Shown here: positions 1 to 64,000 of the stretch, one piece after another
Layout: every line of letters begins with the position of its first letter
How positions within the stretch are numbered: position 1 is the first letter of the stretch
Program-made: the position numbers and the translations under genes
NCBI GenBank assembly: GCA_964016885.1
Contig: OZ024742.1
Span: 83,700,001-83,764,000 of the forward strand
DNA from: Eledone cirrhosa
Taxonomy: Eukaryota
DNA: 64,000 nt
Direction: 5' to 3'
The notes under the pieces: generated by a model
Told to the model about the DNA's origin: nothing
What the model saw: only the letters and a program-made list of their open reading frames with translations
Databases searched by the model: none

Positions 1-83
1 TATATATATATATATATATGTATATATATGCATGTGATCAAGCGGCAGGGGTGGGGAGCGTGTGTGTGTGTGTGTGCGTCCGA

Positions 84-242
84 GTCTGTTTTACGTTTAT
101 GTTCGTATTTACGTTCGTAACATAGCGGTTAGGCAAAAATCAATCGCTAACAAAGTACCAGTCTTGAAAATGCAATTACTGGGAATAATACCATCGAGTA
201 AATCAAGTTGATGCACCAACATAGCTCTAGTCGACTGGCTGA
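84..242 (+). mobile_element. Degenerate 3' part of a cephalopod-type SINE
   Basis: After (TG)n: 'cgtaacatagcggttaggcaaaa...aagtaccag...gatgcaccaacatagc', resembling a recalled octopus SINE tail and the LINE 3' end at ~32800-32840. Confidence 0.4.
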
Positions 243-301
243 TTTTTAAAATATATGTGTCTTTGTACATATATATATACATATGTTGTCTGTGAGAGAG
301 A

Positions 302-351
<50 letters not shown>

Positions 352-698
352 ACATATATTGGAAAATAGGCAAAAAACGTTGATGGCGGTGATGATGATA
401 TATATATATATTCATTCCTACCTACACATACATGCATACAATCATACATAAATACATACAAATATACATACATACGTATATACATACATACAAATATACA
501 TACATACATGGTGTTATATCAGAGTTTTCCTTCTCCTAGAATTCTGCCTTGACAATATACATACATACATACATACATACATACATAAACGCATACATAC
601 AAACACACATACATAGGCACATACATACACACACACATACATACATACATACATACATACATACATACATACATACATACATACATACATACATACAT

Positions 699-1057
699 GG
701 TGGCTGCCAACTCGTTTTCGAGTACGGCCACTACTTTATATCGATGTAGGAGAACCCCTACCGATGCGCTGAACGACTGTGACATTTTAGTCCAGCCAGC
801 GATTGAAAACTCGTGTACAAACACTACACTTGTGACAATTACTGACACATAGTACTGGGCCCATGGTACCATGTGATGACAAGTGCAGAGATATCTCCAG
901 ATATAAAGCAATGCCTGTGCCGTGAAGCTTTTATAGTGAGAAAAGGCACTGCACAAAGCCAGTCCCACTCTCTTAACCAAGATGATATTTACCAAAAAGA
1001 AGAACAAGTCAACATCATTGGATACCATCAGGGTTGCAGGTGTTATATCAGTTTTCC
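699..1057 (-). mobile_element. Partial copy of the ~600 bp non-autonomous retroelement (SINE-like, possibly RTE-derived)
   Basis: Near-identical to 14800-15160 and 19641-20000; flanked by (TACA)n; strand inferred. Confidence 0.75.
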
Positions 1058-1149
1058 ATACACACATACATACATAATACATACATACATACATACATAC
1101 ATACATACATACATACATACATACATACATACATACATACATACATACA

Positions 1150-1490
1150 TGATGGCTGCCCCTCGTTATTGAGTATGGTCATTGCACGATATACCATTAT
1201 TAATAATTATTAATTAATTCTATCGTGCAATACCTGTGCGTGAAGATATTTTTTAAAGTGAGGAAAGACTGTGCACTGAGCCAATCCCACTCTCTGGGCG
1301 ACAGTAGCTATAACCCGAAAAGAAGAAAAGATCAACATCATCGGTAACTACTGAGCGGCAGGTTTTATATCGGAGTTATTCCAGTTTCCTGAGTTGCCTT
1401 CTCCTAGAAGATTCCCTGACAAAGGCTAGGGGTCCTTCACTCCCAGTGGTTTAACCACGTGATCGGGTTCCAGCCCAACTATTTCTACAT
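1150..1490 (-). mobile_element. Diverged relative of the ~600 bp non-autonomous element
   Basis: Colinear similarity: gatggctgcc..., atcccactctct, aagaagaaaagatcaacatcatcgg, ccttctcctaga...gacaaaggctaggggtc. Confidence 0.6.
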
Positions 1491-2046
1491 CCCCGCGCAT
1501 ATACATACACATGCACCCTTCTTAAATTTAATGAATAGTCTCCAACACCAAAATATGCGACTGATCGCGTTGACTGATTATGTATGTATGTATGACAAAG
1601 GGTGGAAGAAGTCATAAGAGCCAACGGCCATCCAAAATTGTGTAAATATGTATATACAAATATAATTATACATACATATGTACATTTGTATATACATATT
1701 TACACACTTTTGGATGGCCGTTGACTCTTATGAGTTCTTCCGCCCTTTGTCATACATACATGCATACATACATACATACATACATACATACATACATACA
1801 TACATACATACATGCATGCATGCATGCATGCATGCATGCATGCATGCATACATACATATATACATACATACATACATACATACATACATACATACATACA
1901 TACATACATACAGATTCATCTTAAATTTAATGAATAGTCTCTCACACCAAAATATGCATACATACATACATACATACATACATACATACATACATACATA
2001 CATACATACATACATACATACATACATACATACATACATACATGGT

Positions 2047-5000
2047 CAGTCAACGCGATCAGTCGCATATTTTGGTGTGGGAGACTATTGATTAAATTTA
2101 AGATGAATACTATCTACGACAGTAATGCCACAACTACCAGTCATGTTGAATAACTGGATATTCTTCTAACTATTTCTTCTGAAGACACCTTTTATTCGAA
2201 TTCGTAGAGATATCCGACTAAATACATAATTCATTTTACAAGGATTTCTACAAACAGCATGGCTGGACACAACATCAACAACAAAATTGAGGAAGTATCG
2301 AAGACAACCAACAAGAAATGTAAACAAACTTTATTCAGTTGTAGCTACAGAAGAAACCGAAATTATAAATCGCATTTCTCTTGGAGTTGCGAACTTAATC
2401 ATTATTTATTTAATTGTTATAAAATGGCAAAAACCAACCCCTCCATTGGCTATATGAACAGAATGAAGCTACACTGGGACGAAATACACCCAGAGCTAAA
2501 TTATTTCAGAGCAAAACAATTACGCCAACAAGCGACGTTTGTTGAACGTAAAAATAAGATAAATATTATTAATTGTAAGTCCCCAACATGTTATCAACAT
2601 GTTATCAACAACACGTGCTACAGGTCGCCATGCTACTAGAATGAACAGCGCCTTGAAACAACTATGCTTGTAAGAAACTTGACACCACCTGTACCATCTA
2701 AGACTACCTCGAATGCTGGGGGAAACACTATCGATAATAATAATAATCAAAAATATAAACAATTGAAAATTTCCCTCAACGAAATCTTCCAGAGAGAAAT
2801 TAATTCATGTATAAACATTTCTCTCTTGCTGAACGTATTAAAACGACAATATTTAATAATAAAAATAAATAAATAAATAAATAAAATTTAAAAAATTGAA
2901 ATATTACGTGTTATTGATGAAATGGGGGGATGGATATTTACGACGGATAAAAACCCCAACAATTTGGAAAATCAACGCCTGTTTATATGTCCTAGCAACG
3001 GCAGTGAAGCATTATCTTGGTGATAGCAGAGATATTAACAAGAACAGAACAACACCAAAAATACCATCATATATAACTAAAATAGAAAAAAGATTGCTGA
3101 CCTACGAAAAACCATAGGATATGTGACAATGCTCCTTACATGCAAACAAACACAAAAAAACCTCACTCCTCACCAACAAAGAGTGAAAAATAAAATAGAG
3201 ACGATGTTTGGTAAGAGTAGAACCAAACTCTCCAATATAAGCTGATCACCCTTAAACAAGAATTGAGAGCTGTTAGCGAAAAACGCCGATACCTGAAGAA
3301 GGTAGATGAGAGAAAAGTGCTTAATAAAAGATTCAGACGAAACCAAACATCAGTCTATAGAGATATGAAGAACAAAATAATAAGTGTCACGGACCCCATC
3401 CCAGAAAGACATAGATTCCTTTTGGAGAAAAATATTGGGGTGAAAAGAAGAATTTCAACCAAGATGCAGTGTGGCTAAGAGAAATCCGAAAGAACTATTG
3501 TTCCTACACTACGACAAAAACATACGAAATAAGTGAGGGTACCCTTGAGACTGTGATAGGAAAACTCCAAGATAAGAAAACACCAGGAAGAGACAGGATT
3601 GTCGGCTACTGGTACAAAGAACTGATATTCTATCGGAGGTATCTTACTGACCTGTATAAGTTGTATAAGTTGTATACAGCCTGCCTGAACCTATTCCTCC
3701 AAGATCACAGTGAAAATAATAACATCATCACAGATGAACAAGCAATTGGGAAGAAAGGGGTTTGGGGATGTGCTGAACAACTCCTAATCAACAAAACTGC
3801 GATGTTGGAGGTGCGACAACTTAGGAGGAATATGACTACAGTCTGGCTAGACTACAGGAAAGCTTTCGATTCTGTTCCCCACTCTTGGATGATAGAGGCC
3901 CTCCAACTTGCTAAAGTCCCAGCCATTATTGTCAGAGCCATTGAGAGGCTGTCTTCTTCTTGGGCTTCTATCCTAAGATTAAAGACAGAGATAGAGGACT
4001 CTATTTTCACTGATAAAATAAAATATTGCAGGGGTATATTTCAGGGGGACAGTCTCTCTGTGATATGATTCATCCTGTCATTAAACCCCTTGTCCTCTCT
4101 GCTCAAGAATGTGAGGGATACATCACATTGGCTCTCAGGAGGACAGAAATACGAACATGACCCATAATTTATTTGTGGGCGATCTGAAATTCTATGCCAA
4201 AAACATGGATGGGATGAAGAAAAATCTTAACCTGGTTACAACGTTCTCAAAGGATATAGGAATCGAGTTTGGCCAAGATAAATGTTCATACATGACTGTA
4301 AAGCGGGGAGAAACAACAACCCAATCTAGCAACATTGTCATCGATGGCCTAACTATTTCACCAATATCTGATGAGGACTGATACAGATACCTGGGGATAG
4401 ATGAGAACATATCCTATAATGGTATCTGTAATAAAGAACGCGTAACCAGGGAATACTACACCCGATTAAGAAAGATCTGGTCATCGGAACTCTCTGCGCA
4501 AAATCATAACCAGTGGCTCACACTGTGTTGGCAGTGCCTGTCCTAACACCAACGTTTGGAATACTCAATTGGACGATAGACGAAATCCGAGCGATTGATG
4601 TTAGAACTCGAAAAGTACCAAACAACACCGGAAACTTCACATCAACAGTGACATAGACCGCCTTTACTTGAAACGTAAGCAAGGAGGCAGAGGCCTAACA
4701 TCAGTCCAGACAACATTTGAATGTCGCATCATATCCCTCCGACATCTACGAACCTCAAAGCGTAGGAGCCCGTCTCTCGAGCATGTCTATCTGCATGAAA
4801 CAGATAAGATCGTGAGAGTTGGGAAGGAACTCCTCGAGAGATACTCCTTGTGTGATAATCAAAAACTCACACCCAGGGAAGTCGCTCAGCAGTATCGCAG
4901 AGAATCCATGGATGAAAAACTGCATGCCTATCAGCAAAAAATCATGCATGGATATGTTGCCAGGAAGCTCCAAAGTGAGAGTAATATAGGTAAAGAAAAT

Positions 5001-5968
5001 AATCTATCTTGGACAAACAACCGCTATATTGGCTCCCACTTTGAAGGATACGCTTTTGCAATCCAAGAACAAGAGATTAACACGAAATACCTGATTCACA
5101 AAAGAGATAGTGATGCAGGCAAAACACCTAGATGTGATAACAAGTGCAGACTCTGCAGAACTAACATCGAAAATATCACCCATGTCATCAGCAACTGTCC
5201 AAAGATGTCATCGCGGTACTATCTGCCTATGAGGCATGATGTAGTGGCCAAAACACTGTACAATGCAGTTCGTAAAAATGATAACCCCGATAATAAACAC
5301 ATTAAAAGCTACAGCAATGTGTAAGACATCCATGTACATAATATGAAAGAGTTCTGGTGGAATGTTCTAGTAAAAACCCCAATAAAATGCAGGCATAACT
5401 GACCAGATATTATGATATGGGACAGGGAGAAGAAAGCATGCACAGTAGTGGAAATTAGCTGCCCAGCAGATGCCAATATAATATCAAAGATTAGCGAAAA
5501 GGAGAATATTTATGCAGAACTGATGAGAAATCTGCTGATACTCCACCCTGATTACACCTTCAGATTTATGCCTGTGATTATTGGGACACTGGGATATGTT
5601 AGTAACTGCCTCAATACAAATCTTGAGAAGCTAGGCTTCACGGGAACAGAAAGAACACAACTAGTTAGGAGATTACAAGTACAATCCATTAATGGAACAG
5701 TAAAAATATGTAAAACTTTCCAAAAATAATAACTGCATAAACATATGTACAGATACTAAGCATAAACACATGCACACATACAACTCAAAACATTTTCATC
5801 CACACATACAATAACATCCATATCTACACATGCATGCATGCAGACATGCATACATAATCTACCTAGTTGATGTTGTGTAAATTCCAATGAGAGACTATTG
5901 TGTCTATGTTAGTAACCGACTCTCTCTCTCTATTGGTAAAAATTTGTGAAATTACAAAACCAGAAGAA
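2047..5968 (+). mobile_element. R4/Dong-like RLE non-LTR retrotransposon, copy 1 (full span, frameshifted)
   Basis: ORF pieces: N-terminal W..E/GYMNRMK..W myb-like region; RT WLDYRKAFDSVPH, GIFQGDSLS, LFVGDLK; CRLC..H...C..RHD zinc knuckle; PD..D..E..K RLE; (TACA)n at both ends; ~140 bp internal deletion near 3655. Confidence 0.9.
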
Positions 5969-6381
5969 CATACATACATACATACATACAATAAAAACTA
6001 AGAAGCTGAACTACAATATGTCATTCATTTGATCCATTAAGACTATTCAACTGTCGTCGGTCTTACCGACAGACAATGCCTGCTAATACTTTAAATACTC
6101 AATAAGTATCTTATTCTAACCTACTATTTATTGACTGCTCCTGTTGCCATGACAACAGAGCTTTCGTGACATTCATAAAATTGCAAGCTGTTAAGCCTGT
6201 GTCACCGTTTACGTAATTTTTTTTTTAAATACATTTTATCGATAATATAGATCTAGATGTTTCTAAAGAGACAGTATGGGCTAAGCTGAATACCTTTGAT
6301 TATAGGTTTTCTCAATCAGACTTGACCTGAGGTTAAACGACAAGGTCACTGCCTCTAGGCCTCTTGGCTGATATCAAAGTG

Positions 6382-6442
<61 letters not shown>

Positions 6443-7046
6443 TGTGTGTGTGTGGGTGTGTGGGTGTATACATCCGTACCTTATCAGCCTCCTTGCTGGC
6501 AGTGCAGTTTCATGTATTAAGCTGTTACTGCATCCATCCAACCAACTGATCGAATGATCGATCTGTTGGTTGGATGGATGTGTAACAATAACAAACCAGA
6601 TCAAAGAATAGACTGTAAAATTTACGGTAGTCTTTCGACAAAAAGAGAGAAAACAGTGCATGTATATGTGGACCACGTGACACCAGAGAAGTGGGCCGAA
6701 AAGGCATAACCGATAACTACCAAAGACTATGGCCGAAAAGCCAGATGAACAGCTTTGCGATAGGTGGCAGGGAAGCGATATATATGCCGTTGGAGAAACA
6801 TATTAGCTTAACGTTTGAAATAGCAGAGGAAGAGATGTGTGACGTTTCGGACAGTAGTCTTTCATCGCAAGAAAGAGTTAGAAATAGAAGTTAAATCGAA
6901 AGATAAAGAGAGAACGGAGATAAATGAGAAAAAAGGGAAGAAAAAATACACCTGCGTATTCAGTTAGCCATATTGGAGACTCATACATAGATATATATTT
7001 ATACACTCAGACACACACACACACAAACAAACACATACACACGCAC

Positions 7047-7151
<105 letters not shown>

Positions 7152-8453
7152 AGCATATGTGTAGAAGTAAGTGTATGTAGGCCAATGGTTTAGCAGGTTC
7201 CTTTGAGCATCGAATAGAATGTCAGGGAGTTTTATTTATTCTGGATCTCTGCACTCTCAGTCCAAATCATGTCGAAGTTCCATAGATAAGTTATCAGTCC
7301 TAGAGCGCCGGAAAATGTGCATTGAGGAAACCGTATTCCATTTCTGTGTTCAAATTCCAACGTTTCTCCAATGTCATATATATCGCTCAAATTCCTCAAG
7401 TCCGACGTTATCACGAAGCTATGATAAAATTCCACGCAGTAGGATTGAGCTCGAGAACTCGTGATTGAGAACCAAAATTCTTGACCACTCGTCTACGCTT
7501 GCATTCGATACAGACATGAACACACACATTCATCTACATCCACCCACACACACAATCTCACACTCACGCAAAATCAAACCCAATCAGACGCACAGACACA
7601 TATAGTCAAACGCCTGCACACGTGAATAAATATTTATCTCGTTTGAAGAACCTACAAGAAAATCTTTAAACATGAGAAATTTTCATACAATTTCCGTTAG
7701 AAAATTATAGGCTTTATTCTAGAAAATAGCAGAGTAGATTTATATACATATTAAGATGTTTGATGGCCAGAAAAAAGTAGGTAAAACAAACCAACATAGT
7801 AAAACAGCTATTCACTTAGAAAAGAGAAAATATTTGATTAAAATATACTTGGAAAGTAATTCATCTGTTATCATTATTATTACTTCGTTTTTTTTTCTGT
7901 TTTCTTTTTTACATATTCTCTTCCAATTGCTTTCCTTCTCTGAAAACAAACACAAAATTTCAAAAAAAATAAAAGAAATGTAAAATCCTAAAAAAAAAAA
8001 ACTTTTGACTCACTTCGTAAGTTATCTATAGTCACGCATTTAAATATTTCTTTTTTTTTTCTTTTTTCTTCTCTTTTATGTTGTTGCTGTCTGTTTAAAA
8101 TAACAAACGAGATATTTTGTTTTAAATATGTTACATTTTTATGTCTTATATTACACTTTCCTGATATGTAATAACATACAAAATAAATTTGCCGTTAGTG
8201 CTTTTGAAAGGAAAAAAATTATTCTAGTAAATTAAAACAAAAGAACAAAACTAAATCCCTACAAAAACTGCAATGAAATATTTTTAAAAATCAAAACATA
8301 AAAATAGTAGATGATGGAATTTATGCAAATGAAGCCGTATGAAAAATGATGTTCTTTATTGATTTTTCAATGAGAGTATCAGCTTCAAATTTTATTAAAA
8401 TCAATATTGGCATTTGATAATATGTTTTAATATCAAAACACACAAATACACAC

Positions 8454-8591
<138 letters not shown>

Positions 8592-8980
8592 ACATATAGA
8601 CATACACGCATACATTCACACAGATGAAAATACATTCTCACTCAAATTTTTGCAAAGAATTATAACACGCACAAAAATAATACCACCAATTTTATTTATA
8701 TTCTATTTTATCAAATAAATATTTACTCTTGGTATGATTTCTATTTAACAAAATATAGCTAGAGTAAGCATATCTCCTCGAGGAAAGCCTTATTAAAGCT
8801 AGTATTTCAAAAGAAACAACGAACGAAAAGACAATATTAAAGATAATAATTGGGTTATGGTTGAAATAAGTGGAATACTTATAAAATAACAATTGATACT
8901 GAGTTTTTAATGTTGACGATATGCGCATTTTGAGAGTCCACAATATACTACCGATCACTCTTTTGGATCACAAAAATAAA

Positions 8981-9146
8981 GAAGAAGAAGAAGAAGAAGA
9001 AGAAGAAGAAGAAGAAGAAGAAGAAGAAGAAGAAGAAGAAGATGAAGAAGAAGAAGAAGAAGAAGAAGAAGAAGAAGAAGAAGAAGAAGAAGAAGAAGAA
9101 GAAGAAGAAGAAGAAGAAGAAGAAGAAGAAGAAGAAGAAGAAGAAG
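8981..9146 (+). repeat. (GAA)n microsatellite
   Basis: Direct reading; one GAT interruption. Confidence 0.98.
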
Positions 9147-9599
9147 ACATTCTCTGTATTTGAATGCATGCTGTGTCTATTACATTTCCATGGATTTTAT
9201 ATTTACATACATATAAAACGCTTTACCCAATGTATGTATATACGTGTGTGTGTGTGTGTGTGTGTGCGTGGCACATATATATACGTGTGTGTGTGTGTAT
9301 GTGTGTGTGTGTGTGTGTGCCTTTGCGTGAGTGCGTGCGTGTGTGTACCGATTCTCTCCTTTGAAAAAATATGTAATTCAACATTGAACAATGATTAATA
9401 AATTTGGCGTATGAGCTTGACGGACTCACAAAAACACAGGAAAACCTAGTGCATGAAGAATTGGAAACCGAAAACTTCGCTCTGCCATATTTTGGTGCAG
9501 AGTGATTCTATATAACGCGTATCACGTGAATGAGGAAGATAATTAAGCGTACAGCATAGAAGTCACGATAGTATCAATGGTTAAAGCAAAGCACTAACT

Positions 9600-10140
9600 A
9601 AATAAAAGGTTAGATGTATTTGAATCTTACTGTACAGTCATAAAAGTTAAAACACATGACTGAAAAGCTTAGACGAAATGAGGCAGCAAAATCGTTATTA
9701 ATTAGCTAAAGGAAAAGCACGACAGCAGTTTTACATAGCACTGTGAGCAGCTGAACGCAAGAGATTTACCAACGTTTTGCAGCGAGCAGATCAAACGTGG
9801 GAGGTGACCTGATTTGCACAGCATTATGTCGGGTTTATGCTAGATGTCATTTGGAAAAAGTGTGCTGGAAATGACAGCAGTGTCCATAGATTCTCCATCT
9901 TTCAGAAGAAAGATTATTGACAGTGTTACAGTGGAAAATGTGTGGGAGGAAAACGTCCTACTCCAAGTAGACTAAAGGGAAAGACCAGCGAAGTATGCAG
10001 ATATATAGTCGAAATGCCTATTAAGGAGGTGACGGGGAGGAAAGCTGCCGTACCAGTGAGAATTAGAATAAATGAGATGCAGTTTGGATTTTTGTCAGGC
10101 AGGAGTACGTGTAGGCTGATAAACAGAAGTACTTAACAAT
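9600..10140 (+). pseudogene. Highly degraded RTE-like LINE fragment
   Basis: Peptide IRINEMQFGFLSGRST matches the LINE RT 'Q.GF..GRST' motif; boundaries approximate. Confidence 0.5.
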
Positions 10141-10173
10141 CAGAGAAATAAAGAGAACATTCGTTAAAACCTG

Positions 10174-10237
<64 letters not shown>

Positions 10238-10241
<4 letters not shown>

Positions 10242-10423
10242 AGATTCACGACCCCGACGGCTGAGCTCCGGCCGTTTCGACAGCTAGATCCGAACGCTAT
10301 CGAATGGCCGGAACTCAGCCGTCGGGGTCCTGACTCTTTTCATATTACCTACTCTACTACCCCAAGTATCGAGTCTCTAGTGGGTTATGGTCTACCTGAT
10401 ATTTTACGACACCCTTTCTTTTA
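10238..10423 (+). mobile_element. Short fold-back repeat family (copy 1 of 3), probable PLE terminus
   Basis: Hairpin 10250-10329; homologous to 48105-48303 and 62696-62893; flanked by dinucleotide repeats. Confidence 0.7.
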
Positions 10424-10429
10424 TATATG

Positions 10430-10528
<99 letters not shown>

Positions 10529-10609
10529 GGTAAACAGAAATAACAACACAATCGGTACAGTATATGGAATGGATATATTAAGTTAACGCTAGATATAGCA
10601 GGAAGAGGG

Positions 10610-10645
10610 TCTTAACGTTTCGGACGCTAGTCCTTCATCAGAAGA
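10610..10645 (-). ncRNA. Minimal type I hammerhead ribozyme
   Basis: Minus: tctt CTGATGA a ggac tagc gtcc GAAAC GTT aaga. Confidence 0.7.
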
Positions 10646-10711
10646 AATATTGAGAAATAAGATATATTGAGGAGACGGCCGGGTTGGAATTGGAAAAAAT
10701 GTATATATATA

Positions 10712-11550
10712 TCAGGTTGTAACGAATGTTGTGTCCGTGCTTTAAGGCTCAATAAAAAACACAATATCAGATTCATTTAATTGTTAATGTAACCAGCATT
10801 CCTCTCTGTGCCCTCTCTCCATCTCTTAATACGCTTTTTAATGCCACGTGCATAAAATTCTTTAGGTTTTGAACTAAAAAAAAAGGAAACTAGCTCATTT
10901 TCAACTTCTCTTAGAGTAAATCTTAATCCACTCAAATGATTTTGTAAACTTTTAAAGAGATGGTAATCTGTTGGTGCAAAGTCCGAGGAATATTGTGAGA
11001 GAAGCATAATTTCCCAGGCATATTTTTCTAGGATATCTTTGATCTTTTGCGCACTGTAGCATTCTCATAATGAAGGATGACACCGTTTCCGTTTGTTAAT
11101 AGTGAGCGTTTTTGCTGCAAAGCTGCTTTCAATCGACTTAACCGTTGGCAGTAGACTTCGGCTGTTATTATTTAAATACTGCCCTTTTATTTAATTACTG
11201 CCTTTCATCCTTACGGGGTCGATAAAATAAAGTACCAGTAAGGCACTGGGTAATTGCTGGCCTTGTGCCTAAAGTAGAAACAATTATTTAATTACTGCCC
11301 AGCAGTTTATGATGAATTATCACCTGCATATCCCACCACACACTCTAAGAATGTTCATTCGATGCAGGCTAATTCTGGGCTGCTGAACTGACTCTTAACA
11401 ACGACGTATTCACTTAATATCATGATAAAGTATCCATTTCTCATCTCCAATAAGGTCTCTATTCAAAAGAAACACTTGCAGCTCACAAGAACACAATAAT
11501 TCCACAGTCAACACGTTTTTGTGATTGTCTGCAGAGAGAATCTTTACCAA
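10712..11550 (-). mobile_element. Mariner-type DNA transposon remnant interrupted by a SINE fragment
   Basis: GDEKWILY and YSSDFAPTDYHLF (YSPDLAP.DYHLF) transposase motifs; SINE piece at ~11185-11290. Confidence 0.85.
11185..11290 (+). mobile_element. 5'-truncated SINE (Deu/Nin-like core)
   Basis: gcctttcatccttacggggtcgataaaataaagtaccag core; imperfect direct repeat (tactgccc) on both sides. Confidence 0.8.
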
Positions 11551-11955
11551 GCCGTTATATATATAACTATGTATGTAGAGAGCTATATAGTATATGATTA
11601 CCAAATAGCTTTATACGAAGCTCAATGTGTTTATGTAGTTATTGGTGGAAGATATGAAAGATACCTCTAAGGAAAAGGATATAGAAAGATAGAGATAGAA
11701 TAATATAAATTTCTTTGGTTATATATATGTGTATACTGTTGTATATTTAATTTGATATATATATATATATATATATACATAAAAAAAAAGATTTTTCGCT
11801 CTACATGGCTGAATACAATCAATGTAATCTGAGGTTTTCGAATATTAATAATAACATTCGATTCGTTTGCAATTATGCAAACAAGCCTCAATTTTATAGC
11901 CATGTCAGTAGAATGAACACTTCATTCTTGCTCTTATGTTGGCATGCGAACAGAA

Positions 11956-11999
11956 CTGCAGACACTAATGTTTCTGGGTATCACCCGTCATCAGTACAG
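11956..11999 (-). ncRNA. Type I hammerhead ribozyme, canonical core
   Basis: Minus: ctgta CTGATGA c gggt gat accc a GAAAC attagt GTC tgcag. Confidence 0.8.
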
Positions 12000-12077
12000 C
12001 TCACTGTTCACCAGCCAAAGTGTCAGAGCGAGTAAAAATATATGCTATTTTCAAAATTACACAGTGACTGACGGCCT

Positions 12078-12175
12078 GATTTGCATATTAGCAGACTGGC
12101 TGATCAGTCAGATCTGCATATTAGCAGATCCACTGATCAGCCAGATTTGCATATCAGCAGACTGGCCAGTCAGTT
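12078..12175 (+). repeat. Three ~33 bp tandem units carrying ATTTGCAT-type octamers
   Basis: gatttgcatattagcagactggctgatcagtca and two variants. Confidence 0.8.
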
Positions 12176-12240
12176 TCCTGTATGCGAGCGATAAATAGCC
12201 GACTTTGTCAAATTCGAATAAAAAAGAAAATTTTCGCTCT

Positions 12241-14732
12241 TAAGAAAACACCAGGAAGAGACATGATTGTCGGCTACTGGTACAAAAAACTGATATTCTA
12301 TCGGAGGTATCTTACTGACCTCTACCAATAAGTTATTAAGGGAGATACACTTATAACAGAATGGTTGACATTAGCACAAACATTACTGGTTCCCAAGAAC
12401 AAAAACACCCACCTGCCAAAACGATACCGACCCATTGCATGCCAGAACCTGATGTATAAGATGTATACAGCCTGCCTGAACCTATTTCTCCAAGATCACT
12501 GTGAAAATAATAACGTCATTAGAGATGAACAACAGCTGGAATGAAAGGGGTTTGGGGATGTGCTGAACAACTCCTAATCAACAAAACTGCGATGTCGGAG
12601 GTGCGACAACTTAGGAGGAATATTGCTACACTCTGGCTGGACTACAGGAAAGCTTTCGATTCTGTTCCCCACTCTTGGATGATAGAGGCCCTCCGACTTG
12701 CTAAAGTCCCAGACATTATTATCAGAGCCATAGAGAAGCTGTCTTCTTCTTGGGCTACTATCATTAAGTTAAAGGCAGACAAGGAGGACTCTATTTTCAC
12801 TGATAAGATAAAATATCGCAGGGGTATCTTTCAGGGTGACAGTCTCTATGTGATATTATTCATCGTGTCATTAAACCCCTTGTCCTTTTTGCTCAAGAAA
12901 TCTGATGGTTACATCATTGGCTCACAGGAACACAGAAATATGAACCTAACCCATAATTTCTTTGTGGATGATCTGAAACTCTATGCCAAAAACATGGATG
13001 GGATGAAAAAAATCTTGACCTGGTTACAACGTTCTCAAAGGATATAGGAATGGAGTTTGGCCAAGATAAAAGCTCATACATGACTGTAAAGCGGGGAAAA
13101 ACAACAACCCAATCTAGCAACATTGTCATCAATGGCCTAACTGTTTCACAGATATCTGATGAGAACTGCTACAGATACCTGGGGATAGATGAGAACATAT
13201 CCTATAATGGTATCTGTAATAAAGAATGCGTAACCAGGGAATACTACACCCGATTAAGAAAGATCTGGTCATCGGAACTCTCTGCACAAAACAAACCAGT
13301 GGCTCACAGTGTGTTTGCGGTCTTAACACCAGCTTTTGGACTACTCAATTGAACGATAGACGTAATCCGAGCGATTGATGTTAGGACTCGAAAAATACTA
13401 AACAACACCGGAAACTTCCACATCAGCAGTGACATAGACCGCCTTTACTTGAAACGTAAGCAGGGAGGCAGAGGCCTAACATCAGTCCAGACAGCATTTG
13501 AATGTCGCATCATATCCCTCCGACATCTACGAACCTCAAATCGTAGGAGCCCGTCTCTCGAGCATGTCTATCTGCATGAAACAGATGAGATCATGAGAGT
13601 TGGGAGGAACTCCTCGAGAGATATTCCCTGCGTGATAATCAAAAACTTACACCCAGGGAAGTCGCTCAGCAGTATCGCAGAGAATCCATGGATGAAAAAC
13701 CGCATGCTTATCAGCAAAAATTCATGCATGGATATGTTGCCAAGAAGCTCCAGAGTGAGAGTAATGTAGATAAAGAAAGTAGTCATCTTGGACCAACAGC
13801 CGCTATATTGGCTCCCACTTTGAAGGATACGCTTTTGCAATCCAAGAACAAGAGATTAACACGAAATACCTGATACACAAAAGAGATAGGGATGCAGGCA
13901 AAACACCTAGATGTGATAACAAGTGCAGACTCTGCAGAATTAACATCGAAGATGTCACTCATGTCATAAGCAGCTATCCAAAGATGTCATCGCGGTACCA
14001 TCTACCTATGAGACACGATGTAGTTGCCAAAACACAGTACAATGCAATCCGTAGGAAAGATAGCCCCGATAATAAACACATTAAAAGCTACAGCAATGTG
14101 GAAGACATACATATACATAATATGAAAGAGTACTGGTGGAATGTTCCAGTAAAAACCCCAATAAAATGCAGGCATAACAGACCAGATATTATGATATGGG
14201 ACAGGGAAAAGAAGGCATACACAGTAGTGGAAGTTAGCTGTCCAGCAGATGCCAATGTAATATCAAAGATTAGCGAAAAGGAGAATATTTATGCAGAACT
14301 GATGCAGATACGCCACCCTGATTATGCCTTCAGATTTATGCCTGTGATTATTGGGGCACTGGGATATGTTAGTAACTGCCTCAATACAAATCTTGAGAAG
14401 CTGGGCTTCACAGAAACAGAAAGAACACAACTAGTTAGGAGATTACAAGTACAATCCATTAATGGAACAGTAAAAATATGTAAAACTTTCCAAAAATAAT
14501 AACTGCATAAACATATGTACAGATACTAAGCATAAACACATGCACACATACAACTCAAAACATTTTCATCCACACATACAATAACATCCATATCTACACA
14601 TGCATGCATGCAGACATCCATACATATCTACCTAGTTGATGTTGTGTAAATTCCAATGAGAGAGTGTTGTGTCTATGTTAGAAACCGACTCTCTCTCTAT
14701 TGGTAAGAATTTGTGAAATTATAAAACCAGAA
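12241..14732 (+). mobile_element. R4/Dong-like element, copy 2 (5'-truncated)
   Basis: Starts at KTPGRD; RT FFVDDLK; RLE HNRPDIMIWD; 3' UTR followed by (TACA)n. Confidence 0.9.
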
Positions 14733-14799
14733 CATACATACATACATACATACATACATACATACATACATACATACATACATACATACATACATACAT

Positions 14800-15406
14800 G
14801 GTGGCTGCCAACTCGTTTTCGAGTACGGCCACTACTTTATATCCATGTAGGAGAACCCCTACCGATGCGCTGAACCAGTGTGACTTTCTAGTCTAGCCAG
14901 CGACTTGAAAACTCTGGTACGAACACTACACCTGTGACAATTATTTACACATAGTGCTGGGCCCATGGTACCATGTGATGACAAGTGCAGAGAGATCTCC
15001 AGATATAAAGCATTCCTGTGCCGTGAAGCTTTTATAGTGAGCAAAGGCACTGCACAAAGCCAGTCCCACTCTCTTAACCAAGATGATATTTACCAAAAAG
15101 AAGAACAAGTCAACATCATTGGATACCATCAGGGTTGCAGGTGTTATATCAGAGTTTTCCTTCTTCTAGAATTCTGCCTTGACAAAGGTTAAGGGGTCAT
15201 CTCTCCCGGTGATTTTGGATGGCCATTGACTCTTAAGAGCTCCTTTGCCGTTTGACAGATTTTGTTTTTAGTCCTGCAGGATGTCCAAAGTCACCCTCCT
15301 CACCAAGAAACCTTGGTGGGGTTGCCAGTTTAGTCGCCAACGACCCGACCATGAGACAGGTTGTACCGGGGTACATGTTACCAGTAGCACCAACTGGTGA
15401 CCTGAC
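14800..15406 (-). mobile_element. ~600 bp non-autonomous retroelement, full copy
   Basis: (TACA)n on both sides; minus strand has 'ggcagaattctagaagaaggaaaactctga', resembling a recalled RTE 5' UTR motif; terminal stem-loop at 14800-14833. Confidence 0.75.
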
Positions 15407-15498
15407 ATACATACATACATACATACATACATACATACATACATACATACATACATACATACATACATACATACATACATACATACATACATACTAGA

Positions 15499-18400
15499 CA
15501 GTCAACGCGATCAGTCGCATATTTTGGCGTGGAAGACTATTTATTAAATTTAAGATGAATACTATCTCCGACAGTAATGCCACAACTACAGTTAGGTTGA
15601 ATAACTGGTTATTCTTCTAACTATCCCTTCTGAAGACACCTTTTATTCGAATTCGTAGAGGTATCCGACTAAATAGATAATTCATTTTACAAGGATTTGC
15701 TACAAACAGCATGGCTGAACACAACATCAACAACAAAATTAAGGGAGTACCGAAGACAAATAACAAGGAAGGTAATCAAACTTTATTCAGTTGTAGCTAC
15801 AGAAGAAACCTAAATTATAAATCGCATTTCTCTTGGAGTTGCGAACTTAATAATTATTTATTTAATTGTTATAAAATGGCAAAAAACAATCCCTCCATTG
15901 GCTATATGAATAGAATGAAGCTACACTGGGACGAAATGCACCCAGAGCTAAATTATTTCACAGCGAAACAATTACGCCAACAAGCGACGTTTGTTGAACG
16001 TAAAAATAAGATAAATATTATTAATTGTAAGTCCCCAACATGTTATCAACATGTTATCAACATGTTATCAACAACACGTGCTACAGGTCGCCATGCTACT
16101 AGACTTCCTAGCAGCCAGATTGAACAGCGCCTTGAAACAACTATGCTTGTAAGAAACTTGACACCACCTGTACCATCTAAGTCTACCTCGAATGTTGGGG
16201 AAAATACTATCGATAATAATAATAATCGAAGAAATGTGACACCACGTGTACCATCCGAGTCTACCTCGACTGTTGTGGAAAATACTATCGATAATGATAA
16301 TAATCAAAAGTATAAACAATTGAAAATTTCCCTCAACGAAACCTTCCAGAGAGAAATTAATTCATGTATAAACATTTCTCTCTTGCTGAACGTATTAAAA
16401 CGACAATGTTTAATAAAAAAAATAAAATAAAATAAAATAATGAAATATTACGTGTTATTGCCGAAATGGGGGGTGAATATTTACGACGGATAAAAACCCC
16501 AACATTTTGGAAAATCAACGCCTGTTTATATGCAATAGCAACGACAGTGAAGCATTATCTTGGTGATAGCAGAGATATTAACAAGAACAAAACACCACCA
16601 AAAATACCATCATATATAACTAAAATAGAAAAAAAGATTGCTGACCTACGAAAAACCATAGGATATTTGACAATGCTCCTTACATGCAAACAAACACAAA
16701 AAAAAACCACTCCTCACCAACAAAGAGTGAAAAATAAAATAGAGACGATGTTTGGTAACAGTAGAACCAGAACTCTCCAACATAAGCTGATTACCCTTAA
16801 ACAAGAATTGAGAGCTGTTAGCGAAAAACACCGATACCTGAAGAAGGTAGATGAGAGAAAAGTGCTTAATAAAAGATTCAGACGAGACCAAACATCAGTC
16901 TATAGAGATATGAAGGGCAAAATAATAAGTGTCACTGAGGCCCCATCCCAGAAAGTTATAGATTCCTTTTGGAGAAACATATGGGGTGAAAAGAAGAATT
17001 TCAACCAAGATGCAGTGTGGCTATGAGAAATCCTAAAGAACTATTGCTTCTACACTACAACAAAAACATACGAAATAAGTGAGGGTACCCTTGAGACTGT
17101 GATAGGAAAACTCCAAGATGAGGAAACACCAGGAAGAGACATGATTGTCGGCTACTTGTACAAAAAACTGATATTCTATCGGAGGTATCTTACTGACCTC
17201 TACCAACAAGTTCCTAAGGGAGATACACTTATACCAGAATGGTTGACATTATCACAAACATTACTGGTCCCCAAGAACAAAGACACCCACTTGGCAAAAA
17301 GCTACCGACCCATTGCATGCCAGAACCTGATGTATAAGATATATACAGCCTCCCTGAACCTATTCCTCCAAGATAAGTGTGAAAATAACAACATCATCAC
17401 AGATGAACAAGCAGCTGGAAAGAAAGGGGTTTGGGGATGTGCTGAACAACTCCTAATCAACAAAACTGCGATGTCGGAGGTGCGACAACTTAGGAGGAAT
17501 ATGACTACAGTCTGGCTGGACTACAGGAAAGCTTTCGATTCTATTCCCCACTCATGGATGATAGAGACCCTCCAACTTGCTAAAGTCCCAGCCATTATTG
17601 TCAGAGCCATAGAGAGGCTGTCTTCTTCTTGGGCTACTATCCTAAAGTTAAAGATAGAGAGGGAGGACTCTATTTTCCCTGATAAAATAAAATATTGCAG
17701 TGGTATATTTCAGGGGGACAGTCTCTCTGTGATATTATTCATATTGTCATTAAACCCCTTGTCCTTTCTGCTAAAGAAATGTGAGGGATACATCATTGGC
17801 TCACAGGAGGACAGAAATACGAACCTAACCCATAATTTCTTTGTGGACGATCTGAAACTCTATGCCAAGAACATGGATGGGATGAAGAAAAGGCTTGACC
17901 TGGTTACAACGTTCTCAAAGGTTATAGGAATGGAGTTTGGCCAAGATAAATGCTCATACATGACTGTAAAGCGGGGAAAAACAACAACCCAATCTAGCAA
18001 CATTGTCATCAATGGCCTAACTATTTCACTGATATCTGATGAGAACTGCTACAGATACCTGCAGATAGATGAGAACATATCCTATAATGGTATCTATAAT
18101 AAAGAACGCGTAACCAGGGAATACTACACCCGATTAAGAAAGATATGGTCATCGGAACTCTCTGCGCAAAACAAAACAGTGGCTCACAATGTGTTTGCTG
18201 TGCCTGTTCTAACACCAACGTTTGGAATACTCAATTGGACGATAGACGAAATCCGAGCGATTGATGTTCGAACTCGGAAAATCCTGAACAACACCGGAAA
18301 CTTCCACATAAACAGTGATATAGACGCCTTTACTTGAAACGTAAGCAGGGAGGCAGAGGCCTAACATCAGTCCAGACAACATTTGAATGTCGCATCAAAT

Positions 18401-19625
18401 CTCTCCGACAACATCAACGAACCTCGACGCGTAGGAGCCCGTTTCTCGAGCAAGTCTATCTGCATGAAACAGATAAGATCATGAGAGTTGGCAAGGAACT
18501 CCTTGAGAGATATTCCCTGCGTAATAATCAAAATCTCACACCCAGGGATGTCGCTCAGCATTATCGCAGTGAATCCATGGATGAAAAACTGCATGCCTAT
18601 CAGCAAAAAATCATGTATGGATATGTTGCCAGGAAGCTCCAGAGTGAGAGTAATATAGATAAGGAAAGTAGTTTATCTTGGACCAACAACCGCTATATTG
18701 GCTCCCACTTTGAAGGATACGCTTTTGCAATCCAGAAACAGATTAGCACGAAATACCTGATTCACAAAAGAGATAGGGATGCAGGCAAAACACCTAGATG
18801 TGATAACAAGTGCAGACTCTGCAGAATTAACATCGAAGATGTCACTCATGTCATAAGCAGCTATCCAAAGATGTCATCGCGGTACCATCTACCTATGAGA
18901 CACGATGTAGTGGCCAAAACACTGTACAATGCAGTTCGTAAAAAAGATAGCCCCGATAATAAACACATTAAAAGCTACAACAATGTGGAAGACATCCATG
19001 TACATAATATGAAAGAGTACTGGTGGAATGTTCTAGTAAAAACCCCAATAAAATGCAGGCATAACTGACCAGATATTATGATATGGGACAGGGAGAAGAA
19101 AACATGCACAGTAGTGGAAATTAGCGGTCCAGCAGATGCCAATATAATATCAAAGATTAGTGGAAAGGAGAATATTTATGCAGAACTGATGAGAAATCTG
19201 CAGATACTCCACCCTGATTACACCTTCAGATATATGCCTGTGATCATTGGGGCACTGGGATATATTAGTAACTGCCCCAATACAAATCTTGAGAAGCTAG
19301 GCTTCACAGGAACAGAAAGAACACAACTAGTTAGGAAATTACAAGTACAATCCATTAATGGAACAGTAAAAATATGTAAAACATTCCAAAAGGTTTGCAT
19401 CTAATAACTGCATATACACATGTACAGATACAAAGCATATACATATGCACATACAAAACATACACATCCACACATACAATAACATCCATATCTACACATG
19501 CATGCATACATACAGATCTACCTAGTTGATGTTGTGTAAATTCCAATGAGAGAGTCCTGTGTCTATGTTAGAAACCGACTCTCTCTCTATTGGTAAAACT
19601 TTGTGAAATTATAAAACCAGAAGAA
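15499..19625 (+). mobile_element. R4/Dong-like element, copy 3 (most complete; a few stops and frameshifts)
   Basis: ORFs 15711-16430, 16466-17026, 17099-18337 (RT: YRPIAC, GIFQGDSLS, FFVDDLK), 18334-19068, 19078-19404 (RLE). Confidence 0.92.
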
Positions 19626-19640
19626 CATACATACATACAT

Positions 19641-20247
19641 GGTGGCTGCCAACTCGTTTTCGAGTACGGCCACTACTTTATATCCATGTAGGAGAACCCC
19701 TACCAATGCGCTGAACGAATGTGACTTTTTAGTCCAGCCAGCGACTTGAAAACTCTGGTACAAACACTACACTTGTGACAATTATTGACACATAGTGCTG
19801 GGCCCATGGTACCATGTGACGACAAGTGCAGAGAGATCTCCAGATATAAAGCAATGCCTGTGCTGTGAAGCTTTTATAGTGAGTAAAGGCACTGCACAAA
19901 GCCAGTCCCACTCTCTTAACCAAGATGATATTTACCAAAAAGAAGAACAATTCAACATCATTGGATACCATCAGGGTTGCAGGTGTTATATCAGAGTTTT
20001 CCTTCTCCTAGAATTCTGCCTTGACAAAGGCTAAGGGGTCATCTCTCCCTGTGATTTTGGATGGCTATTGACTCTTAAGAGCCCCTTTGCCTTTTGACAG
20101 GTTTTGTTTTTAGTCCTGCAGGATGTCCAAAGCCACCCTCCTCACCAAGAAACCTTGGTGGGGTTGCCAGTTTAGTCGCCAACGACCCGACCATGAGACA
20201 GGTTGTACTGGGATACATGTTACCAGTAGCACCAACTGGTGACCTGA
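19641..20247 (-). mobile_element. ~600 bp non-autonomous retroelement, full copy
   Basis: Colinear with 14800-15406. Confidence 0.75.
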
Positions 20248-20939
20248 CACCAACATACATACATACGTACATACATACATACATACGTACATACGTACGT
20301 ACGTACGTTTATACATACAAAAATAACGCTACACAAATTTATTAATACAATGGATTTCTCCAGTGATGTTCGCTGGAAATGTTACTGACACAAATTTGAA
20401 TAATATTATATTAGGTATTATTGGGTGCTGAGGGAAATTATAGTAGAAACTGTATGTAAATTCTAAGTATAATAACAGAACCTTAGAAAATCGCACCTTT
20501 AATAATTAATAAGATGTTTAGGAAAACTAAACTCGTTCGTCAAATGGAATGTTTACATATAAAGTATTCAGAGAATGTTACTCTCATTGACTGCATTAGT
20601 GTTTGCTTAATAATGATTTCTGATCTAGACACAATTTCAACGATTTGGGAGTAGGGGAAAGTCGATTAAATCGACCCCGATTAAATCTATACCGCAAAGC
20701 AAGTTGTCCGACGCCCAACCGATACTGTCAATCCACCGGTTGTTTAAGAATGGATGGTTAGATACTCCCGTAACTCCTGGGGAAGTCGTAGGGCACCGTA
20801 TTGACATACCGCATTTCTAGGGCATTTTAAAACCTGGTAGAGCCCATCCCTCTCCAGGTCTGAATATAGAAGATTTCTTCCAGAGAAGGATAGAGAGTGA
20901 GAGGATGGAAGCAAGAAAGAAATATAAAGGAATAATCGG

Positions 20940-21090
20940 CCTCAGTACTAGACTGGTACTTGTTTTTATCAGCCTGGAATGAAAGGCAAAGTTGACCTCA
21001 GCGGGATTTGAACTCAGACAGCAGAGAGCCGAAATGATTACCGCAAACCATTTGATCCAATGTTCTAACGACTCTGCCAATTCGCCCCCT
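20940..21090 (-). mobile_element. tRNA-derived SINE
   Basis: Minus: ggcgaattggcagagtcgttaga (A-box-like), gagttcaaatccc (B-box), tttgcctttcattcc core. Confidence 0.8.
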
Positions 21091-21617
21091 ATTTGTTTAA
21101 TAATAGAAAGTGTATTAAAATAACAGACATACATCATTATTAATAAACACTGAAAGGAAGGATATAAAACAATATAAATGTCCAATGTCTTTAGTTAATG
21201 AGGATTAATACATTAGTTCAATAGTACTATTATAACTATTATTCGAGAAAGAGATAATTTACGAAAGCGAAAAATCGATTAAATTGAATAATAGTTGTCT
21301 TTTTACCTAAGCTATTCAAAATGATCAATATGAATAATATTAAGAAGGCTGAAATTTGAATTATTCAAGAAAATAAAAAGACACAACATATGTAGATGGG
21401 TGAAAATGTGTGCATTAAATAAAATGTAAAAGAGACTGAAATTTTTGGAAGTAGGGCTATTTAATCTGACAATAATTAACTATATGCGTACATGGTCCCG
21501 TAACTCCGGCATTTCTAGGGTATTCTTTTAAAACCAGTTCTGAATACAGCAGATGCCTTCTAGAGAAGGTTAGAGAGGGGGAGAGAGGAACTGAGAAAGA
21601 GATGGAGAGGAAGAATT

Positions 21618-21730
21618 GACCCCAGCAATAGACTGGTACTTTTATTATCGACCTTGAATGGATGAAAGGCAAAGTTGACCTAGGCGGGATTTGAACTCAG
21701 AGAGCTGGAAAGAATCCCGCAAAGCATTCT
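21618..21730 (-). mobile_element. tRNA-derived SINE fragment
   Basis: B-box gagttcaaatccc plus core. Confidence 0.75.
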
Positions 21731-21821
21731 ATCTGACAATTCGTCGCCTATAAAATTATATATGGGATCGTTAATAGCAACAGAAAAACATATGACGTAG
21801 AAATGACAATCATGACTATAA

Positions 21822-21940
21822 TAATTGTTTCTACTTTTGGCACAAGGCCAGCAATTACTCAGTGCATTACTGGTACTTTATTTTATCGACCCCGTACGGA
21901 TGAAAGGCAAAGTTAACCTCGGCGGAATTTGAACTCAGAA
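21822..21940 (-). mobile_element. tRNA-derived SINE fragment
   Basis: B-box plus core plus ggccttgtgcc tail. Confidence 0.8.
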
Positions 21941-22181
21941 TGGCAAGGGCGGTGACAATAATAATGGTTTCTAGTATAGGCACAAGGTCAGTAATTTGGG
22001 GACAATAAGTATCAAAATATAGCTTATGTTGTGTCAAATCGTTATCCATATTTAATTTCATTAACAATATTTCCCACATAGCTTGTATTGTGATTTTTAT
22101 GAGTAGAAACGATGAGTAGAGACGATAGGTTAGTGGTCAGTTTAAACATGTTACTGTGTTTACTTATGTTCTTTTATATTC

Positions 22182-22383
22182 TACGAGAGTCTGCTGAAAT
22201 GTTTATAGGCTGACTATGAAGAAGTGATGCTAGAGCTGTGAAATTTTTCATTCATTAATTTCAACTCTCTTTATTAATAAATGCATTGTTTCCTTCCAGG
22301 GACTACGTTAAAAAATAAATTTCAATTGGTCATTCCATAGGAGTACCTTGGTCAGCCTATGAAATTTTCAGCCGAAACTCGTA
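22182..22383. mobile_element. Tc1/mariner-type MITE
   Basis: Imperfect TIRs ta-cgagagtctgctgaaatgtttataggctgac ... gtcagcctatgaaattttcagccgaaactcg-ta; TA flanks. Confidence 0.75.
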
Positions 22384-23039
22384 ATTTCAGCTTTGAATTC
22401 AAATCTCATCCTTCCGAGTTCTATAATAGACCAGTACAGGTAAGTGCATTTATCGAATATACTACTTCCATCTAGTTGTAAATCGTGCATAGTATGGTAC
22501 CCAGGTAAACCAGCGTTCACAATTCATTTTCTTTTTCTGGTTAAACAAAAACATCAAAACGTTTCTGGCGTCATCTTCTCCATTTAACCAGCCACTGCGA
22601 CCCACTGCAACCCACTGCGACCCACTGCTTTGTTGTAAGAAATAAATATTTAGAACTACTGGTTTTCCAGTTGAACAGTTGCTCATTATCAGCGAAATAA
22701 GTCATCTATCATTGTGTTGATCTATAGCTTGAATGACTTGCCATGTTTATGTTTATTTAAAACAGAAGTCAAATATTAATTACTTTGGTTATTGAGGCGG
22801 GGGGTTGCAGTCCTCATACTTTATTGCAGTATAGAGAATCGATATGAACCACTCAGTCTTGAATCTCTAAGGTTTATTAACTCAAAGCGTAAGTCCCTGA
22901 CATATATTTGTGTGGTAAATAAATATTTACTAAAACACCAGGTCCGAACACAATGGAACCAAACTCCCACTGTCACTGCCTCCGTCCCTCCCACTCTTCT
23001 CATTTCTCACTATTATATGCAAATGGAGGCCCACGTGCT

Positions 23040-23300
23040 GGCCGCCCTGCGACCCCGGCGGACAGAATAGAGAAGGCGTTTTCCAGGAGGATGGTGAGGG
23101 AGACGTACTGGAAGAGTCATTCCAGCTTGCGATGCTCATGCCTGCAGGTAGCCACTCTGTGCCGATGGTGGTGAGTAGGGAGGTAGTCCTAGGACCAAGA
23201 ACACCAGAAGTCTCTATTACTTTGGCTTGGATCAAGAACTCTGGATTTTCCCAAGAACACTAGAACTGTATCAATTTTCTTTGATATTGGAGGACGCCGT
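23040..23300 (-). pseudogene. 3' fragment of a CRE-like RLE retrotransposon
   Basis: IETSGVLGP..., then after a frameshift LFQYVSLTILLENAFSILS, resembling the CRE-clade C-terminus (ET.G..G / RGNA); homologous to 48745-48910. Confidence 0.55.
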
Positions 23301-24512
23301 AAGCTAAGAGCCAAATTCACGGATATCTGACATTTTCAATTATCACTTAAAATAGCACATTTCCACTAAAGCTACAAACGCCTTTTGAAGATAAAATGAA
23401 CATCACAATGGCATATACCTTTTTCATTAATTCAGTAATATTGTACTGCGTAGAAGGAACTCTGAGTTTGCTGAAAATGCGGAATACTAAAAATTAAATG
23501 CCTCCATCTACGTGTTTTGTCTAAAACATATGTCTATATCCTATCTAATTCTACTGAATTGCAATAATATAATACGAGCTACGATATCAGAAACAAACTG
23601 GAGTCAATTCAATCGATTTTGTCATCTTCTGTTTTAACATTATATAATGCAATCATACTTTCTCTTAAAAAAAGAGATTGTCACATTTGGAATGAATGTG
23701 TTTGATCGTATCTCTGCTCAATAAGATTTGGCGTTGAGTTAAACAGTAACGATACTGCCTTATGCCTAATCAACAGAAATCGTTATATGCAAATTCATAT
23801 TTGAAAATGAGATTATTCAAGCAATTCAGCTCGATCTCTCGATGACAAAGAGAAACAAATATTACAAATAATCACGAACATTAACTACTGCTGCTTTAGT
23901 CCAACTTGATGTAAATAGATATCAGAAATAGATTCCATTTATCGATGTGTAAACCGTAATTTTGTTAGATTGTAATATTCAGTTAAAATTGCCCTATAGA
24001 TATAGACAACGTAATGAGATGCCACGTTCGTCCAAACCACGTTAAACCTATTACGTACAGATATGCAATCCCATCTTACAAGAAATTGCACTACTATAAT
24101 TTATTCGCAATTGTATTGGTTGTAAAGGGTATTTTTGTGAAGATTCATTTACCCAAAATAGGGGTAACTTCGAAATCTATTTGACTGATATAATTTGTTC
24201 TGAACGAATATAAAAGAATATTCTTGTTTAGTCTGATTGATCTGAGAAAATAAGAGAGACACTTTAATTTCATAGATGGAATTTTATACTAAATATATTC
24301 GCAAAATATCCTACTACCTGAAAATCAGTCGATATATTAAGCTTTACCAATTGTCACTCTCTATTTCAATAAGTTAATAATAATCTCATTTATATTGCCT
24401 TTACTCATATCACACTTATATTCAAAACATTTCTTAGCTTCTTTCTCGTTCATTTTCGTCACAAATTTACTCACTTTTACCATATCTCTCTCTCTCCCCT
24501 TCTATCGATGTT

Positions 24513-24553
<41 letters not shown>

Positions 24554-24652
24554 TGAATTTTTCATGTCTCAATACACTCTTCCCCCACTAAATAATATAT
24601 ATTCTAGCAAACTCAGTTTATAAATATATGAATTATGTACATTATGCTTACA

Positions 24653-24761
<109 letters not shown>

Positions 24762-25303
24762 ATATAAGCATGATGTACATCTGTGTGTGTGTGTGTGTGT
24801 GTGTGTGCATGTGCGTGCGTGTGTGTGTGTGCGTGTGTATGTCTGTGTATACTCATATGTATTTGAATATATATATATTTATGCATATGAATGGATGTGT
24901 GTATGTATGTATATATGTATGTGTATATATATATATATGTATTTGTGTATGTATGTATATATGTATGTATGTATGTATGTATGCATGCATGTATGTATGT
25001 ATGTATGTATGTATGTATGTATGTATGTATGTATGTATGTGTTGGTGCGTGTATATGAGCGTATATTGTTATGCCACCGCCATATACTGGCAGTGATTTA
25101 GCTTTCCTTCTTCAAATCTCAATATCCTTACCTACCAACTTCACTGACATATTGACACTGATTACGTGTTGCCTTGGAATTTCTTTCTTTAACACTTCAA
25201 CGCATCGATGACAAAAACTGTTTTCCATTAACTTCGATATAAATGGAGCTAATCACGTTATATAATGGCAACTTTCCATATTTTTCAAAATCTTTCTGTT
25301 GCA

Positions 25304-25475
<172 letters not shown>

Positions 25476-25510
25476 TGTGTGTGTGTGTTTGTGTACATAT
25501 ATATACACAT

Positions 25511-25589
<79 letters not shown>

Positions 25590-25590
25590 A

Positions 25591-26286
25591 GAAAAGAATG
25601 AAACGAAATATCATTTTTCATTCTTAGTACGGCTGATACTTAAATATAAGTATAAGTATGTACAGTAGTATGTATATATATACATACATGCACACATATA
25701 TATATGTACGTATGGGTTTACCGAACATTATTATAATGTTCAGCTTGTTTGTAAACAAACAGCCCGAATTACGCCGTACAGTGTTCGGCAACCATCGTTG
25801 CCATTTTGTTCAGCATTGACAAAGGAACGATGAACTAGTTTCAAGCTTATTAGCTATCGTCAGCATCGTATACCTTCCTCCAGATGATTGAACGTTTGAA
25901 AGTATATACTTTCCTTATGCATATTAACGGCTGAGCAGCCTAATTTGCATATCGAATGAGTTAGTCGGCCGGGCGTACCGAAAACGATAAATGGAAAAGA
26001 ATGAAACGAAATTTCATTTCTCACTCTTGGTACGGCTGATACTTAAATATAAGTATAAATATGTATACGTACATACATATATGTATACAGACGTACAGTA
26101 GTATGTATATATATACATACATGCACACATATATATATGTACGTATGGGTTTACCGAACATTTATTATAATGTTCGGTTTGTTTGTAAACCAACAGCCCG
26201 AATTACGTCGTACAGTGTTCGGCAACCATCGTTGACATTTTGTTCAGCATTGACAAAGGAACGATGAACTAGTTTCAAGCTTATTA
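25591..26286. repeat. Partial direct duplication (25591-25851 / 25994-26286), probable tandem PLE pLTR
   Basis: Both copies run gaaaagaatgaaacgaaa...gaactagtttcaagcttatta. Confidence 0.85.
25828..25868 (-). ncRNA. Minimal type I hammerhead ribozyme
   Basis: Minus: cgatg CTGACGA t agct aata agct t GAAAC ta GTT catcg. Confidence 0.75.
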
Positions 26287-26639
26287 CCTTCTAACAGGAA
26301 GGTATACGATGCGGTCAATCCCGTGCTGTTAAAAATAGCAGCCGTTCAAACGACCAAATGTTTCTCTACCGTTGGGGAGAATAATATTAAAGGTATGTGT
26401 TGCTACATGTAATTAATACACACAGGGACACAGGTACAGTCCAACCGTATTCCAGTGTGGTTCAATGGCAAGTTAATAAATTAACAAGCTAGAACATATA
26501 AAATCAAGGGAGTGTAAACACAGAAAATATCTTTAAAAGATTGTTTCATCATTCATTTCTTCTCATTCTGAGGCAGTTTTGTATGGCGCCAGTTTGTAAT
26601 TTAAACTCGGGAATTTTATATTCTCCGAGAGAGAAAAGT

Positions 26640-26716
26640 CATCTGACGATGATCTCTTTCTCAACGTAAATCCGCTTGGATTATCTATTTATTTGGGATC
26701 TAAAACCGCGGTAAGG
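26640..26716 (+). ncRNA. Degenerate hammerhead with enlarged loop II
   Basis: CTGACGA t gatctc...gggatc t AAAAC cgcg GTA; GAAA changed to AAAA and stem I mismatched. Confidence 0.4.
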
Positions 26717-26848
26717 GCACATATAGTAAGTACAGTGAATTTTTCTGAATTTATATTTTTTATATTTTTTAACATATTTTCTGTGTTTACACTCCCTTGA
26801 TTTTATATATATATATATATGTGTGTGTGTGTATATATATATACATAA

Positions 26849-26879
<31 letters not shown>

Positions 26880-26914
26880 TACATAAATATATATGTATAT
26901 ACATATATATTTAC

Positions 26915-26960
<46 letters not shown>

Positions 26961-26995
26961 CACACAAAAGCGAAGTAATAGCAAGCCACAGACGT

Positions 26996-28970
26996 TTACA
27001 TCAATATAGCCCCTCCTGATGACCTTAAATTAAGACCCATAATAGCAGGCACCGCATGTGAAACCCACCGCCTAAGCAACTTCCTAGATATTCTGCTTAA
27101 ACCTTTCCTAAAACATATAAAAAGCTTCATAAGGGACGACCTTGACATGCTCAACCACCACCCAACAACACTCAATAACGAACATACCCTACTAGTAACC
27201 TTTGATGTCATCAATTTATATTCCAATATCCCACACAACCTAGGTATAGAGGCAATACAATTCTGGATGGAAAATTTCCCTAGTGAACTTCCACAGCGCA
27301 TCCCTAAAGAATTTGTGTTGGAGGGACTCAAATTTATCTTGGAAAACAATTTCTTCGAATTTTATGCCCAATACTACAGACAGAAATCTGAGACTTGTCA
27401 TGGGATATTTGGAAACCATTCTCTACCGCAAAGTTCTAGACAAATACGGCAACCACTTCTACCAACACATAGAAAAGAACTGGAAGAGATATCTGGACGA
27501 CTGCTTCATCCTCTGGCATGAAAGTATAGATAGACTGTTTGAGTTCAAAACCCTTCTGAATGGACTCAAAACTAACTTACAATTAACAATGGATTACAGC
27601 CATGAACAACTCCCTTTTCTCGACATCCTCATCAAGAAAACAAGCAACAAAATAGAAACAGAGATATACTACAAACCCACAGACTCCAAACAATACCTTC
27701 CATTCAACTCGTGCCACCCTAGACACACCAAAATGGCAATTCCTTATAACCTAGCCAGAAGGATCTGCACAATAGTTTCAGATAAATACACATGCTACAC
27801 ACGACTAGAAGAATTAAAAAACACACTTATCAGCAGAAACTACCCACCATCCCTAATCACCAATGGATTCCAACGTGCCCTAAAACTAGACATCCAGGAA
27901 CTCAGACACCCCAAACCCTGGAATGAACCACAACAAAAACTCTACCATACATCTCCACACACAACCCCCTCAACAATGAGGCATTCGACACCATCCTCCA
28001 GAACATTCCTTTACTAAAAAGAGACCCAAGAATGAACAATATCCTCCAAACACACAACATCATAAAGAGCAAAAGACAACCCAAATCCATAAAAAACATC
28101 CTCACACAAGCCAAAATCCAACAAACCCTCACAATGAACCCTCCAGTAACAAAATGCGGAAGACCCAACTGTGGCATATGCATAAATCTAATAGAAGGTT
28201 CAACATTCCATTTTAAACAAGGACAACTCTTCACAGTTAAACACAACTTTACATGTGCATCTGAAAACCTTATCTATGTTTTGACCTGCTCAGGTTGTCA
28301 AGAGCACTACATAGGACAGACAAAAAACAGGCTCCGTCAACGTATGACGGTCCATAAATCACAAATTAAAATACAGGAATACAGAAAGATTGCATTTAGT
28401 GAACATATCGCCAATTGTGCTCTCAACCAACATCCAAACTTTAAAATTTGCCCATTTACAAATTCATAGACAATGCTACTTTCATCCAACGTACCAATAA
28501 GGAAACACATTTCATTAATAAATTTCAACCATTACTCAATGCCCTAAAAATCGGACCAATCTAAAACTGCAACAAACCATCAAACATTTACAAGAGTTAC
28601 CTCCCTCTCACCCTACCTAATCCTTTTTCTTAAATAAATTAAATATCACCCAGAAAGAATTGCTTCCCCCTGCATATTAACTCTCTAAAAAGGGAAATAA
28701 TATCAAACCTCAGTCCACCATTTGCCTCCAACACGGAACCATGGTTCAACTAAGCACTCTTGTAAATAACATTATTTTTTCTTCCACATTGACTTTTTAC
28801 GTTCCACATTATGCACGTTTTTTTTCCTTTTTCTTTTTTCTTTTCATTTCTTAAACCTTGTTTGTATATAACATTATTCTTTCTGCACATTCTGTTTAAC
28901 ATGTGCGACACCACACTAATACATTTCACTATCATTTGATAATGCATATAAATGCTGAAACCGGTAATAG
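26996..28970 (+). mobile_element. Penelope-like element (Neptune/Poseidon type), 5'-truncated and frameshifted
   Basis: LVTFDVINLYSNIP, WKRYLDDCF, LPFLDI, YYKPTD..QYL...SCHP, CGRPNCGIC, GIY-YIG LIYVLTCSGCQEHYIGQT; HHR-like TTGATAA..GAAACCGGTA at ~28936-28966. Confidence 0.9.
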
Positions 28971-29329
28971 ACAATAATTAAATATATAAATAGATAAATA
29001 AATGCCATTGTTAAATAATAAATAAATCAACTAATACCTTAACACTTCACACAAAGTAAAACATCTCGTTTTAATCATTTTCTAACCCAGAAAAATGAGA
29101 GGGAGAAACAAAAAGGAAAAAAATATATTTTTCTTCCTCATAATCGTCTCTTTCTCCCTGTGTTCATATATATATATTTCGTTGGGTTATATACTCCAAC
29201 TCATTTAGTCTGTTATATAAACAAAAATGGCTAAATGGCTACCTCAACAGAAGATTTTGTTGAAGTTTTTTGAAAATAGAGAGCTTTTCACGGGCAGGTA
29301 ATCTCGAATTTAGCTATAAATAGAACACA

Positions 29330-29346
29330 CTAGCGCCATCTAGTGT
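29330..29346 (+). promoter_or_regulatory. CTCF-like binding motif
   Basis: ctagcgccatctagtgt matches the core CTCF consensus; motif match only. Confidence 0.4.
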
Positions 29347-29711
29347 GTTCCAACAGCAGCTAAGTACGGGCAACCAGTGATGACTTTTGTCGTTATCAAA
29401 CAGGTACTGCCGACCACTTACTGTTGCAAGATAATATAAACAAAAACATATAGCTTAGAAGCATATTTACTTTGACTGATCAGCCAAATTTGCATATAGA
29501 GTGACAGCTATGCTGTCAGTTTTCAAATTCATAGCGGAATGCTTTCAAAATGTTTATTTATAAGCATATCATATGTCACCAGATATACAACCTCACGTAT
29601 TATATATATATATAAAGGTAGAACACTGGATGGTAATATCCGTAGTGGTAGAGCACTCAATCCATGGGACAAGTTTGGTAGAAGTAGAAACACAACAGTT
29701 AGTTCGTCATA

Positions 29712-29752
29712 CCGAGAACAATTGTTTCACCATATGCGGATCTTGAGCTCGG
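29712..29752 (-). ncRNA. Hammerhead-like motif with mutated core
   Basis: Minus: ccgag CTCAAGA tccgcatatggt GAAAC aatt GTT ctcgg (G5 changed to C). Confidence 0.55.
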
Positions 29753-29756
29753 ACTG

Positions 29757-30060
29757 GTTATACGGAACAGGAAAAACAACCGTATGAACGCGCATGCGCA
29801 GAAACGGTCACTTCACCCAAGTGATATAAAACCACGGGCGAAAGGTGTAAGGGAGATAACTACGAATGTCCGGAATAAATTGTTCGAGTTGATTAGAATA
29901 TTCGAGTTGATTCTAATATTCTAATCAACTCGAACAATTTATTCCGGACATTCGCAGTTATCTCCCTTACACCTTTCGCTCGTGGTTTTGTATCGCTTGG
30001 GTGAAGTGACGGTTTCTACGCATGCGCGTTCATACGCTTGTTTTCCTGTTCCGTATAACT
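29757..30060. repeat. Inverted repeat with ~145 bp arms
   Basis: gttatacggaacagg...gattagaatatt / aatattctaatc...cctgttccgtataac. Confidence 0.92.
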
Positions 30061-30119
30061 ATTATATATATAAAATAGTTATAACTATATATATATAACT
30101 ATATATATATATATATATA

Positions 30120-30202
<83 letters not shown>

Positions 30203-30853
30203 TTCCAGAAGCCTTTTAAACGTAACTTTCCGTATTTATTACTGTTATGAGATATTGTTTGTTATTTAGGTATCACTTCTCTGTTTTTAGCCTAAGAAAA
30301 TATCTATATGCGTGTGTAATTAATACATGCATACATTTATTTTTTTTTAATTAATTGAGTTCTTAACACGCAGGATTGATAATGTTTTTGAAAAAACTAA
30401 TTAACCCAGTGTATTAAATATTTTACTCTTAATTTGGCCAGAGATTTATATTTCCAGATGCCTTTTAAACGTAACTTTCCGTATTTATTACTGTTATGAG
30501 ATATTGTTTGTTATTTAGGTATCACTTCTCTGTTTTTAGCCTAAGAAAATATCTATATGCGTGTGTAATTAATACATGCATACATTTATTTTTTTTTAAT
30601 TAATTGAGTTCTTAACACGCAGGATTGATAATGTTTTTGAAAAAACTAATTAACCCACGTGTATATTATTTTACTTTTCTCGTGACTCACGATTGTCTCC
30701 CTTTTCAGCTTCGTGACGCTATGATATTTCCTCAGTCTAAAGACTGCTGGAATTTCAAATTTGGCGGTCATTCGATGCGTGAAGGGATAACTTAGTGGAC
30801 ACGAAAAATAACTGCGGTAAGAAATTTTTACTTATATCAAAGTTTAATGGGCA

Positions 30854-30976
30854 TCCACTGATGATTTATAAGTGCCCACCTACATATATTCTTACAAGAA
30901 ATTATGTTAGGCTTCTACATAAACTGGATACATTCTCCCAACTTGTAGAAAACTTATAATGAAACAATTGTTTGGA
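30854..30976 (+). ncRNA. Type I hammerhead with branched insertion in loop II
   Basis: tcca CTGATGA t ttataagt [~80 nt, two hairpins] acttataa t GAAAC aatt GTT tgga. Confidence 0.75.
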
Positions 30977-31847
30977 AAGAGAGATATATTTTAATTTTAA
31001 TTATATCTCATATAAAATAATACAACTGGCTTTCCACAAAATACATATAGTTAGCACCCCAAACACTAAATTGGGATTATACTAACGTATATCCTAATGT
31101 TTGTTGAGTGAGATGGTTACTAGTCGGAGTTTAGCTTAAAGCTTTCTCTGTTATTGTATTAAATTTTTACTCTTGATTTGGCCAGAGATTTATATTTCCA
31201 GATGCCTTATAAACGTAACTTTCCGTATTTATTACTGTTATGAGATATTGTTTGTTATTTAGGTATCACTTCTCTGTTTTTAGCCTAAGAAAATATCTAT
31301 ATGCGTGTGTAATTAATACATGCATACATTTATTTTTTTTTAATTAATTGAGTTCCTAACACGCAGGATTGATAATGTTTTTGAAAAAACTAATTAACCC
31401 ACGTGTATTAAATATTTTACTCTTAATTTGGCCAGAGATTTATATTTCCAGATGCCTTTTAAACGTAACTTTCCGTATTTATTACTGTTATGAGATAGTG
31501 TTTGTTATTTAGGTATCACTTCTCTGTTTTTAGCCTAAGTAAATATCTATATGCGTGTATAATTAATACATGCATACATTTATTTTTTTTTAATTAATTG
31601 AGTTCTTAACACGCAGGATTGATAATGTTTTTGAAAAAACTAATTAACCCACGTGTATATTATTTTACTTTTCTCGTGACTCGCGATTGTCTCCCTTTTC
31701 TGCTTCGTGACGCTATGATATTTCCTCAGTCTAAAGACTGCTGGAATTTCAAATTTGGCGGTCATTCGATGCGTGAAGGGATAACTTAGCGGACACGAAA
31801 AATAACTGCGGTAAGAAATTTTTTCTTATATCAAAGTTTAATGGGCA

Positions 31848-31970
31848 TCCACTGATGATTTATAAGTGCCCACCTACATATATTCTTACAGGAAATTATG
31901 TTAGGCTTCTACATAAACTGGAAACATTCTCCCAACTTGTAGAAAACTTATAGTGAAACAATTGTTTGGA
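31848..31970 (+). ncRNA. Second tandem copy of the expanded hammerhead
   Basis: Same fold as 30854-30976. Confidence 0.75.
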
Positions 31971-32237
31971 AAGAGAGATATATTTTAATTTTAATTATAT
32001 CTCATATAAAATAATACAACTGGCTTTCCACAAAATACATATAGTTAGCACCCCAAACACTAAATTTGGATTATACTAACGTATATCCTAATGTTTGTTG
32101 AGTGAGATGGTTACCAGTCGGAGTTTAGCTTAAAGCTTTCTCTGTTATTGTATTAAATATGTATGTATATATATATTTGATATATATTTATCCTTATCGA
32201 ACCCTCTTTGGATTTTAGTCTTCAAATTTATTATTAT

Positions 32238-32346
<109 letters not shown>

Positions 32347-32359
32347 GAAGATCCGCATA

Positions 32360-32758
32360 TGACCCCTTAGCCTTCGTCAAGGCAGAATTCTAGGAGAAAG
32401 AAAACTCTGATATAACACCTGCAACTCTGATGGTATCCAATGATGTTGACTTGTTCTTTTTGGTAAACATCATCTTGGTTAAGAGAGTGGGACTGGCTTT
32501 GTGCAGTGCCTTTGCTCACTATAAAAGCTTCATGGCACAGGCATTGCTTTGTATCTGGAGATCTCTCTGCACTTGTCGTCACATGGTACTATGGGCCCAG
32601 CACTATGTGTCAATAATTGTCACAAGTGTAGTGTTTGTATCAGAGTTTTCAAGTCGCTGGCTAGACTAAAATGTCACACTCGTTCAGCGCATCGGTAAGG
32701 TTTCTCCTACATGGATATAAAGTAGTGGCCGTACTCGAAAACGAGTTGGCAGCCACCA
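32360..32758 (+). mobile_element. Truncated copy of the ~600 bp non-autonomous element, opposite orientation
   Basis: Reverse complement of ~14800-15200; ends ttggcagccacc then (AT)n. Confidence 0.8.
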
Positions 32759-32877
32759 TATATATATATATATTCTTTTACTCTTTTACTCTGTTACCTG
32801 TTTCAGCCATCCGGCTGAGGCCATGCTGAGCACCGCCTTTGTTGCTACACATTTTATCTCCAGCCTGTATAGGTTGG

Positions 32878-35877
32878 TCACTGGTGTAAGAGGGAGTTTG
32901 TTGCTGCTGCCCTTAGGTTTCCCTTGTGTCTTGCTGTGGGCTCATCCGGGATCCTGGATAACAAGGTGTCGAGATGTTTCCTGAAGACATCCACCTCCAC
33001 GTCATGTAAATCTCTCAGATCCCTCGGCAGCTTGTTGAAGAGTTGAGGGCCCTTGAATCCCAGGCTATTGCAATACCTGTTCCTTATTCTAGATCTGGAA
33101 GACGGGACCTTTGGCACAACACAGTGACGTCCTGTTCGACGGTTGGTCCAGCTCCCAATGCCAAAGTTTGGTGCTAGTCCCTCCAGGATTTTCCACATGT
33201 AGATCACTGCGTATCTCTCCCGTCTTCGTTCCAAGGAGTAGAGGTTCAGTTCCTTTAGCCTCTCCCAGTAGCTTGTCTCCCTCATCTTAGCAATCCTCTT
33301 GGTGCAGCTTCGCTGGATTGCCTCAAGCTCCGTGGTTAGTTTGACACTATGGGGTGACCACAACTGGGAGTAGTAATCCAGGCGGCTTAGGACAAATGTC
33401 CTCCATAGTGTCAACATGGTGTCTCGATCTCTTGTCCGGAAAGTCCTCAAGCTCCAGCCAGCGAGTCGTCTGCACATTGTCGCCACTTTCATGATGTGTG
33501 AAGAAAAAGATGCATCATCGCTCATGTCTATGCCCAGGTCTCGTATCGATTTTGACACGGGGATATCGGTCCCTCCTGGTCCTGTGTAATTGTGTTGTAC
33601 TATATTTGTGTTTGCAGGTTTGTATTGTAGGGCTTGGAATTTGCCAGCATTAAACTGCATGTTGTTTTCTTCCGCCCATTTGTATATGGCATCCAGATCC
33701 TGCTGTAAAAGGGCAGCGTCAGCCGGGTTTTTGATTGCCTGTGCTACCTTAGTGTCATCAGCAGAGCTAGTGAGGGATGTTGTTGTATGTACTACAGAGG
33801 GCATGTCTGAGAGAGCCACCAAAAACAGTAGTGGTCCCAGGACTGTCCCCTGGGGCACCCCACTTGTTATTGGTGTTTCCTTTGAGAGGGCCCCATTTTC
33901 TGCGACTGCCTGGCTTCTGTCCTTTAGGAAGTCATGCAGCAACTCACCTACTTTTCCAGTTATGCCGAGTCCGTGTAGTTTGTGACATATCATTCCGTGG
34001 TCGACCTTGTCAAAGGCCTTCGCAAAGTCAAGATATATCACGTCCACATGTGAGCTGTCTAGTAGTTGTTTCAGTACCCAGTCGTAGTGATGTAGCAGCT
34101 GTGTAAGGCAGCTTCTTCCTGGGCGGAAGCCATGTTGCGTGCTAGTCAGGCGGTCATTTTCTTCGAGGAAAGTGATCAGTTTCTTTCTGACGACTCGCTC
34201 CATGACCTTACTGATATGCGACGTCAGGGAGACTGGCCTATAGTTTTTGGCCTCCGCTCTGCTACCTCCTTTATGGATAGGGCATATTGTGTCTTCTTTC
34301 AGCTCCCTGGGTAGTACACCGCTAGCCAAGGAGCTTCTGAAGAGCATCTTCAGTGGAGTTGCTAAGGCCCGCTTACATATTTTCAAGAGAACTGCTGGGA
34401 ATCCATCAGGTCCAGCAGCCGAGTCTGTTCTAATTTCATCAATGGCGTACACCACATCTTCCTCCGTTATGTCTATGTGGTTGATGGTTGCCATTTCTTC
34501 ATGTAGTGTTGTGGCATCAAAGAACTCCTCTGGCTTCGTTATTTGCATGTGCCTCAGTGGACATGTGAACACACTTTTGTACTGTTCGCTCAGTATTTCA
34601 CATATCTCTTGGGGGTTTTCGGTTAATGAACCGTCCGTATGGAAGAGTGACCCAATCTTGCAGTGTACTAAGGCAAATTTAAAGAAGGCCTTAGGGTTTG
34701 TTTTAATGTTTTCTATGGCCCTGTTCTCTTTCTTTGCCCTCTCATTCTCATGGGAAAGCTTGAGTGCAATCTCGGTGCCAAGTAATGCACATTTCAAATA
34801 GGATTCCTTCTTGTTTTTGTGTTGTTGACTATTCAACTGGTTTGAGAGTTTGGTTCTACGTCTCATAAGGATTTTCCTATCTCTGGGAATAAGATTTTTG
34901 TGTCTGTTTGCCTCTTTCTCCGGGACAAACTTTTTGCATATAGTGTGTATCGTTGTCATGAAGTGTTGAAATTGTGTGTTAATGTCTTGTGTAGCGGTGT
35001 TTTCACTCCATGTTTGGTTCCGGATTTCTCTCTTAATCTTTTTCCAGTTAGCCTTGTAGAAGTTAAGGCTGGATAACGTCCCGGAGCTTCTTGGTGGTTT
35101 TGTCTCTGTTGGTTCTCTTGGACCACATATCATTAGCTCTACTAAGTTATGATCCGAGAGAATTGTTGGTGTCACCTTTACATTGTGGATGAGCACTTCG
35201 TTGTTTGTAAAACAGAGGTCCAGGACATTTTCGCCTCTTGTTGGGAGGAGTATTGCTTGCTCCATGAACAGCCTGTGTGTGAGGGCCAGCAGGGATTCCG
35301 TCTGTCTCTGTTCTATTGACGTCATTCCAGAGAGGAGGTGGCCCTCAGGCCATTTGACCTTTGGTAGGTTGAAGTCTCCCAGCAGTAGAATGTTGAGACC
35401 CTGGTCCAGTTTGTCAAGGACCTCTTCTATCCTACTTAGGCTATCCTCAAATTTACCCTCATGACTGGGGGTATCGGGCGGCCGATAGGTGACACATATT
35501 ACTGTCTGTAGTTGCTTCATATGTACTATCAGTGTGTCACAGACTGAGTTTGAATGTGTCAACAGTACAATTGGTGTGACATCTTCACGGATATACAGAG
35601 CAACCCCACCATGAGTTCTCTCCTTCCTGTCCGAACGAAATACAGTATATTTCGGTATATGTATTTCTGCATCTGCTATACTGCTTGTCAGGTGCGTTTC
35701 GGTTAGTGCCATGCATAATGCTTGATTGCTTATGGCTAAGTCTCCCAGGTAGGAAATTTTACTCATGTTACTGAGTTTCACCAGGCCTCTGACATTCAGC
35801 AGCAGCACTGGTGTGACTTTTGGGGTGCCAGTAATGGCTGTCGGTATGACACCTGGTCTGGTGTCAGCGGCGGCCAC
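32878..35877 (-). CDS. LINE ORF2: APE endonuclease plus reverse transcriptase (999 aa)
   Basis: LLNVRG, LTETHL, YRPP, GDFN, LDL, SDH (APE); NYRPVSLTS, QHGFR, YLDFAKAFDKVDH, GVPQGTVLGP, SADDTK (RT). Confidence 0.93.
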   Translation of the reverse strand: MAAADTRPGVIPTAITGTPKVTPVLLLNVRGLVKLSNMSKISYLGDLAISNQALCMALTETHLTSSIADAEIHIPKYTVFRSDRKERTHGGVALYIREDVTPIVLLTHSNSVCDTLIVHMKQLQTVICVTYRPPDTPSHEGKFEDSLSRIEEVLDKLDQGLNILLLGDFNLPKVKWPEGHLLSGMTSIEQRQTESLLALTHRLFMEQAILLPTRGENVLDLCFTNNEVLIHNVKVTPTILSDHNLVELMICGPREPTETKPPRSSGTLSSLNFYKANWKKIKREIRNQTWSENTATQDINTQFQHFMTTIHTICKKFVPEKEANRHKNLIPRDRKILMRRRTKLSNQLNSQQHKNKKESYLKCALLGTEIALKLSHENERAKKENRAIENIKTNPKAFFKFALVHCKIGSLFHTDGSLTENPQEICEILSEQYKSVFTCPLRHMQITKPEEFFDATTLHEEMATINHIDITEEDVVYAIDEIRTDSAAGPDGFPAVLLKICKRALATPLKMLFRSSLASGVLPRELKEDTICPIHKGGSRAEAKNYRPVSLTSHISKVMERVVRKKLITFLEENDRLTSTQHGFRPGRSCLTQLLHHYDWVLKQLLDSSHVDVIYLDFAKAFDKVDHGMICHKLHGLGITGKVGELLHDFLKDRSQAVAENGALSKETPITSGVPQGTVLGPLLFLVALSDMPSVVHTTTSLTSSADDTKVAQAIKNPADAALLQQDLDAIYKWAEENNMQFNAGKFQALQYKPANTNIVQHNYTGPGGTDIPVSKSIRDLGIDMSDDASFSSHIMKVATMCRRLAGWSLRTFRTRDRDTMLTLWRTFVLSRLDYYSQLWSPHSVKLTTELEAIQRSCTKRIAKMRETSYWERLKELNLYSLERRRERYAVIYMWKILEGLAPNFGIGSWTNRRTGRHCVVPKVPSSRSRIRNRYCNSLGFKGPQLFNKLPRDLRDLHDVEVDVFRKHLDTLLSRIPDEPTARHKGNLRAAATNSLLHQ

Positions 35878-36676
35878 TCTGGGTCCCTTAGCTGTGGTGG
35901 TCTCGAGTGCTGGTGTGGGTGACCTTGGCTCTGGAAACGATGCAGCCAGGTCAGCTGTCCCACAATTTTCTCTGCCATCACTAAAAAATTTTTCTGCTCT
36001 GCTGCTGCCATCTGTATCTCGTCGGCATGTGCGTGCCTTCTCCTTGTTGGTGCGGCACGCGCGACATCAGCATACTTCTGGAGCGGCTTAATTCGGCTTT
36101 GGCTGGGGTATGTTGCGCGAGTAGGATGGGCATAGTTCGTTTGAGACCTGGGGTGGGCGAATCTGCATCCCATCCCTGTCTCTCCATGCCAGCAGGTCCC
36201 GTTCTTGAAAGACTTGCACATTACTTGGGTTCTTTTGCTCCCAGTGTCTCGGTGCTTTCTGTTCTTCCTTTGAACAGTTGTCTCTGGCCCCTCTGCGCTT
36301 GGTTCTCCTTTGGAAGGTGATTTCGCTTTTCACCTTTACCTTTTGCTTGTTGGTTGCCCGGCCTGCCCTCCGTGACTGTGGCGGAGGGTATCTCATTTTC
36401 TTTCAGGTCCGTGCTTGTGCTCTCCTCCCTTTCTTTTTCCCTCTTTTTCTCTTTCTCCTCTCCCTTCTCTTCGGTTTTCTCCTCCCTGAGGACACGGCTT
36501 AGCATTGCCATATGTGGCGCTATGAGGACATACGCCTTCTCAATTTCTTTTCTCTTTCTCTCTATCTGTGCCAGGGTCCTCAGAAACCCATGGCTTTTCA
36601 GGCTCTCCGCCATCTTTTTGCTTGGTGGAGACCCATCAGCCATGGTCCACCCCTTGATCAAAACCGTTAGTTCCAT
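35796..36676 (-). pseudogene. LINE ORF1, split at 36221; charged coiled-coil region plus CCCH zinc finger
   Basis: 36221-36676 (E/K-rich) then 35796-36221 starting CKSFKNGTCWHGETGMGCRFAHP (C-x7-C-x8-C-x3-H). Confidence 0.7.
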
Positions 36677-36828
36677 CTTTGATCAGTTTCGCTGACTCCT
36701 AATTTCACCTTTTTCCTGTATGCAGTCCATTTCGCTAGAAAGATAGTGATGTTTGGTGAATCTGAACCGTTTCTTGTATATATATATATGTATATATATA
36801 TATGTATATATATTTATGTATATATATG

Positions 36829-36859
<31 letters not shown>

Positions 36860-36902
36860 GTATATATATATGTATATATATATATGTATATATATATATA
36901 TG

Positions 36903-36958
<56 letters not shown>

Positions 36959-37009
36959 TATATATATATACATATATATATACATATATATATATACATA
37001 TATATATAC

Positions 37010-37041
<32 letters not shown>

Positions 37042-37051
37042 ATTATATATA

Positions 37052-37083
<32 letters not shown>

Positions 37084-37149
37084 ATATATATGTATATATA
37101 TATAATATATATAATATATGTATATATATATATAATATATATATATATA

Positions 37150-37270
<121 letters not shown>

Positions 37271-37667
37271 ATCTCAACCATATGTAAATGGTCTCAAAGC
37301 CCTGCAGATTTTGCAATGCCAAAAAATGGTGGATATTAAATAATCTTCACAACAAAGTCATTACACATACAGAATGGTGTAAGACAGAACAAAGGAGAGG
37401 CACAAAATAGAAACCTAATCAATGAGGAGGTTAGAGAATGTGTGACGAATGAGCTTTGTCAATATATAAACAACCATCTGGCTATCGAACCAACCAACCA
37501 AAAATGTATAATAAATCGAAATGAAAACAAACATGAGGGTGTGTTTTTATTAGCAGAATGACCCTCCCAAAGTATAACAATATCTGTTTCGACAGACGGT
37601 TTCGGATAAGAAATCTTGCAAAACAAATTCAAAAGGAAGTATATAAATATATATATGTGTGTGTGTG

Positions 37668-37698
<31 letters not shown>

Positions 37699-37836
37699 TT
37701 GTTGTTATACTTGGGAAGGGTGTGTGTGTGTTGTTATAAAATTGCCAGAAATAATAACAGAACATACTTACTGTTTGGGTTGGTAATGCCTACGCCGTCT
37801 TTATTTAATTTCTGTGTGCCTGTGTATATGATATGA

Positions 37837-37882
<46 letters not shown>

Positions 37883-37924
37883 CGTGAAGTTGTATATCTG
37901 GCGACATTAATTAAAAATGGCGTA

Positions 37925-38165
37925 GAGTTAACTTTGCCTTTCATCCTTACGGGGTCGATAAAATAAAGTAGCAGTAATGTACTGGTTAATTGCTGGCCTT
38001 GTGCCTAATATAGAAACAATTAATTAAAAATGGCGTAGGCATTACAGTACAACGGGAGAAAACATAATAATTGTTTCTACTTTTGGCACAAGGCCAGCAA
38101 TTTCCCAGTGTATAACTGGTACTTTATTTTATCGACCCCGTAAGGATGAAAGGCAAAGTTAACCT
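37925..38165. mobile_element. Two truncated SINE copies in inverted (tail-to-tail) orientation
   Basis: Core on + at 37927-38020 and on - at 38065-38163. Confidence 0.8.
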
Positions 38166-38372
38166 AACCGTGACGAAAGAATTTTGATAGACTATATATA
38201 TATATTTATATCTGTATTTTTAACCGTTGGTCAATCAATGATATACATTGATTGCCAGATAAATTAACTATGGAGATATAAAAGATACAGAAGCGAAAAC
38301 CAAGCCAAACAAACAGTGAGTGTCTTCTGTTATTATTACCGGCAATATAAAGAAAGCATTATTATTGATAAA

Positions 38373-38560
38373 GGGCGGTGGATTGGCAGTATCAGTAGAG
38401 GGTCGGACGCCATGCTTTCCAGCATAGTTACGTCCCTTTACGATCTGAGTTCAAATCCCGCCGAGGTTGACTTTGCCTTTCATCCTTACGGGGTCGATAA
38501 AATAAAGTACCAGTAATGCACTGGGTAATTGCTGGCCTTGTGCCTAAAGTAGAAACAATT
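38373..38560 (+). mobile_element. Full tRNA-derived SINE
   Basis: ggcggtggattggcagtatcagtag (A-box-like), gagttcaaatccc (B-box), core and tail; 'attattgataa' on both sides as probable TSD. Confidence 0.85.
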
Positions 38561-38667
38561 ATTGATAAAGAGAGCATTATTTCTGGCAATATTATAACAA
38601 TATGACCCTCCCCAAGTATATTTGTTTCGACACACGATTTCATATCAAAAACCTTGCAAAACAAATA

Positions 38668-38716
<49 letters not shown>

Positions 38717-39201
38717 TCTGTGAATAGTACAACTATGCAGCAAGTGATCTGTAAGCACTGGATTAACTCCAGATGGTTTGCATCCTTCGCACCTATTGAT
38801 TATCAACTTGAATTGAGCTTAAACCTCACTTTGTTAAATGTACAGTTATTTTTTCTCTACTTGTCTAAACTTAAATATATATATATATATATAAACATTT
38901 TTGCATTATATACCCTTAACATTACCTGATTTCCAATGCTATGATATCGTTTATCTATCTTATCTTACATCTTTTTTTTTATTGCATCTTTTGCACATGT
39001 ATTACCTTAAACAATATCTTTTTATACATAATATGCTTAATTTTTCACTTTTCATCATTGCCCCTTATGTGTTTTCTGTAGCATAACATCCTTTTATAAC
39101 TCCTGATTTTCTATATGATGTCACTCACACTGACAATACTTATGTATCTATCTAAATGTTCTGAAGACTAGGATTTTAATTACCTGTTTAAACATTCTCT
39201 A

Positions 39202-39248
39202 TGCTCCGATGAAGGCAGACATCCGTCTGGAAGAAACGATTGTCAGCA
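39202..39248 (+). ncRNA. Type I hammerhead, U4C core variant
   Basis: tgct CCGATGA agg cagac atcc gtctg gaa GAAAC gatt GTC agca. Confidence 0.6.
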
Positions 39249-39468
39249 ATTAAATGTATTAAACTAAGATTTGATTGTTTTAATATTTTGTATCTCGGCT
39301 CTGTAATACATTTGATAATTTGCATTGAGCCTTTTCTCCTACCGGTAACTGGTTAGTACTACCCTCCATATTTATAATTGTATATAAAACATATATAAGT
39401 ATAAATTCATATATATATATATATATATATAGAAAGATTTGAATGGATACAGTTTAGTTGAAAGGAAT

Positions 39469-39590
39469 TTATTGACACGTGTTTCTGTAACAGTTACATA
39501 ACCTGAAAACAGCTGCTATCTACAAAAGTTTTAGTTATGCAGACATTCAATATTTCAATGTTATTATTTACTGTTATTTCATCAGAATAA
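39469..39590 (-). ncRNA. Expanded hammerhead (left arm of palindrome)
   Basis: Mirror of 41827-41948; stem II taacagt/actgtta. Confidence 0.75.
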
Positions 39591-40159
39591 TATTATTGAG
39601 GACCTATTTGGTTTTTATAGAGAATATTAGGAGGGAGGGGTGAAGTTGTTAGAAGAATAGTTGAGGGAGTGGTTTGTTGATAGCAGTGAGAATTTTTTGG
39701 TGGCAGTGAGTAATTAGATTCCCATCTGTTATTTTGACATTTTTATAGAATATATTATTGGTTATTTTTCTAAATTTATAGAAGGATTAGAGATAGTAAA
39801 GATATGCGTGGTTGGTTTTGTGTTTGCACTTAATTAACATTCAGACTTAAATTTTTCTTTCAAGTGTACGTATCCTTTCACCCACGCATTCACACACAAA
39901 TATATTTGCACACCTCTACAAAATACATATACTCACATTCACATATTCATACTTACATACATATACAAATGCATACATATATATATATACACACATGTAT
40001 TCATGTACATACACACGCGTTCATGTGTATACATTTTCATACTCAACTTATCTTTATATACACACGCATAGACACACACATATATACATACATACTCTAG
40101 TCTATGTGTACACATATACATATACATACACACCTATACATATATATATATATACACAC

Positions 40160-40190
<31 letters not shown>

Positions 40191-41826
40191 AGCACTTTAA
40201 TACATGAATACACTTACATCCTACTATACACATCAAACATATATATATTTACTTATTTATATACATTTTCACATATATATACATACTTATGGACGTTTTT
40301 AGACACATTCATTATCGCATATTTGCACCTATTTTCATCAGCATATCTTTCCATTATTAGTGTGGTAATTTAAGGTTATTAATATATGTTGAGAAAAGAT
40401 TGTTTTTATATTTTTCTAACTAGAATGAGGTTTATATAGTTGGGGGGGATGTCCCTCTTTTATGTAATATTCGGCTTGTAGTGGGAAAAAAGGGTTTTAG
40501 TTCTGTGACGGCAGAATAATGTTCGTTCAATTCTGTTATTCAGCAATTTTTTCTTGTGTGTGATTATGTAATAAATCTCAAGATTACATAATTTGCAGAA
40601 ATTTTGGCTCCTGGAAAAGCTTTGGGTTTTAGCTAATTTCTCCCATTTTAGAGTAAACTTTTGATCACTATCCCTGAGCGTCCAAGCTTTTTCTGCTAAA
40701 GTTGTTACAATGTAACAACTTTAGCAGAAAAAGCTTGGACGCTCAGGGATAGTGATCAAAAGTTTACTCTAAAATGGGAGAAATTAGCTAAAACCCAAAG
40801 CTTTTCCAGGAGCCAAAATTTCTGCAAATTATGTAATCTTGAGATTTATTACATAATCACACACAAGAAAAAATTGCTGAATAACAGAATTGAACGAACA
40901 TTATTCTGCCGTCACAGAACTAAAACCCTTTTTTCCCACTACAAGCCGAATATTACATAAAAGAGGGACATCCCCCCAACTATATAAACCTCATTCTAGT
41001 TAGAAAAATATAAAAACAATCTCTTCTCAACATATATTAATAACCTTAAATTACCACACTAATAATGGAAAGATATGCTGATGAAAATAGGTGCAAATAT
41101 GCGATAATGAATGTGTCTAAAAACGTCCATAAGTATGTATATATATGTGAAAATGTATATAAATAAGTAAATATATATATGTTTGATGTGTATAGTAGGA
41201 TGTAAGTGTATTCATGTATTAAAGTGCTTATATATATATATATATGTATATATATATGTGTGTATATATATATATATGTATAGGTGTGTATGTATATGTA
41301 TATGTGTACACATAGACTAGAGTATGTATGTATATATGTGTGTGTCTATGCGTGTGTATATAAAGATAAGTTGAGTATGAAAATGTATACACATGAACGC
41401 GTGTGTATGTACATGAATACATGTGTGTATATATATATATGTATGCATTTGTATATGTATGTAAGTATGAATATGTGAATGTGAGTATATGTATTTTGTA
41501 GAGGTGTGCAAATATATTTGTGTGTGAATGCGTGGGTGAAAGGATACGTACACTTGAAAGAAAAATTTAAGTCTGAATGTTAATTAAGTGCAAACACAAA
41601 ACCAACCACGCATATCTTTACTATCTCTAATCCTTCTATAAATTTAGAAAAATAACCAATAATATATTCTATAAAAATGTCAAAACAACAGATGGGAATC
41701 TAATTACTCACTGCCACCAAAAAATTCTCACTGCTATCAACAAACCACTCCCTCAACTATTCTTCTAACAACTTCACCCCTCCCTCCTAATATTCTCTAT
41801 AAAAACCAAATAGGTCCTCAATAATA

Positions 41827-41948
41827 TTATTCTGATGAAATGACAGTAAATAATAACATTGAAATATTGAATGTCTGCATAACTAAAACTTTTGTAGATA
41901 GCAGCTATTTTCAGGTTATGTAACTGTTACAGAAACACGTGTCAATAA
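41827..41948 (+). ncRNA. Type I hammerhead with branched loop II insertion
   Basis: ttatt CTGATGA aa tgacagt [acatt/aatgt and tgcataac/gttatgta hairpins] actgtta ca GAAAC acgt GTC aataa. Confidence 0.75.
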
Positions 41949-42169
41949 ATTCCTTTCAACTAAACTGTATCCATTCAAATCTTTCTATTTTTCTCCGGAT
42001 TACTTTTGGAACTACAACTGGAACCGTCGAGCAAACTCTACGTGAGCTGTCAATCTACTGTGTGTAATATTTATATTACAATACAACGGAAAATACTGTA
42101 TATATATATATAGAGAGAGAGAGAGAGAAGAAATTTACGAAATGGAAATGCGGGTATATAGAATTTATT

Positions 42170-42286
42170 AGGTAACAATTGTTTCTATAGTGTATGAGTT
42201 ACCTATACCTCGCTACTTGAATAATACACAAATATTATCAAAAACCGAAAGTACACTGTAAGCCAACACACCATGTCATCAGACCT
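42170..42286 (-). ncRNA. Type I hammerhead with long rod-like stem II
   Basis: Minus: aggt CTGATGA c atggtgtg [~70 nt imperfect hairpin] tacactat a GAAAC aatt GTT acct; lies 3' of the PLE ORF. Confidence 0.75.
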
Positions 42287-42695
42287 TTGTATTAGAATGA
42301 TATGAAAATAGTTTATACACTAGATAAAAGATAAAGAAGGAGGTAGGAAGAGAAGGGGTAGAGGGAAGTGAGTAAGGTGGAGGGAGTCTTAGGGTTTAAG
42401 ACTGTCAGACTAGTAGAGATTTGAAGAGAGAATGTTTTGGCAGCAGTTAGCTTAATGAGGCGTGCAAAGGTTGGCTAGGAAGTAGTTTCTTCTAGTGGTG
42501 TTGTTCGGACAAAATTTAGTTAGAGGGGTCAAAGTAGTACAGTGTCACAGACAAGTTATTAGGGCTATTATAGTAGCAGGTTATTTCTAAAGGGGTCCAG
42601 AAAAACAGTGTTTAGTACTATTATTATAGAAAGCCATATCTAGTGTATAAATATATAAGACAGAAATTTGCAAACGTTGGTGTAAAAAGGTAACA

Positions 42696-43860
42696 TTATA
42701 TGCATTTAAAAAAAGAAAAAGTCGTTTTCAAACGATGGTTACAATATAGAGAACGTTCAATTTTGCTGTTCAAAAGTTTGTTTACCGACGTTAAAATGCA
42801 GTATATCTCTAAATTGCATAACTTGCAGAATCGATGATTTTGCTGATATGCAGGCGCAGCTGCAATAATTTGCCAATCAAGGGAGAACGCTTGATTGTTC
42901 CTCCGAAGCTGCCAGGCTTTATCGGCGAGAGTTGTTACGGAGCGCATTTTCTCGTGCCTGATCGAAGATCGATGTTGGTATAGGCGAGCCTTGAAAGAAG
43001 TTGCGGTACATCCTACGTAATACCATTTGTTGATCCCGGAATTTATTGTACACCGGTAGACAATATTGCGTGCTAGGCACTGGTTATTCAGTGGGCACGT
43101 ACCTGGTTTGGTGCAGTTACAACTATTTTTATGTTTTGCAGTAGAATCCTGGATAGTTTGGTGGGGTTGTGGTTGCGTGTTAGTGCGTTGTATGTTGCTA
43201 TGCTGGTGCGCTGAGTCATTAGGGATGTACTTATTCAGTATTGCTGAGTTGAGTTTTCTAATTAGTTGTTCTATGTTAGGTGCAGTGGAGTATGAGAGTC
43301 TAATGGTGCGCGATTTAAAGATTTTATAGTATTTATGTGAAGTTGTAAAGTGTTTATTGATTAGTGTATAGAATTGTGAGATAATCTTAGTGCTAATAGA
43401 AGAATTGTACACGGGGTTATACCATATGTACTCTCTACGTCTGACTCTATTTGCTGGTTTGCACCTGTTAGTATGCCTATTGATGTGTGTGTGTGGTGCA
43501 ATACTAGTTTGACTTAGATGTGTTTTATTCATAGTACTTATGTGGTTATCGTCTAGATATTCAATTTTCTCGCAGTAACCAGCTTTTCTAAGTGCGTTAT
43601 TATAATATTCAGCATGCTCGTTGAAGGTCTGCAAATTAGACGACAGTCGGGAGATCCTTATGGATATATTTTTAGGGATAGATTTAATAATGGAATGAGG
43701 ATGGTTCGATTTTACATTAACGTACTTAAGATTTTCATTAAGTTTGTGAAATTGCTCTATATTACCGTTATTAAGGTTGAAGGTGACATCCAAGAAGTTG
43801 ACCACCTTAAGATTGTGTTCAAAGGTAATATTAAGCCCTAGTTCTAAGAAAAGTTTCCTA
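42696..43860 (-). CDS. Naiad-type Penelope-like RT thumb plus GIY-YIG endonuclease (5'-truncated)
   Basis: VNFLDVT, SNHP, WYNP, CNC...CPL..QC, IVYRC...YVG, FKARL..H, CKLCNLE. Confidence 0.9.
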
Positions 43861-44086
43861 ATAATAGGTTACAGTATCGTAAAAGAGGATAGAAAGAAGA
43901 GACATAAAGAGGTGCGATACAGAATATTACATGCCAAAAGCGGATGTGTAAGTGCTCAATGCTTGGGTTAGCAGGGTTAAATATTAGAGAAAGTTAACAT
44001 TTAGCGTAAAGGTTAAGCAGCACTGTAATAGGCAAAAGAATGAGTGAATGAAAGAGTTACAAGCCGTTAAAATATATCCTTATATA

Positions 44087-44127
44087 GCTCTTACACGTGT
44101 TTCGACCTGGGGGGACTCATCGGAGGC
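44087..44127 (-). ncRNA. Hammerhead (U4C) in the inverted pLTR
   Basis: Minus: gcct CCGATGA gtccccccaggtc GAAAC acgt GTA agagc. Confidence 0.55.
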
Positions 44128-46827
44128 AGATATTAATAAGCAAAGACCTTAATTACAGACCCTGAGAGGGTATAATAATAATAATATCACATCGAGACAA
44201 TTACTACGCCTCTATTTCTCCTATACTACTAAATAAGGCCCTAATCTTAGCTAGATCTAACACTAGTTTAACTAAAAGAGAAATAGACATAGTGCTTGCA
44301 GCGAGGCGAACCATTATTCATTTCGAAGGCTCCTACTGGACCAGAACCAGCCGTCCTGATAACTTTGATGTCACGATGGGGTCAAGTGACTCAGCACAGG
44401 CAACTGACCTGGTCGGAATTTACCTCCTACACAGACTCAGAGACGAGATTCCTGTACTACAAGGAGGTGTATATAGGGACGACGCCCTATTTACCGTAAA
44501 GAACAAGATAGAAAACCTTAATAAACATATACACAAGTTCTTTAAAACATACGGCCTCTCTGTAACTATTGACCACAACCATAATATAGTTAACTTCTTA
44601 GATGTTACGTTAGAATTAGATATTGGCTTATACAGACCATACCACAAGTCAGGTGAGGTCTTGTCTTACATCAACTATGCATCTAACCACCCTAATTCTA
44701 CGCTTAACTCTATAGTGTATAGCATCTCACATAGAATCTCGAGACTTTCTGCCAATGAAGACCTCTTCAACCAAACTGCCGAATATTACAAGGCATTGGC
44801 TGAACCAGGTTATAACAGCAAAATCTCATATTTCCATGACGCAGGATCCATAAAGCACCCCTCCCGTAGGACTAGTGTTAAAGCGAACCATACCTATAAC
44901 CACCGCCGCAGTGGCCCTACAACCGAAAAACATATTAATCGAGCTAATAATGCATGCGACTAGCTATGGCGACTAGCTATGGCCTGTATCATGATTGGCT
45001 AGATTGGTGAATTACCATACCCACACCATCGTAGTTGGGTCAATAGAATTAACAGCAACCTACTTGAATTATTCCCCGCATACAGGCTTAATAAAGGTGA
45101 CGGTATATTACCAACACCCTCTAAAGGGCACAGGGTAACCCAGAGCCGCCGCGTTGGGGGTGCCCTTACACATAGGCATAATGTTAACAGAGCACGCATT
45201 AGCCAGCAGCCCTACCACCTTGATAAGGACACCCACTACGGCAATAACCTCCGCACTAACCCCGGAACGACACGTAAACGCCGGCGTAATGTCTTATGGT
45301 TCCGTCCCACCTACTCTCGGAGTGTGGCCACCAATTTACCCAGAATCTTTTTCGATGCCTTAGAGAGAAACTTCCCACCTAACAACAGATACCGTAAAAT
45401 CCTCAATAAGAATAACGTCAAGATATCTTATTCTACTACACCAAATTTAGCCGACCTCATAGCAATAAGCAACTACAGTAAGCTCACCAGAATACAACAT
45501 GCCTGTAATGCAAACATTTGGGAATATGATAACTCTGTCAACCTTAACAATTCGGTCGCCCGGCACGGTAACCTGGACAGGAACCTTAATATTAGCAGTA
45601 GCGTGCACAATAGCACCACAATCGCAGCGCCAGTAGTGTGACCGACGACCAGGTTAGAAACCATAGCAACTATAACAACGGCTATAGAAGACGCTATAAC
45701 ACGAGAAATAGAAACACATCGCATGAATATAACTATAATAGCGCCAACCACAATAATGGCAGCTATGGTGATAATAATAGTAATAGAATTAACACCAGCC
45801 TTCACTACCCAAGAGGTGACAACAAAAAACTCTGCAACTGTCGTAACCCTAACAACTGTCCACTCCGAGGTTACTGCTTGACTAGAAACGTAATCTATAG
45901 ATGCACAGTTACAAGTTTTAATAGTGTTAAGTCATACATAGAAGCTACTTCTGGGGAGTTCAAGACTAGATTTCGAGCGCATCTCCACTCTTTTAGGAAT
46001 AGGAAACTTAGATACTCTACATTCCTCGCAAATTATATTACCCAATTAACTGACTCCAACATTAGCTACACCACACAATGGGAAATTGTGATCCAAGGAA
46101 CACCTTATAATTTAAAAAAAAACTGCCAGCTCTGCCTAATGGAACTGTATTATGTAGTGCAGGCACCCCAGGAACTCATAAATAGTCGGGCCGAAACTGT
46201 CATCAATTGCCACCGACTACAACAATCATTCTACAGATGGATCCCAGCAACTTAATAACCACTATAATACCTGAGGCTCTCAACACCGCACCCTGGCCTG
46301 ACCTGCCGGCGGTAGGTTTACTATTATACAACGTGGAATAACACCATCATCTACCCACTGTTTTCCCACCAGGAAGCTGCACAGCACATATTCAGTCGGG
46401 CCCGCCCCGCTATATTCTTCCTCTTGGCCGGACCAGGTTTAAGTAATCTTACGAACTTGCTGCCTAAACCCGAGTAACTTCTTAGATAATTGATCATATG
46501 AACGTACAACTTCGATCCAAATTGACATTATTTTTCTAGGCCTTCAAATTCGCACCCAACGTGCTCCCTTACATTAGGTATACCTGTGTGCAGTCTTTAA
46601 CGACGTTACCAATAGTCTATCATATTCACACCTAAACATGGAATCATTTATACTGAGTTGACCAACCCCGCATATGTTAATTCCTTTTAAATAAAAAAAA
46701 TTTTCCATAGCTGGTACTGGTCATAAGTTATGCAGTAAACTTTCTACGGGCACCGGTAATTACCTCGCTTAGCAAATTATACTCGTTTCACCGTATTTAT
46801 ACCCATAACATTTAAAGTTATTACGCA

Positions 46828-46997
46828 TGGCGATTGGTTTGGCAGTATCGGTAGAGGGTCTGACACCATGCTTTCCAGCATAGTTACGTCCCTTTTCGGC
46901 TGGAGTTCAAATCCCGCCGAGGTTAACTTTGTCTTTCATCCTTACGGAGTCGATAAAATAAAGTACCAGAAATGCACTGGGATAATTGCTGGCCTTA
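46828..46997 (+). mobile_element. tRNA-derived SINE inserted in the PLE 3' region
   Basis: Colinear with 38373-38540. Confidence 0.85.
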
Positions 46998-47059
46998 AGA
47001 AACAATTATTATTATACCCTCTCAGGGCTGTAAGTAAGGTCTTTGCTTATTAATATCTG

Positions 47060-47096
47060 CCTCCGATGAGCCCCCCTGGGCGAAACACGTGTAAGG
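47060..47096 (+). ncRNA. Minimal hammerhead (U4C)
   Basis: cct CCGATGA gccc ccct gggc GAAAC acgt GTA agg. Confidence 0.7.
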
Positions 47097-47155
47097 ATAT
47101 GTTTTAACGGCTTGTAACTCTTTCATTCACTCATTCTTTTGCGTATATATATATA

Positions 47156-48052
47156 TAAGTCTGATATTTGATTTCGGATTCAAAGAAACACTTTAAACGA
47201 TTGTTCGTTTGATTTGTCCAGGTGTACTTTTCTCAACCTGATTAGTTCTATCGATACTTTGGTATATATTGTGTGTTAGTTTCGCCTACCACAATGTTCG
47301 ATTTGTCAAGCTATTTAAACGTATGTTATTACTCTAAGGTCCTATCTTATCGAGTATTTTGCTAACTCATCATTTCATATAAGTAGGCCGAATTTACTTG
47401 CAAACCGCCAGAGATTCGATTTTACTGATTTCCAATTATATTATTCTCCTAGATTTAATAATTAACTAATTAATTTAATTAAACAATTCTGTTGATTGGT
47501 TAATTATTTGTGTTTGTTTTATAACATCTAGTTGAGAGCTTATCATGATGATTAACGGAAATTAAAATATTTCCTTTCGCTAGCATTTTGAATGACCCGC
47601 CTAAAACCGGGGGTTATTTCCCATGCCGGAATTAACACGTGATAGCTATAGATACGATTAGCCGCATGGAGCAGCAACATATAATTTATCACTCCGGCCC
47701 TAGGAAGAACGAAATACCTGTTGATAAACTTAATCCTCCGTTCGAACACCAATACCATGAGCTTGCCATTCACGTAAGTCTGATATTTGATTTCGGATTC
47801 AAAGAAACACTTTAAACGATTGTTCGTTTGATTTGTCCAGGTGTACTTTTCTCAAACTGATTAGTTCTATCGTTACTTTGGTATATATTTTGTGTTAGTT
47901 TCGCCTACCACAATGTTCGATTTGTCAAGCTATTTAAACGTATGTTATTACTCTAAGGTCCTATCTTATCGAGAGCTTTGCTAACTCATCATTTCATATA
48001 AGTAGGCCGAATTTACTTGCAAACCGCCAGAGATTCGATTTTACTGAACTCC

Positions 48053-48060
<8 letters not shown>
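47156..48060. repeat. ~285 bp direct repeats (47156-47441 / 47775-48060) around a ~330 bp spacer
   Basis: taagtctgatatttgatttcgg...ccaattatat occurs twice; (TA)n flanks. Confidence 0.92.
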
Positions 48061-48104
<44 letters not shown>

Positions 48105-48105
<1 letters not shown>

Positions 48106-48303
48106 ACAAAGAAAGTGTGGTAAAGAACCAGGTGGACCATAACGCACTAGAGTACTCGATACTTAGGGTGGTAGAGTGAGTAATGGGAAAAGAGTCAGGA
48201 CCCTGACGGCTGACTTCCGGCCGTTTCGACAGCTAGATCCAAACGTTCAGATCTAGCTGTCGAAACGACCGGAGCTCAGCCGTCAGGATCCTGACACTTT
48301 TCC
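48105..48303 (-). mobile_element. Short fold-back repeat family (copy 2 of 3)
   Basis: Hairpin ~48187-48303; homologous to 10238-10423. Confidence 0.7.
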
Positions 48304-48316
48304 TCTCACTCTCTCA

Positions 48317-48427
<111 letters not shown>

Positions 48428-48744
48428 CATACATATATACATATACACATATATATACATATTTATATATATGCATGTGTGTATGTGTATGTATATATGT
48501 ATGCATGTATGTATGTATATATATGTATACACTCACCATCACCAGTGATTCTGGTTATGGTTGCCAAGCATGCTTTTGTCAAGTATCGTTTCTTTTGATT
48601 TCTATTTCCCTGGGGAAATTTTTGCGCAATCAATAATGGAAATATAAAAAGAACGGAATAATATTTTTTTATTTCATTCTCTAATGAAATTATTTTGATA
48701 CCCTTCCAGACTTCTGATTCATTTTAAGAACTAGGTTTGTTGTT

Positions 48745-48948
48745 GCACCTGTGACAGTGGAGACTTGCGGCTTCTTGCATGACAACATCCCTACTCACTG
48801 CTATCGAAGCGGATTTGGGTGCCACCCGTGCCTATCCCACGAGATGGAGTGGCTGTTCCAGCTCGTCTCTACCGCCGTCCGCCAGGGCAATGTCTTCTCC
48901 ATCCTGTCGCCCGGGACCACCACTAGGCGTAGGATACGATGGCAGTCT

Positions 48949-48950
<2 letters not shown>
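48745..48950 (+). pseudogene. 3' fragment of a CRE-like RLE retrotransposon
   Basis: APVTVETCG...EWLFQLVSTAVRQGNVFSILS, followed by (CT)n(CA)n. Confidence 0.55.
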
Positions 48951-49038
<88 letters not shown>

Positions 49039-50351
49039 TTATATATGTAATTGACTATTAATTTAACCATTATACCGAGAATAATTTTTTATTAGTTTTT
49101 GAATTCAGCAAAGAAATTTATCAGATTTTTGTTGAAAGTCGAAAAATATCTGTGTATGATATTGAAGTTAGGTACCCGTTTACATTATTTTTAAATATTC
49201 TTACTTACATTTTTGTTTAAAATTCATATTATTCATTCTTAGATTTAGTTATACCATGTAGTATTATATCATGATTTTATAATTGATAAAATATTTTTGT
49301 TTCATTATATATTTTCAAACATTGTTATAATCACTAATTATCTATGTATTTTTGTAGGTTATGATGTAAATTTTTCGTTGAATAGGAAATTCAGAGGCGA
49401 CGAAGAGGAGTTTCAGTTAGATCTTGTCAACAGTTTTCATACGCTTTAGATACGCAAGTCTCCGATATCCAAATGATTAAATGTTAGCAGAAGGCCACCA
49501 AGGAATCGTCACCTGAATGCGACCCAGTCCCCTGAGAGGTGTTTCTTCTCTGAAGACTTTCTGCTGTCCAGCTCTCCTGGGAGTTTTTTACCACATTTTT
49601 TACAACTTGGTCTTAAGATAAGAAGTATAAAGAATGAATCAACAGTAAAATAGCTGTTGCATTCTAAACTCGATATTGTCTTCCATTGCAGTGATTTTTT
49701 TACAAAAATATAATCTCAAATATTTTTTAAGGGGTCAACATCAAGCTCTGTGGAGATGGCGCTTGGTTTTCATGTTATGTTTTTGGTCTCCTTTTATGGA
49801 CTTTCTTGGTTGATTTGTTTGGTATCTGTGTGGATATTTTATTTGAGATTGTTATTTCAACAAGAATTGTGTCGTATGTATGTATATGTGTGTGCGTGTG
49901 TATATGTATATGTGTGCGTGTAAGTGTGGGGATGACTGTATTTACACATGTAGAAAGCACTACTCTAAATGGTGTGGGAAAGTACAATAAGAGACACATT
50001 TATGCAAATAAATTTTATTTAAAAAAGACAGAAAAAGAAGAAAACAAGATTTATTTGAACAAAACTATGAAAAGGTATGGAGAGATATTTTGATATGTCT
50101 TTATTTAATAGAAGATAGAAAATTAAATTAGATAACAAACAAAGAAGGCTGTTTTATTCTTCAAGAAGTCTATCTTGAAACATTGGAAGACATCTCAAAG
50201 TAATTCACGAGAACTTAACTAAATTATACCTATATAGTCAAAACCATGTGTACCTATTTACTAAAGTCTATGAGAGTGTGTACATGTATGAGTATATGTG
50301 TATATTTGTTTGTGTATGGGAGTAAATTTATATATTTACATAGACACACGC

Positions 50352-50417
<66 letters not shown>

Positions 50418-50424
50418 TTATATT

Positions 50425-50455
<31 letters not shown>

Positions 50456-50556
50456 ATATGTATATATATTTATATTTATATATATATACATATATATATT
50501 TATATATATATATATTTATATTTATATATATATATATTTATATTTATATATATATA

Positions 50557-50713
<157 letters not shown>

Positions 50714-51799
50714 ATATATATATATAAACATTATAGAGAAATGTTTGTGTGGTGTGTATGTGTATACATATGCATGAGCATATGTATTTGTGAATATAAC
50801 ACAAATATGGGCGTGTGCGCATGTCATGATATATATTTATGATTGTGCATCTGCATCTGCATCAGCATGGGCGCGTGTGTCACTGTGGTGTGTGTGTGAG
50901 TGTGTGGGGGGCGGTGTATATGCGTGTGTATGCGTATATGTGTGTGTATGTGTGTGTTTATGCTTTTTCTTGCCTTCCATCTAGTCAGGCTACCAACCTT
51001 ATTGATTTGTATAACCTAGAAACGATAGAAAAAGTAAAAGCTTTCCACCTTCCAGTAGAAATCACAAGTGCCAATAATATCTGGCGCCAACGTCCATTCA
51101 TCAGACTGTATATCCTGTTGGCTTCCTTCATACCGCCAGAGACGGCGGGGGAAGACCGTTCTTGCAGTTTGTTAAATCCCAGTCAAATGTTAAAAGCAAA
51201 TTGCCAAATATTATTTTTCAAATCACTCTACAAGTTTCAACTGACTTTTCGTGCACCATATGTTGCTGGTGGTTTTACAGAGCGGAGAGGAGGAGTAGGG
51301 TGTGTCGGAGTATGTGAGAGAGAGAACAGGGGAGGTGGAGAGAGAGTATGGTGGAAAAGAGGTAGGGAAGGAGAAGAGAGACAGATGGTGGAAAAGAGGT
51401 AGGGAAGGAGAAGAGAGACAGATGGAGGAAAAGAGACAAGGCAAAAGGAGGGGGAGAAATATGAAAAAAAAAGGAATAATGAAGATAGATAAGGAAAAGA
51501 TGGGGAATGAATCTTTACGGAGTTACCTAGAATGGGAAGAAAGAGAAATTCATGCACACACGCGGACATATATATGGTTAAACAATACATATATATAAAT
51601 ATATATATATATAAATATATATATATAAATATATATATATATGAATATATATATATAAATATATATATATAAATATATATATATAAATATATATATATAA
51701 ATATATATATATAAATATATATATTTATAAATATATATATATAAATATATATATATAAATAAATATATATAAATATATATATATAAATATATATATATA

Positions 51800-51831
<32 letters not shown>

Positions 51832-51845
51832 AATATATATATATA

Positions 51846-51883
<38 letters not shown>

Positions 51884-51940
51884 AATATATATATAAATAT
51901 ATATATATAAATATATATATAAATAAATATATATATAAAT

Positions 51941-52024
<84 letters not shown>

Positions 52025-52058
52025 CATATATATATAAATATATATATATAAATATATG

Positions 52059-52176
<118 letters not shown>

Positions 52177-52692
52177 AATATATATATATAAATATATATA
52201 TATAAATATATATAAATATATATATAAATATATATATATATAAATATATATAAATATATATATAAATATATATATATATAAATATATATATAAATATATA
52301 TATATATAAATATATATATATAAATATATATATAACAAAGAAGACAAAATAAAATAAACAAACAAGCAAATAAATAAATAAATATATAGACAGACTGAAT
52401 AAAAAATGGCGTAGACATACAACACAACAGGAGGAAAAAATATAACACCACTGACGATGTTGCAGATGTGCAACGAAAGATTTATGTAAATTATGCAAAC
52501 TATATATATGTGTTTGTGTCTATATTGTATCTGTATTATTTTTGACCGTCTGTCAGTCAATGGCAACATTGAGGACCGATTAAGTTAGATCGCAGATATA
52601 AAAGACAGCGAGAAGCGAAAACCAACCAAACAGTGAGTGTGTTCTGTTATTAATTCTGGCAATATTACACAAATATGACCCTCTCCAAGTAT

Positions 52693-52803
<111 letters not shown>

Positions 52804-52805
52804 TT

Positions 52806-52838
<33 letters not shown>

Positions 52839-52942
52839 GTATATATATATGTGTGTGTATATATATATGTATATATGTATATATATATATATATAAATAT
52901 ATATATATATAAATATATATATATGTATATATATATATATGT

Positions 52943-52977
<35 letters not shown>

Positions 52978-52978
52978 A

Positions 52979-53019
<41 letters not shown>

Positions 53020-53209
53020 GATAAATCTACCAAGAGTTTACGGTAGTGTCCAATCCGTATGAAGAACTCAATGTATTCCGGATATCATGGAAAGAAAAGA
53101 TGTAATGAAAATCCACTTTCGGTGAAAGATAAACGGTATACAGAGTCAAGATAAAATATTAAACAAATAATGAACAAACAATTCCTTATATTAAACAAAA
53201 AAAGTTCAC

Positions 53210-53354
53210 TATTTAACGATCGTTTCTAGGGTATATATGTGTTATAATTGGTATGCATATTCAACAGATCTATGTACAAAATTATACAAAATTATACAAA
53301 TTATCAAGATTAAATATACATACCTAACACATATATACGCCGTCTTCAGAAATA
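53210..53354 (-). ncRNA. Type I hammerhead with ~120 nt rod-like stem II
   Basis: Minus: tattt CTGAAGA cggc gtatatatgtgtt..ggtatgtatatttaa..ttgaatatgcatacc..aacacatatatac ccta GAAAC gatc GTT aaata. Confidence 0.78.
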
Positions 53355-54178
53355 ATGAAGTATATTTATTGATAATAACAACAATTCAAAATATCAGTTT
53401 AAAATTGACCAATGAAAACACAAAGGGTTAAAAGCAGTTCGGTGTGTGTATATACATGTAAAATCCTTACACATATTTTACAATAATGTGTGTATAATTT
53501 GTATGCGCATACTAAAAAGATGGATGCAAACACAAAATTTCAAGGTTAATATCTCTGTAAGCTTAATGCGCTGATAAGATGCGCATTGATACTTATGGAG
53601 TCAAGCATATAAATATATTTTTTCATACTCACACATATCAGTATAAACACACATACATGCGCGTATATGCATAAATATACACATAACCACGAACATACAA
53701 ACACACACACTCCCCCACTCACATTTATATATGTGGATATAAAATCATAAGCACATAGAAATTAAGTCACTCACATAAAACACTGGCACACACATTTCAA
53801 GATCAAGATACAGAAATTTGGTGGGAGGGGGGGGAAGGGGTCAGTATTCAATTGTCTGAGCAGACTGCCTAATATAAATGTATCTATAAAATAAGAAAAA
53901 TAAAAAAATAAAAACAATAAAAAATATAATATAATGTACATACACATACAGATATATATACACATACATACATGTACGCGCACATAGAGATATTTACGCA
54001 TACACACATACACACATACATATACAGTCATACACACACATACACTTACACGAACATACACATACACATATAAAAAGATATATATATACACATACACACA
54101 CACACGCGCAACACATACACACATACACATATATATAAAAAATAGATAATAAAGATATATATCCATATATATATACAT

Positions 54179-54235
<57 letters not shown>

Positions 54236-54330
54236 TATACATATACATACACATACATCTAAATATACACATACATACATACACACATACATGTACATAC
54301 ATGTACATACATATACGCACATCGATATAC

Positions 54331-54369
<39 letters not shown>

Positions 54370-54707
54370 CACTCACATAGACATAAAGATACATACACAC
54401 ACAACTTACATACACACGTATATATATATATATATAGAAGTACCTTCATACATAGAATTAGATATATAATCATACATACATATGCACCTACTTATACTCA
54501 TACAAATAAATACATACGCTTCCATATATGTGTATATACATAAAAAAAATACCACCTCACCAAACTCAGACATACAAATGAAAATAATAATAAAAAAACG
54601 CATATGTATATACATACACACACGCATTAATAGAGATATATATATATATACACACACATACATACACATATATATATATACATACACACACACATATATA
54701 CACATAC

Positions 54708-54753
<46 letters not shown>

Positions 54754-54762
54754 TCACATAGA

Positions 54763-54807
<45 letters not shown>

Positions 54808-55100
54808 ATATATATCCACATACTCATACCACCATAAATATACATACAAACACCCACATGCATATATATATATATATCTATATACACACACGTATACACA
54901 TATATATATATATACACATATATATATATATATATACACACACATAAAAAACAGACATGCACATATATATATATATATATATATTTCATTACTCTTATAT
55001 ATACACATATTATATATACATACACAACCTCACTTATACACATATACACATAAGTTATATTACAATAATAATAAAGAATAATATACATATATATATATAC

Positions 55101-55132
<32 letters not shown>

Positions 55133-57013
55133 ATACATACATACACATACATACATACACATAAATATATACATACATAAATACACACATACGAATAAAG
55201 ACATATATTCACACGTAGACACCTATATATATATATATATATATATCTATATATATATATATACACATATATATACATATATATATACACATACACACAC
55301 ACACACACACACAGACACACATACACACTCACATATATATATATATATATGTGTATGTGAGTGTGCGCACATACACATATATACACACACACATACAAAC
55401 ACACACAAACACATACATATGCATACGTGCACACACACACACATATATCACATAGATACGAAGATAAACATATAAATAGAGAGACATACATATATATACA
55501 CAACACATATACACATACATACATACACGCATATACATATACATACATATATACACATATATATATTCCTATATATACAAGCATACACATACATACACAT
55601 ACATACACATACATACACATATATATACAACACATTCACATACACATACATATATAATACATATATATACATATATATACATACATATGTATGTACAATC
55701 ATATATACACACACAATCTTACATTCATATTTGCATGCTCATATATGTATTTTCATATTTAGATATAAATACCCAAACCTATATAGATACCTACCTACAT
55801 ATATAATCATACATAGACGCTTACAAATACAGATGATAATAGTATGGGGGAAAGGGGGGGTTTGGAGAAGGGGATCAAAGTAAATATATGTTTCAAGAAA
55901 CATATAATATTTTCCGTATCTTAATTCAATGTATGTTCTTACATATTTTAGTGCTAGGAAATACGAAATCTATGCATCTCAAAACAAATAAGTATACCAT
56001 TAATCATATGTTAACTAAACCAAAGATAGTCAACATATTGATTTCTAAGGTGTAAATTAGTTAGGTTTATAATATTTGAAGCAGAATTTTGAAGTCAAAC
56101 AGTAGTAGATTATTAATTACATTATAACTAAATTAAAGTTAATAACGTTATGGTATCAATATTAGGAGATGAATTTAGTAATAGGGAAAAGAAACCCAAA
56201 TAAAAATAAAATAAAGTATTACATCGGTAGTAGCATTTAAATTATATGTTAACTAAATTAAAAATTATATATTTATTTCAATAGTATACGTTAATTAGTA
56301 TATGTTAATTAGGTATACAATACATAAAGCAGATATTGTATTTCATCAATAGCATAATATAATTATATGCAAATAAAAATCAAAATTAATACGCATACAT
56401 ATACATATACATACACATACACATATACATACATATACACACATATATATATATATATATACATATATATACATATATACATATATACACACATAAACAT
56501 ACATACAGATACACATACACAACGCACACATATACATATACATATACATATACATATCTTATTCAAAAAATTGCACAGAATATATTAACTAGGTATATAT
56601 CCAAAACACATCCCATTCTATGATTACATGACATTCTGCAATTCGTCTGTATAAGGATACTAATTTTAAGCGAATTAAAATTAAAGTTTTAGGTTGATTA
56701 AAACTAAAACCAAATAATAAATATATTTCCAAAATGTATATTAATTAGGTCTATAATACTAAAAATTCTTTCTCCGTCATTGGATACATGATATTATTTT
56801 GTTATATTTTATCTGTAAAAGAATTATAATAAAAGGTTTAAATAAATTAAAATTAATCTATAAATTAAATTACTAAGTATATATTAGTAATATTTAAAGG
56901 TTTTTCACAATTTATGATTACATAATAATTTCTCAACTGTAATAAAATATTAATTAAATTAAATTTATAGGTTAACTAACATTTAAATTAAATTAATTTC
57001 TAGAATAATGTTA

Positions 57014-58749
57014 TTAATTAGGTTTATAATATTTAAATGTTTTTTTTAGTTTATGATTACACGATATAATTAATTCCTGTCGTTTATTTAATAAGATATC
57101 CTTAGACTTCATTATTTCAAATAGTTCTTGGGAACATAATCTACATTCCTTTCTATTATTTTGATAAGGGGTGGCTCTTTTGAGCACACTCCAGGTCAAA
57201 TCATATTTTATATTCTTATTTTTATAACTATTGATTTTTTCTGCTAGAGATGTTGTATTAGCCAGTGCGGCATTTTTAAAACTATGTTTGTGGGTATTAA
57301 ACCTTGTCTTAAAATTGTTAGAGGTAGCTCCTATATATGAGCAAATAGAATCTTTAGTTTTAACATTACATTTATAGACTATGTTGTTAACAAGACAATT
57401 CCCTTTTAATGGGCAGTTTGTTTTGTTTCTACAGTTACATCCTTTCGTTAATTCTGTATTTGAGGAGATATTATTGTTAATTTGATGTACTGGTGGTATA
57501 CTTATGGTTTTCTTACATTTATATGCATTATATGCACTTATATTTTGTTTTATGTTATTTGTTGTAGAGTATGAGAATTTAACTGTAGACCTATTTAAGA
57601 TTTGATGGTATTTGTGGTTTGGCGGGAAGTTTTTCTCAAGGATATAAAAAAATTTTTTAGCAATATTATCCTTAACTTGTAAATTAAAAGGAGCATTATA
57701 CCAAGTAACTCGTCTATTACGGTTTCTATGTTGTTTATTATTTTTATTATTTTTATAGGTTGTATCATGATTTTTACTAGGAGGATTAATGTTAATGATC
57801 TCACCACAACTATTTTTAGTTATATTTGTAGATTTAGGTGTTTTATCTTTTTTATTAGGAGTTTTATTATTAATATTTATTATAGTTGTATGATGAGTAG
57901 TTTTTTGAGGGTTACTATACTTTATATTAGAAGATTTAGTATTTTGGGGTATATTGTGGGTGGCATTTAGGTGTGTACTTTTCATTTGGTGTTTGTTGGT
58001 AATATTATGCTGTATGCTTTCAGTATTTTTAGTAGAAGGTATATACTCTAATCTATTTTTGTGGCCACTTCTATCTAGAGCTTCATTATAAAAGGTCGCA
58101 TTTTTATCAAATACATCTTGGTTAGAAGAAAGGTTAGAAATTCTAAGTGATATATTATATGCAAGGTTTTTAAGGATAGATTTAGGGTGATTAGATTGTG
58201 AGTGTATGTAATGTAAGTTTTGGTTAGGTTTATGGTAAGGTTGGTATATACCCGTAGCTAAATCTAAAGTTATATCTAGGAAATTTACTACTTTACTTGT
58301 TTTTTCAAAAGTAATATTAAGATTATAATAGTCTTTAAGGAAAGTTCTAATATGTTTTTTGTTTTTTTCGATTTCTGAAAGGCTAAGGTTGTTAGAAAGA
58401 AGAAGACAGTCATCACGATATAAACCACCTTTGAGGTGGGGAAAAGAGGCATTTATGTTGAAAAGGAGAAAGAGGCCCACAAGATCAGTAATTTGGGCGG
58501 AATCGCTTGAACCCATAGTAATATCAAAAAGATTACTGTATGTGTTTCTGGTCCAGTATTCATTCTGAAATTCAATAAGTGTTAGTCTAGCATGTGTAAT
58601 AATGTTAATGTCATCCGAAGTTAAATTAGATCTATTTTTAGCAAATATTAATGCTTTGTTCAGGAGTATGGGTGATATAGAAGAATAGTAATTATCTATA
58701 TCAAATTGTAGGAAAGAAGCAGAAGATTTACACCTAATATTTTTAAACC

Positions 58750-58752
<3 letters not shown>
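57014..58752 (-). CDS. Naiad-type PLE RT plus GIY-YIG (frame open upstream of the Met at 58516; 5'-truncated)
   Basis: [13 protein letters not shown] upstream, then [42 protein letters not shown]. Confidence 0.9.
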
Positions 58753-58832
<80 letters not shown>

Positions 58833-58916
58833 AATATATATATATAAATATATATATATAAATATATATATATAAATATATATATATATAAATATTTATA
58901 TATTTATATATATATA

Positions 58917-58956
<40 letters not shown>

Positions 58957-59183
58957 AATATTTATATATATATATATGTATATATATATGTATATATATA
59001 TGTGTATATATATATATGTGTGTGTATATATATATATGTATATATGTTTATATATATATATATATAAATATATAGTAATAATAATAAAATTGAAGACTAA
59101 AATCCAGAGAGGGCTCGATAAGGAAAATATATATCAAATATATAAGAACCGAAGAGCAAATATTTATTAAAATAACAGATTAA

Positions 59184-59234
59184 AGTTTAAGCAAAGAATC
59201 GCTGCTTTCACCCTTAACGGGATCTTCTGAAACT
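59184..59234 (-). ncRNA. Type I hammerhead, U4A core variant
   Basis: Minus: agttt CAGAAGA t ccc gttaa ggg t GAAA gcag cgattct ttgc TT aaact. Confidence 0.65.
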
Positions 59235-60160
59235 AACAAAGTCAATCTGTAAACGCAGAACTGGATATTTCAAAAAACGTTGCAACCGGAGGAAGACAGG
59301 AAGACGATACTTTGGTTCATGGTGACGTTCGCTGGCAAAGAACGGGAAAAAACGAATAATACGTCATTAATAGGAGCGGTGAAAAACAATTACGTGCAAG
59401 GACAGAACCACGTTTATAGTATAAAAGAGGTCGTAGACTAATGTTCTCTAAGTGGTGCATAGAGACGTTCTCTGGCAATGAACGAAAAAACGAAGATAAT
59501 AAGTCATATGTGGAGCGTGGAGAACAATAGCGTGCAAAGACAAAACCACGTAAATGGTATAGCAGAAGTCGTAGACTAAAATTCTAACTAGGGGACCGAA
59601 TGAATCTCCGCTACAGAGTTAAGAACAAAGTAAATAAATACAATACAGAAGTAATAGGAACAAATAAATACATACACGCAAACAGATACGTACATACACA
59701 AGCATACGCAAAACCTTACCATAGGTATACAAAACCACGCACATATAAATATGTGTATGTGTGTATGCTTGTGTACAAATAAATAAATAATTATATAAAC
59801 GTATATAAGTAAATAAATACGTATATACCAAGCGCACACACATACCTACAAATAAATACATGAAGGTTCGGAGACGTAAGTCAACTAAAACAAGAAGTAC
59901 ACATATACACACACCCACCATACGTACGAACCTGCATACTCACGCTGACGCAAAACTCCCATATACACATAACCAAGCCCTAAATACCAGAATATGTAAA
60001 AATTATACGCCAAAACAGTCAAATATACGTACGAGAAGGTATACATACCTTCACAAAACATACGGGTAATATATACTTACCTATGCAAATAAGTAAAGGA
60101 ATAAACAAAACATATACTTAGCTCCCACATCAAGACGTAAATATCCACGTATAGATCGTG

Positions 60161-62290
60161 CTATCCGTTAGGGTATAACGTAGGGCTGTAATACAGGAAA
60201 GTTTTGTGCAATTTATGTTTACAAGCCGAAATTGCCTCAGATTTTTTGTTTAAGATGTGGTCTGTGGCGTAGAGTATTTCCAGGGCCTCAGCGGCGCAGA
60301 AGTCACATGGTCTTTTATTTCCGTTATACGATCTAGCCCTAGCTAGGATCTCCCAGTGTACCTTATATTGGGTGTGGTTGTCTTTTAGACTCCAGATATA
60401 AGCTGAAAGTGACGTCATATTCCTTCTTAGAGGGTAACGAAAAGAATGGGTATGCATGTAAAGACGCTGCTTGAAACTATTGGCGGTTAACCCTATGTAG
60501 GCCCTACGGGACGTGGGTGTTACAACCTTACATTTGTAGACAATGTTACTATAGAGGCATTTCCCGGATAGGGGACAATCAGCCCGATTCCTACAATTAC
60601 AGTTAGTACTAACTACAGGGTTGCACGTGTTCCTACGGCTAGGTATTTTAGCTAAATTTGAAGCTGTGATGTTATGTGCAAGGTTAGGAGTCGTTGAGTA
60701 AGAAGTTTTAATAGTGTTTCTATTAAAAATTTTACTATATTTATGTGTAGGGGGAAAATGCTTCGTAATAAGGGAAAGAAAGATCTTAGCTAATGGTATG
60801 GCCACCTCCATATTATATGGTGGGTTAAACCAACAAATGCGACGGGATCTATTTCTTCTAGGTCTATACTCGTACTCTGTATATGCTACCTTATCGACAA
60901 ATCCACTTCGAGCAAGAGCTTCATTGTAATAATTGGAATGGTCGTTGAAAATGCGCTCGTTGGTGGAAAGACGGGAAAGCCTCAACGAAACGTTTTTTAC
61001 CAGGTTCTTGGTTATGCTGGCAGGATGGTTGGAATGCTTACTTATGTAATTAAGCGTATCATTCGGCTTTCTATACGGGTAATGCAACCCATTCAATAAA
61101 TTGAGGGTAACGTCGAGGTAATTAACGACCGAGAGATTGGCCTCAACCTGTATAGAGAGGTTGAAGCCTTTAAAGAAGGCTGTGAGTTCTTTTCTGAATC
61201 TGTCGCAAGCACGAGGTCCGCACTTAGTCATGGTCAAAAGGCCATCGTCACGGTACAAACCACCGCCCGCGTTGGGGCATTCGTCCTTGATAGAGAAAAG
61301 AAGGAAAAGGCCAATAAGATCAGTAACCTCCGCAGAGTCACTGGTGCCCATACTCACGTCGAATGGGGTACTATTGGATTTGTTAATCCAAATAGAATCG
61401 TCGAAATTAATCACCGACTTTCGGGCATTAAGGATGACATCAACTTCGAAATCCTTAACCACTGTGAGTGTTTTAGCGAAATTGATAGCTCTAAGGAGAA
61501 GTGGTAAAGTGATGGAGGAGTAGTAATTGTTGATGTCGAATTGGATAAAACGGCAATGTTCCTTGTTACATATGCCGTTGAACCAATCAATCACCGCGAA
61601 AGAATTGTTCCACAGTGCGAGAGGGGCCAAATTTCTAATTTCAGGTATAATTCTATCAAGAATCGTTTTACTAAGTCTACCTAAATCGGACTTCGTAGGG
61701 TTAATAAGCCGAATAGAGGGGTAGTTCGGAAAATTGGATTTGTGGTCCTTCAGGGTAAAGTGGGGAGAGATAGGGTTCAGGGGTTCGGTCCGGTCCAGGA
61801 TGTTGAGATCAGATGTGATTTTAAACCCAGCATCGTTGATTTCATTGATGACACACCGATTAGTTTTACGGTAATCCTTAGTTACAGCATTATGTAGTAG
61901 TTGATGGTAAGTACTGCGCTCCACTTGATATAGGTTGCCAGTTTTGTCGGAATGGACGTGCACGGCGTTAGAATCCTTAATAGAACGAATTCTATTCTTC
62001 AGGTCTTGCTGGAAGGAATTGCTCCTATTCCGAAATTTGATACTCCGAATGAGTTCCAAGACATCATTTTCGAAGGGTAGCAATGCTGGGTTCCACGGAG
62101 GGTTATTATAGGTTTTAAATCCAAATTTGTCCTGCTTGTTGTCTGCTTTTCGTGGATTATCGAAATAAAAGGCACGCCAACGCAACCTTTTAATGAACGC
62201 GTCTGTTTTCTGTATCAGGAGTTTTAGGTATGTTTTCCTGCTTGGTACGGGTATGTTCTTTGTAGAAATATTCAGATGTTGTTTCTGCAT
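60161..62290 (-). CDS. Penelope-like (Naiad-type) reverse transcriptase-GIY-YIG endonuclease, intact 709 aa
   Basis: STKNIP, RLRWRA, DKT.N.Y, TLKDHK, RLINP, FDINNYYSSI, FDVSMG, GLYRDDGL, SNHP, WFNPP, CNCR/CPL.G.C, IVYKC..YIG, CDFC. Confidence 0.95.
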   Translation of the reverse strand: MQKQHLNISTKNIPVPSRKTYLKLLIQKTDAFIKRLRWRAFYFDNPRKADNKQDKFGFKTYNNPPWNPALLPFENDVLELIRSIKFRNRSNSFQQDLKNRIRSIKDSNAVHVHSDKTGNLYQVERSTYHQLLHNAVTKDYRKTNRCVINEINDAGFKITSDLNILDRTEPLNPISPHFTLKDHKSNFPNYPSIRLINPTKSDLGRLSKTILDRIIPEIRNLAPLALWNNSFAVIDWFNGICNKEHCRFIQFDINNYYSSITLPLLLRAINFAKTLTVVKDFEVDVILNARKSVINFDDSIWINKSNSTPFDVSMGTSDSAEVTDLIGLFLLFSIKDECPNAGGGLYRDDGLLTMTKCGPRACDRFRKELTAFFKGFNLSIQVEANLSVVNYLDVTLNLLNGLHYPYRKPNDTLNYISKHSNHPASITKNLVKNVSLRLSRLSTNERIFNDHSNYYNEALARSGFVDKVAYTEYEYRPRRNRSRRICWFNPPYNMEVAIPLAKIFLSLITKHFPPTHKYSKIFNRNTIKTSYSTTPNLAHNITASNLAKIPSRRNTCNPVVSTNCNCRNRADCPLSGKCLYSNIVYKCKVVTPTSRRAYIGLTANSFKQRLYMHTHSFRYPLRRNMTSLSAYIWSLKDNHTQYKVHWEILARARSYNGNKRPCDFCAAEALEILYATDHILNKKSEAISACKHKLHKTFLYYSPTLYPNG

Positions 62291-62321
62291 GATGAATATA
62301 AGTCAGTAGAGTGCTCAACCG

Positions 62322-62372
62322 AGTTTCAGAAGATCCCGTTAAGGGTGAAAGCAGCGATTCTTTGCTTAAACT
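62322..62372 (+). ncRNA. Inverted copy of the U4A hammerhead
   Basis: Reverse complement of 59184-59234. Confidence 0.65.
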
Positions 62373-62419
62373 TTAATCTGTTATTTTAATAAATATATAT
62401 ATAAATATATATATATATA

Positions 62420-62639
62420 AACTCAGAGCTGTATGGGAGCATCCCAAAAGTCAGCTCAAAAGTGACACAGAGACTGAGGTTAGCTGGACATGCTCACCGA
62501 CATCCAGAGTTGACATTGCACTCAGTGCTCCTTTGGGAACCCCTACATGGACACACTAGAAGAGGAAGACCAAGGTTAACGTATGTTGATGCCCTAAGGA
62601 CAGACACTGGTCTGTTGGATACGCAGGACATGGCAGGAC

Positions 62640-62640
<1 letters not shown>
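62420..62640 (+). pseudogene. RTE-like LINE 3' coding fragment
   Basis: RLRLAGHAHRH...LLWEP.HG...RGRPRLTYVD C-terminal motif. Confidence 0.75.
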
Positions 62641-62695
<55 letters not shown>

Positions 62696-62700
<5 letters not shown>

Positions 62701-62893
62701 AACAAGTAAGACCCCGACGGCTGAGCTCAAGCCGTTTCGACGGCTAATTCTGCGTCCAGAATTAGCCGTCTAAACGGCTTGAGCTCAGCCGTCGGGGTCT
62801 TATTTGTTCCTATTACCCACTCTACTACCCTAAGTATTGAGTACTTTGGTGCGTTATGGTCTACCTGGTTCCTTACCACATTTCCTTCGTTAT
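62696..62893 (+). mobile_element. Short fold-back repeat family (copy 3 of 3)
   Basis: Hairpin 62696-62813; tail homologous to 10345-10423. Confidence 0.7.
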
Positions 62894-62897
62894 ATAC

Positions 62898-62949
<52 letters not shown>

Positions 62950-62987
62950 TATATATATATGTATATATATATATATATGTGTATATA

Positions 62988-63078
<91 letters not shown>

Positions 63079-63129
63079 GTATATATATATATATGTATAT
63101 ATATATATAAATGTATATATATATATATA

Positions 63130-63176
<47 letters not shown>

Positions 63177-63233
63177 GTGTGTATATATATATATGTGTAT
63201 ATATATATATGTGTGTATATATATATATATATG

Positions 63234-63291
<58 letters not shown>

Positions 63292-63325
63292 TGTGTATAT
63301 ATATATGTATATATATATGTGTGTG

Positions 63326-63357
<32 letters not shown>

Positions 63358-63379
63358 TATGTGTATATATATATAATTG

Positions 63380-63410
<31 letters not shown>

Positions 63411-63541
63411 GTGAGGGTTTTTTTACAAAAGGAAAAATAACCGAGGTGTCCTACACGAGTGAAAGTATAAAGAAAAAGAGATGAAATCGAAAATGCAACT
63501 GGAGTCTTATTTTTTTTTTAAATATATATATTTATTTGGTT

Positions 63542-63579
63542 CCTTTACTGGTTTCGCAGTTCTTCTGCTTTTCAAAAGG
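63542..63579 (-). ncRNA. Minimal hammerhead, U3-A8 variant (left arm)
   Basis: Minus: cctt TTGAAAA gcag aagaa ctgc GAAAC ca GTA aagg. Confidence 0.65.
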
Positions 63580-63651
63580 TGAGTTGAGATGGAGGGTCTG
63601 TGGTTTTTCTCACATCTGTGAGAAAAACCACAGACCCTCCATCTCAACTCA

Positions 63652-63689
63652 CCTTTTGAAAAGCAGAAGAACTGCGAAACCTGTAAAGG
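63652..63689 (+). ncRNA. Minimal hammerhead, U3-A8 variant (right arm)
   Basis: cctt TTGAAAA gcag aagaa ctgc GAAAC ct GTA aagg. Confidence 0.65.
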
Positions 63690-64000
63690 AACCAAATAAA
63701 TATATATATTTTTTAAAAAAATAAGACTCCAGTTGCATTTTAGATTTCATCTCTTTTTCTTTATATATATATATATATAGTTAAAAGAATAGAGGTGTAA
63801 CACACAAGTTATTATATATTGGTAAACGGAATAGAAAATGCTGACAAATTGTTCACAGTTGAAAAATGGTTTAATTAGGAATAAAAGAGTATTAGTGATT
63901 GTATGGGTTAGTATTCAGTTGTGGTTTTAAGTTTTTAAGTTTTTACCGGTTGCGCATTTCTAAATGCTTTTCAAAAATAATTTTGAGATAGAGTGTCCGT

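Follow-up and report, generated by a model that had tools for sequence, protein, structure and literature searches.

Is a non-coding tandem repeat with one hammerhead ribozyme (HHR) per unit an established retrozyme, or is it the doubled end of a Penelope-like element (PLE)? This question is raised by a locus in the 64-kb stretch of Eledone cirrhosa DNA analysed here (the window), which is animal-type DNA, rich in microsatellites and dense with LINEs and PLEs. The locus lies between a left (TA)n tract (30063..30194, reaching 30202 in the repeat scan), an insertion target typical of Hydra-clade PLEs, and a right (TA)n tract (32241..32305), next to which (TG)n follows. On the plus strand it consists of the first A copy (A1a, 30195..30409), the 5' end of which is short by ~33 bp, the second A copy (A2a, 30410..30659) and B (30660..31164), followed by the two A copies of unit 2 (A1b and A2b, 31165..31653) and its B (31654..32159), i.e. 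an (A-A-B)x2 repeat with a period of 994 and four A copies of ~250 bp each. Alignment of 30195-31164 with 31188-32158 showed 98.35% identity over 970 bp, with 15 substitutions and 1 indel. This alignment and the (TA)n tracts bear out the original prediction of an (A-A-B)x2 tandem with a period of ~994 bp in TA-rich flanks. The array comprises 1.98 units and an extra PLE-type tail of ~84 bp (32160..32243, plus strand), which lies outside the unit, is found at the end of unit 2 only and had been overlooked in the original prediction. Folding of the unit-2 copy of B gave a long 5' stem-loop, the HHR and downstream hairpins, in this order. No further copies of A or B were found in the 64-kb window. 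Directly to the left of the repeat, at 29590-30059, there is a 300-bp palindrome (92.8%) that is part of a different PLE-type end, located on the minus strand; it has a decayed compact HHR at 29747 (CTCAAGA), which shares the GAAACAATTGTT helix III with the repeat.

The junctions between the blocks are related to each other. An imperfect ~20-nt repeat at the A|A junction recurs at both other boundaries, B|A and A|B. At B|A there are a ~10 nt microhomology overlap (31155-31164) and two private differences relative to the A|A junctions. The first ~33 bp of A are absent from the 5'-most copy and present at the three junctions, and the starts of both units lie at most ~33 bp from the same point. 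The four A copies carry private changes only: over the ~215 bp that they share, there is no site diagnostic for A1 versus A2, and the upper bound of the A1-versus-A2 divergence is ~1.4%, compared to 1.65% between the units. Since diagnostic sites are lacking, both duplications appear to be young and roughly contemporaneous. This evidence is weak; it does not point to A-A being an old feature of a long-lived unit.

Same-strand HHRs had been predicted at 30854 and 31848, and both positions proved to be stem I starts of expanded type I HHRs. The first (30848..30976, plus strand) has a 4-bp stem I (TCCA/TGGA, 30854-30857/30973-30976), a core at 30858-30864, domain II at 30865-30960, GAAA at 30961, a palindromic helix III at 30964-30971 and a GUU triplet, with the predicted cleavage after 30972. 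The second (31842..31970, plus strand) has its core at 31852, and cleavage is predicted after 31966. The CTGATGA cores begin at 30858 and 31852 and are followed, after domain II, by GAAAC-AATT-GTT. The predicted cleavage sites at 30972 and 31966 are 994 nt apart, in line with the proposed monomer of ~994 nt. Both HHRs have the CUGANGA and GAAA core, A15.1-U16.1, an NUH triplet and three helices with helix I open; the type I architecture, with one expanded HHR per unit, was thus correctly recognized. Positions are numbered here according to the usual HHR scheme. In the predicted fold, domain II is a 96-nt three-way-junction domain with a U10.1.U11.1 mismatch, an 8-bp helix and two hairpins. The mismatch itself is a known tolerated HHR variant (listed as such in PMC3088659). 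The folding z-scores of domain II were -4.2 and -2.9, with 0 and 2 of 200 shuffled sequences being equally stable. Helix III would have 2 bp in the monomer and 8 bp between the molecules of a dimer (-6.4 kcal/mol, duplex energy only), so that the dimer-type palindromic helix III of the original prediction is retained as a predicted 8-bp intermolecular helix.

Without a pseudoknot, the active monomer fold lies 7 kcal/mol above the minimum free energy (MFE) structure. A candidate pseudoknot is formed by a 6-bp UGGGCA/UGCCCA pairing beside stem I (possible strand at 30848-30853 in the first HHR; chance 0.017 with shuffled domain II); it was found in one of the four expanded families of the window, and the same helix is also present in the inactive MFE fold. 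We regard this possible contact between helices I and II as a lead only. The two HHRs of the repeat differ at 3 positions, none of which disrupts a predicted pair, and the pair of HHRs at 39585 and 41832, from another family, differs at 2; across these and the repeat's 3 differences, predicted pairs are kept or the positions are unpaired. We give little weight to these pair-preserving differences as support for the fold, since A-to-G changes yield G.U pairs automatically. A decayed second HHR just before the end of B, like the one in the element at 59229, was considered and rejected, as no alignment was obtained in the core.

The proposal that the repeat is non-coding was confirmed by two findings. 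In the doubled monomer, the longest stop-free stretch in six frames was 61 codons, and a Hydra-PLE protein profile, made from 80 of the 120 relatives of the protein encoded at 60161-62302, had no match between 28421 and 40475, which includes 30195-32245. The profile matched PLE coding sequences at 40475-40945, 42711-43862, 44196-46222, 57026-58756 and 60203-62290, and weakly at 27568-28421. An autonomous Hydra-clade PLE has an ORF for RT with a C-terminal GIY-YIG domain and the marks RWK, DKT and CxCx5C; such an ORF is absent from the repeat and present in its neighbour at 60161-62302. The absence can be explained by simple 5' truncation: there are only ~450 nt of unique sequence upstream of the HHR core, and this fits the 3'UTR lengths of Hydra ends in the window. 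No autonomous parent of this exact family was found in the window. Two candidate parents, the PLE ORF at 26982-28469 and the LINE at 32878-36066, were rejected, as neither has DNA in common with the repeat. The former (plus strand, weakly matched by the Hydra profile) is a frameshifted PLE RT and GIY-YIG ORF of another clade, presumably Neptune-like; the latter is an ORF of 1062 codons with RT and APE endonuclease in one of several LINE copies (631-5990, 12243-20325, 32359-36066), some of which lie in repeats with 91-93% identity.

The origin of the repeat is indicated by its 3' end. An intact Hydra-clade PLE on the minus strand (59070..62420), which is not part of the repeat, carries a terminus and a tail at its 3' end, and both have counterparts in the repeat. 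The last 35 bp of B (32125-32159 in unit 2) match the terminus of this reference element (59195-59161, minus strand) at 28 of 35 bases, a score that was reached by 0 of 20000 shuffled sequences, the next-best score in the rest of the window being 24 versus 38. The tail matches even better: 70 of 74 bases of 32170-32243 are identical to 59143-59071 (minus strand). It ends in (TA)n and has a GAGCACTCT-like motif at 32199. A search with the 23-nt tail pattern in prokaryotic genome contigs gave no matches, which is uninformative for an animal element. The repeat thus has a Hydra-clade 3' end, with homologous terminus and one-sided tail, inserted in (TA)n as are almost all Hydra families described in PMC8557442, so that the link to PLEs is firmer than originally predicted. 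What it lacks is the compact canonical HHR of the clade (domain II of 96 versus at most 26 nt), whereas the core, U.U and GUU agree. The B of unit 1 ends in the tail-less Hydra-type terminus, and the unit junction is located there, ~190 nt downstream of the cleavage site and 1-2 nt from the end point of a tail-less inverted copy of the reference element's end. The tail is better conserved than the preceding 35 bp (Fisher p 0.036), and the 10-16 bp between them are unaligned; the tail could therefore have been a pre-existing target rather than part of the template.

The protein of the reference element comprises 709 aa from Met, has DKT, CxCx5C, CxxC and CxH motifs, and is 38-56% identical to its best relatives; it has RWR in place of the RWK that is among the marks of the clade in PMC8557442. 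Its HHR at 59229 is a compact variant (CAGAAGA, U4A) with a 5-bp non-palindromic helix III, and its 3'UTR contains a 138-bp internal tandem. The tail-less inverted end copy (62322-62396, 75 bp) is 100% identical, which suggests recent activity, and we consider this element a candidate relative or mobiliser of the repeat. An extension at one end only, as in the repeat, was also seen in the Hydra pair at 44k/47k. Tails at one end only, like partial tandems, have been described as signatures of PLEs (as outlined in PMC8557442 and PMC11167929), and in one PLE the tail reflects two internal RT start sites (according to PMC11167929); the tails observed here are longer than the 30-40 bp given in these sources. 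The 44k/47k pair belongs to a broken Hydra-clade PLE (44166-46255) between inverted ends (43950-47155), each of which has a compact HHR-like motif with the core CCGATGA, with a ~90-nt tail at the left end only.

From these data we conclude with moderate confidence that the repeat stems from a Hydra-clade PLE and represents its non-coding 3' end, with 3'UTR/pLTR, HHR, terminus and tail, present as a direct partial tandem in (TA)n that was laid down by PLE reverse transcription. The anatomy of the repeat, the homology of its terminus and tail and the positions of its junctions were directly observed, and we count the HHR fold as established by computed folding. We infer the following steps for the formation of the tandem. 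The PLE RT would prime at nicked (TA)n and copy a linear RNA, beginning with the tail and passing through B and both A copies; it would then switch or re-initiate at the tail-less terminus via the ~10 nt microhomology and copy a second, nearly full unit, almost to the same point. By these steps, the tandem would be a product of PLE reverse transcription and not of ribozyme circularisation. Should the plus strand be transcribed, helix III pairing between the two HHRs could set free an RNA of 994 nt. With such a release, the repeat would stand at the proposed birth of a non-LTR retrozyme in the sense of Li et al. 2026, who derive retrozymes from pLTRs (10.64898/2026.07.22.740005); it would be at most a nascent and not an established one, and a possible starting point for a circular-RNA element. 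Truncated pairs, inverted or direct, also occur elsewhere in the window, in keeping with the reading as a reverse-transcribed PLE end. Several observations run against this reading. Random truncation would place the starts of both units within ~33 bp of each other in only a few percent of cases, which suggests a defined short RNA, and the presence of the A|A junction in both units implies that A-A pre-existed in the template. The better conservation of the tail than of the preceding 35 bp, the lack of an autonomous parent of this exact family in the window and the stronger folding of the unit relative to three Hydra 3'UTR stretches (see below) also count against it.

Several further repeats were noticed in the window. 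These are a direct pair at 25591-26289 with a period of ~400 bp, which has a compact HHR at 25863 (minus strand) and sequence changes within the core of the second copy; a 286-bp direct repeat pair (97%) at 47156-48060; and a 300-bp palindrome (96%) at 63466-63765. Both latter elements lie between (TA)n tracts, and no HHR was detected in them.

An alternative that we consider unlikely is that the locus belongs to an established retrozyme family, non-autonomous and Hydra-derived, with a unit of 994 nt and dimeric HHRs that release a circularising monomer. In such a family, a Hydra RT would recognise the common terminus, start internally and copy about two rounds, and the tail would be the target or come from a linear multimer. 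The architecture does agree with the definition of a non-LTR retrozyme in Li et al. 2026 (10.64898/2026.07.22.740005), since two non-coding units follow one another directly and each has its own complete type I HHR, both on the same strand. Moreover, the unit is structured and has a defined start, the A-A junction is repeated in both units, and the common terminus would offer a handle for trans-mobilisation. Folding was also stronger than in three Hydra 3'UTR stretches: the z-scores were -3.7 for B and -5.6 for the circular monomer, compared with +0.3, -1.3 and +0.6; a fourth element of the window, which has no ORF, gave -3.8. The size of the unit is less telling. Consensus units of 51-972 bp are given for non-LTR retrozymes, from a search limited to a period of 1000 (10.64898/2026.07.22.740005); with a published maximum of 972 bp, 994 bp is borderline rather than exceptional, and "oversized", as the unit had been called, is an overstatement.

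What speaks against an established family is the tail. As it lies outside the unit, it could not be on a circle released by the HHRs, which argues against a circle as template unless the tail is the target. There are two units only, with no other copy in 64 kb, and A1 and A2 are undiverged. There is also the energy gap of 7 kcal/mol between the active monomer fold without the pseudoknot and the MFE structure, and PLE HHRs are described as weak even as dimers. Only one of nine predicted Xenopus retrozyme dimers was cleaved in vitro (10.64898/2026.07.22.740005), and in one PLE insertion did not require HHR cleavage, with uncleaved RNA as the template (as described in PMC11167929). With the tail outside the unit, the junction at the PLE terminus and no second copy in the window, the proposed origin from a circle or a propagating family was not supported. 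Local evidence favours the reading that the original prediction had named as its refutation, namely that the unit is the pLTR of a coding PLE and is tandem only here. 

The enlarged domain II is not restricted to the repeat. A descriptor scan, with thresholds fixed after the motif had been seen, identified 8 perfect-core HHRs in the window, 5 of them expanded with a palindromic helix III, and none in each of 20 dinucleotide-shuffled windows. Besides the compact HHR at 25863, there are two compact ones with perfect cores at 11994 and 10641 (both minus strand). Rfam gave no HHR match at the gathering score in the whole window; at the E-value setting, there were 18 weak matches in 28500-33000, none to an HHR family, and the miRNA matches were palindromes and microsatellites. 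Apart from the repeat, an expanded family with a 93-nt domain II is represented by 39585 (minus strand) and 41832 (plus strand), ~874 nt after a Hydra ORF end (40958). Expanded HHRs are also present at 42282 (minus strand; 90-nt domain II, 414 nt after the Hydra ORF stop at 42696) and at 53349 (minus strand), where domain II is a 116-nt rod (z -8.1), stem I has 10 bp and no ORF is adjacent; this last motif was missed by the descriptor scan and found separately. The 39585/41832 pair lies in a 2.56-kb near-perfect palindrome (39429-41988, 99.4%) of two inverted 5'-truncated Hydra ends. Each of these ends retains the endonuclease C-terminus over ~80 codons, next to a 3'UTR of ~1 kb and the expanded HHR.

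All four expanded families have a structured domain II (z -2.9 to -8.1) and a helix III of the form GAAAC-palindrome-GUH. Two of them lie behind Hydra ORF ends, and the repeat and 53349 have no coding remnant. Since expanded HHRs occur behind Hydra ORF ends, the enlarged HHR appears to be a feature of Hydra-PLE 3' ends here and not the hallmark of the repeat. In an alignment of six expanded HHRs, domain II could not be aligned between families and the cores were misregistered. Among 26 published Hydra HHR rows (File S2 of PMC8557442; our own count), domain II has at most 26 nt, U10.1.U11.1 occurs in 14 and cleavage after U in 10, so that the latter two traits, aberrant as they look, are typical of Hydra HHRs. 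The nearest long cases in the sources are, in Naiads, spacers labelled "HHR_half_core" with 35-50 nt and, in PLE-X1_sMoe, a loop of 35 nt. In the literature covered, we found neither PLE HHRs with a domain II of 90-116 nt nor cephalopod retrozymes; further cases of the former may be given in Lunse et al. 2017 and in bioRxiv supplementary material. More novelty lies in the enlarged domain II, which is also a better lead than the 1-kb period. It recurs in four families with non-aligning domain II, which Rfam did not see here, and HHRs and retrozymes may therefore be undercounted in genomes of this kind. A regulatory or protein-binding role of the extra domain is conceivable; for one PLE, protein assistance of the HHR has been reported (PMC11167929).

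These observations can be combined into a joint reading, which we hold to be doubtful: Hydra-clade PLEs of this lineage would have an overlooked class of HHRs with a structured 90-116-nt domain II that is too large for the usual descriptors, and the repeat would at the same time be a non-coding derivative that is mobile. Its two ribozymes, paired and perhaps stabilised by the pseudoknot, would release a ~1-kb animal circular RNA that is copied by an intact Hydra RT via the common terminus. If this were true, a retrozyme would have been caught next to its likely mobiliser.

We regard it as still less probable that a single truncated Hydra 3' end was duplicated later at the DNA level, with the TGTATTAAAT microhomology as the site of slippage or unequal crossover and the second HHR being incidental. 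The left breakpoint and the microhomology are indeed common to both duplications, the units are 1.65% apart with scattered changes, and the intact Hydra element also has a tandem (138 bp) in its 3'UTR; however, the ~33 bp missing from the 5'-most A would require several steps or later erosion, and the junction coincides with the PLE terminus. An assembly artefact, with two alleles concatenated, is very improbable, for although a divergence of 1.65% is within reach of allelic difference and microsatellite flanks are hard to assemble, there is neither (TA)n nor tail between the units, B|A departs from the A|A junctions by its two private differences, and 15 of the 16 differences between the units are substitutions.

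As the reverse-transcribed 3' end of a PLE, the repeat would be one locus that displays the proposed step of retrozyme birth, with a doubled PLE 3' end and two HHRs flanking one unit, and it still carries the parental terminus and tail. Without RNA cleavage or transcription, it would be an ordinary truncated PLE end.

How does the repeat compare with known systems? Relative to Hydra-clade PLEs (Craig et al. 2021, PMC8557442), it has no ORF, its domain II has 96 nt versus at most 26 nt (26 rows), its helix III is an exact 8-nt palindrome, its HHR lies ~190 nt from the terminus, and its tandem junction omits the tail, 5'UTR and ORF. It shares with them the (TA)n insertion, the tail at one end, a type I HHR close to the 3' end in which 10.1/11.1 is U.U and the triplet is the common GUU, the truncated copies in tandem or inverted orientation and, by eye, a GAGCACT-type motif, which several published consensus sequences have in their tail or 5'UTR. 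The putatively non-autonomous Chlamys PLEs, such as MRC1 (PMC8557442), belong to another clade and host and mostly lack HHRs, but they too are non-coding, form pLTRs, have head-to-tail insertions and possess a 3' end in common with autonomous families. In comparison with the minimal dimer-acting PLE hammerheads (Cervera and de la Pena 2014, PMC4209133), the HHR of the repeat lacks G10.1-C11.1 and has a two-hairpin junction where a small loop would otherwise cap helix II, whereas the 4-bp helix I, the helix II of 7-8 bp and the palindromic 15.2-16.2 region, which implies action as a dimer, are alike. Finally, metazoan non-LTR retrozymes (Cervera and de la Pena 2020, PMC7229834; Li et al. 2026, 10.64898/2026.07.22.740005) have units of ~220-390 bp, versus 994 bp here, where they have been validated (coral, mussel and axolotl), and the repeat has only two units and a PLE tail; it resembles them in its non-coding head-to-tail units with one type I HHR each, its low GC content (30%), its pLTR ancestry and the predicted release of a monomer.
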